A DNA stretch of 51,191 bases from positions 1 through 51,191 of the IMG/VR virus record IMGVR_UViG_3300033153_012783; one strand, written 5' to 3'. This DNA comes from a virus. Taxonomy: Duplodnaviria; Caudoviricetes. Positions within the stretch are counted from its first letter, which is position 1, and every line of letters starts with the position of its first letter. Below the pieces are notes generated by a model that ran no database searches, had not been told where the DNA came from, and was given only the letters and a program-made list of their open reading frames with translations. This document shows, in pieces, positions 1-51,191 of this stretch. Both the position numbers and the translations under genes were made by a program.

Positions 1-114
1 CAGCCTTACGCAGGTTCTGTATCGGGTGATATCGCCGGTACGGGCGCTGAGACCATGCAGAATATCTACCAATATTCGAAATATGCTGCCGCCCAGGAAC
101 AGGCTACGATCTCC
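1..114. repeat. Terminal direct repeat, left copy (circular assembly overlap)
   Basis: 1-114 is identical to 51078-51191; the reading frame continues across the junction. Confidence 0.97.
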
Positions 115-891
115 ATTCAGGGACCTGGTACAGCGGATGCCGGCACAGAGGGTCGGTTCTATCGTAAATTGAAAGATGCCTATGCCGAGGTCAAGCCTGG
201 TAACCCATTTGGTGTGTATACGGGCTCAATGGCGTTTGGTCAGGGTTGGTTTTTGGATACGGGTTATGTGGCATCAGCCAATATTCGTGACTTCACGGTT
301 GTTGATGATAACGGCGTAACCCGATCACCACCTAACCTGCAATCACTTTCGATTACGGGTGCGGCGGTTGATTGGCGCTTAGCGGCATTCCGGTCAACTG
401 GTGCTGGATTGACCCCTATTCTTAGAAATGAATTTGATGTGGGTGTTGTGGGTAGTGGTAATAACCAAGCAGCAGATTCTACGATTTTGATTGGAGCAAA
501 CACCCGCACAGTATCTCCAACGCCTGCAGATGTGCCTGATACTGGCGTTTTGTATGCTCTTGATCCCAATGACACGGGGAATTATTTGCAGTTCCCTTAT
601 AGTTCGGTAAATCGGACAACCAACGTGTTCACACTAGCCTCTGGAACCATTGGTGATGTGACGGGCGCGGTTGATCTGACGCTGGATGATAATGTACATG
701 TAGCATTCATTCGTGATACAGCTTCTGGCTCGTCATTATCGAACACCATTCAATATCTGGCCGACATCCCGATTGTTTATAAAGCCCGTTTGAAAGGATT
801 TAAACCGTTTAGAGGTACGGGTACATTCTCCAGCACAGGGGCCACACTGCCGGTTAACCAACAGCCTGATACCATCGTCGACCTGCCGTAA
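1..891 (+). CDS. C-terminal part of 1027-aa acidic putative virion protein that starts at 48885
   Basis: Frame 1 is open from base 1 and in frame with the 48885 ORF through the terminal repeat; ends KARLKGFKPFRGTG...IVDLP. Confidence 0.9.
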   Translation, partial: QPYAGSVSGDIAGTGAETMQNIYQYSKYAAAQEQATISIQGPGTADAGTEGRFYRKLKDAYAEVKPGNPFGVYTGSMAFGQGWFLDTGYVASANIRDFTVVDDNGVTRSPPNLQSLSITGAAVDWRLAAFRSTGAGLTPILRNEFDVGVVGSGNNQAADSTILIGANTRTVSPTPADVPDTGVLYALDPNDTGNYLQFPYSSVNRTTNVFTLASGTIGDVTGAVDLTLDDNVHVAFIRDTASGSSLSNTIQYLADIPIVYKARLKGFKPFRGTGTFSSTGATLPVNQQPDTIVDLP

Positions 892-2486
892 TGGCGGAAC
901 GCTCAGATATAACGGTGGACTGGGGCATCTCTCCGCGTCTTGCGGAGGTTGCCCTACCATCCACTGAGCTCGCGACGCAAGATGCGCACGATACATTCAA
1001 TTCCAACACCCTTCAGCCTGGAATGGCCGATGCCTCATTGGAAAACATTGATGATGAACCAATTATCGCCTCTGCTGGCAAAGAGGACCTGGGAGGCGGA
1101 ACATCAGTTGGCATCACGGCCACTTTGCTTGATATGCAGATTGCGTTTGAACGTACTGCATCAAGATCATCCGGAGCGGTAACCACAGCAGATTCTGCTG
1201 GTGAGTTACTTATCGATAATTTGGCTGATTTCGTCACTGAAGGCGTGCAGCGTGGTGACTGGGTTATTAATTTTACCGATCAGTCAGTTTGCGAAGTTTT
1301 ATCTGTTGTCGATCTAAATACACTGAGAACCAGGGCTCTATCTGACGGCACTGATAATCAATTCGATATTGCTGATGTTTATAAAGTCTGGGAAGTATCT
1401 GAATGCAACCTGGTTGGCGGTAACTATGTGGCCGAAGATGATGCAGGCGACCCAATCAACCCACTTTTTACCACTTTTGGGCGCTTTGCAACGCGAACAT
1501 CTTCCTCTTCAGCCACATCAACCTCACAGGCACTTTTGGAGCACGGAACCTTCAATGGCGGTATTTATTGGGACGCTATTGGTGGGAAAAGCTCAATAAT
1601 CGAGGATACTGATGGCAATGAGGCAGAGCCGTTATTAAATCTCGATGATGTATTAACCCAGGCGGTTGATAAAGGATTCTCAAAGATATATGTGGTGTCA
1701 ACCACAGCCACGGTTGCGAGTACAGACGTAATCGATGGTTATCAGCTTTATGGTGAGGGCCCAACTCAAACACTGATAACTTTCGAGGCCGGCTGTTCTA
1801 CCGTTAAAACAACAATCAATGATGCTGAGATCGAAGGGGATGTCGAAGGGGCGCTCGAAGTCACTAATTGCCACATATCGCCTTTTACCGATGTCGGCAG
1901 CGCTGTGACAGAGACGGTGTTCAAGGATTGCGTCCTAAAACCAGATGCTACCAACACGATCAAGCTGGCCACGACTGCTACACAAACCATACATATCATT
2001 AATGCCAGGAGTGGTTCACCTGGTGATACTCCGATCACTATCGACGCGAATGGTGCATCGGCGGGTATAAGAATGAGTGGTTATGACGGTGGCGTATTGT
2101 TTAAAAACATTACAAACCCTCTACAAGACATATCGATAGGTACGACGGGTGGCCATGTCGCACTAGATCCTACCTGTACTGACGTTGGATCATTTGTTTA
2201 CCGTGGCGATACCAAGATGACAAACCTCTCGACGATCGTGCCGATAGATCAATCATCGTCAGCGTTAGTATGGGAGCAAGATAGTGGGTCGTTCCTTGTT
2301 AAGATCGTTAAAAACCTGAAAGAAATAATAAAGATATCGGGCGTTTGGTATTTGATCATCTATGATGATGGGGAGGTATCGGGCGGCACGGAAATATTGA
2401 GGAAAGCGCTAAAAGATTCTACAGGGGCAAATATCACTGACCTTGCAGCAGGCACATTGGCAGCGGAGCTAGAAAGTAGTGTTTAA
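891..2486 (+). CDS. Acidic putative virion structural protein (531 aa)
   Basis: TAATG-coupled to the upstream ORF; D/T/G-rich, beta-rich appearance. Confidence 0.75.
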   Translation: MAERSDITVDWGISPRLAEVALPSTELATQDAHDTFNSNTLQPGMADASLENIDDEPIIASAGKEDLGGGTSVGITATLLDMQIAFERTASRSSGAVTTADSAGELLIDNLADFVTEGVQRGDWVINFTDQSVCEVLSVVDLNTLRTRALSDGTDNQFDIADVYKVWEVSECNLVGGNYVAEDDAGDPINPLFTTFGRFATRTSSSSATSTSQALLEHGTFNGGIYWDAIGGKSSIIEDTDGNEAEPLLNLDDVLTQAVDKGFSKIYVVSTTATVASTDVIDGYQLYGEGPTQTLITFEAGCSTVKTTINDAEIEGDVEGALEVTNCHISPFTDVGSAVTETVFKDCVLKPDATNTIKLATTATQTIHIINARSGSPGDTPITIDANGASAGIRMSGYDGGVLFKNITNPLQDISIGTTGGHVALDPTCTDVGSFVYRGDTKMTNLSTIVPIDQSSSALVWEQDSGSFLVKIVKNLKEIIKISGVWYLIIYDDGEVSGGTEILRKALKDSTGANITDLAAGTLAAELESSV

Positions 2487-2637
2487 TATTCAGCCAGGTC
2501 AAGGATTAGGGTTCACTGCCAGCAAGCAAATAGCATTAGGGCTTGGGACGACTACCTTTATAGAAAAGATCATATTGAGAGTGGTTCAGTTTGGATTGCA
2601 CATAACCAAATGCGTGAGGTTTACCGTTGAATATTGA
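2479..2637 (+). CDS. Small hypothetical protein (52 aa, GTG start; not in ORF track)
   Basis: Hand translation VFNIQPGQGLGFTASKQIALGLG...VEY; overlaps the upstream stop and fills the gap. Confidence 0.5.
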   Translation: MFNIQPGQGLGFTASKQIALGLGTTTFIEKIILRVVQFGLHITKCVRFTVEY

Positions 2638-2785
2638 AACATTGTTTTTTCAGGTTATGATAACCAGAGAGATTGTTGGCAATGTAATTGTGAATCAAGC
2701 GATAACTGAGCAAATATCATTGACTCAATTAATAGCAGAGACTGTATCTGTCACACAAGAATTAAATAGTGAGGTCAGAATATGA
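2627..2785 (+). CDS. Small hypothetical protein (~52 aa; not in ORF track)
   Basis: Hand translation LNIETLFFQVMITREIVG...EVRI; stop overlaps the next ATG (ATGA). Confidence 0.5.
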   Translation: MNIETLFFQVMITREIVGNVIVNQAITEQISLTQLIAETVSVTQELNSEVRI

Positions 2786-3087
2786 GTGATATCTTTAAGG
2801 CCCAGACGCTCAAACTTGAATTCACTATTGTTGTCCAAGATGGTGCTGTCGTAGATTTATCAGCTGTTACCTCCTATGATTTGGAATTTAGAAAGCCTGA
2901 TGGCACTTGTGTTACCAAAACACCAAGCTTTGTGTCAGATGGTACGGATGGGAAAATACAATACACAACATTAACCACGGATCTTGATCAGGCAGGCTCC
3001 TGGTCAGTTCAATCCATTGTTATTGATGGGGCTAATGATTATCCGACAGAAACAGTGAGTTTTGTGGTCCAAGACCGTCTTTGCTAA
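2782..3087 (+). CDS. BppU N-terminal-like Ig-fold virion adaptor protein
   Basis: Motifs DLS...FRKPDGT, DGTDGKIQY, DLDQAGSW are typical of this family. Confidence 0.65.
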   Translation: MSDIFKAQTLKLEFTIVVQDGAVVDLSAVTSYDLEFRKPDGTCVTKTPSFVSDGTDGKIQYTTLTTDLDQAGSWSVQSIVIDGANDYPTETVSFVVQDRLC

Positions 3088-3104
3088 GTAACCAGGATAA
3101 CTTA

Positions 3105-4412
3105 ATGGCAAAATTCAAATTACAATGGCCTATTAAGTTAGGCGGCCATCGCACCGAGAAAAAAGCAGCACTAGGTACCAGTGATGCGCTCGGTAAATTC
3201 ATGATGTTTGGTGTGACGGGTGCTGAAACGCCATCATCGGCATTAAATCTTTATAAAGCATCCTCCGCTGTCAGCAATCCAGTCAATAGAGTAGCCGAGT
3301 CTTTTGCCAGCCTGGATCCTGTCATTGAAGAAAATGGCAAAATAATCAAAGATCATCCGGTATTGGAATTATTGAGAAACCCATCACCATACTACGATGA
3401 TGTACTTTTCCTTGAAACACTCGCCAAACATTACCTGGTAACCAATGAATCCGAGATTGTGGCCATCGGTAATATCAATCGACCACCACTGGAACTGCAG
3501 CCCATCAGCCCCGCCAATGTCTCCATCGTTGAGGGTCACAATGGTCTGGCGCAATCAATGGATATTTCGGGTAATACGTTGTCTGGCCAGTATATTCTTG
3601 AACTAAAAAGAAATAATGCCCGTTATTTATCAGGAAGCCTAAGAGAACTCAAACAAATCAGGGGATTTTCAGCCAATGGAAATTCGTTATTGCGCGGTCA
3701 GTCGTTGTTGGTACCAGCTGCAAAGGAAGCCAGGCAGCACATTCTCGGCAATGATCATAATGTCAGCTTGCTGGAAAAAGGTGGCCGGTTAAGCGCCGTA
3801 TTCCATTTCGATCAAGATTTGAATGATGATGATTTTAATGAAACCCGTGACCGGGTACGTGATCAATACGGTGGCGCCAGTAAAGCCGGTGAAATTGGAG
3901 TGACGGCCGGCGGCAAGATGAAAATCAACGAAATGGGCGTCAATAATAAGGATATGGATTATGTGAAGCTGCATGCTATGGCACAACAGGCGGTCGCTAT
4001 GCAGTACAAGGTTCCGTTGCCACTGATCACGATAGTTGCAGCCACATTCAATAATTACAAAGAGGCCAAACTGGCTCTGTACGATGATGCTGTATTGCCA
4101 CTGGCTGATCGCATATTTGGTGGACTGACATCGTTCCTGATGCCAAGGTATGGCCTTGATCCATCAAAGGTTCGCATTACTTACGATATCGATACGATTA
4201 CCGCCCTGGCTGTGCGCCGGAATGAAGAATTGAAGCTGAGAAAAGAACTGGGTGTCGAATCTGATAATGAATTGCGCACACTGATTGGCCGTGAGCCATA
4301 CGAAGGCGGCAATGTAATTCATAAACCAGCTAATTTGATTCCGGTTGGAAGCGATACCGATACCGACGATCTGGAGCCGGTAATTATTCGAAACCAGAAT
4401 GATGATGAATGA
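3105..4412 (+). CDS. Portal protein, HK97 family
   Basis: HPVLELLRNPSP, GGASKAG, DMDY, NELR..GREPYEGG motifs; start moved to ATG 3105 after an AGGA RBS. Confidence 0.92.
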   Translation: MAKFKLQWPIKLGGHRTEKKAALGTSDALGKFMMFGVTGAETPSSALNLYKASSAVSNPVNRVAESFASLDPVIEENGKIIKDHPVLELLRNPSPYYDDVLFLETLAKHYLVTNESEIVAIGNINRPPLELQPISPANVSIVEGHNGLAQSMDISGNTLSGQYILELKRNNARYLSGSLRELKQIRGFSANGNSLLRGQSLLVPAAKEARQHILGNDHNVSLLEKGGRLSAVFHFDQDLNDDDFNETRDRVRDQYGGASKAGEIGVTAGGKMKINEMGVNNKDMDYVKLHAMAQQAVAMQYKVPLPLITIVAATFNNYKEAKLALYDDAVLPLADRIFGGLTSFLMPRYGLDPSKVRITYDIDTITALAVRRNEELKLRKELGVESDNELRTLIGREPYEGGNVIHKPANLIPVGSDTDTDDLEPVIIRNQNDDE

Positions 4413-4438
4413 AAAAAGCGTTTAAAAAGGGGTAAATT

Positions 4439-4654
4439 ATGGGATCAGGAATAGATATGGCGAGGGGTGATGCCCCAGAACACGCGGCAATGCTTGATGA
4501 TTTAAAGGATCAACTTCTGATCGTATTGATCAAACGATTGGGCGGTAAAATCACACTGCCGGTCGCTGAGGTTGATGATACCGGTCAAGATATGCTTTCC
4601 ATGAGCGTTGATCCTGAAAAAGGTTTTTATTTTGAGGTTATTAAAAAATCATGA
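4439..4654 (+). CDS. Hypothetical protein (71 aa)
   Basis: AGGGG RBS; ATGA-coupled to the next ORF. Confidence 0.7.
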   Translation: MGSGIDMARGDAPEHAAMLDDLKDQLLIVLIKRLGGKITLPVAEVDDTGQDMLSMSVDPEKGFYFEVIKKS

Positions 4655-4968
4655 GCGATAAACCCAAAACATGCATGACAGACGGTAGCGAAATTGCGCC
4701 AGACCATCGCGATATCAAAGAAAATGGTCAGCAAAAAGGATATGTTGTTTTATGTCCTGAAGAACGTGCAAAAGGTTACGTCAGACCACTTCGATTAAGT
4801 TATGTACATAATAAATGTGGCGCATTGACAACAATGGCGCATTCAATAGCAGAAACCTATGCCAGAGATCCGAATTTCTATGGTGGGACTTTCTGTGTTG
4901 GATGCGGCGACCATTTTCCGCTGGATGAATTCGTATGGGACGGAACTGACGAAATTGTTGGATCATAA
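4651..4968 (+). CDS. Hypothetical Zn-binding protein
   Basis: HxxC...CxxC (HNKC, CVGC); ETYARDPNFYGGTFC. Confidence 0.75.
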   Translation: MSDKPKTCMTDGSEIAPDHRDIKENGQQKGYVVLCPEERAKGYVRPLRLSYVHNKCGALTTMAHSIAETYARDPNFYGGTFCVGCGDHFPLDEFVWDGTDEIVGS

Positions 4969-5780
4969 TGCCCACCCCAGCCAAGGATCTGAATAATAAA
5001 TTAAAGCTCGAGGCCAAATTACGCCCGAAGATCAAGGCCTATAACGAGAAAATCCTTCTTGAGTTCAAACGACAATACAAATTCGATGGCAATATCCTTA
5101 ATGTATCCCGATTTAACGATGATCTGAATGCCATACTTGCAGACCATTACAAGGAAACATCGGAGATATTCGACGACAATATCGGGCCAGGCTTGCCGGC
5201 AGACGTTAAGCCGACCGAAGAAGATCGCCGTGATATCGAGGCCGCACTGGCAGCATACTTCCTGCTGCAATCAAAGGAACGATCATCTGGTATCAATAAC
5301 ACGACCCAGGGGGACCTCGATCGATCAATCGTTGAAGCCTCCCAGGATGAGTTGGCGCAAGGCCTTATCGGCCGTGAGTTTGTTATTGTTGTTGCTACAC
5401 TGGCAGCCGTATTTGCAGGCCGGAAGATTAACGGTAGAACAGAATCAATTATTCAGACAGAAACACAGTTTGCAGCCGAAACCGCGAAAGGCACTGAGGC
5501 CGAGATATTAAGCGGTCGAGAGCCATCCATTGTGGCGCCAAGCCGGGCAAAGAAAGCAATAAAAAAAACATGGGATACCGTGGGTGATAGCAAGGTGCGC
5601 GAGGCTCATCTTGTTGCTGATGGTCAAGAACAACTGATTTCAGACCCATTTATTGTAGGTGGCGAGAAATTGAGATGGCCAGGTGATACGTCGCTTGGCG
5701 CCAGTTTGGGAAATATTATTAATTGTCGCTGTGGTGCAAGCTATAATAAATCAGACATTATTGAATCGAGGCGATCATGA
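4968..5780 (+). CDS. Minor head protein, MuF/SPP1 gp7 family
   Basis: KTWDTVGDSKVREAH...PGD...INCRC C-terminal signature. Confidence 0.9.
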   Translation: MPTPAKDLNNKLKLEAKLRPKIKAYNEKILLEFKRQYKFDGNILNVSRFNDDLNAILADHYKETSEIFDDNIGPGLPADVKPTEEDRRDIEAALAAYFLLQSKERSSGINNTTQGDLDRSIVEASQDELAQGLIGREFVIVVATLAAVFAGRKINGRTESIIQTETQFAAETAKGTEAEILSGREPSIVAPSRAKKAIKKTWDTVGDSKVREAHLVADGQEQLISDPFIVGGEKLRWPGDTSLGASLGNIINCRCGASYNKSDIIESRRS

Positions 5781-7072
5781 CCCACTATCACGAAATGCCT
5801 GATGGAAGTAAAACAGGCAACTCCATCATTGACGAAGAAAACCCATCCAAGCATTATCATATGCTCAACGGTGTTAAATCATCAATCGAAGATAATAGTG
5901 ATACCCATACTCACACCATCGATGGCCAATTAACTGGTAAAATGATTGAAACAGACGATTCCCATAAGAGGACTGATCCAATGAATTTAGAAACCAAGCG
6001 GCTTGGCGGTGTTTTAATCAGCGTTAAAGAAACAGAACGTGCCGGGGTCAAAATTGGCATCGTCGAAGGTTATATCGCCACCTGGGATATCGATCGCGGT
6101 GACTGGATGGGCGTTAAAGACCAATTTGTTAAAGGCTGCTTCCGTGAATCCATCGCTGATCATCTAAAGCGTGGCCGACAGGTACGATTCAAAGATCATC
6201 ATGGCCGCACTATTGGTGGTTTCCCGATTGATACCGTCAGAGAAGATGATCGAGGCCTATTCGGTATCGCTGAAATTAATCTTGATGTGCAGCAAGGGCG
6301 CGAAGCCTATGCCCTAGCACTGCAGGGTGTATTGGTTGAATTCTCGATCGGTTTCTCTGTTGATGAATTCAGCATGGACGATGAACTGAGGGTTATCACC
6401 AAAGCAACCATATGGGAGGGCTCAATTGTTGATGAGCCAATGAATCCGGCTGCTGTCGTTACCTCTGTGAAATCCGTTGTGCCTTATCAGGACCTGCCAT
6501 TAGCCGATAAAAACCGTTCATGGAATGCCAGTGCCGCCATTGAAAGAGTGAAAGAATTCACCGACTCAGATGAGGCGCCAACCATTAACTATAAAAGCTC
6601 ATTTCTTCAGTATGACAAAGACCATGATGAGACATTTTCCGCCTATAAATTGCCCATTGCTGATGTAATCGATGGAAAATTACGCGCGGTCCCAAATGGT
6701 ATATTCGCAGCCGCCGAATCAATCAAAAGCGGTAATATGGATATACCGGAAGCTGATCGCCCTGGCGTCATTCGTCATATTGAGAAATATTATGCAAAAA
6801 TGGATTTGCCATCACCTTTTGAGGAAGATGATAAGCAGTATTTTATTGCCGACGATGTTGAGAAGATGGATGTTCGAACACTTGAAAAAGCTCTGCGAAA
6901 GACAGGATGTTTCAGCAAATCCGCTGGAAAAATGTTGGCCAAGAGATTGGCGGCTTCACCAAATGTTGACGATGAAGATGATTTGAACAATACTCAGCCT
7001 GAAAGCAAAACTTTTAAAGAAATTATTGATGATCTTAATGGCATAACGAAGTCATTAGCACCATCAGAATAA
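5777..7072 (+). CDS. Prohead maturation protease (HK97/U35 type) with His-rich N-terminal and extra C-terminal domains
   Basis: VEGYIATW, DQFVKGCF, FSIGF, EGSIVDEPMNPAA motifs; possible second start ATG 5981 with GAGG RBS. Confidence 0.92.
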   Translation: MTHYHEMPDGSKTGNSIIDEENPSKHYHMLNGVKSSIEDNSDTHTHTIDGQLTGKMIETDDSHKRTDPMNLETKRLGGVLISVKETERAGVKIGIVEGYIATWDIDRGDWMGVKDQFVKGCFRESIADHLKRGRQVRFKDHHGRTIGGFPIDTVREDDRGLFGIAEINLDVQQGREAYALALQGVLVEFSIGFSVDEFSMDDELRVITKATIWEGSIVDEPMNPAAVVTSVKSVVPYQDLPLADKNRSWNASAAIERVKEFTDSDEAPTINYKSSFLQYDKDHDETFSAYKLPIADVIDGKLRAVPNGIFAAAESIKSGNMDIPEADRPGVIRHIEKYYAKMDLPSPFEEDDKQYFIADDVEKMDVRTLEKALRKTGCFSKSAGKMLAKRLAASPNVDDEDDLNNTQPESKTFKEIIDDLNGITKSLAPSE

Positions 7073-7079
7073 TCCCCCC

Positions 7080-7137
7080 AGAGTGACGCGAGGTCATTTC
7101 TGTTGCTACGGCGAGAGGCCGATAGCGGTTTATTCCA
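7080..7137 (+). promoter_or_regulatory. Tandem stem-loops in the capsid gene leader
   Basis: CAGAGTGAC-GCGAG-GTCATTTCTG and GCTACGGC-GAGAG-GCCGATAGC hairpins. Confidence 0.45.
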
Positions 7138-7170
7138 ACATAATCCGTTAACCTTTAAACAGGAGCAATA

Positions 7171-8364
7171 GTGATGACTAAAGAAGTCACCATTCAAGAA
7201 GTCAAAGAGGCCGTTGGTGCCTTGCAGACGATGGTCGAGTCCAAAGCTGGCATTAACCAGGAAGTGCTCGATAAAATTAACACCACTCTTGATGCGCACG
7301 AAGTTAAAAATCAAGAACTCATTACCCAGCTAAAATCTGCTGAAGATAAAGAGACAGAATTCAAGGAACGTATGGATGTCCTTGAGACTGAACTCGCGCG
7401 CGCAGGCAGTACCGGTAAAAAGGATAATTACAAAGAGCAGCCTGAGTACAAGGCTCTGAACGAAATGGCCAAGATGGGCATTGAAGTTCTTAGCCAGGAA
7501 CATAAAGCATCGCTTCGCACTGATAATGATACCTCTGGCGGTTATCTTGTCCCGGTTGAAATGGACAATCTGATCACCAAGAAGATCATCGAGATCAGTG
7601 GTATTCGAGCCATTGCCCGGGTTCGTACTATCGGTAGCAAGTCTCTGGAAATGCCTATCCGTAACACCATCCCGAGTGCCACCTATGAAGGTGAATCTGA
7701 GGAAGGTGGCGATAGCCAGAGCGCTTACGATAACGAAACCATCACGGCATTCCGCCAGACTTTCACCACTCCCATTACCAAAGATATGCTGATGGATTCA
7801 GCCTTTGATATGGAAGCTGAGATTCTGGGTGATGCAGCCGAGGCCTTTGCCTCCGGTGAAGGTAATGGCTTTGTCGTTGGTACCGGTGCCAAGACTCCTG
7901 AAGGCTTCTTGGTTAATTCCGATGTCGTGGCAGCTGCCCGTAACACAACTTCATCCGGCACTATCGATCCAGAAGATGTCATTCTGCTGACCGGTGACCT
8001 GAAGGTTGGTTATGAGCCTGTCTACGTGATGAACCGCACCACATTGGCTTTCTTGCGTACTCTCAAGTCAACCACTGGTCAGTTCTTATGGCAGCCTGGC
8101 ATGAATGGCCCTGTGGCGAATACTTTGAACGGTTTCCCATATGTGCTGGCTCCCGATATGCCTGACATTGCAGCTAACTCGCTGTCCATCGCCTTTGGTG
8201 ATTTCCGCCGCGGTTATACCATTGTCGATCGTACCGGCATGAGCGTGATTCGTGATGAACTGACGTTGAAGAAAAAAGCCATCGTTGAATTCACCATGAA
8301 CCGCTGGAATACCGGTCAGGTCACGTTGCCAGAAGCCATCAAACTTCTGAAAACATTGCCTTAA
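7171..8364 (+). CDS. Major capsid protein, HK97 fold with N-terminal delta domain
   Basis: Coiled-coil N-terminus, EHK/A putative cleavage site, GGYLVP, FGDFRRGY. Confidence 0.95.
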   Translation: MMTKEVTIQEVKEAVGALQTMVESKAGINQEVLDKINTTLDAHEVKNQELITQLKSAEDKETEFKERMDVLETELARAGSTGKKDNYKEQPEYKALNEMAKMGIEVLSQEHKASLRTDNDTSGGYLVPVEMDNLITKKIIEISGIRAIARVRTIGSKSLEMPIRNTIPSATYEGESEEGGDSQSAYDNETITAFRQTFTTPITKDMLMDSAFDMEAEILGDAAEAFASGEGNGFVVGTGAKTPEGFLVNSDVVAAARNTTSSGTIDPEDVILLTGDLKVGYEPVYVMNRTTLAFLRTLKSTTGQFLWQPGMNGPVANTLNGFPYVLAPDMPDIAANSLSIAFGDFRRGYTIVDRTGMSVIRDELTLKKKAIVEFTMNRWNTGQVTLPEAIKLLKTLP

Positions 8365-8373
8365 TAGTTAATT

Positions 8374-8399
8374 AGCGGGGTGTAAAAGCCCCGCTTTTT
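8374..8399 (+). terminator. Rho-independent terminator
   Basis: AGCGGGG-TGTAAAAG-CCCCGCT followed by a T run. Confidence 0.85.
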
Positions 8400-8431
8400 A
8401 ACCCATCATTAATTTATAGAGGAATACGACG

Positions 8432-8842
8432 ATGGAATACGATCTTCATAACAACGTGAATGCGGCCATGGCTTTGAACGAGGCAGCAATTACAACCGAC
8501 ACGACAACTGTTGGTGAAATCATCGATACAGTTGGATACGAAAGCCTGGAATATATCCTTGCTTCCGGAACTATCACTGATGGCGCCTATGCATTGCTGC
8601 TAGAAGAAGGTGATGATTCAGGTCTTTCAGATGCCGTTGCTGTACCGGCTGATGAAATTCTGGGTGATTTGGTTGGCTTTGTAGCTGCTGATGACGATAC
8701 TGTTAAGCGCGTTGGTTCAGTTGGCAAAAAACGCTATCAACGCCTAAGCATTGTCTCCACCGGTACCACCACTGGCGCTGATTCAATCGGTGCTGTAGCG
8801 GTTCAGGGTCATCCAAAACACGGTGCTGTAGCTAATAATTAA
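8432..8842 (+). CDS. Putative head decoration/cement protein
   Basis: Directly after the capsid gene; IIDTVGYESL, GKKRYQRLSIV beta-sandwich pattern. Confidence 0.65.
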   Translation: MEYDLHNNVNAAMALNEAAITTDTTTVGEIIDTVGYESLEYILASGTITDGAYALLLEEGDDSGLSDAVAVPADEILGDLVGFVAADDDTVKRVGSVGKKRYQRLSIVSTGTTTGADSIGAVAVQGHPKHGAVANN

Positions 8843-8871
8843 AGATTAAGCTAATAATCTGCACCAAAATA

Positions 8872-8902
8872 AATGCAGGGGTGTAAAAGCTCCTGCATTT
8901 TT
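8872..8902 (+). terminator. Rho-independent terminator
   Basis: AATGCAGGGG-TGTAAAAG-CTCCTGCATT plus a T run. Confidence 0.85.
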
Positions 8903-8923
8903 CACATCTAAAAGGGGTAAATT

Positions 8924-9409
8924 ATGCAACATGTTAAATTTAAAGAAGCCGGTAAGTGGGCTGATCGTCCATGTGATCCAATTTTAGAAGTTGAGGCTGG
9001 CCAAACAGTTCTTGTGTCTGATGCCCTGGCCAAAATTGTTGTCGACGATGCCAAGAAAGGTAAGCGTGTTGATGATCCTGACGCTGATCCAGAAGCCGCA
9101 GCCAAAAAGGAAGCTGATCGTTTAGAGGCTGAACAAAAAGCCAAAGCTGATGCTGAGGCTCAAGCTAAGGCAGAAGAAGAGGCTCGTATTAAGGCCGAGG
9201 AAGAAGCTAAGGCAGAAGAAGCGCGTCTGGCTGAAGAACAGGCTGCCAAAGACAAAGCGGAGCAGGAAGCCGCTGAGGAGCAGGCTAAAAAAGAGGCTGA
9301 AGAAGCGGCCGCTAAGGAAAAAGCTGATGCCGAGGCTGCCGAAGCTGCTAAAAAAGAAGCCAACAAAACTCCACCAAAAAAAGATAAGGGCAAAGCAGAG
9401 AGTAAATAA
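8924..9409 (+). CDS. Ala/Glu/Lys-rich low-complexity protein
   Basis: Small N-terminal domain plus a long EAKA-type helical tract; strong RBS. Confidence 0.8.
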   Translation: MQHVKFKEAGKWADRPCDPILEVEAGQTVLVSDALAKIVVDDAKKGKRVDDPDADPEAAAKKEADRLEAEQKAKADAEAQAKAEEEARIKAEEEAKAEEARLAEEQAAKDKAEQEAAEEQAKKEAEEAAAKEKADAEAAEAAKKEANKTPPKKDKGKAESK

Positions 9410-9966
9410 TGTCCGATCTTTATACGCGAACCAATGCAGGGACGAGCCCGGTCTTACTTGCCGATGTTAAATCGTATTTAAAACAAACATCGACTGCCGA
9501 TGATGGTCTGATTCAGGTATTTATTGATTCAGCGACTGAATACGGTGAGACTTATACAGGCCGGGCTTTTCGCAAACAAACATGGACGTTGCTAATTGAT
9601 GCATTCGCTAATCGGATTGCTCTCAACAGAAACCCGATTGATGCCATAACAACCGTCAAATATCTCGTCAGTGACGTCCTGACCACTATTGTCGATACGG
9701 TTTATTATCTGAAAAAGAATGTCCAGTGCGGTGAAATCCTGTTAAAAGAGGATCAGGACTGGCCAACAGACCTAGATGAGATTGAGCATGGCATTGAAAT
9801 TATCTTTACGACCGTTGCTTACCAAGATATAAATCGCATCAAAGATGCTCTGTATCGCCATGTAGCCTATTTGTACACTAATCGCGGTGATTGTGATGTG
9901 GAGTCAGCAGGCAAAGCATCGGGCGCTGACGCCATTTACGATTTATTCCGCATCCCCAGGGTTTAG
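9409..9966 (+). CDS. Head-tail connector/adaptor (HK97 gp6/SPP1 gp15-like)
   Basis: SPVLLADVKSYLK, E.YTGRAF..QTW, VAYLYTNRGD. Confidence 0.88.
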   Translation: MSDLYTRTNAGTSPVLLADVKSYLKQTSTADDGLIQVFIDSATEYGETYTGRAFRKQTWTLLIDAFANRIALNRNPIDAITTVKYLVSDVLTTIVDTVYYLKKNVQCGEILLKEDQDWPTDLDEIEHGIEIIFTTVAYQDINRIKDALYRHVAYLYTNRGDCDVESAGKASGADAIYDLFRIPRV

Positions 9967-9968
9967 TC

Positions 9969-11702
9969 ATGTCTGACAGTGTGATTATTACTGTCAAAAA
10001 TAATGATTGGACGGATATATCCTCCGATATTAATAATGGATATTTCACTAATCACGCAGATCAATATATTTTATATGTTGAAGCATCCATCAAGCCTGAT
10101 GCAGATATAGCAATAGGCCACAGGTTAAATCCTGGCGCAGAAAAAACATTTTACTTATCTGGTAAGCAAAAAATATGGGCAAGGGTTGTCAGTACGCTCA
10201 ATAATAATGCGCCTGTTGTCGTTACAGATAGCGATCCGGTCCCAGTAAATACTCAATTAAATCAATCTGCCTTTGGTGACCTGAAAGTCTCTGAAATGAC
10301 CCCAGTCGTTCAGATAAGTGCTGAATATGGTTTATTAAATCAGGTTTTAACTGTAATCGATGAGGGGGCAAGTGGCACTACTACGGTGGTGGATAATAAA
10401 TTCACGTCCCAATCAGGAACAGCATCTGATGGTCTCGCTGCCATCTTAACGTCTAGATTATTATCTTATAGGCCAGGGCAGGGAGCCGTCGCCAGACTCA
10501 CATCATTATTCTCAGCCGGTGTTGCCAATAGCCGTCAATTGGCCGGAATGATTACAGCGGAAAACTCTTTTGCATTTGGATTTATCGGTGCTGACTTCGG
10601 AATTATCCATACTCATGATGGAGAAAGCGAATATCAGGAATTAACAATCACGACACCGGCATCTGGGTCTGAAAATGCTACTGTTACTGTGAATGGTGTT
10701 GCCTATACGGTGCCACTGACTGCAGGAACGGTTCAACATAATGCTTTTGAGATAGCGGAAAGTTTAGAATCGCAAGTTCCAAACTATGATTTCACATCAA
10801 ATAATGATCAGGTATTAGCACAAGCTTTGATCAATGATCCTGCTGGGTCATTCGCATTTTCAAGTTCGACCGCTGTTGCAACATGGGCACAAATAGCAGC
10901 TGGGCTATTCCCAGAAACCGATTTTACACCGCAAGCCGATTGGTCCCAAGAATCATTACTTTCTGGAGATAGCCCTCTTGATCCATTGAAAGGGAACGTT
11001 TACCAAGTTCAGGTTCAATATTTGGGTTTTGGTGCAATTAAATTTTATGTCGAAAATCCAGATAAAGATGAAGGCTCTGGAGATTTTATTCTTGTGCATA
11101 TTATTAGATATGCAAATACCGCAACAATACCTAGCGTTACTAACCCATCATTTAGAATAGGATGGGTGGCCAGGAACTTCGGTAATACAACGAATTTAAC
11201 TGTTGCTGGATCATCGGCTGCTGGTTTTATTGAGGGTAAAGTAAAAATTACTACCCCACCAAGATCAGATGATAATGATCAAATTAATGTTGATACAACA
11301 TTGACCAATATTCTTGCATTCAGGAATAGACTTAATTTTGGCGGGAAAAGAAATAGGGCAGAACTTAAACCGTTATTACTCAGCCTATCAACACAGGCAG
11401 TTAAATCGGCATTCTTCCAGATCATTGCTAACCCGGTCTTTGGTGGCGATATGGATTTCAACTATATCGATAAAGACAACTCAATTATGGAAACGGCGAA
11501 AGATAAGGTCTCTGTAACTGGAGGTCAATTAGTTGGTGGTATCACTGTTGTTGCTGGTTCATCAGAATTGGTAGAATTTAATATTAGGGATGATATAGAG
11601 TTTTTTTCTGGTCCAGGACAAGTATTCAGTATTGCCGCGAGAGTATCTGGTGGCGCGGCTGCTGATATGCAGGCAACTGGAACATGGGTGGAGGATATCT
11701 AA
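9969..11702 (+). CDS. Large putative virion protein inside the neck module (577 aa)
   Basis: SAFGDLKVSE, YRPGQG, QYLGFGAIKF motifs; beta-rich. Confidence 0.7.
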   Translation: MSDSVIITVKNNDWTDISSDINNGYFTNHADQYILYVEASIKPDADIAIGHRLNPGAEKTFYLSGKQKIWARVVSTLNNNAPVVVTDSDPVPVNTQLNQSAFGDLKVSEMTPVVQISAEYGLLNQVLTVIDEGASGTTTVVDNKFTSQSGTASDGLAAILTSRLLSYRPGQGAVARLTSLFSAGVANSRQLAGMITAENSFAFGFIGADFGIIHTHDGESEYQELTITTPASGSENATVTVNGVAYTVPLTAGTVQHNAFEIAESLESQVPNYDFTSNNDQVLAQALINDPAGSFAFSSSTAVATWAQIAAGLFPETDFTPQADWSQESLLSGDSPLDPLKGNVYQVQVQYLGFGAIKFYVENPDKDEGSGDFILVHIIRYANTATIPSVTNPSFRIGWVARNFGNTTNLTVAGSSAAGFIEGKVKITTPPRSDDNDQINVDTTLTNILAFRNRLNFGGKRNRAELKPLLLSLSTQAVKSAFFQIIANPVFGGDMDFNYIDKDNSIMETAKDKVSVTGGQLVGGITVVAGSSELVEFNIRDDIEFFSGPGQVFSIAARVSGGAAADMQATGTWVEDI

Positions 11703-12091
11703 TGCCTAAATGCCAAAAAATTCAACGTAAGAAGCGCCAGGTCTGTATTGGCGATATGAATGAGCAGATTATCCTGCAGGACAGGGGAATCGGTGAGCCG
11801 TTATTTGGTAGCGTTGATTTCGGTGAGGATTTTACTAACATCGATACAGTATGGGCGGCTATCAATACCGTCAGCGGGAAAACTTTCTTCGATGGCGTTA
11901 ATACTGAAACCAATATTACCCATGAATTCTTTATCAGGTTTGATGCCAGCGTATCAGCAGAAACTTGGGTTGAATGGAATTCCAGACGGTTTGATATACT
12001 TAATCCTGAAGATTACGATGGCCGAAAGGAATTCATGAAGTTAACCTGTGCGGAACGTGGCGCCAAAACCATTGAGGCAACTAAGGCCTGA
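11702..12091 (+). CDS. Head closure protein (SPP1 gp16-like)
   Basis: IGDMNEQIILQ, TVWAAI, THEFFIRF; position. Confidence 0.85.
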   Translation: MPKCQKIQRKKRQVCIGDMNEQIILQDRGIGEPLFGSVDFGEDFTNIDTVWAAINTVSGKTFFDGVNTETNITHEFFIRFDASVSAETWVEWNSRRFDILNPEDYDGRKEFMKLTCAERGAKTIEATKA

Positions 12092-12095
12092 TGCT

Positions 12096-12560
12096 ATGAG
12101 CGTTCAATTCAAAGAGGATCCAAAAAATAAGGTCGTTTATGCTAAGATTGAGAACCTGGGTAAGATTACCAGTCGATCGATCAGGCAAGGTTTTTTTATG
12201 CTGGGCAAGGATTTAAAGCGAACCGCCAACAAGAATATCCTCAGTAAGCCAAAGGGCGGCAAGGTTTATATCGCTCGGACCAGAAGTGGTAGACGACGCA
12301 GGCATAGAGCCTCTGCTCCTGGTGAATCCCATGCCAATCGTTCAGGCATGCTGCGCCGTAGTCTTGGCTGGAAAGTTAATGGTTCAAAATCCATGGAATT
12401 CGGCTATGGTGTAGATAAACCCGCGCCTGACTACGGCAAATTCGTTGAAGATGGTACTTTTAAAATGAAGCCTCGTCCTTCTTTGGCAATAGCTGTGAAG
12501 CAGACTAACAGAAATAGTGAATTGTACGTTGGCCAAATGTTTGAGAAATTGACCCGATGA
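12096..12560 (+). CDS. Neck/tail-component protein (HK97 gp10-like)
   Basis: HRASAPGE, SGMLRRS, YGKFVEDGTFKMKPRP. Confidence 0.85.
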   Translation: MSVQFKEDPKNKVVYAKIENLGKITSRSIRQGFFMLGKDLKRTANKNILSKPKGGKVYIARTRSGRRRRHRASAPGESHANRSGMLRRSLGWKVNGSKSMEFGYGVDKPAPDYGKFVEDGTFKMKPRPSLAIAVKQTNRNSELYVGQMFEKLTR

Positions 12561-13654
12561 AAGCCGAGGACATAATCAATCAGTTGGCGATCGCTCTGCC
12601 AAACTTCTCTGATAAATTCACCGCGAATTTTGATATCACCAGCCTGACCCGTAGCGGAACAACCGTCACGGCAGTTACCAGCGCAGTCCACAACCTGGTT
12701 GCGAATAAGCAGGTCAATATCATTGGTGCGAAAACGCCAATAAATATATCCACACTTACCCGGGCAGGCGTTATCGGCACATTAGTCACCGACGCTGATC
12801 ATGATATGACGGAGGTTTATTCGGCCAATGTTGAGTTAAATGGATCGACAGAGGCTGAATTCAACGGCACATTTATCGTTTTATCAGTTCCAAATCGTCG
12901 CACGATCACATTCACTATGACTGACTCTGGACCTACCACGGCGACAGGCAGTCCACTCCTGCTAAATGGTTCGTCTTATCTGAAGCAATACAACGGTCTG
13001 AAAGAGGTCGACACAGTCCCATCCACGACGTCATTTACTTTTGAAATCACTGATACCACGTTATTCACACCGGCTGCAGGCACTATCAAGGCAAAGACTG
13101 ATCCCAGGATATCGGGCGCCATATCAGTTGAGCGTATTGTCGATGCTTATACCAAAAAGGCACAGGATGAATATTGGGCATTTGTTGTCCTGGGCGATGT
13201 GTTCGCTTCAAAAAGCAGAAAAATTGAATCAGATGCTACAGATAATCAACAGCGTGGAAATGAATTCAGACAGCAGATAATCCAGCCTTTTACCATCGTT
13301 GTGGCGATACCTACTAAGACAGAAATTGCTGCGAGGGCTGCCAGGGATGAGGCTGAAGATTTGATGAGACCTATTTGCCGGTCGGTATTATTCAAAAAAT
13401 TCGATTCTCAGTTATTTGTCGGTGCACAAAATCCATCCCAGTTTGTTGACCATGGCTTTACAGCATATAACTCTGCTTTTTACATCCATTCCTATAACTT
13501 CGAGTCGACGGCTGACATTACATTTGATGATACTGTAGGCTATGATGATGACGTAGCCTTTCGAGATATCATTACAAATATGACGATCGACCTTGGCACA
13601 AGAGAAGATCCTCTCACAGCAAACATTGATCTGGATGATGAAATATTACCTTGA
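12557..13654 (+). CDS. Putative tail completion/terminator protein with inserted beta-domains
   Basis: Position before DUF2635 and sheath; two nested TR(S/A)G...H beta-domain repeats. Confidence 0.65.
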   Translation: MKAEDIINQLAIALPNFSDKFTANFDITSLTRSGTTVTAVTSAVHNLVANKQVNIIGAKTPINISTLTRAGVIGTLVTDADHDMTEVYSANVELNGSTEAEFNGTFIVLSVPNRRTITFTMTDSGPTTATGSPLLLNGSSYLKQYNGLKEVDTVPSTTSFTFEITDTTLFTPAAGTIKAKTDPRISGAISVERIVDAYTKKAQDEYWAFVVLGDVFASKSRKIESDATDNQQRGNEFRQQIIQPFTIVVAIPTKTEIAARAARDEAEDLMRPICRSVLFKKFDSQLFVGAQNPSQFVDHGFTAYNSAFYIHSYNFESTADITFDDTVGYDDDVAFRDIITNMTIDLGTREDPLTANIDLDDEILP

Positions 13655-13669
13655 TAGAAGGATATTGAA

Positions 13670-13933
13670 ATGCCAACTATACTGATTAAGATTAATAAAC
13701 CGATCGATGGCCATAAATCTGGCGAAGAAATCAAAGTTGAGAGCGATGAATTCGGAACACCATTACAACATTCATGGCGTCGACGTTTAAAGGATGCTGA
13801 ATTTGATCAGTGCTGTGAAGTCGTGGAGCCTGTTGGCATATTAGATTTATCATCATCAGATGAACCGGAAAAAAAGACGTCAGACAAGCCCAAGCGCAGT
13901 TCAAAAACCAAACATCAGGAGACTGAAAAATGA
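13670..13933 (+). CDS. DUF2635/Mu gp38-like protein
   Basis: WRRRLKD motif directly upstream of the sheath gene. Confidence 0.65.
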   Translation: MPTILIKINKPIDGHKSGEEIKVESDEFGTPLQHSWRRRLKDAEFDQCCEVVEPVGILDLSSSDEPEKKTSDKPKRSSKTKHQETEK

Positions 13934-15477
13934 CCATCGTGGCGCAACCTAAAGTATCGGTAAATATCGTCAATGCTTCACAAGCGGTGGAGAACACTGT
14001 TCAGAAAGTTCTCTTTGTTGGCCAGAAGGTCGCTGCAGGCTCCGCGGTTTCTGGTGACCTGCAGGAAAATATCCTTAACGATAATTCCGAAGATACATTA
14101 TTCGGTGTTAATTCAATGCTGGCCGGCATGATTCGAGCCGCAAAGAAAGAAAACAAAATTACCATCATGGATGCCATCGGACTTGATGATGCGGCTGGTA
14201 CCGCAGCCACTGGCACGATTGTCCTCGTTGGTACAGCGACAGAGGCTGGCACACTGGAAGTGATTATCGGATCTGAGAAGAATCACAAATACAGCATTGC
14301 TGTGGCATCGGCTGATTCAATTACTGATATCGGTGATGATATCGAGGCCGCAATACTGGCTGATCTGGATTGCCCGACGACAGCTGCGAATGTTGCCGGC
14401 ACAATTACTATGACTGCCGATAATCTTGGTACCTTGGGCGACGATATCGGAATAAGTATCTCTGGTACGGTAGCCGGAATAACGCATTCAGTGACCGCCA
14501 TGACGGGCGGTGCCACTGATCCAACATTAACCAGTGTCCTAGATGTGGTAGGTGAGAATCGTTACCAGACTATCATCTGGCCATATTCTGCCGATACTAG
14601 CGCCCTGAGAACCTTTCTGGATACCCGTTTCAACGTGGATAATAAGGTTCAGGACGGCATTGGTATCACGGCCTCTCAAGATAGCCTGTCGAACCACAAT
14701 GCCCTGCTGACGGCTCTTAACAGCGAAAGTCTGACTTATTTCACCGATAAGCTTGAGTCTGAAACCTCCTATAAGGGCCCAGCCATGATGGAGTTATCAC
14801 CGGTTAAATCATCCCAGTTTGGCGCCATACGCGCTCTCAGGCTGACAGACGGGGCAAGTATCTCCCAGTTCATCATTGCCACTAACGGCCCCAGTGACTC
14901 ATTTGGCGGCCCTGCGCTGGCTTCCAAGCCCTATTTCAACACCACCATGCCGAATTTGCCTTTAATTGGTGCAGGCCGCGGCTGGAATGATACTGAAATC
15001 GAGCAATTGCATGATAATGGCGGGTCTGTATTGGGCAATAATACAGCCGGCAATACCTCGATCGTCGGGGAAGTGGTCACCACATATAAAACTGATTCAG
15101 CCGGTAACCCTGATGTCAGCTTTAAATATATGAATTATGTGGATACCGCCAGCAATGCCCGGGAATATTTCTTTAATAACCTGAAGGCTCGGTTTGCACA
15201 ATCCAGACTGACAGAAGGTGATGTGATCCGAGGCCGTGATATGGCCAATGATCTGACTATCATTACATTCTGTGAAAAGCTGTATCAGGACTTATCCGGC
15301 CCTGATTATGTTCTTGTCCAGGCTGGTGAGACGGCGTTCAAGTTCTTTAAGGACAATATTACGGTCACTCTGGATCTGGCCAGTGGTCGCGCCACAATCA
15401 ATATGACGGCGCCTATCGTAACTCAGCTGAGAGAAATCCTGGCCACATTCAAGATTGCTTTCAGCACAACCTCATAA
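13930..15477 (+). CDS. Tail sheath protein (Mu gpL-like)
   Basis: LFGVNSMLAGMI, MTGGATDP, VTTYKTDSAGNPDVSF. Confidence 0.92.
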   Translation: MTIVAQPKVSVNIVNASQAVENTVQKVLFVGQKVAAGSAVSGDLQENILNDNSEDTLFGVNSMLAGMIRAAKKENKITIMDAIGLDDAAGTAATGTIVLVGTATEAGTLEVIIGSEKNHKYSIAVASADSITDIGDDIEAAILADLDCPTTAANVAGTITMTADNLGTLGDDIGISISGTVAGITHSVTAMTGGATDPTLTSVLDVVGENRYQTIIWPYSADTSALRTFLDTRFNVDNKVQDGIGITASQDSLSNHNALLTALNSESLTYFTDKLESETSYKGPAMMELSPVKSSQFGAIRALRLTDGASISQFIIATNGPSDSFGGPALASKPYFNTTMPNLPLIGAGRGWNDTEIEQLHDNGGSVLGNNTAGNTSIVGEVVTTYKTDSAGNPDVSFKYMNYVDTASNAREYFFNNLKARFAQSRLTEGDVIRGRDMANDLTIITFCEKLYQDLSGPDYVLVQAGETAFKFFKDNITVTLDLASGRATINMTAPIVTQLREILATFKIAFSTTS

Positions 15478-15519
15478 TTTATTTATTCAATTATTTATTG
15501 AAGATAGGAGATTAATGTA

Positions 15520-15912
15520 ATGGGAATCCAAGTCGCTGATGCCGCTGTCACGGTTAATAATAATGTTGTGGCCATCGTTCCGAATTCATTGGTATTCACC
15601 GAAGGTAAGGGTGAGCAGACCATGAGGGCTGCATCAGCCGGTGGTGGCCAGGTAGAGCCAGTATATTCAAACAACATTGAAACCAATCTGTCCATGTGTC
15701 GATTCGATCTACCGGCCACGGTCGAAAATATTGAGCTTGCCCGGGAATGGAAATCAAATTCTAATCAAAATCTGGTGCAGATTGCCGGCAGAACTGCTGA
15801 AGGTAATGTCACTCGCACCTTTACACAGGCCGCTTTGTTAGCTGATTATGAAGTTCCACTTGGTTCTGATACGAATATCACCGTAGAATTCAAAGCCAAC
15901 CCAGCAATTTAA
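15520..15912 (+). CDS. Tail tube protein
   Basis: 130 aa directly after the sheath gene; ends ITVEFKA. Confidence 0.75.
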   Translation: MGIQVADAAVTVNNNVVAIVPNSLVFTEGKGEQTMRAASAGGGQVEPVYSNNIETNLSMCRFDLPATVENIELAREWKSNSNQNLVQIAGRTAEGNVTRTFTQAALLADYEVPLGSDTNITVEFKANPAI

Positions 15913-15939
15913 TAATTTATCATCAAGGGGTAAGGGATA

Positions 15940-16383
15940 ATGCAGGAAGAAATTACTTTTAATTTGACGGAGCCGTTTAACTATGCAGAAAAAGGTGAAC
16001 AGGTAGAAGCAAAATTCATCACTTTAAAGGCACCAACATCAAGGAATATGAGCCATATTGCATTTCTGAAACAGGCTTTTTATCGGGCACTTCCAAAAAA
16101 TCAGGAAGTAAAAAATCAGGATGATGTAAAAAAAGATGATGAAATTACCGGTGAAGATATTATGACCATATTATCGGCATCGATGGATGTTGAATTATCA
16201 TCAGTTCTGGTAACAGCAAAGGAATTATTCGCATCAAAAGATATCGCTCTTGTTGATGGTGAAACAAAGGTTACCAAACCAATATTGGATGATATGGGCC
16301 CTGATGATTTTTTTGCTATGACTGGAGAATATCTCGCAAATTTTATCCTTGCTTCGGTATTGCAGAAGATGAACAACGCCTGA
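15940..16383 (+). CDS. Tail assembly chaperone
   Basis: ITLKAPT motif; lies between tube and tape measure genes. Confidence 0.8.
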   Translation: MQEEITFNLTEPFNYAEKGEQVEAKFITLKAPTSRNMSHIAFLKQAFYRALPKNQEVKNQDDVKKDDEITGEDIMTILSASMDVELSSVLVTAKELFASKDIALVDGETKVTKPILDDMGPDDFFAMTGEYLANFILASVLQKMNNA

Positions 16384-16538
16384 TTAGCAAGATTGTCGAC
16401 CTGGTTGCATTCTTTGAAGGCGGTGTTGATTATCACAAAATAAGAGATACACCATTACCGGAGCTGTCAATACTTTATAATGAGGCTCTCAGGATTGATA
16501 AGAAACGGCTTGAGGCAATAAGGAAAGGCAAATCATGA
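16344..16538 (+). CDS. -1 frameshift extension of the tail assembly chaperone
   Basis: Slippery A AAT TTT at 16338-16344; -1 frame open (YPCFGIAEDEQRLISK...KGKS) to TGA overlapping the tape measure ATG. Confidence 0.75.
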   Translation, partial: YPCFGIAEDEQRLISKIVDLVAFFEGGVDYHKIRDTPLPELSILYNEALRIDKKRLEAIRKGKS

Positions 16539-18037
16539 GCAACAAAGTCAGCTTTCTTTATATCGCCCAGGATAAGTTCACTCGAATTACCAATAAAATT
16601 GGTAACTCATCCGATAAAGCAAGAAAAAAATTCCGTAAGTTGGGCAATGAAGCCGATAAATCATCCAGAAAGTTTAAAAAATCATCTGGAATATTTACAT
16701 CAGGACTTCAAAAGATCGCCTTGGCAGCCACTGCTTTTGTCGGCATCAGAAAATTCATTCAAGTTGGTGCTGAATTCCAGGCCTCGATAGCCGATCTGTC
16801 AGCCATCACCGGTGCAGCTGGTAAAGACCTTGATATTCTGACCCAGAAAACTCTCAAAATGGCGCGTGTATCCGTCACATCCCAGGCAGAGGTTGCCGAG
16901 GCAATTAAGCTTGTGGCATCAGCAAAACCTGATTTACTTCAAAATCTGGATGCTTTGACAGCGACAACAGAACAAGTGTTGTTATTGAAAAATGCTGCCG
17001 GTATTGATTTGGCTAGTGCTGCCAATATCACTGCCCAAGGATTGAATATTTTCGGTGTCGAAGCATCAAAAGCCGGTGAATTTGTCAATATTTTGGCCGC
17101 TGGTGCAAAGCTTGGATCATCTGAGATCAGAGATACTGGCGAGGCTATGCTGCTTGCAGGCCCAGCGGCGCGTGCTGCAGGCCTGAATTTTGTTCAGTTG
17201 AACGCCGCCATTCAAACTGTGGCAAAAGGCGGCATCAAGGGTGCCAGGGCTGGTACCGCACTGAATGCCATTCTTGGACGATTACGTCGGCAAGGCATTG
17301 ATTTCCAGAAATTAGGTCTTGAAGGTGCATTCGAAGCCGTCAAGAAAGTGCTAGATCGCGTGACGGACAGCACAAAGCGTGCTCAATTAGAAGCCACAAT
17401 ATTTGGTGAAGAACATGCCAAGGTAGGTCTGGCTCTATTGAACAATACCAGGTTGCTTGGTCAGTATGAGGTCTCTCTGAAAGGTACCAGTATTGCCCAG
17501 GAGCAAGCTGATATTCGCCTGAAAACATTCAATAAGCGCTGGGAAAGGCTGGGAATTTTGATCAAGGATATCGTTATTAGAACATTCCTTAGACTTGAGC
17601 CCATATTGAGCAAACAAATAGATAATTTGTCAAAATGGTTTGATGCGATTGATCCAGCCCAGGTAGATAGTTTCGCCGAATCACTAAAGGGATTACTGCA
17701 AGTCGCTTTGTTTATTATCGATGCATTCAAAATTGTGGCAGCAGTGTTTAAAGGCGTCGGTACTGCTATTGGTGAGTTTGCCGGACAAATAGCGACACTC
17801 AATTTTGGGGAAGGGTTGAGCACTGATATTCGAGAGGCCTTTTCTGTAGGCGGTAAGCTATTTGGAATATTCGAGAATCAGAAATTAGAAGGAAATCTTG
17901 GCGCCGGCCAATCATCGAGAACTGATATTAATGTCAATCTAAAATCACCAGAGGGCGCTATTGAATCGGTGAAATCACGCACCACAGGATCCGCATCGGG
18001 ACTGAATGTGGGGCTTAATATGGCGACAGCACAATGA
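16535..18037 (+). CDS. Tape measure protein (TP901-type core)
   Basis: DLSAITGA, GARAGTALNAIL, IFGEE motifs; Ala-rich helical. Confidence 0.92.
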   Translation: MSNKVSFLYIAQDKFTRITNKIGNSSDKARKKFRKLGNEADKSSRKFKKSSGIFTSGLQKIALAATAFVGIRKFIQVGAEFQASIADLSAITGAAGKDLDILTQKTLKMARVSVTSQAEVAEAIKLVASAKPDLLQNLDALTATTEQVLLLKNAAGIDLASAANITAQGLNIFGVEASKAGEFVNILAAGAKLGSSEIRDTGEAMLLAGPAARAAGLNFVQLNAAIQTVAKGGIKGARAGTALNAILGRLRRQGIDFQKLGLEGAFEAVKKVLDRVTDSTKRAQLEATIFGEEHAKVGLALLNNTRLLGQYEVSLKGTSIAQEQADIRLKTFNKRWERLGILIKDIVIRTFLRLEPILSKQIDNLSKWFDAIDPAQVDSFAESLKGLLQVALFIIDAFKIVAAVFKGVGTAIGEFAGQIATLNFGEGLSTDIREAFSVGGKLFGIFENQKLEGNLGAGQSSRTDINVNLKSPEGAIESVKSRTTGSASGLNVGLNMATAQ

Positions 18038-19236
18038 GCCTGGTTGATGAATTATCACCCGGATCATATAAAGGCGTTTCTTTCCTGATCGCAAATTCGC
18101 GCGTGGCCGGTGGCCGGAAAGATGTTCTTCATTCATATCCAAATTCAGACAGGCAAACCATTGAGGATTTGGGGCTTAAACCTCGAGTCTTTGATGTTGC
18201 GGCAATAATTAACTCTGATGCCGATAATGAAAACTATATTCAACGGCGTGATCGTTTCCTGGCGATTCTCGAAGAAGGTGGTCCAGGCACACTGATTCAT
18301 CCGCTATATGGTCAGATTGAGAATATTGTTGCCAGAAACTGGACGCTGGTTGAGGATCTGACAGAGCTCGGCGATGGCAAGATCAACATTACTTTTACTG
18401 TTTCCAATGATCTTGGCGTACCGGTTAAATCTCAGAATACTCTCAGCGTTATTGAAAAGGCGAATGATGATTTATTGGCAGCTATAAATTCAGATGTCGC
18501 TGAAAATTACACCGTAAATACATCTAATCTAAATAGTTTTACTGATGCTGTCGCCATATTGGATGACATGGTGACAGAATTTAATTCAAACACTAATTTC
18601 TTGCAGGCGAATGCCGATAAAATTAATGCATTTACTAAGGATTTGAGTGAGTTCGAAGCAAATATAACCACACTTATAATCTCTCCACAGGCGTTATCAG
18701 ACAGCATTAATAACTTATTCACAACAATTGGAAATTTATATCCAACCGTCGAAGCTACGGCTGATGTGCTTGCTGGTTTCTTTGATTTCAACGATGGAAA
18801 AACGGTCAGAGATGAGACTACGGCATCAAGGATTCAGCGTAATAACAATGATAATCTGATGAAAGCATCTATGCAGAATATGTCTTTGAGCCTGGCTTAC
18901 TTCAGTACAGCACAAATTGATTTTGAAACAGTGGCTGACATTGAAACTCGTGCTGATGCCCTTGAAATTCAATATCAAAAAGTAATAGCAGCAGATGGAC
19001 TGCAAGAAGATACGAAATCCGAATTGAAAAATATGCGCAGTGAAATGCAGCAGTTTTTTGATGATCAGAAATTAACGGCCAGACAATTGGTTACTGTAAA
19101 TACTCATCTAACATCAGCAAGATTATTGGCATATCAATACTATGGAAGCTCTGATGAAGGTGAAAGGATTGCTGATCTTAATGATACAGACGATTTAACC
19201 TTTATCGAAGGCGATGTGACTATACTTACCGCATGA
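18034..19236 (+). CDS. DNA circularization protein (Mu gpN-like)
   Basis: SYKGVSF, GGRK..HSYP, EDLG, GPGTLIHPLYG. Confidence 0.9.
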   Translation: MSLVDELSPGSYKGVSFLIANSRVAGGRKDVLHSYPNSDRQTIEDLGLKPRVFDVAAIINSDADNENYIQRRDRFLAILEEGGPGTLIHPLYGQIENIVARNWTLVEDLTELGDGKINITFTVSNDLGVPVKSQNTLSVIEKANDDLLAAINSDVAENYTVNTSNLNSFTDAVAILDDMVTEFNSNTNFLQANADKINAFTKDLSEFEANITTLIISPQALSDSINNLFTTIGNLYPTVEATADVLAGFFDFNDGKTVRDETTASRIQRNNNDNLMKASMQNMSLSLAYFSTAQIDFETVADIETRADALEIQYQKVIAADGLQEDTKSELKNMRSEMQQFFDDQKLTARQLVTVNTHLTSARLLAYQYYGSSDEGERIADLNDTDDLTFIEGDVTILTA

Positions 19237-20318
19237 AACTTGAGGTCAACGGCATTGAGTACGAACATTTTACATCGGCCAGCGCAGAAATCCGGCTCGA
19301 TGCGTTAAGCAATACATTTTCTTTCACGGCAGTTTCAACAAACGATGAGCCATTGCCATTCCAGGGCGGCGAACCCTGTCGTGTGATTGTTGATGATCAA
19401 GCTGTGGTTACAGGATCTATTGAAATTGTCAGTGGTAGCCATGATGGAAATACTCACACTATTTCAATTCAGGGGCGCGATAAGACTGGCGATCTACTTG
19501 ATTCAAATATTTCATCGCTGTCTGATTTAAAAGAAACGATTACTCTGAAAGCTATTATTGAAAAGGTTCTGAAGAATATAGATCTTACCCTGAATGTCAT
19601 CGATGAAGCAGGCCCGGATCCATTTAATCCTGCTGAAGATATCCAGGCGCCAGAATCTGGTGATAATGCTTTCGAATTTTTGGAGGCATTGGCACGAAAA
19701 AGACAGGTTTTATTAACATCGAATGGTGATGGAGATATCGTGATCTCGGAAAGCCCGGGCGGCGATTCAGGCGGTATATTGCAGAACATCATTGGTGCGA
19801 ATGATAATAATATTCTCGCGGCATCCTATAGCTATGACCGGACCGGTCGGTTCAATATTTACAAAATGTCCTCCGGAATGAATCCAATTTCTCTTAATAA
19901 TGCCGGAACCACCTCAATCAGTTCCCTGGTTAATCAAAGCGGGATAATCACCGATGCACAGATCAGAGCCGGCAGGCAGCTTGTCTTAGTCTCAGAGGGC
20001 TCATTTTCTGATACCCAAGATGATAAACGGGCAATATGGGAAGCCAATATTCGGAAAGCCAGGGGACGTGTTTATTCTGCCACTGTGCAGGGATACAGGC
20101 CTGATCCTGATTCCGCCTTTTTATGGAATGTGAATGAATTGGTAACGGTCGTGGATAATTTTGCTCAAATCAATGCACAGATGTTGATTAATACCGTAGC
20201 CTTTGGCTTTGATCTCCAAGGTGGAAAGACCACAACATTATCGATGATTGAGAAAAATTCATATCAATTGACGCTTGAAGAGCCTGTTTCGCAGGATCTG
20301 GGTGGACTTTTCGGATGA
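19233..20318 (+). CDS. Baseplate hub protein (Mu gpP/gp44-like)
   Basis: GRDKTGDLLDS, VLLTSNGDGDIV, LWNVNELV. Confidence 0.9.
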   Translation: MKLEVNGIEYEHFTSASAEIRLDALSNTFSFTAVSTNDEPLPFQGGEPCRVIVDDQAVVTGSIEIVSGSHDGNTHTISIQGRDKTGDLLDSNISSLSDLKETITLKAIIEKVLKNIDLTLNVIDEAGPDPFNPAEDIQAPESGDNAFEFLEALARKRQVLLTSNGDGDIVISESPGGDSGGILQNIIGANDNNILAASYSYDRTGRFNIYKMSSGMNPISLNNAGTTSISSLVNQSGIITDAQIRAGRQLVLVSEGSFSDTQDDKRAIWEANIRKARGRVYSATVQGYRPDPDSAFLWNVNELVTVVDNFAQINAQMLINTVAFGFDLQGGKTTTLSMIEKNSYQLTLEEPVSQDLGGLFG

Positions 20319-20881
20319 TGAACCGACTAAAAAAATTAATCAGATGGGCGCGTATATCCAAAGGTGGATCTGATGATAAACAGTTCCCAGTTCAACAAGT
20401 AGAATATATGGGAAAAGTTGGTGATTGCATGATGATCTTTCCATACGGAATGCACGGCAATGCATCAGAGGATTCGTTGGTTTTGATGATGACTCCTAAT
20501 GCTGACTCAGCAAACAGAGCCGGAATACCTGGTACTCCACACGAGAGGCCAAAAATGGCCATCAATGAATTTTGCTTATATCACCCGAAAACACAGTCTA
20601 TAATTCATTTCAGAAATAATGGCGATATTGATATTGATACATCCAAAAATAAGTCCGGGAATCTTAATGTAAACACAACTCAGGCAAATATTACGGCAAG
20701 CAATTCGGTTAATATTACGGCACCGGATACCAATATTAATGGCAATTTGACTGTTACAGGAGATACATCATTGAGCGCAACGGTAACAAGCAATGGTAAG
20801 GATATCAGCGATACCCATACTCATCCTCAAGGAAATGATAGTGATGGTGATAGCCAGGTGAATACAGGAGGCGTGGTTTAA
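20315..20881 (+). CDS. Baseplate spike (Mu gp45-like)
   Basis: PYGMH motif and C-terminal HTH (His-Thr-His) metal-binding apex. Confidence 0.88.
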   Translation: MMNRLKKLIRWARISKGGSDDKQFPVQQVEYMGKVGDCMMIFPYGMHGNASEDSLVLMMTPNADSANRAGIPGTPHERPKMAINEFCLYHPKTQSIIHFRNNGDIDIDTSKNKSGNLNVNTTQANITASNSVNITAPDTNINGNLTVTGDTSLSATVTSNGKDISDTHTHPQGNDSDGDSQVNTGGVV

Positions 20882-21372
20882 TGTCCGATATAACACAAAA
20901 TGAATTAAGAAAATTATTTTACTATGATAAAAAAATGGGTAATTTAATTTGGCGATTGTCACTGAATCGTGGTGTAAAGCCCGGCAATATTGCCGGCAGC
21001 ATGAATAAAAAAACAGGATATCTAAGGATTACTATACGAGGGAAGGGATATATGGCCCATAGGCTTGTTTGGTTGTGGCACTATGGATCATGGCCTAAAG
21101 ATCAAATCGACCACATCAATAGAAACAAAGCAGAGAATAAGATAGAAAACTTACGGGATGTCGATACATCAACAAATCATTTTAATATTGATTTGAGAAA
21201 AAATAATAAATCAGGTGTAACAGGCGTTCACTGGTATCAGATTACAAAAAAGTGGTGCGCAATGATAAAAATAAACAACAAAGGTAAAAATTTAGGATAT
21301 TTCGGTAATATTTTTGATGCCGCTTGCGCTAGGAAATCAGCAGAAAATAATCTAGGTGTCTTATGTCCGTAG
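20881..21372 (+). CDS. HNH homing endonuclease with AP2-like domain
   Basis: AHRLVW, IDHINRNKAENKIENLR, NKSGVTGV, LGYF; AT-rich, free-standing. Confidence 0.92.
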   Translation: MSDITQNELRKLFYYDKKMGNLIWRLSLNRGVKPGNIAGSMNKKTGYLRITIRGKGYMAHRLVWLWHYGSWPKDQIDHINRNKAENKIENLRDVDTSTNHFNIDLRKNNKSGVTGVHWYQITKKWCAMIKINNKGKNLGYFGNIFDAACARKSAENNLGVLCP

Positions 21373-21806
21373 ACGCTATTTTAGTAGAATCGAACAACGG
21401 ATTCGATTTCAATATTGATTCAAATGGTGATATCGAGACGGAAAATTTCTTCGATACCGCTATCCTGATGTCAATATTTTGTGAGCGCCGTGCCACTGCT
21501 TCAGAGGTTCCACAATCACATCAACGCCGTGGATGGATTGGGAATGAGCAAGGTGATGGTTTTGAGATTGGTTCTAAACTATGGTTATTCGAGCAATCAA
21601 GGGTAACGAGATCATTATTGTCTGATATCGAAAAAGTAGTATTTAATTCTCTTTCGTGGTTAATTGATGATAATTACGCTGTTAATATTGAGGCAAAAGC
21701 AGAATTGAGTGATAACACTGTTACGCTCACAGTCACGATAGAAACACCAAGTTCAAAAGTAGAAAAGCGTTTTTACGAGCTCTGGACTAATACAGGAATC
21801 AGATAA
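21363..21806 (+). CDS. Baseplate protein (Mu gp46-like)
   Basis: TAILMSIF.ERRA, RRGWIG, GSKLWL, LSWLIDD. Confidence 0.9.
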   Translation: MSVDAILVESNNGFDFNIDSNGDIETENFFDTAILMSIFCERRATASEVPQSHQRRGWIGNEQGDGFEIGSKLWLFEQSRVTRSLLSDIEKVVFNSLSWLIDDNYAVNIEAKAELSDNTVTLTVTIETPSSKVEKRFYELWTNTGIR

Positions 21807-23119
21807 TGGCATTGAATCTTCCAGAATCAGCAGATGAAGTCGTTCAACGAGCCAAGACTGATGTTCAGCGTGAGGTTGTTGAAAGTAATCCATTCCTGAA
21901 GAATAGCTGGCTTGGCGCCATCATTACTGGTTATGCGAACCGTATTTTTGATTTTTATTTACAATTAAAAGAAGCTATTAAGCAGTCTATTCCCGATACA
22001 TCAACAGGTGATTTTCTCGAAAGATGGGCTTCGATCTGGTCTATTAATCGCCTTGCTGCTACATCAGGCGGAGGTAATATCGTCGCCACCGGTACCGCAA
22101 CGACATCGATACCTGCATCAACATTATTTGTATCAAGTGACGGCAAAGTTTATGAATCTGATAATGCTGTCGTAATTGCAGTATCAGTATTAAATGTGAC
22201 GTCTATTACCAGGAGCGGAACAACAGCCACGGTTACTACGGATGGTGATCATAATTTGGCAAATAATGTTCCTGTGACAATGGCCGGTGCAGGCGAGACT
22301 GACTATAACGTGACGGATGCTGAGATCATCATCACTGGTCCGGATACATTCACTTATCAGGTTTCAGGTGCTCCAACTACGCCAGCGACAGGTACTATCA
22401 CGGCCGCACATACATCAATTCCTGTTCCTGTTACAGCCCAGGATTTTGGCGCCGATACAAACCAGGTGGCTGGCACTGAGCTGAAATTACAATCACCAAT
22501 AGTTGGTGTGGATGATGAGGCCAATGTTGATTTTGGTGAAATTGGTGGTGGTACTGACCAGGAAACAGATGAAGAATTAAAGATCAGATTAATAGATCGT
22601 ATTCAGAATCCTATCGCCCATTTCAATGTTGCTGAAATTACAGCTGTTGCAAAAACAGTCGCTGGCGTTACCCGGGTATTTGTTCAGGAAATAACTCCAA
22701 ATGTTGGACAAGTAACTATTTATTTCATGCGCGATAATGATGCCGATCCGATCCCAACACCTTCAGAAGTGATTGATGTTGATACTGTTATTCAGTCAAT
22801 CAGACCAGCAAATACAGATCCATTAGATGTTATTGTTAATGCGCCGACAGGCATTTCAACTGATTTTATATTCACTGCATTATCTCCAAATACATCAACC
22901 ATGCAGGATGCAATCAGCGCGAATTTACGACAATTTTTTGATGAACAAACCAATGTCGGCGTCAATGTTGATCAGGATGCATATCGATCAGCTATATTTA
23001 ATACGGTTGATACCGTGACAGGTGATTCTGTTTCAACATTTACTATTTCTGCACCAATAGGTGATATCACGATTGCTAGTGGAGAGATTGGTATTCTCGG
23101 AAATATTACTTATCCATAA
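21806..23119 (+). CDS. Baseplate J/Mu gp47-like protein with inserted beta-domain
   Basis: GGTDQETDEELKIR, VAGVTRVFV. Confidence 0.92.
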   Translation: MALNLPESADEVVQRAKTDVQREVVESNPFLKNSWLGAIITGYANRIFDFYLQLKEAIKQSIPDTSTGDFLERWASIWSINRLAATSGGGNIVATGTATTSIPASTLFVSSDGKVYESDNAVVIAVSVLNVTSITRSGTTATVTTDGDHNLANNVPVTMAGAGETDYNVTDAEIIITGPDTFTYQVSGAPTTPATGTITAAHTSIPVPVTAQDFGADTNQVAGTELKLQSPIVGVDDEANVDFGEIGGGTDQETDEELKIRLIDRIQNPIAHFNVAEITAVAKTVAGVTRVFVQEITPNVGQVTIYFMRDNDADPIPTPSEVIDVDTVIQSIRPANTDPLDVIVNAPTGISTDFIFTALSPNTSTMQDAISANLRQFFDEQTNVGVNVDQDAYRSAIFNTVDTVTGDSVSTFTISAPIGDITIASGEIGILGNITYP

Positions 23120-23727
23120 TGGTTACTATTATCAGAACAATTGATGATCAAGCAAAAAGCCTGGCGAATTATCTGCCAGGAGGTAAATTATTCAGAATCA
23201 AAAATTTCAAAAATAGTAATTTTAGGAATTTATTAATCGGCCTTGCAGGTGAATTATTTACTGCAGATGGATATTTGAGGAGCTATTCACAGGAAATATT
23301 ACCTGATCAGACTGTTTTATTTATTGATGAATGGGAAAAAGCACTAGGTATACCTGATGATTGTTTTTTTGGTAATGGAACATTAGATGAAAGACGCCGT
23401 GATATATTGGTAAAACTTGCATCATCTGGGATACAAACCGCACAGGATTTTGTTGATCTGGCAGCATTATTTGGAGTGTCGGTTATTGTAAAAGCAGGAG
23501 TTGATGGAAGCGTACCAACATTATTTCCAATGACATTCCCGTTATTATTTTCTGGTGATATAACACATCTTAGATTCACAATTATTATCCAATTTACAGT
23601 TCTTGATACCAGCAGATTTCCACTATATTTTCCATTTATATTCGGTTCAGAGCTAATAGTTACACTTGAATGTTTGTTTAATAAGCTAAGACCAGCAAAT
23701 TGTGCTTTAATATTTGAACAAATCTGA
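23119..23727 (+). CDS. Baseplate wedge protein (Mu gp48/YmfQ-like)
   Basis: LPGG, EWEKALGIPDDC, LECLFNKLRPAN. Confidence 0.9.
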   Translation: MVTIIRTIDDQAKSLANYLPGGKLFRIKNFKNSNFRNLLIGLAGELFTADGYLRSYSQEILPDQTVLFIDEWEKALGIPDDCFFGNGTLDERRRDILVKLASSGIQTAQDFVDLAALFGVSVIVKAGVDGSVPTLFPMTFPLLFSGDITHLRFTIIIQFTVLDTSRFPLYFPFIFGSELIVTLECLFNKLRPANCALIFEQI

Positions 23728-23737
23728 GGAATGAATC

Positions 23738-25456
23738 ATGCAGGATTTAAACGATAAAATTACTGGAAATTCATTAACGGCAAATGAATGGAATGAAATG
23801 CCGACAGAGCTTCAAAATATAATTGAAGCTGTTGGTCAGACATTGAGTGCAGGCGATTTAGAACAAGTAAGAAAATCCTTAAATTTGGTATTTATTAGCT
23901 TCACGGAATTACGTGCTGTTGCAGCAGGAATGGGAACCGTTCTTGTTTCTGGATATGCTGCTTCTGGTGATGGTGGTGGCGGTGAATTTTATTGGGATTC
24001 TGCCTCTACTGAAACTGATAATGATGGAACAATTATAAAAGCCACATCAATAACAACTGGTCGGTGGAAACGACTTGTTACAGGTGAAGTTAATGTTAAA
24101 TGGTTTGGCGCTGTAGGTGATGGTGCAACAGATGATTCAACTGCTATTCAAGCTTCTATTGATGCAGTCACTGCTTCGAAAGGCATTGTATTTTTCCCAG
24201 AATCAAGCTCAAGCTACTTTATAGCATCGGCTCTAACCGTTCCACGAGGCGTCACTCTGAAGGGTCTAGGACATGATTCACCATCTACTATCGAGTGCGA
24301 CACTCTAAATAACGATATAACATTTATTACATTGGTCGGATATGCTCAGATTGAATCTCTGAATATAGAGGGTAACTCAACAACTCAAGGAATACTTGTT
24401 GCCATAACTGGCGGTATTTATACATTCACCGGCAATGTAAAATTAAAAGATGTAAGAATTACCGGGGCAGAGGTTGGTTTATTCATTAACAGCGTATTTA
24501 ATCTTGTTTTAGATAATGTTGAGGTTATATATAACGTAATCGGCGTCGATATGTCGCCATTAACTGATGCTGGAGATAATGGTTATATTAATGTTGTAAG
24601 TTTTAACTCCTGTTATTTTATTGGAAATACTGACTATGATGTATATGCGAATCCTGCAGTACGAATGTCAGATATTGTTTTCAATAATTGCACTTTCGAT
24701 CCTGGCCCAACTATTGCAAAAGTATATGCTTTTACCTCATATCCACTATCATTTAATGATTGTTATTTCGAGGGCGGGTCAACAGTTCCAGCCTTTAGCG
24801 GATATTTATCGACGGTTGGTTTTACAGCATGTTATTTCAACGGCACAAAAGGTGTCCTGCTCGACGCTACTGTTGCAGGAACTTTGTATATGGAGAGGTG
24901 CAGAACTACATCAACAGATATTATTGATTGTAATTATGCACTCCATGTTGTTCGTTTAAAGAATCAGACGCTCCCCTCATCTGGTAACGTATTCCTTACT
25001 GGACAAACTCGATTTTGGGACGATGCCATAGTAAATGGTACGACTTACGATCAAGTTGGTGCACCAGCTGGACATACTCCCGTTTTAACTGGAGCATCAA
25101 CGCCAGGGTCACCAACTTATGCAACTCAAACTATGCGCTACCAAGTAATTGGTAAGCGATGCTTCTTTAATGGCAGAGTGGCAATTACTGCTATCGGGGG
25201 GATGATCGGATCACTGGAGATTTCATTACCGTTTACGGCTGTAAATGTTTCAAACACTTATAGTATGTGCGCATTAGGCACAACGGGCGTAACACCTCAG
25301 TCTGGTAAAACTTCTTTCATGGGAAGGATAACCCCAAATACTGCGCTAATGTTATTGTATCAAGATGGAGATGCTACTGGCCTAGTGCCGATACTGGCTG
25401 CTGATATAGCGGCTACCACATCATTTTTCTTTAGTGGCGATTTTGAAATAGCATAA
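23738..25456 (+). CDS. Tail fibre/tailspike with pectate-lyase-like beta-helix (putative depolymerase)
   Basis: GDGGGGEFYWD and VNVKWFGAVGDGATDDSTAIQA motifs; beta-helix repeats. Confidence 0.85.
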   Translation: MQDLNDKITGNSLTANEWNEMPTELQNIIEAVGQTLSAGDLEQVRKSLNLVFISFTELRAVAAGMGTVLVSGYAASGDGGGGEFYWDSASTETDNDGTIIKATSITTGRWKRLVTGEVNVKWFGAVGDGATDDSTAIQASIDAVTASKGIVFFPESSSSYFIASALTVPRGVTLKGLGHDSPSTIECDTLNNDITFITLVGYAQIESLNIEGNSTTQGILVAITGGIYTFTGNVKLKDVRITGAEVGLFINSVFNLVLDNVEVIYNVIGVDMSPLTDAGDNGYINVVSFNSCYFIGNTDYDVYANPAVRMSDIVFNNCTFDPGPTIAKVYAFTSYPLSFNDCYFEGGSTVPAFSGYLSTVGFTACYFNGTKGVLLDATVAGTLYMERCRTTSTDIIDCNYALHVVRLKNQTLPSSGNVFLTGQTRFWDDAIVNGTTYDQVGAPAGHTPVLTGASTPGSPTYATQTMRYQVIGKRCFFNGRVAITAIGGMIGSLEISLPFTAVNVSNTYSMCALGTTGVTPQSGKTSFMGRITPNTALMLLYQDGDATGLVPILAADIAATTSFFFSGDFEIA

Positions 25457-25458
25457 CA

Positions 25459-26010
25459 ATGACCACAATTAAAGATAAAATCATTAGTGGAATCATCCGT
25501 GTTGAAGGTGGATATTCTAATGATTTATCCGATTCAGGTGGTGAAACAAATTACGGCATCACTGAAGCCGTAGCACGTTCATTTGGTTACACAGGTTCAA
25601 TGCGTGATATGCCTCGTGAGATCGCTTTTGATATTTATTCTGCGATGTATTGGGATTCGGTTTATGCAGATGGATTGTCTGAACTATCTGAACCTATTAC
25701 TGATGAAGTGGTTGATACTGCTGTCAACATGGGACCAGGCAGAGCCGGTGAATTTTTGCAGCGCTCATTGAATGTGCTCAATAATCTTGGAAGTCTTTAT
25801 CCAGATATCGTGGTTGATAATGCCATTGGGAAAGCTACGGCATCAGCCTTGAAACAATTTCTGTTTTATCGAGGAAAGGAAGGTGAGGAAACACTCGCTA
25901 AAATGCTGAATAGTTTGCAGGGTGCATTTTATGTCGAACTGGCGGAACGCCGGGAAAAAGACGAAAAATTTATTTATGGTTGGTTCAAAAATAGAGTCAA
26001 ATTGCCTTAG
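25459..26010 (+). CDS. Endolysin, glycoside hydrolase family 108 with PG-binding domain
   Basis: EGGYSND..DSGGETNYGIT, DTAVNMG, FIYGWFKNRV. Confidence 0.93.
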   Translation: MTTIKDKIISGIIRVEGGYSNDLSDSGGETNYGITEAVARSFGYTGSMRDMPREIAFDIYSAMYWDSVYADGLSELSEPITDEVVDTAVNMGPGRAGEFLQRSLNVLNNLGSLYPDIVVDNAIGKATASALKQFLFYRGKEGEETLAKMLNSLQGAFYVELAERREKDEKFIYGWFKNRVKLP

Positions 26011-26019
26011 GAGTTTTCG

Positions 26020-26406
26020 ATGTCTGGTGATGAAGTCCCAATGGTATCCCGTGAACATATGGAAACTCAGATTTCCATGGGTCGGGTTGAAACAATGCTA
26101 TCAATGCATCGTGAAGATTTTCTCGATCATTCAGCCAAAGATGAAAGGATATTTGGTGAACTATTTACACTTTCACGCAAGATTGAAGATGATGTTTTAT
26201 CCATCCCAGAAAAAATGTCTAAATGCCGAATAGAATTAAAGGGCGAAGTTATTGAGGATATGAAGGAAAACTTTGTTAGTAAGCCAGAATTTGATCTTTT
26301 TACGACCAAGATTGTATATGCCATTGTTGGCGGTGTTTCTGTCGCTGGCATAATTCAATGGATTCTTTCTAACTACATCAATGCATCTGCAATCGCCGGA
26401 GGTTAA
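26020..26406 (+). CDS. Membrane-anchored hypothetical protein in lysis cassette
   Basis: Helical region plus C-terminal hydrophobic segment. Confidence 0.7.
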   Translation: MSGDEVPMVSREHMETQISMGRVETMLSMHREDFLDHSAKDERIFGELFTLSRKIEDDVLSIPEKMSKCRIELKGEVIEDMKENFVSKPEFDLFTTKIVYAIVGGVSVAGIIQWILSNYINASAIAGG

Positions 26407-26407
26407 T

Positions 26408-26980
26408 ATGGATTTTGGTAAATTATTCGATACATTGAAGGGACCTGCATTAACCCTTGCATCAACGCTCATACCAGGTGGTCCGGCTATCCTTGGTGCG
26501 ATCAACCTCATGCTACCTGATGATAAAAAGCTCCCAGAAACCGCGACAGGCGCCGACATGCGTACTGCTGTTAATCAACTTCCACCGGAACAGCGTAGTT
26601 CTTTAATGGAAAAAGAGCTCGATGTGGAGATTGCTGACATTGAAGCATGGGCAGATATTCAGGAATCAATGGCCAAAGCTGATGCTGCCGGGGCAAGCAC
26701 ACGGCCAAGAATTGCGGTCATGATGGCGCAAGTAGTTGTATTCGTGATTTTGGTTTTTACATCGGTATTGGCAATCGCTATTTTTAATGAAAATACCGAA
26801 ACGCTGAAAATACTGAATGATTCCTGGGCAACAATATTTGCCGTAATTGCGACTCCGACTGCCTTATTGCGTGCTTATTTCGGTATGCGCACTACAGAAA
26901 AGAAAGCTCGATATAGCGCCATGTCTGGCAATAATGTTTCCGGTGGGCTTTCCTCTATAATTAAAGCATTCAAGGGGTAA
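26408..26980 (+). CDS. Putative holin
   Basis: TRPRIA followed by two TM segments and AYFGMRT.EK, as in GTA/3TM-type holins. Confidence 0.7.
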   Translation: MDFGKLFDTLKGPALTLASTLIPGGPAILGAINLMLPDDKKLPETATGADMRTAVNQLPPEQRSSLMEKELDVEIADIEAWADIQESMAKADAAGASTRPRIAVMMAQVVVFVILVFTSVLAIAIFNENTETLKILNDSWATIFAVIATPTALLRAYFGMRTTEKKARYSAMSGNNVSGGLSSIIKAFKG

Positions 26981-26983
26981 GAT

Positions 26984-27286
26984 ATGAATCTGGAAAAGAC
27001 GGCAAAGGCAATGGGTGATTGGCGCACCATCTGGATGGGTGTACTAATGATGATATCGTTGGCGGCATGGGCTGGTGATACCAGGTGGATGCTTAAGACA
27101 GGCGGCGAACAAATCTCAGTTCAGATAAAATTCGATGCATTGGAAGAAGATATCGAAGAACTTACCCTTGAGAAACGATTTGAAACTAATCCTGCAAAAG
27201 TCAAAAGACTGGATGCCATGATCGAGTACAAGAAAAATAAAATGGATTCTCTGATAAAAAAATATTCAATATCCAAGGATAATTAA
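26984..27286 (+). CDS. N-terminal TM coiled-coil protein (i-spanin-like topology)
   Basis: Hydrophobic IWMGVLMMISLAAWA followed by a heptad-like charged helix. Confidence 0.55.
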   Translation: MNLEKTAKAMGDWRTIWMGVLMMISLAAWAGDTRWMLKTGGEQISVQIKFDALEEDIEELTLEKRFETNPAKVKRLDAMIEYKKNKMDSLIKKYSISKDN

Positions 27287-27287
27287 A

Positions 27288-27614
27288 ATGGGAAAGAAAT
27301 TAATTTTATTGTTGATATGCCTTTCTCCTGGGTTCCTGTTTGCGAGTGAACCGCACCATACAACTGTGGTTATCACCGATACAGCTAAAACCACAAAGAT
27401 GCAGGGAACGGCCTTAAGCCTCGCTGCTGCTTCTCATACGTTTGACTGGGGCACCAAGGATTTGCAGGGCTCTGTTGGACTGGGTGGGTATAGTGGTGAG
27501 AATGCTCTATCTTTTGGCATTGGTAAGCGTTACGGGAGAACCCTTCTAAATGGCTCTCTGGGCGTGTCAGATGGTGAAACAGGGTACTCAGCTGCCGTTA
27601 ATTGGCATTTCTGA
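27288..27614 (+). CDS. Minimal trimeric-autotransporter (YadA-type) anchor protein
   Basis: Signal peptide; GTALSLAAAS helix; SVGLGGYSGENALSFGIG; C-terminal WHF. Confidence 0.8.
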   Translation: MGKKLILLLICLSPGFLFASEPHHTTVVITDTAKTTKMQGTALSLAAASHTFDWGTKDLQGSVGLGGYSGENALSFGIGKRYGRTLLNGSLGVSDGETGYSAAVNWHF

Positions 27615-27862
27615 TGGCACATGATCTGCACGACTGGCTGAAATTACTGCTTGAATATTTGAAGGGAAGCAAGGCTATTATTGCTGTCTGGATTCTGTTC
27701 TTCGGTACTGGAGCTTATACGGTGATTGATCTTATCCCCGAGAACGATCCCAGTGAACCTGAGATAACGGCTCCGGTAGTCCTTACCCCGCCAGCTACTA
27801 AGCAAGACCCTGTCGCTCTCTGCCGAAAGCTCCTTAGCGATCACATCATTGATCTGCACTGA
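27614..27862 (+). CDS. Small single-TM protein with Pro-rich tail
   Basis: TGATG coupling to the previous ORF; AIIAVWILFFG TM segment. Confidence 0.6.
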   Translation: MAHDLHDWLKLLLEYLKGSKAIIAVWILFFGTGAYTVIDLIPENDPSEPEITAPVVLTPPATKQDPVALCRKLLSDHIIDLH

Positions 27863-27996
27863 TTCCATATCGCTGTATTTAGATTCCAGGAGAGACATTA
27901 ATAATTCTTTCTCCATATCCGGTATATCTGGGCATTGCATTTTATGCTCATAACTCCCTACAGAGATCGAGCCAGCAAGTAATAAGGCTGTGAGTT

Positions 27997-28146
27997 CTAT
28001 CGGGGTCGGCATTGCATACATTCTGGCATCGTTATACATCCAGAAGTTAAGACCAAAATTGCAATAAAGATGGATACAATAATGATAAATTTCACAATAT
28101 CCCAAAGCGTCATTTCTTCATATTCTTCATCGGTTATTAACGGCAT
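27997..28146 (-). CDS. Small putative lipoprotein/membrane peptide (49 aa; not in ORF track)
   Basis: MPLITDEEYEEMTLWDIVKFIIIVSIFIAILVLTSG-C lipobox-like; GAGGA RBS. Confidence 0.5.
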   Translation of the reverse strand: MPLITDEEYEEMTLWDIVKFIIIVSIFIAILVLTSGCITMPECMQCRPR

Positions 28147-28147
28147 A

Positions 28148-28300
28148 TTATTTCTTCCTCATGGATGTTAAATGGTAACAACTACATTGATTGCAATAAT
28201 AATGTCTGGTCTCAGATTTACCGCGCCCCCGTCTTTTTCTAAGCCTGGATAGTGCTTTTTTGGCACCAATGAGATCATATTTTACTTTTACGCAATTCAT
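28148..28300 (-). CDS. Small Zn-finger protein (50 aa; not in ORF track)
   Basis: MNC...YYCNQCSCYHLTS; ATGA-coupled to the upstream gene. Confidence 0.65.
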   Translation of the reverse strand: MNCVKVKYDLIGAKKALSRLRKRRGRGKSETRHYYCNQCSCYHLTSMRKK

Positions 28301-28905
28301 CTCAATTCTTGTTCAGCTTGTTCCCATGCCTGATTGACCAAATGGAATCTGTCTGTGTCGCCGCCTTTGTCCGGATGAGCGGTTGCACGCGCTATTTTAT
28401 AGGCAGTATTGGCATCATCTATATCATCGCCGTAATAGTCTAGTATATCGCGCCAGGATGGCTGTGCGTCCGGATTAGGCAGGGCTGTAAAGCCGGTGAA
28501 GGTGCGTTCCAGTATCTCGCCGCCACCCCATCGCTCAATGCCTCTCATGGCTTCGATGGTCTTTCCGATGGCGTAAATGTTATCTGCTATGCGATCGTAC
28601 TTGTCCAGAGCAATGACACGCTGCTGATCGCCATCCTTCCACCACACTGATACACCTTTATCATCTGGATCCCGCTGATTTGAGTATGGCAACCCGTCCT
28701 GTCGAAGCCGTAAATCAGTGGAAATGATTATATTCCAGTCACCGGTGCCCATCCGGCGCAATTCTTCCAGCACAAAAGTCGTGGCCACGGCGATCGATAC
28801 CGGTTTCTGCCATTTACCAAAGCGGCTGCGCTCTGGCGAATTTGTTCTGGTCCATCCATCTGGCCAGGTCAGGGGCGAGGCTGTTATATGCTCTGTCATG
28901 ATCAA
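28297..28905 (-). CDS. Phage protein with C-terminal J-domain
   Basis: PLTWPDGWTRT N-terminus; AHPDKGG motif. Confidence 0.88.
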   Translation of the reverse strand: MIMTEHITASPLTWPDGWTRTNSPERSRFGKWQKPVSIAVATTFVLEELRRMGTGDWNIIISTDLRLRQDGLPYSNQRDPDDKGVSVWWKDGDQQRVIALDKYDRIADNIYAIGKTIEAMRGIERWGGGEILERTFTGFTALPNPDAQPSWRDILDYYGDDIDDANTAYKIARATAHPDKGGDTDRFHLVNQAWEQAEQELR

Positions 28906-29105
28906 GCCTCCATGAGACGTTGGCGTCTTTCTTTTGCATGTTGGATCAGATCATTTTTCCATTGTTCAGCAAATACATTGAGCTCTTCATCGGTTAATTC
29001 AGCAATATCTACCCGACCGCCGCCGCTGGAACGTATCCCAACTACGGTAATAAAATTAGGCAACTTTGGCGTTTTCAGTTTTAGTGTAATCGTAGAATCC
29101 GACAT
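28902..29105 (-). CDS. Hypothetical protein
   Basis: GAGGG RBS; coupled to the downstream gene. Confidence 0.7.
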   Translation of the reverse strand: MSDSTITLKLKTPKLPNFITVVGIRSSGGGRVDIAELTDEELNVFAEQWKNDLIQHAKERRQRLMEA

Positions 29106-29121
29106 TATTTATCCCTCGTTA

Positions 29122-29616
29122 TTAAATAGAAATATATTTTCCTGATATCCCACAACATCGAAGTAATTCAGCATCTTTGTTGCCATAGGCCACCAATATA
29201 GACGGGGCTCCAGCATTAGCCTTTGCCCGGGTTCCATCGATATGATGAAAATGCAATCGACCATAAATGAAAAGCACTGCTGTAGCCTTTTCCCAGACCT
29301 CAGTCACGAACATTTCGGTTTCTGTCCTGGCGAATATCAGAGCAGTTCCTTGACCATGCTTTGCCAGTCTAGCCAGCCATTTGCCCGTCTTTCTACCATA
29401 TGGAGGATTGCACCAGACGCGCCCAAACCATTCTTGCCATAGCCCATCATCCTCAGTGGTGTAATGGGTTTTTGCGGTATTCCATGGCCGCTGCATTGAT
29501 GCGCATGGATCCAGATCGAATTGACCAAGAGCCTTTAATATTTCAGGCGGGGTTAGCCAATCTTCTTTTTTCATATTGGCCGATTGATGGCTTCCCATTC
29601 CCTTAGTCATTTTCAA
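29122..29616 (-). CDS. Phage DNA N6-adenine methyltransferase (Dam family)
   Basis: WLTP, FDLDPCA, VWCNPPYG, ARTET. Confidence 0.9.
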   Translation of the reverse strand: MKMTKGMGSHQSANMKKEDWLTPPEILKALGQFDLDPCASMQRPWNTAKTHYTTEDDGLWQEWFGRVWCNPPYGRKTGKWLARLAKHGQGTALIFARTETEMFVTEVWEKATAVLFIYGRLHFHHIDGTRAKANAGAPSILVAYGNKDAELLRCCGISGKYISI

Positions 29617-29878
29617 ACATATCCTCTGTTCTGGTGCACCGCGGAGTCAGCCTAGTTTCTGTGTTGTGATTGTATGCAGCGCACATCGGCTTTCCGTTTT
29701 CGTCATACGTCCACTCACCAGGATAGTTATCATCATCAACATTAAAGGCGAATGTATCACCGAGAATCTGGCAGTATTCCTCTGTCTCTGGGTCTTTATA
29801 ATGCAGGCAATTACCGCACCATTCGGCGGTGAATATATCGCCCTCTGTCCCGTTACTTGGTCGATATTTTTCTGGCAT
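29603..29878 (-). CDS. Hypothetical Cys-containing protein
   Basis: YRPSNGTEG..F...WC..C motif. Confidence 0.75.
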   Translation of the reverse strand: MPEKYRPSNGTEGDIFTAEWCGNCLHYKDPETEEYCQILGDTFAFNVDDDNYPGEWTYDENGKPMCAAYNHNTETRLTPRCTRTEDMFEND

Positions 29879-29879
29879 A

Positions 29880-30074
29880 TCAATCCGCTTCCACGAACAA
29901 AATCCAATAAATAATGATGTACGGCCAGAGGCATAGAATCATAAATCTGACCGGTCTCGGTAGTTTCACAATATCTTTGGCAAGCGAATCGTGCATGGTG
30001 TCAATTAGATGGAAGAATAAAAATGCGCCGCCTATATGTAGCGCTACCACCCAGATTGTTAAAAATATGATCAC
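29880..30074 (-). CDS. Small two-TM membrane protein
   Basis: Two hydrophobic segments; GGAG RBS. Confidence 0.65.
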   Translation of the reverse strand: MIIFLTIWVVALHIGGAFLFFHLIDTMHDSLAKDIVKLPRPVRFMILCLWPYIIIYWILFVEAD

Positions 30075-30138
30075 ATCAATTTCTCCCTAAATAATTCGGT
30101 ATTAGCCGCACACAACCGAAGCTATGCGCGGCCATTGA

Positions 30139-30363
30139 TCAGAAAGTTGTCGGCTGGGCTATGCCTCGTATCGCCCACATGAAGCCTTGCTGAAGGTTAG
30201 TTTTACCGAGAGCAACATTCCGTTTATCGGTACTCTCCGTGGCTTCCAGTTTGGCGATGAATTCACCACATTTTTCGGCCAATTCTTTGCCTTCGTTCAT
30301 CAGGTCAATTTCTTCCTGTGATAAATCACGGTATCCCTTAATTTTTTGGTGTTGATTATCCAT
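30139..30363 (-). CDS. acb2: Anti-CBASS cyclic-nucleotide sponge, Acb2 family
   Basis: MDNQHQKIKGYRDLSQEEIDLMN...GKTNLQQGFMWAIRGIAQP closely matches the Acb2 pattern as recalled. Confidence 0.9.
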   Translation of the reverse strand: MDNQHQKIKGYRDLSQEEIDLMNEGKELAEKCGEFIAKLEATESTDKRNVALGKTNLQQGFMWAIRGIAQPTTF

Positions 30364-30423
30364 TTTATCCTCGCTTTCAATAATGCCCGAACTTATTCCA
30401 GCATCAGGCAGGCTCTGGTTAAT

Positions 30424-30678
30424 TCAGGACTGTAATTCGTGCGCTTTAATATCTGGCATGCCTTGCTCCCAACCATCAAGCAGAGATTTCATGGCGGCCA
30501 CTACATCAGATCGCTCACAATTACTGATATAATTCATTCTTGAATTTGGTTCTGTTTGAAACACAATCAGGCTGAATTGCATTTTTTGCCCTGCGATCTC
30601 TTCCAGCGCCTCATCCAACTCATCAGCAAGACTTCTGAGTGATTCTGATATTTTCCGATCCGGTGTGCTTAATCCCAT
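30424..30678 (-). CDS. Hypothetical protein
   Basis: FSLIVF...NYISNCER motif; strong RBS. Confidence 0.75.
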   Translation of the reverse strand: MGLSTPDRKISESLRSLADELDEALEEIAGQKMQFSLIVFQTEPNSRMNYISNCERSDVVAAMKSLLDGWEQGMPDIKAHELQS

Positions 30679-30681
30679 AAT

Positions 30682-30846
30682 TTACCCCTCGTATTTATCA
30701 ATTATCGATTTAAAATGCCGGTAAACCCTCAATACCGCCAAATGGTAAAACGGTATATTTATTCGCCCATTCTGGCATCTGCACTCAATATATGGCCGCC
30801 AGGATGTGTATCCAAAACCATCACATTTCGGGCAGGTTATTTTCAC
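30682..30846 (-). CDS. Small CxxCxGxG Zn-finger protein (54 aa; not in ORF track)
   Basis: VKITCPKCDGFG...CRCQNG; fills the gap and is coupled to the upstream stop. Confidence 0.55.
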   Translation of the reverse strand: MKITCPKCDGFGYTSWRPYIECRCQNGRINIPFYHLAVLRVYRHFKSIIDKYEG

Positions 30847-31358
30847 TGATCAACAAACTCAGGTAGTGGAATGATGCAGTAGCGGGCTACGTTTATAGAA
30901 ATCCTCGCCCTGAAATCAACCCCTATTTTTAGTTGCGTAATAGACCCAGATATAGCTTGTGAAATAATAAAACTATTGTCTGGGCAGAGAATAATATCTG
31001 GCTGAGATTCGTCATATTCCACCCAATTAGGTAGGCTCACAGCATCGGGGTCGGGTTTGCAATTGTGCCATCTGGTTCCTTCTCCGTGCCAGACAACAAA
31101 AGGTTGATATCCAACAGTGTCACCACTTGGTGTTTTCATATAGCTGTCAAAATGCCCTTTAACCCAACGCTCTTTATCTTGACTTACCAACACTGGCTGA
31201 CCCTTATAGAATCTGGGTTTTGGCGCCATTGCAGCCTTAACTTTTTTAGCGGATTCTCTCGCCTTCGCTCCAATCTTAGCCAGCGAGATTAGGTAGCCAG
31301 GGTCTTTAGCCAACTCCATTAATAATTCATATCCTTCTTTTCTTAATTTCTCATCCAT
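30843..31358 (-). CDS. Hypothetical protein
   Basis: TAATG-coupled ORF in the leftward operon. Confidence 0.7.
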   Translation of the reverse strand: MDEKLRKEGYELLMELAKDPGYLISLAKIGAKARESAKKVKAAMAPKPRFYKGQPVLVSQDKERWVKGHFDSYMKTPSGDTVGYQPFVVWHGEGTRWHNCKPDPDAVSLPNWVEYDESQPDIILCPDNSFIISQAISGSITQLKIGVDFRARISINVARYCIIPLPEFVDQ

Positions 31359-31891
31359 TATCTTTCCCTCGGATAATAATCATTGAATTTTTCGCGCCCG
31401 GCACAGTGGCCTTTCGGTGCTGTTTTATCCCAGCCTTTTGATGCTTTCACATCATATGGTTGGTGATACATGACAATGGGCTCATCTTTAACTCGCCTCA
31501 GAAACCCCCACCCCTTTATCCTGGGCCCATGCACAAATAGCGTATAGGTTTCAGGCTTGGCGTCGCCGATCCGATGGAACACTGGCGCATTGATGATATT
31601 GATCTTGCCGCGGTGAATGTTTCTGGTTTTCGATACCCATCCGCCATTTTTCAGGTCGAAATACTGAAGGCGCTCTTCCTTGTAACCACCGGCTAGGACA
31701 ATGGCAAAAGCCCAGCCCCATGGATGATCGTGCACGTTGCGCTCTGTATCGGCGCTGACGAACCGGTGGAGATAAAACGTGATGCCAAATATCTTGCCGA
31801 TGTAATACCGTTCCAGATATGGATTGCCATCTATTTTGATCAGCCGGCAGGGCAGGTTGGCGCCCAGGTTAAAGAGTAGTTTTTTAATCAT
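31358..31891 (-). CDS. Cupin-like protein
   Basis: YLHRF, HDHPW, GGYKEE, FHRI, TLFVHGPR..WGF. Confidence 0.8.
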   Translation of the reverse strand: MIKKLLFNLGANLPCRLIKIDGNPYLERYYIGKIFGITFYLHRFVSADTERNVHDHPWGWAFAIVLAGGYKEERLQYFDLKNGGWVSKTRNIHRGKINIINAPVFHRIGDAKPETYTLFVHGPRIKGWGFLRRVKDEPIVMYHQPYDVKASKGWDKTAPKGHCAGREKFNDYYPRER

Positions 31892-31892
31892 A

Positions 31893-32426
31893 TCAATCCA
31901 CCCCCATAACAGTAAAAGTACCACCGACACTCGCTATTGAGTCTGAAGTAATACTCAGCGCCTTTTTAATTCTTGCTTCTGGTCGCATTTTGTCTAATGC
32001 CAACACTGCGCCCATAGCAACCTGCTCACCGGAACCAACACAACTGATACCGTTGGTCGGTTTTATGATAGAAAAATCGTTTTGCAATTCATATATCTTC
32101 CCAGCAAGACCTATGATGCAATTCCCGCCAAAGTCAACGCTGTCTTTAATCTTCGCCGCACCATGCTCTTTTAAGCATCTGCGAATCTCTGGAACAATGT
32201 GGGCAACCAGGTAGTCATACGATGTGTTATTTTTTGTTATTATTTCCCTCATGTGATGTTGGATGATTTGCCCAAATCTGTAAGATGTGGTGTACCCAAA
32301 GACCATCCCATACTTCTTAAATAACTTTGGCGTATCGTATGTGGCTTTCCGCCACCCATCAGAACCTAAGCTATCTGCTCCAATGTATGCTTTACCTTTA
32401 TGTTCTAAACCGATAATACAAGTCAT
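31893..32426 (-). CDS. HslV/proteasome-like Ntn-hydrolase peptidase
   Basis: Likely start MTCIIG (N-terminal Thr), GADS, VGSG..VAMGA. Confidence 0.85.
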   Translation of the reverse strand: MTCIIGLEHKGKAYIGADSLGSDGWRKATYDTPKLFKKYGMVFGYTTSYRFGQIIQHHMREIITKNNTSYDYLVAHIVPEIRRCLKEHGAAKIKDSVDFGGNCIIGLAGKIYELQNDFSIIKPTNGISCVGSGEQVAMGAVLALDKMRPEARIKKALSITSDSIASVGGTFTVMGVD

Positions 32427-32427
32427 A

Positions 32428-32610
32428 TTATCCACCCACCTTCTTCGGCTGATTATTAATAATATCGTCCCGTTTGACCTGCATGTGCTTTGGTGCATCA
32501 ATAGCAATGCGCACCTGTCTATCGCCACGAAGAAATTCAACTATGGTAATTTTAATATCATCGCCAATCGTAAAAGATTGAAGCGCCTTTCTAGTGATTA
32601 CGAGTGCCAT
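32428..32610 (-). CDS. csrA: CsrA/RsmA-family RNA-binding regulator
   Basis: LVITRK..QSFTIGDDIKITIV...QVRIAIDAPKHMQVKRDDI. Confidence 0.9.
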   Translation of the reverse strand: MALVITRKALQSFTIGDDIKITIVEFLRGDRQVRIAIDAPKHMQVKRDDIINNQPKKVGG

Positions 32611-33001
32611 CTTTTTCTCCCTCCTGTAATTTTTGTGCATATATTTTTTTAACTTCAATCATGTGCCTTTCCAAAATAAGCCCAAGATGGTGTACCACTG
32701 AGTGGACTTTGCGGCCTGATCCATCTGGAATAATGTAATCTCCGCCAGGTTGAAAGGTTTCCTTCATGTCGGCAATAATTCTGCTTATTGGTGCACCATC
32801 TTCAAGCTGTCGGCTCCATGACGTCATGAGTCCCGTGATCCATTGGAATGATTCCATTTCTTTGCTGTTTAGCATGAAAGCAATTGGATCCGGCACACCG
32901 ATTACTGTGAAATATCCGGCATGATCGCTGACCCCAGGCGATCTGAATTTATAGGTGATGCCATCATCAACGCTCACATTATCGTCAATGATTTCTGTCA
33001 A
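32591..33001 (-). CDS. NrdJb/TSCPD-like domain protein
   Basis: YKFRSP..SDHAGYFTV, NSKEMESFQWI, F.PGG.Y, SVV..LG.ILERHM resemble the class II RNR NrdJb subunit. Confidence 0.65.
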   Translation of the reverse strand: MTEIIDDNVSVDDGITYKFRSPGVSDHAGYFTVIGVPDPIAFMLNSKEMESFQWITGLMTSWSRQLEDGAPISRIIADMKETFQPGGDYIIPDGSGRKVHSVVHHLGLILERHMIEVKKIYAQKLQEGEKDGTRNH

Positions 33002-33303
33002 GATTTGCCCCTTGCTTTGGCTAACGTTGCATCAGTGTCAATTATTCCTTGAATATGATCGGTGCAATCAGGCCCGATACCATCTTCGTTGTTTTGCATA
33101 AATTTCAATGAATCCTGTAGCAGTGTTCTTGTTCTGATCAAGAGTTCATACATATTCGGTGATTCAGCCATAAGAACGGCATCGTATTTCCATGGACCAA
33201 AGTCTTGGAAAACCTCAGCAATCTCATTTCCATCAGCATCAAGGATCGAGGCTGCATCATCTTTGTTAATTTTCCACGGGCTTTTTGAAAACTTAGTATC
33301 CAT
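32998..33303 (-). CDS. Hypothetical protein (phage xPW...AP.M.E.L...AKARG type)
   Basis: SPWKI, ESPNMYELL, LAKARG. Confidence 0.75.
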   Translation of the reverse strand: MDTKFSKSPWKINKDDAASILDADGNEIAEVFQDFGPWKYDAVLMAESPNMYELLIRTRTLLQDSLKFMQNNEDGIGPDCTDHIQGIIDTDATLAKARGKS

Positions 33304-33306
33304 AAT

Positions 33307-33474
33307 TCATTCCTTTTTTAATAAAATTGTCTCAACCAATTCGCGCACCCTGAAAGCAACCTCTACTGGAGATTTCAACCACATGGTCATATCTGGAAGC
33401 TCATGGCCATCCTTCAGTAGAATGACGTCACAGCCGCCTTTGTCTGGAATGATTTCTATTGAGAACATGGCCAT
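33307..33474 (-). CDS. Small hypothetical protein (55 aa; not in ORF track)
   Basis: MAMFSIEIIPDKGGCDV...LLKKE; fills the gap in the operon. Confidence 0.55.
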   Translation of the reverse strand: MAMFSIEIIPDKGGCDVILLKDGHELPDMTMWLKSPVEVAFRVRELVETILLKKE

Positions 33475-33752
33475 TAATTAATTTTCCAGACAATCGATCG
33501 ATCTCGCCTTTCACAGCTATCTTTCACCATGTAACGCCTGGCCAGCGGTCTCATGCGTGGTGAAATCGTTACATGATCATAGCCAGTAGCAGCAGCGATC
33601 TCCTTCGTTGTGGCACCATCAAATCCATTTCGTTTTCGATCTTCCAGATAATCGAGAACAATTTTTTCGAGTTTCTGGATTTTCCCGGTGACACGCTCTG
33701 CCGCATTGTGTGAAGTATCTGGATCGGTATTCCTTGATAGTCCTTGTTCCAT
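33474..33752 (-). CDS. Winged-helix DNA-binding protein
   Basis: RNTDPDTSH.AA; TTKEIA...TISPRMRPL HTH. Confidence 0.8.
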   Translation of the reverse strand: MEQGLSRNTDPDTSHNAAERVTGKIQKLEKIVLDYLEDRKRNGFDGATTKEIAAATGYDHVTISPRMRPLARRYMVKDSCERRDRSIVWKIN

Positions 33753-33778
33753 GATTGCTCCTTTTGTTTAGATGAAAA

Positions 33779-34843
33779 TCATCTTTTCCACTTCTTCGCA
33801 TCGATCAATAATTTTTTAAATGAAACTATTGCCTGCCGGCGCATATATTTTTTATTTTTACCAAACCATTCATCCAATTCCTGATGAACTGAAATGTCGA
33901 GTTTGTAATCTTTGACATCGGCCTGGTATGCAGAAGTGCTTTTGACAATTCCCCCGTAATAACCGCCGCTGACATAAACTTTCATGCCTTTTTCTACCAG
34001 AGAATCAAGCTCTGATTGGTCCTTGGCAATGACTTCTTCGGGATGTTGAGCCCTGAAATGTCTATAACATGCATCTTTTACTATTTCTGGCGTATTCCAG
34101 TCGGCATATCCAACATCATCCAAATTGGCCTCGATTAGACTGACCACCAATTCCATATCATCAGACTCAAACCACATTTTGGTGGTAATCATTTGGAGAT
34201 CATAGTTGCTGACCGTTTGTCGATCTCGCTCTAATTTAATATGGCGGGGCTCTATATCGTATCCATAGCGCAAATCGTTATTGCAAATAAACAGACCACC
34301 AACATAAAGTCGGCCAGGCTTATTAATGAGAATTTTTCCGTATTGGGTTTGCTTTATTTCGCCGATTTCATCTTGAAGATGTAGGCAAGTATCCTGAATT
34401 TGATCGAAATCGAAATCAGAAAGACCTGATACTTCGAACGTCACTCCCTCATTGATGGTGCTTGCTGATGTGGATACCACATACAACATTTCAGATTCAT
34501 ATTTGCGATTGAAACGGAACTCAGGCGTCCAAATATTCCGGCAGTTGTGGATTTTTACATCATAACCAAGGCGGGTGAGAACCAGCATGGCGATTTTGTA
34601 ACCTTCACCAAAATTACCTATTGATTCAGGATCGTCTGCTTTGTTGGATGTCCCAAGTAGTAGAGTTTTTGGCTCCAGTTTGCTAAAACGTGAATGTAAC
34701 AACAGCGTGCCATCTGAAAATTCCCACTCGAACGGTGAATCGCTATCGATCGCGTTCTGAAGCAACTCCCGTATGCCTTCGACCATTCCCCAGTGGCTGA
34801 CATAGTTTTTTGACATCGATAATTCATATGATTTATTTAACAT
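33779..34843 (-). CDS. GHKL (HATPase_c) ATPase
   Basis: RELLQNAID, LLLGTSNK, IGNFGEGYK. Confidence 0.88.
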   Translation of the reverse strand: MLNKSYELSMSKNYVSHWGMVEGIRELLQNAIDSDSPFEWEFSDGTLLLHSRFSKLEPKTLLLGTSNKADDPESIGNFGEGYKIAMLVLTRLGYDVKIHNCRNIWTPEFRFNRKYESEMLYVVSTSASTINEGVTFEVSGLSDFDFDQIQDTCLHLQDEIGEIKQTQYGKILINKPGRLYVGGLFICNNDLRYGYDIEPRHIKLERDRQTVSNYDLQMITTKMWFESDDMELVVSLIEANLDDVGYADWNTPEIVKDACYRHFRAQHPEEVIAKDQSELDSLVEKGMKVYVSGGYYGGIVKSTSAYQADVKDYKLDISVHQELDEWFGKNKKYMRRQAIVSFKKLLIDAKKWKR

Positions 34844-34860
34844 TTTTATTCCTTTAATTA

Positions 34861-34943
34861 GGTGGAGTCTGGCTTTTACCGCGGCTTGACCAAATACCAG
34901 AAAGGCGTTAGGGCAGCTCCGTTCCGCTGACTAACCAGACCCC
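34861..34943 (-). ncRNA. Candidate ~80-nt structured RNA between recT and the GHKL gene
   Basis: GGGGTCTGGTT pairs with AGCCAGACTCC; internal CAGC-GGAACGGA-GCTG hairpin. Confidence 0.45.
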
Positions 34944-34948
34944 TTAAC

Positions 34949-35968
34949 TTATTTCAGCAGTTCTTTAATCTTGGCCTCTGCCATTTCTGACAATTCTGCC
35001 TGCTGTTTTTCATCCTCAATCTGGCCGATCAAATCACTCACCAGATCCACATCATCTGTGGTCTTGGCTTCGTTAATTTTCTCGGCCAGCTCTGCGAAGG
35101 TGACAACCGGTGCGCCATCTGATCCGGTTTCCTTGATCTCGCCGGTATCTGTATCCACATCAACCGCTTCCTCATTCTGATCGCCACCAGATAGGGAAGC
35201 ATTCAACGCATCGGCGCTTCCAGCATCCGGCGTAATATCGATTTCCATGGATTCAAATTCGATCTCGTCGGACTCCTGAATGGCTTGCTGCAGTTCGACC
35301 GATGCCGGGCAGAATTTCAATACCCGCTTGATGACCGTTTTCCATGCCATAGCTTCGTAATCAGTTTTCCATGGGCCGTTGTTCTTGGCTTTCGATCTGG
35401 CCTTGATGGCGTCAATTTCTTCTGGCGTCATAGGACCGGGGCCAAACGTAGTAGTGCCATCCGTAAATTGAACAACAGCGTAATAAAGAATTGCCTCGCC
35501 GCGGTCTTTGATGGCCGGTTTGTGCACCAGCTTTCGATTAAGGCCAAGCTCAAATTCAAACTCATCGTTTTCACGTACCGTGGCTGGGAAAATATCAGCG
35601 ATTTGCCCAGAACGTCTGGCCAGATCAATCAAGCCTTGATACATGGGAATAAATTGGCACTCCATGACGCCTTTCTGGTTATTTCTGAAAGGTACCAAAG
35701 CCCCGCCGCGGCCATCGGGTATCAGTCCATGCTCCGCTGCTCTCATAACGCTTGCCACAATCGATTCCTGCGTGGCGTTGGCTAGTGTTGGGTTGCGCTG
35801 CACCTGCAGGAAAACAATTCGCATGAATCGCTCTGGGCTGATCTGGGGTGGCAGCAAGGTTTTCAGCTGAGTCAGTTTGCCAACTAAACTTTCTTTCAAA
35901 GTCGGAAGTCGGTTTTCAGTCTGGGCAACCTCTTTCGATTTTTCTGGTTTCTGTTTATCTTTTGACAT
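34949..35968 (-). CDS. recT: RecT single-strand annealing protein
   Basis: SPERFMRI, YQGLIDLARRSG, GPWKTDYEAMAWKTVIKR. Confidence 0.95.
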   Translation of the reverse strand: MSKDKQKPEKSKEVAQTENRLPTLKESLVGKLTQLKTLLPPQISPERFMRIVFLQVQRNPTLANATQESIVASVMRAAEHGLIPDGRGGALVPFRNNQKGVMECQFIPMYQGLIDLARRSGQIADIFPATVRENDEFEFELGLNRKLVHKPAIKDRGEAILYYAVVQFTDGTTTFGPGPMTPEEIDAIKARSKAKNNGPWKTDYEAMAWKTVIKRVLKFCPASVELQQAIQESDEIEFESMEIDITPDAGSADALNASLSGGDQNEEAVDVDTDTGEIKETGSDGAPVVTFAELAEKINEAKTTDDVDLVSDLIGQIEDEKQQAELSEMAEAKIKELLK

Positions 35969-36013
35969 TTTCTTTTCCTTTTATTGGTTTACATTTACAT
36001 TGCTGGTTTACAA

Positions 36014-36958
36014 TTATGAATATTTGCCGCGTTCAGCCCATGGGGGCAGAATTAAATCCCTGACTTCAGATGGATAGCAGGGCCATTCATCGTTCTTTTT
36101 ACATTCATCAAATGTGCGCATATCCTGTCGCCACATAGCATGTCCGATATGTTTAGCCTCTTTGTCGAGCGTATAAATCCCAATGGCATAAGGTGGTTTT
36201 TTCTCAACCACCACAAATACAAAGGCCTGAACCGGAACTTTAGCGGCCTTGAGCCCAGCCAAATACATCTGCTCCTGTACGTGGTATCGATAATCGCTGA
36301 CCGCCCTTATGAAGTCCGAATACCTGGCGCTGGCTGCAGTTTTCAGATCAACCGCTACTCCATGTGCCTCGTTGAAGAAATCAACTCTACCGCGGCATAG
36401 CCGTCCGATTTCTTTGTCCATCCAATACATCGACTTTTCCGCCCAGCCTTGGTCTGGATCCAGAAGGATTGACGCTACTGGGTGTGCACGAACCGCATCT
36501 CGAATATTATGAAGCGTTGCCCAATCGCCGGGCTCCCAAAATGGGTCTTTACCGGGCTTGTCTTTGATGATGGTTTTGCCGAATGCGGCTGCTTGCCATT
36601 GATCATAAACCTCAATTTGAGCCTGCGTTTTCGGCGTGATGGTCTTGGCATTAATCTGGGCTGATGTTGGCTTTTTCGGCGCATCATCCTTGATATATTC
36701 CTGATCAAACCGTTCAGGCTCTAGCACCAAGCAATGCAGCGCTGATCCGATAATCATGGCCGGCGTGGCCGGTGGCGGATTCTCTTTTTCGGTTAAGTAA
36801 TGCAGTGGACTGACGTTGATATTGTCCAATCCGTGCTTATTTATTCCTGGCGATCGGTGGTAAATATGCTCGGGAATATCATCCCTCAATCCTAATTTAC
36901 TAAAATCATATTCCGGCTTTTCATTAGCCTCGGTTGTATCGGTTTCGGTATCCGACAT
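36014..36958 (-). CDS. RecE-like PD-(D/E)xK exonuclease (ExoVIII/DUF3799 type)
   Basis: GSALHCLVLEP, CRGRVD, VDLKT, YRYHVQ..Y, FVVVEK; adjacent to recT. Confidence 0.9.
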   Translation of the reverse strand: MSDTETDTTEANEKPEYDFSKLGLRDDIPEHIYHRSPGINKHGLDNINVSPLHYLTEKENPPPATPAMIIGSALHCLVLEPERFDQEYIKDDAPKKPTSAQINAKTITPKTQAQIEVYDQWQAAAFGKTIIKDKPGKDPFWEPGDWATLHNIRDAVRAHPVASILLDPDQGWAEKSMYWMDKEIGRLCRGRVDFFNEAHGVAVDLKTAASARYSDFIRAVSDYRYHVQEQMYLAGLKAAKVPVQAFVFVVVEKKPPYAIGIYTLDKEAKHIGHAMWRQDMRTFDECKKNDEWPCYPSEVRDLILPPWAERGKYS

Positions 36959-36985
36959 AATGTTATCCCTCTTGTTAAAAATTAA

Positions 36986-37168
36986 TTACGCGGCTCCCAA
37001 ATATCTAAAAAATGGTTGTTTTATATCTCCATCACCATAAAAATCCATTCCAATTTTTCTCCATTCTCCATTTTTCCATAGGAAGGCGCTTCTCTTTGTA
37101 GTGCCTAGCCATCGCTGACTGAGCCTAAATACTAATTTACCAACATAAAATCTTTCTTCTTTTTCCAC
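36986..37168 (-). CDS. Hypothetical protein
   Basis: 60-aa ORF in the operon. Confidence 0.55.
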   Translation of the reverse strand: MEKEERFYVGKLVFRLSQRWLGTTKRSAFLWKNGEWRKIGMDFYGDGDIKQPFFRYLGAA

Positions 37169-37170
37169 TA

Positions 37171-37518
37171 TTACTTACCGCCTTCCAGCAAGTTAATGAT
37201 TGGCGTCACGGTGTAATCTTTGAATTCCTGGGGCGCTGAGTCATCAGGCTCGAGCATCGTGTAGATTTCCTTGCTCACACCACCAGCGGCGGCCAAAATG
37301 TCCTGCTGGTCATCGGTATACGCTTGGAATTTAACAACGACATCGGTAAGTGAATCAGCGGCCTCTGCGGCTTTGGCGATCCAGTTGGAACGATCATCCA
37401 AGCATGCGACAAGCAGTCTAACGAGCTCTTTATCGCAGTCCTCGGCATTGCCCTGGACGATGGCCTTGGCTGCTAAAACGTCTTTGTTGTCTTCTTTCTG
37501 TGGATCTAAATGAGACAT
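37171..37518 (-). CDS. Hypothetical protein, first gene of the leftward arm
   Basis: AAGGA RBS; downstream of the leftward promoter. Confidence 0.75.
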   Translation of the reverse strand: MSHLDPQKEDNKDVLAAKAIVQGNAEDCDKELVRLLVACLDDRSNWIAKAAEAADSLTDVVVKFQAYTDDQQDILAAAGGVSKEIYTMLEPDDSAPQEFKDYTVTPIINLLEGGK

Positions 37519-37573
37519 GATTCAATTCCTTTTTTCGGTATTATTTTGGTGTTTCTCTCTACTTCTGAAATTA

Positions 37574-37602
37574 ATACTAGATTATTTGGAAAGGAATGTC
37601 TA
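37574..37602 (-). promoter_or_regulatory. Leftward sigma70-like promoter
   Basis: TAGACA-N17-TAGTAT on the minus strand. Confidence 0.65.
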
Positions 37603-37606
37603 TAAT
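37578..37606 (+). promoter_or_regulatory. Rightward sigma70-like promoter
   Basis: TAGATT-N17-TATAAT. Confidence 0.65.
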
Positions 37607-37639
37607 AAATCGAAATTAATACAGAAAAGGCGAAATCAG

Positions 37640-37927
37640 ATGGTGCAAGCAGCGGAAAATATCAAAGAATCAACCAAATCAGCCCTGGAATTGTGCGAGG
37701 AAATGCAGGCATTTTTCAAAGAAGGCAGCCTTTTGACGAGAGCCTGTGATGAAACAGGGCTTGATTATGACGCCACCAGGTACGTTTTAAAGGGTGCTAC
37801 AAGCAAAGTACCAATGATGACAGCTGTTGTTCTGCCTAGATGGGTTGCCTTATGGAGATCCGCTGAGGTCGAGCGTAAGGCCTTGTCAAACATAGTTAAA
37901 GGGATAGCTGATAATAATGGGCGTTAA
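37640..37927 (+). CDS. Putative HTH regulator (Cro-like position)
   Basis: Likely start MVQAAE; LTRACDETGLDYDATRYVL resembles an HTH. Confidence 0.55.
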   Translation: MVQAAENIKESTKSALELCEEMQAFFKEGSLLTRACDETGLDYDATRYVLKGATSKVPMMTAVVLPRWVALWRSAEVERKALSNIVKGIADNNGR

Positions 37928-37999
37928 TCACCGATTTTTCTATTTTCTGGGGTTGGTAACCGGAATCATAATCCATATGCTCTGGGTTGAATTATAAGC

Positions 38000-38029
38000 G
38001 GGGCGGCGGGAGGGATGGCCTGCCGCCCC
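38000..38029 (+). promoter_or_regulatory. GC-rich hairpin with GGA-containing loop
   Basis: GGGGCGGCGGG-AGGGATGG-CCTGCCGCCCC. Confidence 0.5.
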
Positions 38030-38102
38030 TATTCGCCTAGCCAGTACCGAAACCAGCCGTGGATGGCGAACAGCCGAAGAGTATCATAAGAAAAGGGATA
38101 TC

Positions 38103-38267
38103 ATGAAACATTTGACGCTGGAACAATTAAACCGAAAACAGGAAATTGCCCGCAAATCTTACCATAGGCGAAAAAACAGGCCGGTTTTGACACTACAGCA
38201 ATATGCGTGGCCAGCCGGTAAAACAATCGCGTGGATGGCCTTGTCAATGCCTTGGAGGCGGTGTTAA
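38103..38267 (+). CDS. Small basic protein (54 aa; not in ORF track)
   Basis: AAGGGA RBS; MKHLTLEQLNRKQEIARKSYHRRK... Confidence 0.55.
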   Translation: MKHLTLEQLNRKQEIARKSYHRRKNRPVLTLQQYAWPAGKTIAWMALSMPWRRC

Positions 38268-38274
38268 TGTTCGT

Positions 38275-38370
38275 TGTGTCGGCTCACCTTAGATTGATCC
38301 CTGGGGGACAGCCGAAACCTAACCACGGTTGCCGACACACTTTTTTATTGGTTAGCGTGCTGGGTTAGGA
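38275..38370 (+). promoter_or_regulatory. Structured leader/attenuator of the replication initiator gene
   Basis: TGTGTCGGC/GCCGACACA stem plus T6; internal CCTAACC complementary to two downstream GGTTAG sites. Confidence 0.55.
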
Positions 38371-38381
38371 AAAATAATAAA

Positions 38382-39110
38382 ATGGCCAGATCGAGAAATA
38401 TCAAACCTGGATTCTTCCATAACGAAGATTTGGTTGAGCTTCCTTACGAATATCGCCTTCTTTTTATCGGTTTATGGTGCATGGCCGACAGAGAAGGCAG
38501 ACTCGAAAATCGCCCGAAAAAGATAAAAATGCAGATTTTCCCAGCCGATGACCTAGACATGCCCGAGGCAATACTAGGGCTTTCACTCGCCAAACTAATA
38601 ACGCTATATACCATTGATAGTATTGATTATATCTATATAGATAACTTCTTAAAGCATCAGCATCCTCACCATAAAGAGACGAAAAGTGTGATTCCGCCGC
38701 CCAACACCGAGGCAAGCCCAGTAAAGGCAAGTGCTGACCCGTCTGATTCCCTATTACCTATTACTGATTCCCTTAACCCTATAAAGCAAAAAAAAGAGTC
38801 TCCCAAAAAACCATTTGTTTTGCCAGGTTGGGTGAACATGAAATCATGGGATGAGTTTGAACAACATCGGCGTGATATTAAAAAGCCGCTGACAGATTTG
38901 GCACGCAAAAAGAATCTAACCATCTTGGAAAAACACAAAGACCGTCAAGCGATGATCATCAATAACACCATCGCAAACCGTTGGACGGGATTGTTTGAAC
39001 CTAAAGGCGGCTTTCAGGGAAACAAACGAACCAATTTTGATGACGCCCATGAGAATTTGAGGCGACAGGCCAACGGCACCGATAACAAAGGGATCGGATC
39101 TGATGGATGA
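38382..39110 (+). CDS. Replication initiator protein
   Basis: MARSRNIKPGFF.NEDL, ADREGRL, NFLKHQ; C-terminal W.EF..HR...KKPLT...NRWTGLF. Confidence 0.88.
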   Translation: MARSRNIKPGFFHNEDLVELPYEYRLLFIGLWCMADREGRLENRPKKIKMQIFPADDLDMPEAILGLSLAKLITLYTIDSIDYIYIDNFLKHQHPHHKETKSVIPPPNTEASPVKASADPSDSLLPITDSLNPIKQKKESPKKPFVLPGWVNMKSWDEFEQHRRDIKKPLTDLARKKNLTILEKHKDRQAMIINNTIANRWTGLFEPKGGFQGNKRTNFDDAHENLRRQANGTDNKGIGSDG

Positions 39111-39447
39111 ATGGCAAGAAAAACACTTCGCTCATTTTTGGGCGCGGATGTTGGGAATTTATGGCAAACGCTGGATTGATGATCACGGATCAGAAGCAAA
39201 CCCAAGCTGGCGCGATGTGCTGAAAACCATGTCATTCAAAAAAGCAGCGGCCACAATTGATGTTTGTTTAAATTCTAATGATGCGCACCCGATCACCCTG
39301 TCACAGTTCGTCTACAGGGCTCGAAATGTAAGAATACAGCCTGATCGGCCAATTTTGAGCCTGTCACCACCAATCAGCAAAGAACAACAATTGATCAATA
39401 TTCGCAAGGTCAAAGAAATGATCAAATCAACGGGAATTACAAAATGA
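39103..39447 (+). CDS. Replication protein P-like/loader-like
   Basis: FWARM..IYG.RW, P.TLSQF; follows the initiator gene. Confidence 0.65.
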   Translation: MDEWQEKHFAHFWARMLGIYGKRWIDDHGSEANPSWRDVLKTMSFKKAAATIDVCLNSNDAHPITLSQFVYRARNVRIQPDRPILSLSPPISKEQQLINIRKVKEMIKSTGITK

Positions 39448-39677
39448 GCCAAGTAATATTCAGAGGATTACAAGAAACCGCATCAGTCAGAGGGATCATG
39501 CGCATGGCACTTGAAAACAGGATTGTAATGGCCGTATACCGTTACAAATTAATTGATGGCACCGGCGGCACATACCGATCAAGCGCCCCAACGATTTACC
39601 AGGCTACCAGGGAATTGAAAACTAAATATGGCAATCGTCTGGATAAAACCAGCATTGAAAGGGTCATGGCATCATGA
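39444..39677 (+). CDS. Hypothetical protein
   Basis: ATGA-coupled on both sides. Confidence 0.7.
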   Translation: MSQVIFRGLQETASVRGIMRMALENRIVMAVYRYKLIDGTGGTYRSSAPTIYQATRELKTKYGNRLDKTSIERVMAS

Positions 39678-40138
39678 GCGCAATACCACGCCAAAGGCGA
39701 AACGGCCAACGCCGCTGGACATCCAAAACCGATTCATTTCAATCAGCCATCAAAGTCTGGGCCTGTAAAAGCTGCGTTACCTGGCACGAGAGAAAAAAGC
39801 CAACCCATTGTCAGAGTTGCGGATTCACTGATTTTTATTATTTCGCCAGCAAGTTTGAGGCTGTTCGATTCGGTGAATTAAAATTGCAGCAAACCATTGG
39901 CCATATTACTGACCTGCAGACCCAGGTGACATTTCCTATCAAGGTCAATGGTGTGCATATCTGCAAATATGTGGCTGATTTCACATACAAGAATCTGGCC
40001 GGTGATCTGGTTGTTGAGGATACCAAGGGCCACGAAAAAGCTGTTACCGATGTTTTCAAATTGAAGCGCAAATTGGTCGGGGCGGTTCATGGTGTTGATA
40101 TAAAACCGATCTATCAATCAACTAGCAGGAGAAAATAA
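39674..40138 (+). CDS. DUF1064-family PD-(D/E)xK nuclease with Zn ribbon
   Basis: FASKFEA, YVADFTY, VVEDTKG, FKLKRKL; two CxxC pairs. Confidence 0.88.
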   Translation: MSAIPRQRRNGQRRWTSKTDSFQSAIKVWACKSCVTWHERKKPTHCQSCGFTDFYYFASKFEAVRFGELKLQQTIGHITDLQTQVTFPIKVNGVHICKYVADFTYKNLAGDLVVEDTKGHEKAVTDVFKLKRKLVGAVHGVDIKPIYQSTSRRK

Positions 40139-40140
40139 TC

Positions 40141-40530
40141 ATGGGCGAACCAGAAAAAGCACTGGACGGTACCGTTGGTGGTGCGCTGGACCAGGGCGGC
40201 GCAAAGAAAGACGAAGCCTCAAACGAGGATCAAAAACCTACCCGGGAAGAACAACTGCGAGAAAATGACATAGAAAATCTCGTAAAAGAAGGGCAGGAGG
40301 CTGTCGCTCAAATCAACGAGCTCAACAAGGAATCTGCCGTAATTAATGCCAAGAAAAAGGAAGTTCGGGAACGTATGGAAGCCAAAGGCATTAATCGTCA
40401 TGCGCTGGCAGGCGCTGTCAAGGTTTCCAATATGAGCGAGGATGCGCTGGATGGCTATGATCTTTCCAATATGATCTTGCGCAAAGGTATTGGTAAGCCG
40501 ATCCAGACCGAGCTATTTGCTGTTAAATAA
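40141..40530 (+). CDS. GapR/DUF2312-like DNA-binding protein
   Basis: INELNKE...KKEV...MEAKGIN..AL..AVK pattern. Confidence 0.6.
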   Translation: MGEPEKALDGTVGGALDQGGAKKDEASNEDQKPTREEQLRENDIENLVKEGQEAVAQINELNKESAVINAKKKEVRERMEAKGINRHALAGAVKVSNMSEDALDGYDLSNMILRKGIGKPIQTELFAVK

Positions 40531-40683
40531 TTGAACCTGCCAAGGAAGGCGGTTGAGGAATGATTATGACTATCAGGAATACCGGAGCCCTTTACACTGT
40601 TGCCGTGTTTATGGGTTATGACAGAATCAGCGAGTCATGGTTGGCGAGGGGATTAGCTGCAGCCAGGATGTGTGATCGGTTTA

Positions 40684-40824
40684 ATGCTCGGTGAATTCAA
40701 ATGCCTGCGGTGCGCACATGAATTTAATGCCACACCCAGCTCACATCTCGTTTGCCCTGGCTGCGGCCACCTATACCTGAAATGGCTCAATTACGAAGAA
40801 ATGAAAAAGAGAAACTTCAAATGA
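40684..40824 (+). CDS. Small Zn-ribbon protein (46 aa; not in ORF track)
   Basis: FKCLRCAHEF...CPGCG. Confidence 0.65.
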   Translation: MLGEFKCLRCAHEFNATPSSHLVCPGCGHLYLKWLNYEEMKKRNFK

Positions 40825-41057
40825 GTGGAAAAAAAGACAAAGAATCCAGGCGGTTAACTAAATCCGTCGATGAGAAGATGAAAAAGCATCTCAAGAGCCT
40901 TGAAGGTGCTAAAAAGATCGACCATGCCGAAGTGATCGCAACCTATAATCACTATCTGAGAACCATGCCATTTAGAAAGAAATGGTCATTCGCAATGTCA
41001 TTATTATTTTCTGGGATTAAACAAAGATGCTTGAATATTATACTATTTTGGAAATAG
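40821..41057 (+). CDS. Hypothetical protein
   Basis: Likely start MSGKK, ATGA-coupled to the Zn-ribbon gene. Confidence 0.6.
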   Translation: MSGKKDKESRRLTKSVDEKMKKHLKSLEGAKKIDHAEVIATYNHYLRTMPFRKKWSFAMSLLFSGIKQRCLNIILFWK

Positions 41058-41614
41058 CGCAGGATGCGTCTCAGGGCCAGATAAAGGCCGCCTGGCGTGC
41101 AAAAGCAAACAAACTGCATCCGGACAAAAATCCAGATGATGAAGAGGCTGCTGAACTTTTTAAATCCGCCCGGCATGCTTATAACATCCTGATCGATCCC
41201 ATAACCCGCAAAATATATGACTCTGAAGGTAATGTTGAGGACGATCCGCTATTTCTCGATGCTATTAAAAAGATCACTGAGGCCATCATCGGGATAATTG
41301 AGACTACTCAGGACGTAGAAAACCATGACCTGTTAGCCTTGCTGCAGATGAATATCGGCAATTACATCAACAGCAATGAGCAAACGAAAGCAGATTTGAT
41401 CATAAGCCGCAGAAAATATGAAAAAGTGAGTAAGAAATTTATCAAGCGGCGCGGTGGTTTCAATATTTTTACCACAGCCATCCAGGCGAAGATGGCCTGG
41501 TATGATAAAACCATTGTTGAGATTGATCACAATATCGCCGTCGCTGAAAAAATGCTGGATATAACCAAGGAATATAATTATCAGCAGATGCTTTATTTTG
41601 TTAACTACCATTAA
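41027..41614 (+). CDS. N-terminal J-domain (DnaJ-like) protein
   Basis: YYTILEI...IKAAWR...LHPDKNP...AY.IL.DP..R..YD. Confidence 0.9.
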   Translation: MLEYYTILEIAQDASQGQIKAAWRAKANKLHPDKNPDDEEAAELFKSARHAYNILIDPITRKIYDSEGNVEDDPLFLDAIKKITEAIIGIIETTQDVENHDLLALLQMNIGNYINSNEQTKADLIISRRKYEKVSKKFIKRRGGFNIFTTAIQAKMAWYDKTIVEIDHNIAVAEKMLDITKEYNYQQMLYFVNYH

Positions 41615-41625
41615 AAGGGATAAAA

Positions 41626-41844
41626 ATGGGAAAACGATATCTGTATCACAAGCGCGGAAAAACTCAGTGCGGCGGAAAAGCTTTGGTTTATTTACCAGAA
41701 ACTGACCCCGATTTTGGTGTATTGGTATCGGCCAATGATTTTGAGCACCTGGATGGCAGATCATCCCATGTAGGCGAACTGATGGTCTGCGGCACGTGCG
41801 GGAGACGAATGGATCTTTCCTGCATTGAGGATATCGCTCCATGA
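41626..41844 (+). CDS. Hypothetical Zn-binding protein
   Basis: H....CGG and CGTCG; RBS. Confidence 0.7.
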   Translation: MGKRYLYHKRGKTQCGGKALVYLPETDPDFGVLVSANDFEHLDGRSSHVGELMVCGTCGRRMDLSCIEDIAP

Positions 41845-42029
41845 AAATATTAATTGTGGCGCTGTATCTCTTGACGCAATTCACGTTAGTTATGATTATT
41901 GTTGGTTTGAAATTAAAGACCAATATTACAGAATTTGACGGCTATGTAGTCGGATTTTTCATTGTTAATTATGGTTTTTTAATGGGCTTAAGTGATTATT
42001 TTCGTCGGAAATATTGGCCTGGAAAATGA
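41841..42029 (+). CDS. Small two-TM membrane protein
   Basis: Two hydrophobic segments; coupled on both sides. Confidence 0.65.
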   Translation: MKILIVALYLLTQFTLVMIIVGLKLKTNITEFDGYVVGFFIVNYGFLMGLSDYFRRKYWPGK

Positions 42030-42277
42030 TAAATTACTGCTCCGTTTGTGATGGTATTGGCCACGTTAAGGACATGAATGTGCCTTGGTGGAATTTCTGG
42101 AAACGAGCAACATGCTATGAATGCGGCGGATCAGGTTATCAAAATCCCCCATATGAAAATCCGAAAGACAGGCCAAAGCCACCACCCGCGCCGCCGAAGA
42201 ATAATTATATTTGCAGAAATTGTGGCCACGGTAGAGACATTATTAATTTATCAAAATGGACAGGTGGCCCATTATAA
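42026..42277 (+). CDS. CxxCxGxG (DnaJ-type) Zn-finger protein
   Basis: CSVCDGIG, CYECGGSG, CRNCG. Confidence 0.7.
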   Translation: MINYCSVCDGIGHVKDMNVPWWNFWKRATCYECGGSGYQNPPYENPKDRPKPPPAPPKNNYICRNCGHGRDIINLSKWTGGPL

Positions 42278-42412
42278 GTTTATGGACACGGATCCTAACC
42301 CGATCACGTAAAAGGAAAATGCTCAGTCAGGGGCTCAACGAGATATTGGCGTGTTTCAACCCTAACAAGAGCATCCCGTCCGCCATTTTATAATTTGATG
42401 AGGGATATATTG

Positions 42413-42565
42413 ATGGAATTAAGCAACTGTTGCGATGCTCCAAGATGGATGGATTTAGAATCTGACATTTGCTCTGATTGCAAAGAGCATGCTGATTTTT
42501 ACGATGAGGGTGATGAGTCTCTCGAAGATGGCCAAAATCAAAGTGGGGCAAATAAAACCGATTAA
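42413..42565 (+). CDS. Small Cys-rich protein (50 aa; not in ORF track)
   Basis: MELSNCCDAP...ICSDCKEHA; GAGGG RBS. Confidence 0.65.
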   Translation: MELSNCCDAPRWMDLESDICSDCKEHADFYDEGDESLEDGQNQSGANKTD

Positions 42566-42584
42566 TAAAAAACAAGGAAAGATA

Positions 42585-43310
42585 ATGACTACGCACTTGG
42601 TAGCTCTATCAGGCGGTAAGGACTCAACGGCAATGGCTATGCGGCTCGCTGAAATAGAGCCGAGAGATTATATCTATTTCTGCACACCCACTGGCGACGA
42701 ACTGCCTGAAATGATTGAGCACTGGAATAACCTCGAATGCATCCTTGGCAAGCCGATCATCAAATTAAAAGCGAAACTTGATCTGCATGGATTAATTGCT
42801 GAATTTTCAGCATTACCAAATCATAGGCAGCGATGGTGTACCAGGATGCTAAAAATTGAAGTGGCAAAAGCATTCTATTTAAAGAATTCACCGGCGATCG
42901 CTTATGTAGGCTTGAGGGCGGATGAAGAAGATCGAAAAGGTGGCATATATGGTGATATTGTCGATCAGAAATATCCAATGCGTGAATGGGGTTGGGATAT
43001 AAATGACGTCAAAAACTATCTGTATGAGAAGAATGTACAGATCCCAGAAAGGACGGATTGTGCGCAATGTTATGAACAAAGGCTGGGCGAATGGTGGGAT
43101 TTATGGAAAATTCATCCTGAATTATATGCAAATGCAGAAGCTCAAGAAGAAAAATATGGCCATACATTTCGAAGTGATACCAGAGATACTTGGCCAGCAA
43201 GCCTTAAATTAATGCGCGCTAGATTCGAATGTGGTGAAATACCAAGAGGATCCAGGAATCAAGAGGATTTGTTTGGCTATAATTCGAGATGCAGAGCATG
43301 TTCTTTATAA
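42585..43310 (+). CDS. PAPS-reductase-family (PP-loop) protein
   Basis: VALSGGKDSTAM, RWCTRMLK, VGLRADE..R; start moved to MTTHLV after AAGGA. Confidence 0.88.
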   Translation: MTTHLVALSGGKDSTAMAMRLAEIEPRDYIYFCTPTGDELPEMIEHWNNLECILGKPIIKLKAKLDLHGLIAEFSALPNHRQRWCTRMLKIEVAKAFYLKNSPAIAYVGLRADEEDRKGGIYGDIVDQKYPMREWGWDINDVKNYLYEKNVQIPERTDCAQCYEQRLGEWWDLWKIHPELYANAEAQEEKYGHTFRSDTRDTWPASLKLMRARFECGEIPRGSRNQEDLFGYNSRCRACSL

Positions 43311-43327
43311 TTTAATTGGAGATAATT

Positions 43328-43681
43328 ATGGAAACGAAAGGCACAGCATTAGCAAGAATTTTAAATTCTGAAATTGATGGTCAAGTTGATGATAATACGT
43401 CGAGAGGCGATGTTATCGCCAGGATGGCAAGGGCAGCCGGAATATCGGCATCAACTGTTGGACAAATATTGGGTGAAGATGTCAACTGCCCACCACTTAA
43501 TAGGCTCGAAGGATTCGCAGAAGTTCTCGGGATTTCAATGTCACGCTTAAGATCAGCTGCCGAATCAGATGGTTGCGAATATGTTGAAGAAAGCGGCAAT
43601 GCGAAGTGTGCCGTTTTAAATCTCGAGTCGAAAATTATAAACGATTTGAATGAAATGACAGAATCGATAAAAAACAATTAG
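43328..43681 (+). CDS. XRE-like HTH protein with protease-like C-terminal helix
   Basis: MARAAGISASTVGQIL...P.L..L...A.VLGIS; GGAG RBS before METK. Confidence 0.8.
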   Translation: METKGTALARILNSEIDGQVDDNTSRGDVIARMARAAGISASTVGQILGEDVNCPPLNRLEGFAEVLGISMSRLRSAAESDGCEYVEESGNAKCAVLNLESKIINDLNEMTESIKNN

Positions 43682-43685
43682 ATAA

Positions 43686-43699
43686 GTTTCACGTGAAAC
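43686..43699. promoter_or_regulatory. parS-like palindrome
   Basis: GTTTCACGTGAAAC; 14/16 match to the consensus TGTTTCACGTGAAACA. Confidence 0.7.
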
Positions 43700-43710
43700 C
43701 ATAAGGCAAG

Positions 43711-43751
43711 AAAAAGCCGCTTGACCGGGGGAGACCAAGCGGCTATCTTTT
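43711..43751. terminator. Rho-independent terminator, strongest on the minus strand and possibly bidirectional
   Basis: AAAA-AGCCGCTTG...CAAGCGGCT-ATCTTTT. Confidence 0.75.
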
Positions 43752-43815
43752 ACAGCCTGTTCAGCAGAGTTTGCGCTCTCTGAACTCGAAGGGCTTCAAG
43801 GGGCCGATCGCGTTA
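43711..43815 (-). ncRNA. Candidate ~105-nt small RNA
   Basis: Lies between a minus-strand promoter and terminator; internal GTTCAG/CTGAAC hairpin; no ORF. Confidence 0.5.
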
Positions 43816-43821
43816 ACCCGC

Positions 43822-43849
43822 ATTATAGTAATCTCCCCAATGAAATCAA
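43822..43849 (-). promoter_or_regulatory. Sigma70-like promoter on the minus strand
   Basis: TTGATT-N16-TATAAT. Confidence 0.55.
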
Positions 43850-43850
43850 G

Positions 43851-44200
43851 CCCTTCCGGTATTTATCGGGACGGGGCCAACCACCAGCCGATTTAAGCCG
43901 TGATATTGATCCTACTGGGTTACTCAAAGGATCAGCGTGGGCGTAAAACCTAGAGCGCGAGGGGTGGAAGGTCACAAACTTCCTAATAGTCTGGGTAAAG
44001 TCCGGCCATCGTGACAGGTGCCTGACCCGTATAACAACTGTGATTCTGAGAGTCATGATACGGATAAAGCGCGACACTTGAGATTAAGTTCTTAGGGTGG
44101 CGTATTTCCGGACCCAAGCTGCTCAAACTGAACGTCATATAATTAACCAAACAACCTAAATTTAGCTGATCGCCTAACAGCACCTAAATACCGAAAAGGG
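43851..44200 (+). ncRNA. Candidate ~350-nt multi-stem structured RNA, family unrecognised
   Basis: Long-range closing stem plus at least five nested helices; G-U pairs favour the plus strand; no credible ORF. Confidence 0.55.
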
Positions 44201-44204
44201 ATAA

Positions 44205-44672
44205 GTGATGGAATATTACACAAGCGATATGATTGGAAGTGGGCAACACGGGATTTGTGCCAAATGCAAGAAAGAGCCAACCAAAGAAGGTCATGATGGT
44301 TGTTTAGGCACCCTGCCAGGTGTAATGAATGCCTGTTGTGGTCATGGGCAAGCGAATCAAGCGTATGTTCAATTTTGGGACAGAATTTGTATCCGTGGTC
44401 GCTCTGCAATCATAATTATGACGGAATTAAAAAATTCAAAGCCAGATTTTACAGCCGGCATAGGTGCAGAAATGACGATTGTTGATCCAGCCGCACTTGA
44501 AATCATCAAGAATAAAGCCATGATCAGCCTATATCCATGGATCGGTAAGGGCCCAATAATATTCAACGGTAAAACCATTGGATATTCAGATGGTAAGGGA
44601 ACGATAAAATGGGAAAATATTAAATATACTCCAGGAAAATCAGAACTGGTTAATGTCATGCCAACCGCTTGA
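44205..44672 (+). CDS. Cys-rich hypothetical protein
   Basis: CAKC...GHDGCLGTLPGVMNACCGHG. Confidence 0.75.
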   Translation: MMEYYTSDMIGSGQHGICAKCKKEPTKEGHDGCLGTLPGVMNACCGHGQANQAYVQFWDRICIRGRSAIIIMTELKNSKPDFTAGIGAEMTIVDPAALEIIKNKAMISLYPWIGKGPIIFNGKTIGYSDGKGTIKWENIKYTPGKSELVNVMPTA

Positions 44673-44748
44673 AATAGCAGAAGAATATTAATCTGTGCTA
44701 TAAATACAATATTGACATATTAGTAACCGGACAAATGAGTCAAATATT

Positions 44749-45177
44749 GTGGCCAAACAAAACAAAACATCGAAAGCAAAAGCTGGGAAGCAAGAGAAGC
44801 AGGAAAAGGCTCTCAAACTCAGGATTGAAGGAAATTCATATCGTGCAATAGCAAAAAAAATGGGATGCAGCAGAACACAGGCTCATACCTATGTTGTTGA
44901 AGCGCTTAAAGAAAGTACCTCAAGGATTGCTAAAAATGCTGATGATCTGCGCGATCTTGAGTTGGAACGACTTGATACTCTAATTAAGGGTTTGTATCCA
45001 AAAGCAAAAAAAGGCGATCCGCAGGCTGTTGATAAAATTCTAAAAGTAATGGATCAGCGCCAGAAGCTGACCGGCATTCAGGCCGCTCCGCAGGTACTGG
45101 GTGAAATCATCGCTGAGACTGGATCCGTTGATAAACCAAGCCTGAGAGTCCGTGTTACCTATGTTAAACCAGAGTGA
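44749..45177 (+). CDS. terS: Terminase small subunit (HTH type)
   Basis: ALKLRIEG.SYRAIA..MG.S; ELERLD.L; directly upstream of terL. Confidence 0.8.
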   Translation: MAKQNKTSKAKAGKQEKQEKALKLRIEGNSYRAIAKKMGCSRTQAHTYVVEALKESTSRIAKNADDLRDLELERLDTLIKGLYPKAKKGDPQAVDKILKVMDQRQKLTGIQAAPQVLGEIIAETGSVDKPSLRVRVTYVKPE

Positions 45178-46384
45178 CGTCGATGATGGCCCGATCGTTG
45201 ATGTCAGCATACCGGCAATATTCGAACCATTAGCACAACCAGCCAGGTACAAAGGCATCCATGGCGGCCGGGGAAGCGCGAAATCCTGGTCTGTAGCCCA
45301 GCAGCTGATCATTGATAGCCTGGCTGGTTATGAGCGTATTCTTTGTGGGCGCGAATATCAGTCAACCATCAAGGATTCCGTGAAACATATCCTCGATTCC
45401 CAGATTCGGAATATGGGTGTGGCAGACCTGTTCCACTCCACCAATAGCGAAATAATCAACAAGGAAAATGGGGCGCACTTCATATTCCATGGCCTGCGTC
45501 GTGATCCGCATAAGGTTAAATCACTCGAGGGCATCACAAAGGCCTGGATTGAAGAGGCTAATACCGTCAGCCAGGAAAGCATCGATGTTTTGGTACCGAC
45601 CGTCCGCGTTGAAAATTCAGAACTCTGGTTCACATTCAACAGCAAGGCCAAAACTGATCCCGTTTATAAGATGTTCGTTGAGAACCCGCGTGAAGATGCG
45701 ATCATCATCAAAGCGAACTATTACGACAATCCATTCTTCCCAGATGTGCTTCGCAAGGAGATGGAATACGACAAAAAGCATGATGATGGTAAATATCGTC
45801 ATATCTGGCTGGGTGAGCCCCAGGTTAATTCAGAGCAGCTGGTATTCAATGGAAAATGGAAACGTGATTCAGATATTGCGCCAGGTGAAGATACCGTTCT
45901 TTACTTCGGTGCTGACTGGGGCTTCTCACAAGATCCAACATGCCTGGTCCGGATGTGGCTCAATGAAGAAAAGCGGGAAATCTATATTGATTACGAGGCC
46001 TACGGCATCGCCGTTGAGATTGATGATCTACCGGATATGTTTGAGACAATACCCGGGGCAAAGAGATGGAAAATAACAGCGGATAGCGCACGCCCTGAAA
46101 CAATCAGCTATATTAAGCGGAAAGGTTTTAAGATCGAAGGGGCAAAGAAGGGCCCTGACAGCGTTATCGAAGGGATTGAATTTCTAAAAAACTATACAAT
46201 CGTTGTCCATCCAAGGTGCACACATGTTATTGATGAGCTCGGGCTGTATAGCTACAAAACGAATAAATTAACCGGGGAAGTTTTGCCTATACTCGAAGAT
46301 AAAAATAACCATACAATCGACGCCATCCGATATGCCTTGGAGCAGGTCGCCTTTAACAAAAGAGCCAGGATTCACATAGGATAA
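45152..46384 (+). CDS. terL: Terminase large subunit, PBSX family
   Basis: GGRGSAKS Walker A, WIEEA Walker B, GADWGF..DP, ADSARP, NHTIDAIRY. Confidence 0.96.
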   Translation: MLPMLNQSDVDDGPIVDVSIPAIFEPLAQPARYKGIHGGRGSAKSWSVAQQLIIDSLAGYERILCGREYQSTIKDSVKHILDSQIRNMGVADLFHSTNSEIINKENGAHFIFHGLRRDPHKVKSLEGITKAWIEEANTVSQESIDVLVPTVRVENSELWFTFNSKAKTDPVYKMFVENPREDAIIIKANYYDNPFFPDVLRKEMEYDKKHDDGKYRHIWLGEPQVNSEQLVFNGKWKRDSDIAPGEDTVLYFGADWGFSQDPTCLVRMWLNEEKREIYIDYEAYGIAVEIDDLPDMFETIPGAKRWKITADSARPETISYIKRKGFKIEGAKKGPDSVIEGIEFLKNYTIVVHPRCTHVIDELGLYSYKTNKLTGEVLPILEDKNNHTIDAIRYALEQVAFNKRARIHIG

Positions 46385-46386
46385 TC

Positions 46387-46659
46387 ATGATTTATAAAAG
46401 AAGAGAATTGCAGAGCTTATTTGAGGTCAAGATATACACAGGCAATCCTGACGCCAAACGACCAAAAACAAAGAAAGAAACGGTTATCGCATGGAATCAT
46501 GTTGATGCAATTAGGCAATTCGGAAGTAAGAAAGTCGCAGAAATGCCAAAATTTATTCATCACGTCACATGGCCTGATGTTGAAGATGGCCCTCGCCACA
46601 AAATCACGAGTACAGCGGGCCCAGATAACCAGGAAATACAACCTACGCTAAAGGTTTGA
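46387..46659 (+). CDS. Hypothetical protein
   Basis: AGGA RBS; ORF directly after terL. Confidence 0.65.
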   Translation: MIYKRRELQSLFEVKIYTGNPDAKRPKTKKETVIAWNHVDAIRQFGSKKVAEMPKFIHHVTWPDVEDGPRHKITSTAGPDNQEIQPTLKV

Positions 46660-46660
46660 G

Positions 46661-48874
46661 ATGGCTATTACCTACTCAGCCGGTGCCGGTACTGCAATCA
46701 CCTCGTTTCTGGTGACTCAGGTCCTGGGCGATCAATCCCAGCAAACAGGAAACAATACTATTGTCCTTGATGACATTCCGTCTGCGGCCACTGGATACGG
46801 CGGCAATGTAGGCGATGGCACGCTTGGAATTGGGGATTCTTACGATACTCGTCGGATAATGATTGGCCGTGGTGGCACGATTCAAGAGCGGATTGTCATC
46901 AATGATGCCGCAGGCACGGGCAATACCAGAATATTAACCGTCCATGAGGATTGGGATACAAACCCTGTCCAGACTACCGATACCGTTGATGTTTATTATG
47001 AGATCGCAGATGTTGAAGATGGCGGTGCAGGCGGCGGTATTTCATTTGCTACCCGTACTGGTTTATGGACTCTGACCCGTATTATCACCATTGGTAACGG
47101 CACTGATCCAGCCGGACTTGGAATGCATGGCGGCCAGGCGCTCGAGTGTGCTGATCGTGGTGCTGCAGATTCATTCCTGGTCAAAAATAACGGGTTTTTC
47201 CGTTTTGGCTATTATTCTGGAGGCCTGCCGATCTCCGGTGGAATTATCACGTTAACGGCTGCTACTGATGATGAGCCGGCGCAGAGTTTCGAATCAGGTG
47301 CCGATTCCGCATTTCTTGATACCTTAATCTGGGCGCAGGTCGCTACTCTTAGCCAAATCAGCAATACAGGCGCGGTTGTCTTATATGACAAAACCAAGCT
47401 ATTGAAGGCCACAGAGGAATGTGAATTATACGGCGATGCGGTCACTGATCTGAGTGTCTCAGGCCTCGGCGCAACTACTGAAATTGTCAGAGTAGATTCA
47501 GCAACCGTATGCCTGGCTTTAGTATTGGTTGACGTACAGGTCTTGGATTCCGTGGCCGATACCACAACCGAAACGATAGAGCTGACCGGCGTAGTATTTT
47601 CTGGTGTGCCTGGCTATGTCGATGTTCGCCAGAATAAAACGTGGGATCTGATTGATCCGGTATGGGATGTCACTACCTATACGGAGCTGACTTGGACGGG
47701 AACCAGTACAGGCAACGAGCTCAACGATAAGCGAAGTATTACCGCTGTGGTGCAGGAGGCTGATGGCACAAAATTGCAAGATGCTCTGGTTAATATTTAT
47801 GAAAATACCCAACTTGCCGATCTTGTTCAGGAGCTCGTAACAGATTCAAACGGTCTTGCCACAGGCTCATTTATATACAAAAAACATGCCACAAATTCAG
47901 TAACAACGACCTATGGTGGTCATGCGCTGCAGTCAGGAAAATGGTTATATCTTCCGTTTGTATCAGCGCAGGTATCAACAGAAAATTTTAATGGATCAAT
48001 TGTCTTATCTGACGATACAAATATTGTCCAAACAACTCAGGCAACAGCTATTTCTGACGGTTCAACCATTACCTGGAATGAAGATACTAATCCAAGCTCA
48101 ATTGTCGTATTTTCCGCAGGCACAGGCACGCTGTCGGTCGGAGACACGATAACGGGCGGAACCTCTAGCGCGACAGGCATTGTTACGCAGATTTTAGATG
48201 GTGATTCGGTGGCAGGAACTGTTCACATGAAGACGAGAAATGCGAATGCATTCACTGCCGGTGGCGAATCTTTGAGTAATGGTGCAGGCTGGACGGCAAC
48301 GATGACCGCGGCATCTGAACAAAGATTTAGTATATGGGCTGATGCCGTTACAAAAAGCTTCCAGACAGTCTACGATTACTGGGCTGCTAGAATGACAGAA
48401 ACAACGCTACTTTCTGCAGGAGAATTAATATGGGAATGGTGTCGATCTGCGCAATCCCAGCCGCTTTATAACACTGGAGCAAGTTTTTTCACTGAAAGAT
48501 CAAATGCAAAAGGTATTATTATTGTAAATGGTGGCGCTGGAGCAATTGATTATTTTACTGATGATGCCGGTGGAACATATACCCCACCAGATACGGTAAC
48601 ATTAACGATACAGGTAGATGATTCAGGTGGTAATGCGGTTGTTGGTGCAAGATGTAGAATTGAAAAAACATCTGATGGCAGTCTTATTTCAAACGGATCA
48701 ACGGATGGTTCTGGCGCATATACCGATTCTTATGTCTACACTACTGATGTAGCTGTTAATATTAAAGTGAGACTCAAAGGATATAAGCCATTCAGAACAA
48801 CTGGAACAATTTCTTCGGCAGGACTTACAGTTGGTGTAACATTCCAAAATGACAATATAGTGGACTTACCATAG
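46661..48874 (+). CDS. Large acidic putative virion protein (737 aa)
   Basis: G/T/D-rich; VGDTITGGTSSATG repeat unit; Ig/carboxypeptidase-regulatory-like C-terminal domain. Confidence 0.8.
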   Translation: MAITYSAGAGTAITSFLVTQVLGDQSQQTGNNTIVLDDIPSAATGYGGNVGDGTLGIGDSYDTRRIMIGRGGTIQERIVINDAAGTGNTRILTVHEDWDTNPVQTTDTVDVYYEIADVEDGGAGGGISFATRTGLWTLTRIITIGNGTDPAGLGMHGGQALECADRGAADSFLVKNNGFFRFGYYSGGLPISGGIITLTAATDDEPAQSFESGADSAFLDTLIWAQVATLSQISNTGAVVLYDKTKLLKATEECELYGDAVTDLSVSGLGATTEIVRVDSATVCLALVLVDVQVLDSVADTTTETIELTGVVFSGVPGYVDVRQNKTWDLIDPVWDVTTYTELTWTGTSTGNELNDKRSITAVVQEADGTKLQDALVNIYENTQLADLVQELVTDSNGLATGSFIYKKHATNSVTTTYGGHALQSGKWLYLPFVSAQVSTENFNGSIVLSDDTNIVQTTQATAISDGSTITWNEDTNPSSIVVFSAGTGTLSVGDTITGGTSSATGIVTQILDGDSVAGTVHMKTRNANAFTAGGESLSNGAGWTATMTAASEQRFSIWADAVTKSFQTVYDYWAARMTETTLLSAGELIWEWCRSAQSQPLYNTGASFFTERSNAKGIIIVNGGAGAIDYFTDDAGGTYTPPDTVTLTIQVDDSGGNAVVGARCRIEKTSDGSLISNGSTDGSGAYTDSYVYTTDVAVNIKVRLKGYKPFRTTGTISSAGLTVGVTFQNDNIVDLP

Positions 48875-48884
48875 GAGCTAAAAA

Positions 48885-51191
48885 ATGAGCATCAGCGATG
48901 ATTGGGACTTAGATTATGCCAATACAATACTGAGCCATATCGATGGTGTATTGAGTTATGACACAGGCGGCGGTCGTCAGCCTGCCGTTGGCGAATATAT
49001 TATCGGCAATACTTCCGGCGCTGTGGGTAAAATCCTCGCTGTCACTGGAAATACAACATCTGGCACGATGACGCTGACCGATACGGTGGGCTTCTTTGAA
49101 GATAACGAAACATTCGAGATTTTATCATTTGTCGGATTTGATAATGTCACCACACAGGGTAATGGTTTTTCGTTAGGGACTACCGTCACTGATTCTGTAA
49201 CTGGATCCATTGATGTAAAGGCCATTGAGTACAATGATGATGGTTTGGGGACAGGTACTCTATTTGGAACTAATTTCACCGCATTCGCGGACAGCTTGGT
49301 ACTGAAAGAGACCGGAGGATCGACCGATATTGCTGATTCTGTTGGCACCGGTACCGACAACGATGCAGAATTAACGACAACGCAAACCGATGGTACTTTG
49401 GCTGTTCCTGGTACTGCACAAACAAATGATTCGGTGATTATCCATTACGATGCAGGCACTGTGGCTATCCCAGAGCAAGCATTACTAGAGGATGCCACTA
49501 CGGGTGCGATCGGCTTGGTAGAGCAGGTTAGTGGCGTAGCGGCAACTGGGTCAGTGAGACTTGTTGATTACGATTCAACTGGTGGTGTGTTCACTGATAA
49601 TAATACGCTGAGAGTGGATCAGGTTATTGCTTATAATAACCAGGTTGCCGGTCAAGTATTCTCGGTTGGTGATGTGGTGGTGGGCGGTACTTCCGGTGCC
49701 ACTGGCCGCGTGCTGGCTGATACCGGTACAGAGCTTATTTTGGCGGACGAATCCGGCACATGGACCACAACTGAAGATTTAGAGGTCGGCGGTACCAAGA
49801 TTGCCGAGGCCAACGGAACCAATACCACGCTGAATGTGGCTACTTGTGATATTCCAAGCGGTATCCGTACTGAACAACGCCCCAATTCAATCGGCGGCGG
49901 CTCTCAGCAAGGCGGTATTTATGCTGCTGCAACCGGGCTTAATATTGTTCGTAAATTCAACAGTCTATACACCTATAACCAAGATACTTTCGATGAGCTT
50001 GATCAGTTGGATGATGACGAAGCAATGGAGGCCTTTGGTAAGGGTACATCTTATGCTCTGACCTTCGGATGGAGAGTTCCAGACCTTTCATTCCGGTTCG
50101 TGAGACAGGCAGGTGTTGTGGATACTACGGGCGCCAACGTCTGGGCTAATCCTCAGACGGTGGGTGCACAAAATAAAATCACCGATACCGCTTTTGATTA
50201 CACATCGGCACAACCCTATCGTCAGCCTCAATTATATATTGAAAAAGATGGCGTGAAGGTCGACCCTTGGTGGTTAGAGGGTCAAATTGATGTGCTCATT
50301 AAGACCAAAACGCGCACCGATACAAACTATATCGATCCTGCGACTCCAGGCCTGGGACAGTTGATTCCAGGTGGCGATCCGGCTGTCAATGGTTCCTATA
50401 CGGTATTAAATCGTGAATTTCATGTCTCTACCTATGACGCCACACAATCACCAGCCGCGGCAGCAGGCGTTAATACTATCGCTCTTGGTACGGGCGCTGA
50501 TGTAGCCAGTGATCGCAACCCTAACGGCACGCATACCATGGATTACACGGGCGGCTCTGGCGCTACGTTGATCGTTGGTGAAGAATTCACCGCTGGTATC
50601 GGTAATGGTTTGAAGGTGGGTATTGTGGTATCCGATACAGGTGGCGCAGGGGCTACTGGCACACTTGAATATGTGCTGAAAACTGGCACTAATTTCGTTA
50701 ATACAGACTCATGTACTGCTGAAATATCAGGCAAGACATTTACCTCACCAACTCCAACTAATGTCGTGGCTGGTTTTGGTACAGATATTCGCTTTAGCGT
50801 TATTGATCTGGCGGCCACACCTTCTGGCGGTACGGGCATCACTGGCACCTTCATTCCCGGCGAACCTGTCACTCAGGCGGTAACTGGTGCCACAGGCTTT
50901 GTTGTTCTCGCTAATACCACTACCGATCTGCTTTATATTGAGGTTAATACTGGAACATTCTCAGGCGATAACGATATTACCGGCGATGTATCAGCAGCTT
51001 CCTGGGATGCAGGTACAGGTGCAACCTATCCATCGGCTACCGAGTTTAACGGTGATCTGAACAATGGTGATGGCGCACAGCCTTACGCAGGTTCTGTATC
51101 GGGTGATATCGCCGGTACGGGCGCTGAGACCATGCAGAATATCTACCAATATTCGAAATATGCTGCCGCCCAGGAACAGGCTACGATCTCC
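48885..51191 (+). CDS. N-terminal part of 1027-aa acidic putative virion protein (missed by ORF track because it runs off the end)
   Basis: AGGAG RBS, ATG 48885 (MSISDDWDLDYAN); hand translation open to the end and joins 1..891. Confidence 0.9.
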   Translation, partial: MSISDDWDLDYANTILSHIDGVLSYDTGGGRQPAVGEYIIGNTSGAVGKILAVTGNTTSGTMTLTDTVGFFEDNETFEILSFVGFDNVTTQGNGFSLGTTVTDSVTGSIDVKAIEYNDDGLGTGTLFGTNFTAFADSLVLKETGGSTDIADSVGTGTDNDAELTTTQTDGTLAVPGTAQTNDSVIIHYDAGTVAIPEQALLEDATTGAIGLVEQVSGVAATGSVRLVDYDSTGGVFTDNNTLRVDQVIAYNNQVAGQVFSVGDVVVGGTSGATGRVLADTGTELILADESGTWTTTEDLEVGGTKIAEANGTNTTLNVATCDIPSGIRTEQRPNSIGGGSQQGGIYAAATGLNIVRKFNSLYTYNQDTFDELDQLDDDEAMEAFGKGTSYALTFGWRVPDLSFRFVRQAGVVDTTGANVWANPQTVGAQNKITDTAFDYTSAQPYRQPQLYIEKDGVKVDPWWLEGQIDVLIKTKTRTDTNYIDPATPGLGQLIPGGDPAVNGSYTVLNREFHVSTYDATQSPAAAAGVNTIALGTGADVASDRNPNGTHTMDYTGGSGATLIVGEEFTAGIGNGLKVGIVVSDTGGAGATGTLEYVLKTGTNFVNTDSCTAEISGKTFTSPTPTNVVAGFGTDIRFSVIDLAATPSGGTGITGTFIPGEPVTQAVTGATGFVVLANTTTDLLYIEVNTGTFSGDNDITGDVSAASWDAGTGATYPSATEFNGDLNNGDGAQPYAGSVSGDIAGTGAETMQNIYQYSKYAAAQEQATIS
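51078..51191. repeat. Terminal direct repeat, right copy
   Basis: Identical to 1-114. Confidence 0.97.

Follow-up and report, generated by a model that had tools for sequence, protein, structure and literature searches.

An anchor protein of the YadA type, only about 110 residues long and accompanied by a conserved membrane partner, recurs beside lysis genes in uncultured phages and defines a new family that we call mini-anchors. We describe it here from a complete environmental phage genome of 51,191 nucleotides (the window; IMG/VR record IMGVR_UViG_3300033153_012783), whose member is a 108-aa protein. Comparative sequence evidence suggests that this mini-barrel may serve, in the outer membrane, as one subunit of a lysis module that bridges the envelope in the manner of a spanin, a reading to which we assign a probability of about 50%. 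Barrel and partner may together represent a novel phage strategy for outer-membrane disruption. How spanin-less phages breach this barrier is an open question, for which the pair is a concrete and widespread candidate; to our knowledge, the disruptin is the only alternative to spanins described so far.

All genes of the cassette are encoded on the plus strand. The endolysin (183 aa, 25459..26010, +) consists of a GH108 and a PG_binding_3 domain (Pfam PF05838, 3.2e-22, and PF09374, 5.7e-19) and also matches phrog_315, annotated 'endolysin' (3e-42). Two membrane proteins follow. The first (128 aa, 26020..26406, +) has a single C-terminal transmembrane (TM) segment at residues 98–116, as judged by hydrophobicity, and gave no match in Pfam and PHROG searches. 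A homologue recognized by eye precedes the endolysin in another locus (L012:2805-3197), and the position of the gene makes its product a candidate holin or antiholin. The second (199 aa, 26381..26980, +), with its strongest TM segment at residues 117–135, is a putative holin that matches phrog_1544 (8.5e-7) and phrog_6637 (0.0034). Its tblastn relatives (25–40% identity) adjoin M15 endolysins in eight Vibrio phages and one Oceanospirillum phage, and these relatives are the only basis for a host assignment. Genes of the phrog_1544/phrog_6637 type also stand beside the barrel gene in loci L003, L006, L007, L008 and L012. Since both PHROGs are annotated as 'unknown function', 'holin-like' is a putative label in 5 of the 10 lysis-linked loci. 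The original prediction of an endolysin and a holin upstream of the module therefore stands for the endolysin, while the holin is putative and represented by two membrane proteins.

The next three genes occupy the spanin slot, after endolysin and putative holin, and are packed with gaps of 1–3 nt or a 1-nt overlap. The gene for a 100-aa protein (26984..27286, +) begins 3 nt behind the 199-aa gene, the mini-barrel gene (27288..27614, +) follows after 1 nt, and its stop codon overlaps the start of the gene for an 82-aa protein (27614..27862, +; length counted from the ATG) by one base in the sequence TGATG. All three ORFs thus lie where the original prediction had placed them. The adjacency or overlap of genes that characterizes two-component spanins is found in this cassette and recurs in the lysis linkage of 10 of 12 loci. 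The module is the end of the operon, with a strand switch directly after it. A scan of positions 25000–29000 for promoters and terminators returned no more sites than shuffled sequence.

The mini-barrel matches the YadA_anchor profile PF03895 over residues 60–108 with an E-value of 7.5e-8 and a score of 32.8 bits, above the gathering score of 22.7. A six-frame search of the genome recovered the same match, and Pfam contained no further domain for this protein. Its layout comprises a signal peptide (approximately residues 1–19/20), the linker SEPHHTTVVITDTAKTT, a lumen helix, four β-strands and a C-terminal phenylalanine. The N-terminus starts with MGKK and a hydrophobic run at residues 1–19, followed by LFA|SE; the signal peptide was called heuristically, as were all topologies, from hydrophobicity and the positive-inside rule. 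An AlphaFold2 model based on a 50-row alignment reached a pLDDT of 88.9 and placed a helix at residues 41–48 and strands at 60–68, 71–82, 85–94 and 97–106. The C-terminus reads NWHF and has the aromatic end of an OMP β-signal. The five top Foldseek matches of the model were AtaA (9vnj, the AtaA–TpgA structure, in first place), Hia (3emo, 2gr7 and 2gr8) and YadA (2lme), and the family profile likewise found Hia in the PDB (2gr7, E 3.1e-4). Profile and model together identify the protein as an anchor of the YadA type, that is, of a type Vc translocator, and bear out the predicted four-strand anchor ending in Phe; the short stalk and the heuristically called signal peptide also agree with the prediction. 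In place of the surface passenger of a trimeric autotransporter adhesin (TAA), only about 17 residues lie between signal peptide and anchor helix. By analogy with its family the protein would homotrimerize to a 12-strand barrel, which probably resides in the outer membrane. The net charge of the mature protein is approximately -1. We also considered Cys11 as a lipobox cysteine and rejected it: it follows LLI, with Ile at position -1, a signal of just 10 residues would result, and homologues do not conserve the cysteine.

The mini-anchor family comprises 257 related clusters at E≤1e-3, with sizes of 66–161 aa among the 150 clusters listed. PF03895 matched 48 of 50 members tested, and the last residue is F, W or Y in 120 of 155 family proteins. 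The spacer between the h-region of the signal and the anchor helix has a median length of 28 residues (range 10–66), and members P0031, P0131 and P0134 carry short collagen-like or repeat passengers. Cultured phages gave no megablast match to the window cassette. In tblastn searches of cultured phages the window barrel matched nothing but anchors of Eib or adhesin genes (31.5% identity, eight records), and the L008 barrel, the family member P0013 and the 531-aa product of ORF 891-2486, a putative terminase, found no match. Two motif scans for bacterial relatives, over 185,579 species genomes, produced 25 and 34 pattern matches, none of which was confirmed; for pattern scans, the wider alignments were too diverse and gave way to the motif-selected sub-alignments A3, A7, A8 and A9. 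Judged by these sequence comparisons, the family looks phage-specific.

The gene neighbourhood could be compared in 12 loci including the window, ten of them with downstream sequence. In 10 of the 12, the mini-anchor gene lies 0–3 genes from an endolysin and/or a holin-like gene, and a holin-like gene adjoins the pair in eight (the window, L003, L006, L007, L008, L011, L012 and L013), the one in L011 being a PF11351 holin (3.3e-23). The endolysins belong to five families: GH108 in the window, M15-type phrog_465 in L003, Amidase_2 in L004 and L011, Amidase_3 in L012 and phrog_894 in L013. Since the barrels of the different loci share only 14–76% pairwise identity and the endolysins are of five families, the linkage does not reflect one cassette inherited as a whole. 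A small single-TM protein is encoded after the barrel in all ten loci with downstream sequence; it is directly adjacent in nine of them (-14 to +9 nt), and L007 has an intervening 54-aa ORF. The conserved partner of the barrel thus turned out to be the downstream protein, which has 82 residues in the window, and not the upstream 100-aa coiled-coil protein. The partner has a conserved N-terminal helix, predicted to be cytoplasmic (HD..DW.KL), and two partner types can be told apart. Type-A partners have a periplasmic part of 34–69 residues and an invariant C-terminal histidine (8/8). Type-B partners (L003, L007 and L008; 111–151 aa) combine a TM segment, a linker and a coiled coil, an i-spanin architecture with 74–86 periplasmic residues. 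Barrel subtype tracks partner subtype: the barrels of the three type-B loci fall in one subclade with 40–68% mutual identity, which also holds that of L006, and barrels with an N-terminal His pair accompany type-A partners that end in His.

The neighbourhoods also bear on the possibility that the pair is an accessory, moron-like surface module that alters the cell surface or envelope and thereby mediates exclusion, receptor block or a change in adhesion. Proximity to lysis genes would then only mean that the end of the late operon tolerates insertions. The phage proteins Cor, Llp, Lom and those of the Eib type are models for such surface-altering accessory genes. The position in the window, where the module closes the operon ahead of the strand switch, would fit this idea. 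So would the related podovirus-like contigs L002 and L010, the two of 12 loci outside lysis cassettes, in which the pair is flanked by a portal-like gene on one side and a large structural gene on the other and no lysis gene was seen within 19.9 kb. A related holin-like gene occurs in nine cultured phages; two of them, Oceanospirillum phage vB_OsaM_PD0307 and Vibrio phage 1.214.O, share the tailspike, endolysin and holin-like layout of the window, but their operons end right after the holin-like gene and contain none of the three module genes, so the module is accessory to that backbone. Moreover, the YadA-anchor proteins described in phages have all been interpreted as adhesins or as accessory genes of a virulence type. 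This holds for Eib, for the 'virulence AMG' of N4-like phages in the accessible part of that study, for the S6 'adhesin' gp046 and for the adhesin names in BFVD; the short passengers of P0031, P0131 and P0134 point in the same direction. However, a lysis linkage that extends over five endolysin families and such divergent barrels is not what a neutral insertion site would produce. In L003, L011, L012 and L013 the pair does not stand at the operon end but between the endolysin and the holin-like gene, with lysis genes on both sides. The exposed segment of the window protein offers little surface for adhesion, and an integrase or resolvase was looked for in the window genome and not found, which makes lysogenic conversion unlikely. 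We consider a surface module unlikely overall.

In the window, the 82-aa partner has its TM segment at residues 22–40, preceded by three Lys/Arg residues and followed by none, from which the heuristic topology predicts an N-in orientation. The 42-residue tail contains seven prolines, has a net charge of -4 and ends with ..LCRKLLSDHIIDLH; the description as a TM/Pro-rich protein was therefore accurate. Three homologues share 67–85% identity with it. The homologues P0157 and P0158 likewise begin with MAHDLHD and confirm the ATG start, and the longest contigs of the homologues (2649, 954 and 2049 bp) have the same size as those of barrel homologues. No Pfam family matched the partner at E≤1. The 100-aa protein has a hydrophobic window at residues 15–33 and, in the AlphaFold2 model, an all-helical structure (residues 3–38, 41–66 and 70–94) with a modest pLDDT of 66. 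The N-terminal TM segment of the original prediction is therefore supported, and the coiled coil corresponds to an all-helical periplasmic domain at this level of confidence. The architecture of the model would be i-spanin-like, but the type-B partners fit the combination of an N-in TM segment and a periplasmic coiled coil better than either window protein. Five homologues of the 100-aa protein share 58–70% identity with it, look-alikes in other loci are weak (23–27% identity) and confined to L002 and L003, and a PHROG search gave no match to it even at E≤1. ESM Atlas returned viral clusters for both the 100-aa and the 82-aa protein at 0.78–0.81, below the level at which this tool is meaningful.

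The proteins are short, and an antisense ORF of 153 aa (27644-28105) overlaps the partner gene, as could be expected of chance ORFs or of the remnant of a decayed adhesin. This explanation is effectively refuted by sequence conservation: the barrel has a large family with near-universal PF03895 matches and a confident AlphaFold2 model, homologues of the partner and the 100-aa protein are conserved at 58–85% identity, and the antisense ORF matched no family.

A canonical spanin was sought in several ways. A six-frame regular-expression scan for lipoboxes, in which all starts were allowed, yielded no credible ORF anywhere in the complete window genome, the cassette included. It thus upheld the claim that the plus strand holds no lipobox ORF; an embedded canonical o-spanin was not found, and the lipobox cysteine of o-spanins is lacking in the cassette as in the whole genome. 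The same type of scan revealed no credible candidate in G006, a second complete genome with the module, nor did the 11 other loci show a lipobox candidate on the coding strand of their visible flanks. Spanin families of PHROG and Pfam did not match the 100-aa protein, the 82-aa partner, the barrel or the type-B partners, with the PHROG search going down to E≤1 for all of these except the barrel. The only lipobox-like ORF near the cassette lies on the minus strand (28146-27997, 49 aa, LTSG/C). We rejected it as a hidden o-spanin, as it is encoded on the opposite strand and its mature peptide would have just 13 residues. The genome G004 (93% complete), which carries the module, encodes a canonical small lipoprotein (L022:14884-15015) about 24 kb away from it, in an early-like region and with no TM protein adjacent.

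In the reading that we prefer, the 108-aa protein would be exported via Sec and inserted by BAM as a trimeric, essentially passenger-less 12-strand barrel like the anchors of YadA and Hia. Its partner, the 82-aa protein, is translationally coupled to it and would lie in the inner membrane with N-in/C-out topology. The two would form a late-expressed, envelope-bridging lysis module that replaces the i-spanin/o-spanin pair absent from the phage, and the 100-aa TM-helical protein could be a third component. The barrel would supply the outer-membrane anchor, the role played by the lipoprotein in spanins of the Rz1 type. The partner's acidic, His-terminated periplasmic tail may dock on the barrel from its periplasmic side, where the family-conserved basic turn G-K-R-F/Y would offer the docking surface, akin to the docking of TpgA on the AtaA anchor. 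After removal of the peptidoglycan mesh by the endolysin, the complexes could attack and breach the outer membrane unhindered.

Some points speak against such a bridge. The tail of the window partner, with its 42 residues, is short if it has to cross the periplasm by itself. In the canonical topology of TAAs the N-terminus points outward and only short turns face the periplasm, and in the membrane-fusion model a transmembrane barrel cannot act in the way a lipid-anchored o-spanin does. A complex prediction with three barrel chains (residues 20–108) and three partner tails (residues 42–82) gave a score of 0.00, which was obtained without controls and with an uncertain partner fold and weighs neither for nor against binding. 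The original prediction had left the choice between an outer-membrane partner in lysis and a role in exclusion or BAM interference. The comparative data favour the former, with lysis linkage in 10/12 loci, a TM partner in 10/10 and no credible lipoprotein ORF in the window or G006; L002 and L010 outside lysis cassettes, the absence of the module from the cultured phages closest to this lysis cassette and the lipoprotein of G004 count against a lysis role.

The same linkage would fit equally well if the barrel were a lysis factor without any bridge. A late barrel might itself weaken the outer membrane, by poorly plugged 12-strand pores or by loading BAM, with the TM protein as its mere chaperone, inhibitor or timer. 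The short type-A tails argue for this and against a full bridge, and the accessible part of the report on phiKT gp28 describes a precedent, a non-spanin outer-membrane disruptor of a spanin-less phage (10.1101/515445). On the other hand, the constant, translationally coupled pairing with a predicted inner-membrane protein in 10/10 loci and the co-variation of subtypes suggest a stoichiometric complex, the periplasmic coiled coils of type-B partners are long, and the barrel retains the lumen helix that plugs TAA pores. We therefore regard this explanation as quite unlikely.

Alternatively, barrel and partner could act as a sensor of lysis timing that transmits a signal from the envelope to the holin, triggered for instance by superinfection or by the condition of the peptidoglycan, similar to antiholins and lysis inhibition. 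The adjacent holin-like genes in 8 of 12 loci agree with this, and the conserved helix HD..DW.KL of the partner could touch the holin. PHROG and Pfam searches, however, revealed no antiholin similarity, we know of no β-barrel in lysis-timing circuits, and the breach of the outer membrane by a phage without spanin would be left unexplained. A timing function thus appears very unlikely.

If the envelope-bridging module is correct, a further step is to regard it as a third architectural class of spanins, for which we suggest the term 'beta-barrel o-spanin'. A phage-specific passenger-less anchor and a co-evolving, translationally coupled type II partner would then assemble into a bridge with three-fold symmetry, which breaches the outer membrane once peptidoglycan is degraded; we hold this view tentatively, at somewhat less than even odds. 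In a bolder variant, the N-terminal His pair of the barrel and the C-terminal His of type-A partners, together with a CxxC motif, would form a metal-bridged handshake in the periplasm, which would imply that the short N-terminal segment of the barrel is not exported. A β-barrel o-spanin would account for part of the approximately 13–15% of phages of Gram-negative hosts without recognizable spanin and would widen the spanin concept from lipid-anchored proteins to integral β-barrels. It would also mean that the translocator of a trimeric autotransporter can function without an adhesin attached. For annotation, a PF03895 match of less than about 150 aa beside lysis genes would become a new signature, where pipelines now seek only lipoboxes. 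PF03895 matches in viral genomes would need to be re-read, being taken at present as virulence-type auxiliary genes, as in the accessible part of a study of N4-like phages that found the domain in 19 genomes (PMC10654107). At 108 and 82 aa, the pair is small enough for the established lambda Rz/Rz1 complementation assay.

Several known phage proteins share PF03895 with the mini-barrel, including prophage Eib, the 'adhesins' of N4-like and phiEco32-type phages and g139 of Tegunavirus. Eib and the phage adhesins, however, carry real passengers; S6 gp046, for example, has 379 aa and is encoded beside a serine protease and a dUTPase. Other short anchors are g139 of the T4-like Yersinia phage phiR1-RT (122 aa) and a TG1 protein (90 aa). 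In contrast to the mini-barrel, phiR1-RT g139 has a classical cellular-type anchor motif and lies in a tRNA region outside any lysis cassette and without a TM neighbour; its pairwise comparison with the window protein gave no significant similarity (E 0.09). None of S6 gp046, phiR1-RT g139 and Eib, the last judged by its annotation, is described as lysis-linked.

T1 gp11, a u-spanin, and the disruptin phiKT gp28 resemble the proposed module in that both, according to the accessible parts of the reports, solve the outer-membrane step without a pair of the Rz/Rz1 type. A u-spanin of the T1 gp11 type has its lipobox at the N-terminus and its TM segment at the C-terminus of a single chain, and none was found in the window genome. 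The disruptin is described in the accessible text as a cationic antimicrobial peptide, whereas the mini-barrel has a signal peptide and a folded barrel subunit of nearly neutral charge, and is thus no small cationic amphipathic peptide.

With the anchors of YadA, Hia and AtaA the mini-barrel shares the Pfam domain and the fold of a helix, four strands and an aromatic end, but it lacks a head or stalk passenger and is encoded in a phage lysis cassette rather than in an adhesin operon. The TM domain of AtaA and TpgA form an A3B3 complex encoded in a taa-tpgA cassette, as stated in the accessible part of the report (10.1101/2023.12.21.572085). The analogy may extend to a dedicated partner from the same cassette on the side of the barrel that faces the periplasm, and only this docking idea would carry over: TpgA, which also binds peptidoglycan, has a BamE-like N-domain according to the same partial source, while the mini-barrel partner, with its single TM segment and Pro-rich tail, has no such domain and is probably an inner-membrane protein.

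A close functional model is the two-component spanin Rz/Rz1 of lambda. There are differences: the mini-barrel would be a Sec/BAM-dependent β-barrel and the outer subunit of the spanin is a lipobox lipoprotein, the outer-membrane gene precedes that of its inner-membrane partner in 10/10 mini-barrel loci, spanin PHROGs do not match, the type-A tail is very short, and membrane fusion is hard to transfer to a barrel. Still, both systems consist of adjacent, often overlapping small genes of the lysis cassette, both would pair an N-in protein of the inner membrane, its periplasmic tail partly a coiled coil, with a product destined for the outer membrane, and nothing else in the window phage is a candidate for breaching that membrane. 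The openly searchable literature, outside subscription journals and supplements, contained no YadA-type anchor or OMP with a demonstrated spanin role. Phages without a recognized spanin have been noted before, with a share of about 15% given in the accessible part of Holt et al. and 91 of 677 phages in that of Kongari et al. (2018), where the possibility had already been raised that 'an OMP could act as an o-spanin'.

The 108-aa protein encoded at 27288-27614 (+) had been described as a passenger-less YadA anchor, and this description holds. It matches the Pfam YadA_anchor model above threshold (E 7.5e-8, 32.8 bits versus 22.7), and its AlphaFold2 model, based on a 50-row alignment, combines a short helix with four long strands (pLDDT 88.9). 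The top five PDB matches of this model come from the transmembrane domains of AtaA (9vnj), Hia (3emo, 2gr7, 2gr8) and YadA (2lme), and the family profile retrieves Hia by sequence (E 3.1e-4). Pfam match, fold and C-terminal signature all place the protein in the YadA_anchor domain family. Only about 17 residues separate its predicted signal peptide (MGKKLILLLICLSPGFLFA/S, the slash marking cleavage) from the anchor helix, so that the term passenger-less is accurate; since a passenger is absent, a trimeric autotransporter adhesin is ruled out. A basic turn, G-K-R-F/Y (K80/R81), is invariant in the barrel family and, placed by the topology of trimeric autotransporters, would fall between strands 2 and 3, at the rim facing the periplasm.

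Profile searching with the five closest sequences revealed 257 clusters (50% identity) of such mini-anchors at E<=1e-3 and 93 at E<=1e-10. Sizes range from 66 to 161 aa among the 150 clusters listed; 155 proteins have a median length of 117 aa (10th-90th percentile 106-129 aa), and 120 of them end in F, W or Y. PF03895 was matched by 48 of 50 members tested, and a His lies no more than 12 residues from the signal h-region in 89 of 114 evaluable proteins, typically as PHH. The ten clusters inspected were metagenomic singletons or pairs. When 50,697 cultured phage records were searched by tblastn, the window barrel retrieved only anchors of Eib/adhesin genes (31.5% identity) and two other diverse mini-anchors gave no matches. 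Scanning 185,579 species genomes with two motifs yielded 25 and 34 pattern matches and no confirmed relative. The mini-anchors thus appear to form a large family of short, phage-only proteins, their absence from bacteria, judged with just two motifs, being suggestive and short of proof. Three members (P0031, P0131, P0134) carry a collagen-like GXY repeat of 30-45 residues between His motif and anchor, which would form a trimeric rod of about 10 nm; in P0059 and P0061, (V/L)TE(V/I)TE repeats take its place.

The window genome is complete (51,191 bp, direct terminal repeats, estimated completeness 100%), has a GC content of about 44% and switches coding strand near 28 kb. The barrel gene belongs to a rightward series comprising a pectate-lyase-like tailspike (23738-25456, +), an endolysin with GH108 and PG_binding_3 domains (25459-26010, +), a 128-aa protein with a C-terminal TM segment (26020-26406, +), a 199-aa membrane protein (phrog_1544/6637; 26381-26980, +) and then a 100-aa protein (26984-27286, +), the barrel and its partner. 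By tblastn, the 199-aa protein has relatives in eight Vibrio phages and one Oceanospirillum phage (25-40% identity). The only cultured relatives found for any cassette gene are marine, which makes a marine Gram-negative bacterium the probable host. A promoter and terminator scan of 25000-29000 gave no more sites than shuffled sequence. Neither tRNA genes nor a tyrosine or serine recombinase were found in the window, and tblastn of the ORF at 891-2486 against cultured phages gave no match. The minus strand encodes a Dam methylase (29122-29616), a RecT and DUF3799 (PDDEXK-like) recombination pair (34949-36958), a 50-aa basic CxxC protein (28148-28300) and a 202-aa protein without family match (28297-28905) with a C-terminal end (HPDKGG) that by eye resembles a J-domain; a PAPS-reductase-like protein lies at 42489-43310 (+).

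Scanning IMG/VR and JGI metagenomes with motifs gave eleven further barrel loci, which were read via ORF listing, Pfam and PHROG. Window included, the mini-anchor lies 0-3 genes from lysis genes in 10 of 12 loci. These genes are the GH108 endolysin in the window, a phrog_465 M15-type endolysin (6.4e-41) with a phrog_1544 protein (L003), an Amidase_2 (6.9e-21; L004), a fragment of this same amidase recognized by eye (L005), a phrog_6637 membrane protein (L006, L008, and L007 together with a DUF5675 protein), an Amidase_2 directly upstream and a PF11351 GTA_holin_3TM/phrog_3427 'holin' just downstream (L011), an Amidase_3 with a phrog_1544 protein (L012) and a phrog_894 endolysin fragment (L013). 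The annotation of both phrog_1544 and phrog_6637 is 'unknown function', and 'holin-like' is our reading of position and TM content. As the endolysins belong to five different families and the barrels, in about seven lineages, are only 14-76% identical, the linkage does not reflect a single cassette inherited as a block. In such surroundings the module might serve as a lysis-timing sensor, which we regard as the least probable of the functions considered.

L002 and L010 depart from this linkage to lysis genes: on these two related podovirus-like contigs (25-47% complete), the pair is flanked by a portal-like gene and a large structural gene, and no lysis genes are visible in 19.9 kb. Oceanospirillum phage vB_OsaM_PD0307 and Vibrio phage 1.214.O share the tailspike/endolysin/holin-like layout of the window, and their operon stops there; the module is accessory to this layout. 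Both observations count against a role in bridging the envelope, and an accessory surface or exclusion module is an unlikely but serious alternative, to be set against the ten lysis-linked loci.

The partner is an 82-aa TM protein (27614-27862, +), whose ATG start, supported by homologues, overlaps the barrel stop by one base (TGATG). With three K/R ahead of the TM segment and none behind, it is predicted by the positive-inside rule to be oriented N-in, C-out; its tail of 42 residues contains seven Pro, has a net charge of -4 and ends in LCRKLLSDHIIDLH. A 153-aa antisense ORF (27644-28105, -) overlaps the partner gene by 219 nt and has no Pfam or PHROG match; the partner gene is the conserved one, and the overlapping part of the antisense ORF is probably spurious. 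The 100-aa protein has a hydrophobic segment at residues 15-33 and was modelled as three helices with modest confidence (pLDDT 66). Hydrophobicity, model and tail composition thus bear out the N-terminal-TM helical protein and the TM/Pro-rich protein of the original prediction. Close homologues of the 100-aa protein exist, look-alikes in L002 and L003 are weak (23-27% identity), and its role is less certain than that of the partner. In the ESM Atlas, the 100-aa protein and the partner retrieved only viral clusters, with scores (0.78-0.81) too low to be informative.

All ten loci that extend downstream have a small single-TM protein after the barrel, directly adjoining it in nine (14-nt overlap to 9-nt gap). 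In L007 a 54-aa ORF (L007:2467-2631) lies between the two, overlapping both neighbours by one base and carrying a zinc-ribbon-like CxxC...H motif. The three close homologues of the window partner occur on contigs of 2649, 954 and 2049 bp, sizes equal to those of the contigs of barrel homologues, which suggests that both share the same contigs. That the barrel weakens the outer membrane unaided is improbable beside this recurrence; the short tail of the window partner counts against bridging. Type A partners (window, L002, L005, L010, L011, L012, L013) have an N-terminal HD..DW.KL helix, a TM segment, a variable linker and the C-terminus C(xx)C...H....[FYL]H, where all 8 aligned sequences share the last His. 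Type B partners (L003, L007, L008; 111-151 aa) have a TM segment, a Pro-containing linker and an acidic helical tail of 74-86 residues ending R..[IL]E.LV[NQ], which is textbook i-spanin architecture. Their barrels fall in one subclade, which also includes L006; its barrels are 40-68% identical to one another and have no His pair. This match of subtypes, involving two clades, is weak evidence for co-evolution and would be consistent with a physical pair. In the predicted mature barrel, positions 4-5 form a His pair (SEPHH, residues 20-23, 27345-27356), and the terminal His of type A partners (in the window, within the C-terminus encoded at 27842-27859) is usually accompanied by CxxC; type B partners and their barrels lack His pair, terminal His and CxxC. 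A metal site shared by barrel and type A partner is possible and would need both termini to be periplasmic.

The original prediction also reported that no lipobox ORF was found on this strand. This was confirmed by a six-frame scan from every ATG/GTG/TTG start at two stringencies (regex heuristics, not LipoP), which found no credible lipobox ORF on the cassette strand or elsewhere in the window genome, on the coding strand of any barrel locus, or in G006, a second complete genome with the module. No small cassette protein matched PHROG spanin families, even at E<=1. Lacking both lipobox and family match, the barrel is not a member of a known spanin family; its Cys11 lies outside any lipobox and is not conserved. 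A 49-aa ORF (27997-28146, -) that terminates the converging leftward operon encodes an N-terminally acidic product with one TM segment and a lipobox-like ...LVLTSG/CITMPECMQCRPR; from an internal GTG it would read as a near-canonical lipoprotein signal, and its only match is a weak one to phrog_19709 (0.026). It was rejected as o-spanin for its wrong strand and its mature peptide of just 13 residues, which include three Cys. G004, a 93% complete genome with the barrel-partner pair, encodes a canonical small lipoprotein (MKLLPLILLLSA/C, with three more Cys in a mature part of 31 residues; L022:14884-15015, -). Its gene belongs to an early-like region some 24 kb away from the cassette and is not adjacent to a TM protein gene; candidate roles are those of an exclusion lipoprotein and an orphan o-spanin. 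The cultured marine phages OL658619 and MG592584 have an M15 endolysin and holin-like layout, with a tailspike in OL658619. No annotated spanin follows the holin-like gene and no lipobox candidate was found in their 6.5-kb stretches; by the usual criteria, both may likewise lack a spanin.

On computational evidence, barrel and partner are well supported as a conserved phage lysis-cassette module, any function being a prediction. We give roughly even odds (about 0.5) to barrel and partner forming an envelope-bridging module, since a passenger-less anchor is tightly coupled to an N-in inner-membrane protein, the pair occupies the usual spanin slot in unrelated lysis cassettes, and two complete genomes lack a credible lipoprotein ORF. 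The trimeric barrel would stand in for the lipoprotein o-spanin, its basic periplasmic turn facing the acidic, His-ending tail of the partner, and the outer membrane could be breached via lateral clustering and rupture, pulling or another route.

Previously noted phage YadA anchors, Eib among them, have all been interpreted as adhesins or as auxiliary genes of the virulence type, the latter for N4-like viruses in a passage of PMC10654107. That of Erwinia phage S6 (gp046) has 379 aa and adjoins a protease and a dUTPase. BFVD also contains short YadA anchors from T4-like Yersinia phages. One of these phages, phiR1-RT, encodes g139 (L025:3523-3891, -), annotated in UniProt by domain only, with 122 aa, a signal peptide, a short stalk and a classical cellular-type anchor; it lies in the tRNA region without a TM neighbour. 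Given this motif and the lack of significant similarity to the window barrel (E 0.09), g139 represents a separate, second lineage of phage anchors almost devoid of a passenger; linkage to lysis is therefore not obligatory for short anchors in phages. In the full-text literature within reach, which excluded subscription journals and supplementary tables, we found no YadA-type anchor or other OMP with a demonstrated spanin role. Excerpts of Holt et al. estimate about 15% of phages to be spanin-less and name the disruptin as one alternative, and those of Kongari et al. 2018 report 91 of 677 phages in which no spanin was found and state that 'an OMP could act as an o-spanin'. The lipid-anchor fusion model of Rz/Rz1 is not directly transferable to the barrel module, and the barrel would be a functional analogue of the spanins.

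What the first reader, a model, noticed from the sequence alone, without database searches (positions are those of the whole stretch)
43328..43681. HTH protein that appears to carry the prohead protease's capsid-loading tail and cleavage sites
Seen: the HTH ends LESK-IINDLNEMTESIKNN, while the prohead protease 36 kb away ends PESK-TFKE-IIDDLNGITKSLAPSE (6998-7072); both share IIxDLNxxTxS. The HTH starts METK/G. Similar ExK sites occur in the protease (LETK/R, PESK/T), capsid (EHK/A, at the delta-domain end) and portal (EKK/A). Known: HK97-type proteases cleave after Lys and are thought to be packaged through a C-terminal segment. Inference: a DNA-binding cargo protein loaded into the prohead, trimmed, and possibly co-ejected with the DNA, in the manner of encapsulin cargo loading.
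Basis: partly seen in the sequence, partly recalled or inferred. Interest (0 to 1): 0.8.

Follow-up and report, generated by a model that had tools for sequence, protein, structure and literature searches.

The report
HTH module borrowed from prohead proteases
A small helix-turn-helix protein of this phage belongs to a domain family that most other phages build into their capsid-maturation protease, and it ends in the same kind of tail as its own phage's protease, so it is probably loaded into the empty capsid shell rather than being just an ordinary gene regulator.

Summary
The 117-aa XRE-fold protein (43328-43681) and the S78 prohead protease (5777-7072) both end in a disordered hinge with an E-x-K, followed by an amphipathic helix with the same hydrophobic spacing. 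Pairwise the match is not significant (BLASTP E=15). A profile of 118 other protease tails ranks the HTH tail second among 569 window segments, and 16 of 31 HTH-family C-termini exceed the 99th percentile of 1,902 controls.

The main new result is that this HTH domain (835 clusters) is mostly fused in frame to capsid-maturation proteases of several unrelated families (S78, ClpP/S49, Mu gpI), often between protease and scaffold or capsid. In the syntenic relative L008 it is inserted in the protease itself, behind the same "ETK|G" that starts the window's protein.

Best reading: an accessory domain of the protease system, split off here and sent to the procapsid by a protease-type tail.

Not supported: DNA binding (the domain is acidic, median net charge -6) and co-ejection. 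The gene is accessory (0 of 20 related long records have it) and lies behind a PAPS-reductase gene, a linkage seen in five lineages. No paper found describes this fusion. Interest is moderate to high; encapsidation is untested.

The parts
43328..43681 (+). Gene for the 117-aa HTH protein (stop codon included). ATG start, with a GGAGA ribosome-binding site at 43319-43323.
   Evidence: 25 homologues at 47-74% identity
43331..43339 (+). N-terminal E-T-K (residues 2-4) directly before the first conserved Gly of the domain. Candidate protease site, or a relic of one.
   Evidence: K/R precedes this Gly in 10 of 11 S78-linked forms, 0 of 5 ClpP-fused and 0 of 2 Mu-gpI-fused forms. L008 has EEIETK|G at the protease-HTH junction.
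43340..43582 (+). Core XRE-fold domain, residues 5-85: five helices, with conserved motifs C-P-P..R-L-x-G-F and D-G-C-x-Y.
   Evidence: AF2 pLDDT above 90. Foldseek finds XRE HTHs at rmsd 2.2-2.9 A over about 70 residues, E 0.025-0.1. Conservation table.
43613..43633 (+). Hinge, residues 96-102 (VLNLESK), carrying the second E-x-K.
   Evidence: pLDDT below 50 at residues 96-100; E-x-K at residue 100
43634..43678 (+). C-terminal amphipathic helix, residues 103-117 (IINDLNEMTESIKNN): the protease-like tail.
5777..7072 (+). S78 (HK97-type) prohead protease, 431 aa. His-rich N-terminal domain 1-60, linker, S78 domain 77-218, middle domain 240-391, linker 394-411, terminal helix 413-427.
   Evidence: Pfam PF04586 E 1e-17; TIGR01543; AF2 model
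5990..5998 (+). Protease E-T-K (residues 72-74) in the disordered linker before the S78 domain.
   Evidence: pLDDT below 50 at 61-78. E in 82 of 120 and K in 96 of 120 family members.
7001..7057 (+). Protease E-S-K (residues 409-411) at the end of a disordered linker, followed by the C-terminal helix 413-427.
   Evidence: pLDDT below 50 at 394-411 and helix 413-427; tail family listing
7171..8364 (+). HK97-fold major capsid protein with an N-terminal delta (scaffold) domain. E-H-K|A at residues 110-113 (nt 7498-7509) is the likely maturation site.
   Evidence: Pfam PF05065 E 4e-57. E 43/44, K 40/44, A 36/44 in the family. Aligns to LSLEGK-ALNS of the RcGTA capsid, 6tba.
42489..43310 (+). PAPS-reductase-like (PP-loop) gene directly upstream. 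A recurrent neighbour of this HTH.
   Evidence: Pfam PF01507, phrog_424. Adjacent in 5 lineages.
43715..43744 (.). 12-bp GC-rich stem-loop flanked by an A-run and a T-run, 34 nt after the HTH stop codon. Looks like a bidirectional terminator.

Best explanation
The gene encodes a free-standing copy of an XRE-fold accessory domain that normally forms part of phage capsid-maturation proteases.

How I think it works:
1. The C-terminal amphipathic helix (residues 103-117) is of the same type as the helix that ends the phage's own S78 protease. It docks the protein on the inner face of the assembling procapsid (capsid delta domain or N-arm), as the protease's own tail is thought to do.
2. Inside, the activated protease cuts at E-x-K in the disordered hinge, and perhaps after K4. 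This frees a roughly 11-kDa acidic domain from its anchor.

What is shown and what is inferred:
- Shown by computation: the family-wide physical link to prohead proteases, the shared tail motif, and the shared hinge-plus-helix anatomy.
- Inferred: capsid binding, cleavage, and the fate of the freed domain.

My lean is that it is an optional internal protein and not a needed scaffold, because related phages do without it. Whether it stays with the DNA or is expelled is open. Classical operator binding is doubtful given its charge.
For: (1) Fusions. Of 20 HTH-bearing long ORFs from IMG/VR loci, 9 carry Peptidase_S78, 5 ClpP, 2 Mu-like_Pro and 4 a capsid domain in the same frame. An exhaustive profile search finds 835 clusters (529 at E<=1e-10). 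Of the top 146 new ones, 116 are longer than 250 aa, and the domain is internal in 76, C-terminal in 27, N-terminal in 21 and stand-alone in 22. Of the 103 long ones scanned, 26 have S78, 19 ClpP, 14 NfeD-type, 13 S49, 3 Mu-like_Pro, 2 S78_2 and 6 a capsid domain.

(2) L008 has the same head-gene order as the window (terL-portal-MuF-protease-MCP). Its protease equals the window's protease with the HTH (48% identity) inserted before the conserved C-terminal region, behind EEIETK|G, and it ends VLEKLDETTKSIKTEEH. In L002, the closest relative, the stand-alone HTH lies directly upstream of the protease.

(3) Tail. Profile rank 2 of 569; 16 of 31 family tails above the control 99th percentile.

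(4) Anatomy. In both proteins the E-x-K sits in a linker with pLDDT below 50, just before an isolated terminal helix.

(5) E-x-K|A is conserved at the capsid maturation boundary, and all 7 capsid E-x-K sites lie in the delta domain.

(6) The residue before the domain's first Gly follows the protease type: K/R in 10 of 11 S78-linked forms, 0 of 5 ClpP, 0 of 2 Mu gpI.

(7) Precedent. In phage 80alpha and SaPI1, two different proteins share a C-terminal helix-and-hook that binds the same capsid site (PMC5644958, passages read).
Against: - The pairwise tail match is not significant (E=15).
- No clear pair-specific covariation: 26 of 720 permutations reach the true pairing, 16 of 120 without the window. 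The window's own protease ranks only 5th-6th of 120 for its HTH tail.
- A C-terminal amphipathic helix is also what an XRE regulator would use to dimerise. The controls were general C-termini, not regulator tails.
- In the broad family, only 3 of 22 stand-alone forms pass the 99th-percentile mark.
- [ST]K before the helix is enriched but far from universal: 34 of 120 proteases and 9 of 21 HTHs, against 110 of 1,902 controls. L008 lacks it.
- The gene is not in the head module. It follows replication, nin-like and PAPS-reductase genes and is followed by a terminator-like hairpin, so it may be expressed earlier than the head genes.
- 0 of 20 related long records, 10 of them at least 90% complete, have the domain.
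- No virion data exist: three tblastn queries found no isolated phage with this domain.
Confidence: 0.55

Rival explanations
1. An ordinary cytoplasmic XRE-type regulator of the delayed-early/late switch. It binds DNA as a dimer through its C-terminal helix, and the likeness to the protease tail is generic amphipathic-helix similarity.
For: XRE fold and weak Pfam HTH_26/HTH_3 hits. Lambdoid position after the replication genes, a RusA-like gene and a weak Q-like hit, just upstream of terS/terL, where late regulators often sit. A terminator-like hairpin follows the gene. Pairwise tail E=15.
Against: It does not explain why most family members are fused to capsid-maturation proteases of unrelated folds, nor the L008 insertion. 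The domain is acidic. There is no match to any named late-activator family in Pfam, PHROGs or NCBIfam. Family tails match the protease-tail profile far more often than control C-termini do.
Confidence: 0.2
2. An assembly helper, not a cargo. The domain is a scaffold-like or protease-regulating module, for example one that oligomerises protease molecules or keeps them inactive. It enters the procapsid with the protease, is degraded, and leaves before DNA packaging.
For: Its usual place is between the protease and the scaffold or capsid part of polyproteins. It is acidic, like many scaffolds (the scaffold comparison is recalled). It is flanked by candidate cleavage sites.
Against: It is dispensable in relatives with the same protease and capsid families (0 of 20 records). 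A folded 11-kDa domain with no internal E-x-K is not obviously degradable or small enough to leave; that step is inference.
Confidence: 0.2
3. The DNA- or protein-binding partner of the neighbouring PAPS-reductase-like enzyme, forming a two-gene module for nucleic-acid modification or co-activation. Its link to head genes would be only one of location.
For: A PAPS-reductase gene abuts the HTH in five lineages: the window, L027, the L010-L018 group (there inside the head module, between portal and protease), L029 and L053. Two cysteines are about 98% conserved in the HTH domain. There is a weak DndC-like hit, far below the cut-off.
Against: Most family members have no such neighbour: 12 of the 53 HTH-bearing loci do, and 9 of those are one near-identical group. 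It does not explain the in-frame protease fusions.
Confidence: 0.1

Closest known systems
HK97 gp4 maturation protease C-terminal encapsidation segment (Duda, Oh & Hendrix 2013, J Mol Biol 425:2765). The paper is not held; I saw only its title in reference lists, and the content is recalled.
   Same: An S78-family protease whose C-terminal part, not its catalytic domain, is taken to direct it into the procapsid. The capsid has a delta domain that is removed after a Lys.
   Different: Here a second, non-protease protein carries the same kind of tail. The window's protease is much longer (431 aa), with extra N-terminal and middle domains.
Phage 80alpha scaffolding protein and SaPI1 CpmB (PMC5644958; passages read)
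   Same: Two different proteins share a short C-terminal amphipathic helix motif and thereby bind the same site on the capsid protein.
   Different: CpmB is a satellite's size-redirecting scaffold with an RIIK hook. Here both proteins belong to one phage, the motif differs, and no size role is suggested.
T4 internal proteins with a capsid targeting sequence (PMC3012670; passages read)
   Same: Diverse small cargo proteins share only a short terminal tag that loads them into the prohead core. The paper says the tag can carry GFP into capsids. That the prohead protease then trims the tag is recalled.
   Different: The T4 tag is N-terminal and aims at the scaffold core, and the cargoes are mostly basic. 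Here the tag is C-terminal and the cargo is acidic.
Herpesvirus protease/scaffold pair and lambda C/Nu3, Mu I/Z nested genes (recalled, no call)
   Same: Protease and scaffold share one C-terminal capsid-binding tail, which is preceded by a maturation cleavage site.
   Different: There the shared tail comes from nested, in-frame genes. Here the two genes are separate and 13 kb apart.
Encapsulin cargo-loading peptides (recalled, no call)
   Same: A short C-terminal peptide docks cargo on the inside of an HK97-fold shell.
   Different: No motif similarity was tested. Encapsulins have no protease step or DNA.
XRE/Cro-C1 HTH regulators (SinR, C.BclI, 434 repressor, HigA)
   Same: The five-helix fold and the G-I-S-x-S-T-V-x-Q-I-L helix-turn-helix pattern.
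   Different: Strongly acidic; has invariant C-P-P and D-G-C-x-Y motifs; usually fused to capsid proteases.

Membership tests
XRE / Cro-C1 HTH superfamily | Five-helix lambda-repressor-like fold | tested here: met
   The AF2 core has pLDDT above 90. The Foldseek top hits are XRE HTHs with TM (target) 0.6-0.8 and rmsd 2.2-2.9 A, though all have E>0.001.
XRE / Cro-C1 HTH superfamily | Pfam HTH model at or above the gathering score | tested here: inconclusive
   The window protein scores 21.8 bits on HTH_26 against a cut-off of 22, and 17.1 on HTH_3 against 23. 39 of 103 long family members match HTH_3 at E<=1e-4.
XRE / Cro-C1 HTH superfamily | Sequence-specific DNA binding | not testable with these tools
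   Only indirect evidence: the domain is acidic (median net charge -6), and T43, Q46 and R59 are conserved.
Prohead-internal proteins loaded by a terminal targeting peptide (T4 CTS, HK97 protease tail, 80alpha SP/CpmB type) | A terminal peptide shared with a protein known to sit inside the prohead | tested here: met
   The tail matches a profile of protease tails: rank 2 of 569 and 16 of 31 family tails above the control 99th percentile. It is weak pairwise (E=15).
Prohead-internal proteins loaded by a terminal targeting peptide (T4 CTS, HK97 protease tail, 80alpha SP/CpmB type) | An accessible protease site between the body and the tag | tested here: inconclusive
   E-S-K lies in a hinge with pLDDT below 50. 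The same anatomy occurs in the protease. The specificity of this protease is inferred from the conserved E-x-K|A in the capsid, not measured.
Prohead-internal proteins loaded by a terminal targeting peptide (T4 CTS, HK97 protease tail, 80alpha SP/CpmB type) | Physical presence in proheads or virions, and binding to the capsid protein | not testable with these tools
   No isolated phage with this domain was found, so no proteomics can be consulted.
Protease-associated HTH domain family (defined here) | Core motifs G..L..LN..I, G-I-x-x-x-T-V, C-P-P..R-L-x-G-F, D-G-C-x-Y | tested here: met
   All are present in the window protein. Conservation is 92-100% for the key residues across 174 domains.
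Protease-associated HTH domain family (defined here) | In-frame fusion to, or a position beside, a capsid-maturation protease | tested here: not met
   The window's copy stands alone, about 13 kb from the protease. Relatives L008 (fused) and L002 (adjacent) meet it.
Named phage late-gene activators or antiterminators (RinA, ArpU, Q, Mor/C) | Homology to one of these families | tested here: not met
   No such hit in Pfam, PHROGs or NCBIfam. The only PHROG hit is phrog_13326, of unknown function.
Named phage late-gene activators or antiterminators (RinA, ArpU, Q, Mor/C) | Gene just upstream of the packaging genes | tested here: met
   The HTH gene ends at 43681 and terS starts at 44749, with one unknown ORF between them.

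The most novel reading that the evidence does not exclude
The trimmed acidic XRE-fold domain stays in the filled head and is ejected with the DNA. It would then be a pre-made effector acting in the first seconds of infection, as a regulator, a DNA mimic against restriction, or a partner of the neighbouring PAPS-reductase-like enzyme. On this reading, the 835-cluster family of protease-embedded HTH domains is a general way in which tailed phages of several protease lineages deliver such a protein. A variant reading is that loading a regulator into procapsids couples late gene expression to capsid assembly, as export of FlgM does for flagella.
Probability: 0.15. Interest if true: 0.85.

Novelty: new variant of a known kind. 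Interest (0 to 1): 0.62.

Why it matters
Loading proteins into phage heads through short terminal tags is known for T4, and is inferred for the HK97 protease. No general cargo system is known for the very large HK97-like group.

This finding has two parts:
- A large, apparently undescribed domain family (835 clusters at 50% identity) that several unrelated capsid-protease families have each acquired. That points to a common need inside procapsids.
- A natural split version, in which the domain keeps a protease-type tail. This is a ready-made experiment on what the tail does.

If the tail proves sufficient for encapsidation, it gives a portable loading tag for HK97-type capsids, and it opens the question of what an acidic XRE-fold domain does inside a capsid.

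Tried and rejected
- Complex prediction of the capsid protein (alignment A3) with the HTH protein (alignment A1): no verdict, score 0.00, controls not run. It is neither for nor against binding.
- Pairwise BLASTP of HTH against protease: the tail alignment has E=15, so it was rejected as evidence on its own.
- Pair-specific covariation of HTH and protease tails in six phages. Three pairs were assumed to be on one contig only because their contig lengths are equal. 26 of 720 permutations reach the true pairing, and 16 of 120 without the window: no clear signal.
- Isolated phages with the domain: tblastn with the window HTH and with two other family members found none among 50,697 records.
- Genome-contig scan: 43 pattern matches, none confirmed.
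- Metagenome-contig scan: only 7 loci, mostly short.
- Rfam on the whole window: nothing.
- NCBIfam: no family for the HTH.
- ESM atlas: only generic HTH clusters.
- Duda et al. 2013 could not be read, and citing papers gave only the reference.
Relatives could not be drawn for a virus record.
- Literature searches for a described HTH-protease fusion listed 8 and 10 papers. I read passages of three of them and only listings of the rest; none describes it. Supplements are closed and might hold domain tables that I could not see.
- A late-activator identity was considered and not adopted, because there is no family match.

Full report
**What the window is.** The 51,191-nt window is a complete circular phage contig. 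Bases 1-114 repeat at 51078-51191, and the record is classed as having direct terminal repeats and being 100% complete.

The head module reads as follows:
- terS 44749-45177
- terL 45152-46384
- portal 3081-4412
- MuF-like gene 4968-5780
- S78 prohead protease 5777-7072
- HK97-fold capsid protein 7171-8364

Upstream of the HTH gene lie a replication initiator (38382), a RusA-like resolvase (39674), a weak Q-like zinc-ribbon hit (42014) and a PAPS-reductase-like gene (42489-43310). Across the circle the HTH gene is about 13 kb from the protease, not 36 kb.

**The observation.** The HTH protein starts at ATG 43328, with a GGAGA 5 nt upstream, and is 117 aa long. It ends LESKIINDLNEMTESIKNN. The 431-aa protease ends PESKTFKEIIDDLNGITKSLAPSE. 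BLASTP gives this tail alignment E=15 in a single two-sequence comparison, so on its own it could be chance. I therefore tested it against families.

**Tail at family level.** The protease has 245 homologues at E<=0.001, of which 120 were listed, the window's own included. Their C-termini share an acidic linker followed by an amphipathic helix of the type phi-phi-x-[DE]-phi-[KN]-x-phi-[TK]-x-x-phi.
- An HMM of 118 such tails, leaving out the window's protease and the near-identical P0028, was run on all 569 stop-to-stop segments of at least 40 aa in the window (47,164 aa). The window's protease came first (8.4 bits). The HTH tail came second (5.6 bits, i-E 0.78), at the very C-terminus.
- The HTH has 25 homologues. 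Taking these together with stand-alone or C-terminal forms from the fetched loci, 16 of 31 distinct C-termini scored above the 99th percentile of 1,902 control C-termini from ORFs of at least 100 aa in the same loci. The best-scoring control was itself a protease, from L002. The rows are related, so the p-value (3e-13) overstates the case.
- In the wider family, using 50%-identity representatives, only 3 of 22 stand-alone forms pass that mark. The resemblance is a feature of the window's own sub-lineage.
- Pair-specific covariation was not clear. Over six phages, 26 of 720 permutations equal or beat the true pairing, and 16 of 120 without the window. The window's HTH tail scores as well against other phages' protease tails, with its own protease ranking 5th-6th of 120.

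The likeness is therefore to the family motif, not a recent copy of the window's own protease tail.

**The decisive result: fusions.** A scan of IMG/VR with the HTH alignment gave 46 loci. In most of them the domain lies inside ORFs of 300-1,200 aa. Pfam on 20 of these ORFs found:
- Peptidase_S78 in 9 (L003, L004, L007, L008, L020, L024, L028, L033, L041)
- ClpP in 5 (L009, L019, L026, L027, L030)
- Mu-like_Pro in 2 (L031, L036)
- a capsid domain in 4 (L005, L009, L026, L033)
- no protease or capsid domain in 3 (L023, L034, L044)

An exhaustive profile search of 1.84 billion representatives found 835 clusters at E<=0.001 and 529 at E<=1e-10. Of the 146 new proteins among the best 150:
- By length, 22 are at most 140 aa and 116 are over 250 aa.
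- By position, the domain is internal in 76, C-terminal in 27 and N-terminal in 21. Seven proteins carry two copies.

Pfam was run on 103 of the 124 proteins longer than 140 aa; 21 were left out because of the size cap. It gave S78 in 26, ClpP in 19, NfeD1b_N in 14, S49 in 13, Mu-like_Pro in 3, S78_2 in 2, Phage_capsid in 4, Phage_capsid_4 in 2 and 2H phosphoesterase in 3. The ClpP, S49 and NfeD counts overlap and cannot be added together.

So this is a dedicated accessory domain of capsid-maturation proteases of several unrelated folds.

**Close relatives.** L008 has the same head-gene order as the window: terL, portal, MuF, protease, MCP and the next two genes.
- Its 482-aa protease aligns with the window's protease over residues 97-350.
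- It then carries the HTH domain, 48% identical over 101 residues and preceded by EEIETK|G.
- It then resumes with the conserved ...RTLE..L.K.G.FS... region.
- It ends VLEKLDETTKSIKTEEH.

The window's protein thus looks like that insert plus a protease-type tail, as a separate gene. In L002 (protease 58% and MCP 57% identical) a stand-alone HTH lies directly upstream of the protease.

The gene is accessory. 0 of 20 long records that carry the same protease family have the domain, and 10 of those records are at least 90% complete. The same search finds the domain in the window at E 7e-57.

**Structure.**
- HTH model (AF2, alignment A1; mean pLDDT 82): helices at 6-19, 26-37, 41-48, 57-67 and 71-80; a hairpin at 83-94; a break with pLDDT below 50 at 96-100; and a helix at 99-115 with pLDDT 63-67.
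- Foldseek against the PDB lists XRE-type HTHs (SinR, C.BclI, 434 repressor, HigA, DdrO, CapH) at rmsd 2.2-2.9 A over about 70 residues. All have E>0.001.
- Protease model (mean pLDDT 78): a confident His-rich N-terminal domain (1-60), a disordered stretch (61-78), the S78 domain (77-218), a disordered stretch (223-237), a middle domain (240-391), a disordered stretch (394-411) and a helix (413-427).

In both proteins, therefore, an E-x-K sits in a disordered linker just before the terminal helix. In the protease a second E-x-K sits in the linker before the catalytic domain.

**Cleavage sites.**
- In 44 capsid homologues the delta/mature boundary reads E (43) - x - K (40) | A (36) - x - L - R - T - D. 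It aligns with LSLEGK-ALNS of the RcGTA capsid protein, 6tba. That RcGTA and HK97 capsids are cut after this Lys is recalled, not checked.
- The window's capsid has 7 E-x-K sites, all within residues 1-112. The protease has 2, and the HTH has 2, both at the domain edges. The background is 32 in 8,975 residues of 28 proteins that I picked from the roughly 85 called ORFs.
- K or R precedes the domain's first Gly in 10 of 11 S78-linked forms (L033 has Q). It does so in 0 of 5 ClpP-fused and 0 of 2 Mu-gpI-fused forms. This fits protease-specific junction sites, but shared descent could also explain it.
- [ST]K in residues -30 to -11 occurs in 34 of 120 proteases and 9 of 21 HTHs, against 110 of 1,902 controls. 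It is enriched but not universal, and L008 lacks it.

**Against simple DNA binding.** The core domain is acidic in 85% of 174 family domains (median net charge -6, median pI 4.31). The window protein has net charge -8 and pI 4.46. The helix-turn-helix pattern is kept (T43 97%, V44 92%, Q46 64%), as are R26 (89%) and R59 (98%). C54 and C83 are 98% conserved, and many members have a third Cys about 10 residues further on. DNA binding can be neither claimed nor excluded.

**Context that cuts the other way.** The gene lies outside the head module and is followed by a 12-bp GC-rich hairpin with A- and T-runs (43715-43744). After that come about 460 nt without an ORF before the packaging genes. It may therefore close an earlier transcription unit.

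A PAPS-reductase-like gene abuts the HTH in five lineages: the window, L027, L010-L018, L029 and L053. In L018 the pair lies between the portal and the S78 protease. This linkage is unexplained.

**Comparison with known systems.**
- Two different proteins using the same C-terminal helix to bind one capsid site is documented for the 80alpha scaffold and SaPI1 CpmB (PMC5644958, passages).
- Terminal tags that load diverse cargo are documented for T4 (PMC3012670, passages).
- The HK97 protease's C-terminal encapsidation function is recalled from Duda et al. 2013, which I could not read.
- My searches for a described HTH-protease fusion found none (passages of three papers; listings only for the rest; supplements not seen).
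- No curated family covers the domain.

**Verdict.**
- The fusion evidence is strong.
- Capsid binding, cleavage and the fate of the domain are inferred.
- 'DNA-binding' and 'co-ejected' remain speculation.

The rivals are an ordinary regulator (0.2), an assembly helper that is degraded (0.2) and a partner of the PAPS-reductase-like enzyme (0.1). These overlap in part with the best reading, so the figures are not exclusive.

Noticed in passing
window 42489-43310 with 43328-43681; L018 9112-10321; L027 about 9341-11094; L029 2803-3960; L053: A PAPS-reductase-like (PP-loop) gene lies directly beside this HTH in five independent lineages. In the L010-L018 group the pair sits inside the head module, between the portal and the S78 protease. 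The reason is unknown. The two invariant cysteines of the HTH and the CxxC motifs of the enzyme might point to sulfur or redox chemistry.
   Followed up: partly
window 5777-5956 (protease residues 1-60): The protease has a conserved His-rich N-terminal domain (family consensus HxHxH...HWH...HTHT). It is modelled as a confident beta-rich fold (pLDDT above 90) and is separated from the S78 domain by a disordered linker carrying E-T-K. It is possibly a metal-binding propeptide.
   Followed up: no
window 43682-44204: A 523-nt gap without a plus-strand ORF lies between the HTH gene and the packaging genes. It begins with a terminator-like hairpin and folds more stably than shuffles (z -2.8; 0 of 100 shuffles fold as well). 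There is no Rfam match. It could hold a late promoter and leader, or a pac/cos site.
   Followed up: partly
proteins P0147-P0152 and P0185: Seven of the 146 family representatives carry two tandem copies of the HTH domain.
   Followed up: no
alignment A2 (103 long family members): Three members combine the HTH domain with a 2H phosphoesterase (LigT-like) domain. PMC5512222 describes this kind of domain fused to MuF or portal domains in proteins that it proposes are packaged and injected.
   Followed up: no
window 6467-7057 (protease residues 231-427): The C-terminal half of the protease alone matches a separate 'hypothetical protein' of Aeromonas phage AsC4_1 (28% identity, E 2e-17). So this half also occurs as a free-standing gene elsewhere.
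   Followed up: no
window 8377-8407 and 8878-8908: A repeated GGGGTGTAAAAGC(C/T)CC element follows the capsid gene and the next gene. It may be a pair of terminators or regulatory hairpins.
   Followed up: no
window 8924-9409: A 161-aa protein whose C-terminal two thirds are almost only Ala, Glu and Lys, like a coiled coil. It has no family match. It may be a decoration or scaffold-like head protein.
   Followed up: no
window 46661-48874, 55-891, 891-2486: Three large ORFs (737, 278 and 531 aa) between terL and the portal have no PHROG match at E<=0.001. That is unusual content for this position in a head module.
   Followed up: no

Follow-up and report, generated by a model that had tools for sequence, protein, structure and literature searches.

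What does the longest gene-free stretch of a phage genome hold when it lies just ahead of the packaging genes, and could it give rise to a structured RNA? The question is raised by IMGVR_UViG_3300033153_012783, a complete virus record of 51,191 bp that carries a terminal repeat of 114 bp. The whole stretch of 51,191 nucleotides is called the window here, and its coordinates are used throughout. A first-pass annotation had proposed a structured RNA of 350 nt (43851–44200) in the largest intergenic gap, closed by its own ends over the ribosome-binding site (RBS) of the next gene. The location holds up. The gap at 43682–44204 comprises 523 nt, and no other stretch devoid of plausible genes is longer once two minus-strand ORFs inside it are discounted; neither of these matches Pfam or PHROG, and both were treated as spurious. 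The next ORF-free stretches (ORFs of at least 75 aa) are at 29935–30423 (489 nt) and 37928–38381 (454 nt), the latter being the divergent junction between leftward and rightward genes.

Gene context and coding content of the gap

The flanking gene content (Table 1) places the gap at the border between the early or replication genes and the packaging genes. In lambdoid phages, the late control region occupies this position. The gene order of the window is lambdoid-like, and the gap is probably a control region between the two sets of genes. The 121-aa protein encoded just before it has weak matches to Cro/C1-type HTH domains, all below the Pfam cut-offs, and falls in one PHROG without an assigned function. 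The 155-aa protein encoded just after it has no Pfam or PHROG match. Its Cys-rich N-terminal part (about 75 aa) has 312 relatives at E <= 0.001, and these carry no functional name (at most "hypothetical protein") and no Pfam domain. In the only IMG/VR relative with a similar terminase that was found (locus L002/L082, with a TerL 84% identical), the counterpart of this protein is shorter, with 105 aa. Two ORFs of the structural region, at 46661–48874 (737 aa) and 891–2486 (531 aa), also lack Pfam and PHROG matches. The heptamer TAAATAC occurs 18 times in the whole window against 7.0 expected copies, a number reached by none of 100 shuffles; three copies are in or beside the gap, at 43859 (minus strand), 44185 and 44701.

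Table 1. Features in and around the gap, in window coordinates
Feature	Position	Strand	Remarks
O-like replication initiator	38382	+	upstream of the gap
Holliday-junction resolvase	39674	+	upstream of the gap
PAPS-reductase-like gene	42489	+	upstream of the gap
121-aa HTH protein	43316–43681	+	last gene before the gap
Hairpin terminator ending the upstream operon	43713–43750		inverted repeat; U-runs on both strands; left edge of the module
Sigma-70-like promoter match	43721–43749	+	TTGACC, 17 nt, TATCTT; 9 of 12 consensus positions
Hypervariable stretch within the module	43752–43846		substitutions, indels and replacement in relatives
Best-conserved primary sequence	43847–43944	+	blocks 43847–43891 and 43908–43944; predicted hairpins 43857–43900 and 43907–43934
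5' arm of the proposed closing stem	43851–43865	+	complementarity real; not supported as a conserved helix
Structured core	43950–44127	+	closing helices 43953–63/44113–24 and 43990–95/44107–12; four hairpins enclosed
Hairpin P1 (GGAAG/CTTCC)	43966–43983	+	compensatory pair in relatives
Hairpin P3	44000–44026	+	pair-keeping changes at 44001–44025
Hairpin P4 (CCGTAT/ATACGG and 8-bp tip)	44027–44063	+	three G-U pairs in the tip; changes on both sides
Hairpin P5 (includes CACTTGAGA/TCTTAGGGTG)	44069–44103	+	predicted in the 350-, 511- and 178-nt folds
Gene-start module	44133–44204	+	unstructured (z -0.51); TATAAT 44138–43; RBS 44195–201; common to L082
155-aa Cys-rich protein (gene 44205)	GTG 44205/ATG 44208 to 44672	+	first gene after the gap
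Small HTH protein in the small-terminase (TerS-like) position	44749		downstream of the gap
Large terminase TerL, Terminase_3 family (Pfam)	45152		downstream of the gap, followed by large structural ORFs

The gap is non-coding. Stop codons interrupt all six frames, and the region must be untranslated because its relatives carry 1-nt indels at 43892, 44057 and 44116, as well as at 44006, the last being read by hand from loose ends of contigs. The period-3 pattern of substitutions is absent, and a hand count over the three phases gave 8, 9 and 4. A collection of 250 related loci was gathered by means of TerL, the 155-aa protein and the HTH protein in IMG/VR, the 155-aa protein in metagenome contigs, and TerL in genomes. 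A six-frame tblastn search of the gap against these loci returned nothing beyond the last 60–70 nt, and the same last 60–70 nt, in L002/L082, were the only matches in blastn and nhmmer searches.

No known RNA family was recognized. Rfam 15 (4227 models), whose models covered tmRNA, RNase P, 6S, group I/II introns, HEARO, GOLLD, ROOL and riboswitches, gave no match in the whole window at gathering thresholds. At E <= 10, five noise matches appeared in 43600–44300, the best with 19.2 bits against a gathering score of 60. ARAGORN found no tRNA or tmRNA gene in the whole window, and an Rfam search of L082 returned nothing. The first-pass annotation, which could fit the gap to no tmRNA, RNase P, 6S, group I/II intron or HEARO and had named an Rfam search as a check, is thereby confirmed on this point. 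Two further identities were tried and dropped. Hairpin P4 was considered as domain V of a group II intron, and Rfam gave no intron match. A MITE or another small mobile element with terminal inverted repeats was also considered; the sequence has a single genomic copy, the repeat arms are apart in relatives, and the edges of the module described below (43708 and 44145) differ from the ends of the inverted repeat.

A sharp-edged module in cold-seep phages

Relatives of the gap are fragmentary contigs from three cold-seep metagenome runs (X1, X2 and X3) of two studies, and they represent few haplotypes. All three are DNA runs that contain a small share of the words of the sequence, and the run listing for this sequence included none of RNA. 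The contigs were compared over 43300–44800, with no cover at 43453–43705 and over much of the 155-aa gene. Absences were read only where a contig runs on in unlike sequence or joins across. The block 43708–44145 is present in contigs from the three runs at about 87–95% identity, and its flanks are unlike; the gap is covered by contigs, and most of the flanking coding sequence is not. The left edge, at 43706–43708, is common to X1 record 2, X3 record 11 and X2 record 8, with unlike letters before it. Records 12, 14, 15 and 16 of X3 tile 43803–44131. As read from these alignments, the block is a non-coding module with sharp edges that is common to cold-seep phages with differing flanks.

The most informative contig is X2 record 8 (7811 nt, depth 21). 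It begins with 255 unlike letters left of 43708 and then follows 43708–44048 with 44 substitutions and eight gaps. The stretch 44049–44116, which includes the 3' strands of the long-range helices, is replaced by 65 unlike letters; the contig matches again over 44117–44145 and continues, after seven letters, with 44690–44707. Gene 44205 is thus missing from this contig, where 44145 joins to 44690, and therefore the element is located just before the TerS-proximal sequence. Judged by this join, gene 44205 is an accessory insert between the conserved module and the small terminase gene.

Conservation inside the module is uneven. In the hypervariable stretch, X2 record 8 has at least 21 substitutions and seven indels among the differences listed, and X1 record 2 has 91 unlike letters in place of 43752–43840. 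The two blocks of the best-conserved part show no difference in the covering contigs, among the differences listed, and the fold of 43847–43944 is unremarkable (z -1.04). A 26-nt block at 43803–43828, which contains two short palindromes, recurs in X2 record 8 and X3 records 12 and 13 and persists even where the sequence on its right has been replaced. The real feature is plausibly a core of about 180 nt together with the conserved 100 nt or so before it, inside a mobile module of about 440 nt.

The element is dispensable, because it is missing or unrecognizable in L082 and in X3 record 13, both of which keep flanking pieces but show no copy of the element at 80% identity or more. The 344-nt gap that L082 has of its own folds unremarkably (z -0.84). 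Searches outside the cold-seep contigs were empty. Distant blastn with the gap gave no match in GenBank phages. In IMG/VR, one exact 23-mer was not found, two 18-mers gave three chance matches (18–21 nt alike), and a scan with a degenerate 25-mer found nothing. The covariance model R1, built from the core of the window alone, returned from 253 loci and the window a self-match and one match of 10.3 bits (E 2.5).

Folding and pair-keeping substitutions

The core folds stably and asymmetrically with respect to the strands. The plus strand has a minimum free energy (MFE) of -63.0 kcal/mol (z -3.32; 0 of 200 shuffles as good), compared with -45.5 kcal/mol for the minus strand (z -0.81; 36 of 200), a difference of 17.5 kcal/mol. 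This asymmetry arises because 9 of the 56 core pairs are G-U and therefore indicates the plus strand; the plus-strand G-U pairs had been noticed in the first-pass annotation and are confirmed. The helices of 43953–44124 recur when 350, 511 or 178 nt are folded. When 425 genome windows of 178 nt are compared on a grid, the core comes fourth (z -3.79 with the 30 shuffles used there). Fold energy alone is nevertheless suggestive and not decisive, because ten of the 425 windows, mostly coding, are comparable (z <= -3.29) and because the grid was anchored on the core itself.

The larger form is a different matter. The helices listed in the first-pass annotation are all present in the sequence. The ends 43851–43865 and 44185–44200 are indeed complementary (15 nt, 13 of 15 positions or 87%), and the 3' arm does overlie the RBS of gene 44205 (AAAGGGA ahead of GTG 44205/ATG 44208). 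The stem also belongs to the MFE structure when exactly 43851–44200 is folded. However, the plus strand of this region (-105.4 kcal/mol) reaches a z of only -1.88, with 3 of 100 shuffles as good, and the minus strand -1.39. Among 46 windows of 350 nt taken arbitrarily from the genome, five have z <= -1.88 (background mean -0.42, sd 1.30), so that the expected advantage over dinucleotide shuffles falls within the genome background. The genome contains 60 inverted repeats (at least 14 nt, within 500 nt); the closing stem is one of them and ranks below the 25 longest. With added 5' context it disappears: the fold of 43700–44210 (z -2.55; 0 of 100 shuffles as good) does not form it, and the 5' arm region makes a perfect 9-bp pairing of 43788–96 with 43848–56 instead.

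The relatives also separate the two arms. X2 record 8 keeps the 5' arm and has neither the 3' arm nor gene 44205. On the plus strand of L082, no sequence like the 5' arm was found with up to three mismatches. The gene-start module is 93% identical to L082 2323–2381 over 59 nt (44144–44202), nhmmer extends the match to 44133, and the L082 copy comes after a 141-aa ORF. The motif AAATACCGAAAAGGGAT precedes two L082 genes (2364–2379 and 2655–2670) without any 5' arm, and for this reason the 3' arm is to be regarded as a generic gene-start module. The same motif, followed by 5–9 nt and a start codon, stands before several small genes in the lineage; in the window it is at 44185–44201. A 350-nt unit closed over the RBS is thus unsupported by the fold, by the background and by the relatives.

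Substitutions in the core were examined by mapping the variant letters visible in the contigs onto pairs predicted from one sequence. Sixteen variant positions are visible in 43950–44065: seven are unpaired, eight belong to four pairs that are still paired, and one breaks a pair. When 16 substitutions were placed at random in 200,000 trials, at least three compensated pairs occurred with a probability of 6.8e-4 and at least four with 1.5e-5. By type, the core has one firm compensatory pair, two probable ones, one change from U-A to U-G and one broken pair, drawn from few haplotypes.

The firm pair is in P1, where A43969>G occurs together with T43980>C on X1 record 4, X2 record 8 and X3 record 15, and neither change is present on X1 record 3 or X3 record 14. 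Judged from these contigs, this is an A-U to G-C exchange on single molecules, the sole pair of which this can be said; a further change at 43978 falls in the loop. P4 probably holds two compensatory pairs. Loose ends of three contigs (X1 records 3 and 4, X3 record 15), read by hand, show its 5' changes (G44029>A and T44030>C); its 3' changes (C44061>T and A44060>G), read in the same way, come from X3 record 14, again from a loose end. Because the two sides belong to different contigs, that they pair within one molecule is only inferred; a molecule with the 3' changes alone would still be paired via G-U. In P3, the pair 44001–44025 changes from U-A to U-G in X1 and X3 contigs, and 44001 becomes C in X2. 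This T44001>C fits the local hairpin 44000–26 better than the long-range TCCGG/CCGGA helix of the first-pass annotation, which is not upheld. One P3 pair is broken by G44020>A, beside a 1-nt deletion. P5 has no visible variant letters in the contigs. In the sequence before the core, the deletion at 43892 and the changes at 43896 and 43905 fall in loops, and T43907>G breaks a terminal pair.

The hairpins GGAAG/CTTCC and CCGTAT/ATACGG, both of which had been listed at first reading, carry the compensatory changes. Base pairs of the core appear to be under selection, and related phages appear to keep the pairing by matched mutations.

Readings of the element

The signals around the core bear on how it could be expressed. 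In a scan of 43300–44500, the sole terminator-like call is at 43744–43715 on the minus strand, and 43751–44204 contains no terminator-like site on the plus strand. The match at 43721–49 is the only plus-strand sigma-70-like match upstream of the core, and it overlaps the conserved terminator block. By its consensus match, it is a candidate start for a rightward leader beginning near 43756. On the minus strand, there is a strong sigma-70-like match at 43849–43822 (TTGATT, 16 nt, TATAAT; 10 of 12 positions), which together with the terminator at 43744–43715 would give a leftward RNA of about 110 nt. The body of this putative RNA (43752–43840) is hypervariable among the cold-seep relatives, and the terminator block is conserved.

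Our preferred reading, held tentatively, takes the core to be a new structured leader or ncRNA module that acts in cis within the late control region. The core has the orientation of the late genes and, in both visible contexts, lies directly before the first late or packaging genes. Because no terminator follows it, the core would form the structured leader of the late or packaging transcript. Its RNA would be made in the direction of the packaging genes, starting at the promoter-like site 43721–49 or by read-through of the terminator. Such a leader might act in cis on the amount of transcript that reaches, or survives into, the packaging genes.

In its way of working, the element would come closest to the late-operon leaders of phages, either of the lambda or of the HK022 put type. 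The lambdoid late operon has a promoter-proximal leader RNA that is read through under an antiterminator. Common to both are the site between the replication/nin-like and the late genes, the orientation of the late genes, and a non-coding stretch of a few hundred nucleotides after a small regulator gene. However, the scanned region has no intrinsic terminator on the plus strand, either within the element or behind it, the neighbouring HTH protein has no Q-family domain in Pfam, and the predicted structure is a multi-hairpin junction and not a short terminated RNA. The put RNA of HK022 is a cis-acting antiterminator with two stem-loops and about 70 nt, situated just after the promoter. Both would be structured phage-leader RNAs that act in cis without the need for a separate gene. 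By description, and in contrast to put, the core has 178 nt and five or six helices, and some 200 nt separate it from the only promoter-like site.

From IMG/VR, candidate structured RNAs lying ahead of the large-terminase genes of uncultivated phages have been described (PMC10690425), and the present element may be one of them. These motifs resemble it in being conserved, structured and intergenic, in lying consistently upstream of large-terminase genes and in their data source; the terminase family named for them differs from the Terminase_3 family found here. Full-text searches of the literature returned no description of such an RNA before Terminase_3 genes. Members of Rfam such as GOLLD, ROOL and HEARO are likewise phage-borne, structured and without an assigned function. 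They gave no match at E <= 10, and the core is much smaller and so far narrow in distribution.

The conserved sequence could also work at the level of DNA, either as a pac region bound by the small terminase or as an activator-dependent late promoter with upstream binding sites, and the hairpins would then be incidental or protein-binding dyads. The position directly upstream of the terminase genes, and before TerS-proximal sequence in X2 record 8, agrees with this, as does the Terminase_3 family of TerL; in phages with such terminases, headful packaging often starts at a pac site close to the TerS gene. In 43847–43944, the most conserved part, it is the sequence that is kept and not the structure. 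In addition, the TATAAT at 44138–43 is located exactly where the homology of X2 record 8 stops and that of L082 starts, and no -35 match accompanies it. Given this junction, the packaging genes may have their own promoter downstream of the core. If TATAAT is the real late promoter, as it could be, the transcript would begin downstream of the core. A pac region of the SPP1 type likewise comprises a few hundred non-coding bp directly before a small terminase gene, in a phage with a Terminase_3 large subunit. However, such a pac works as duplex DNA and predicts neither strand-specific G-U pairs nor compensatory changes, whereas in the core the pair-keeping changes run via G-U intermediates and the nine G-U pairs are sensible on one strand only. 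Notable direct or tandem repeats, as expected for multiple TerS sites, are absent, and X2 record 8 retains the element although its TerS region is unlike at 80% or more. Nothing specific speaks for a structured single-stranded DNA element or for a packaging site, and a DNA-level role is considered unlikely.

It is also quite unlikely that the block is an ordinary spacer that was recently exchanged and is conserved only through its youth, with the structure and the few paired changes being due to chance. The ordinary z of the whole region, the similar z of coding windows at 178 nt, the small number of independent haplotypes and the replacement of part of the core in X2 record 8 all speak for such a spacer. 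Chance nevertheless has difficulty in accounting for three or more compensated pairs at the probability given above, for a 17.5 kcal/mol difference between strands and for the concentration of substitutions in predicted loops.

An RNA acting in trans is improbable. The module would then be a free-standing ncRNA gene, a non-coding moron acting, for example, on host defence or host RNA. In favour of this, the module moves between phages as a sharply bounded unit, close relatives lack it, and it carries its own terminator block and promoter-like sites. However, neither a plus-strand terminator nor another defined 3' end follows the core, no known phage ncRNA family is matched, and the element stands just upstream of late genes in both visible contexts. 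The closed 350-nt RNA, in which the ends would pair as a cis-switch masking the RBS of gene 44205, is very improbable: the complementarity of its arms and its appearance in one exact fold are outweighed by the loss of the stem in longer context, the 60 comparable inverted repeats, the separation of the arms in relatives and the generic nature of the 3' arm.

Returning to the cis-acting late leader, a stronger version can be formulated. The core and the conserved block upstream of it might constitute a phage RNA of a new class, one that controls entry into late or packaging gene expression and that phages of cold-seep bacteria exchange as a cassette, independently of its neighbours. We regard this version as doubtful. 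Such a gating RNA could modify RNA polymerase in the manner of put, or it could be a leader that senses a ligand or a protein.

Thousands of phage RNA motifs have been predicted, and at present the core is one more such candidate, with comparative support that is real but thin. Late-gene control is understood in only a few model phages. If the preferred reading is true, an RNA swapped at the boundary of early and late genes would provide a handle on this switch in uncultivated phages of marine sediments, and its compact fold would be worth solving.
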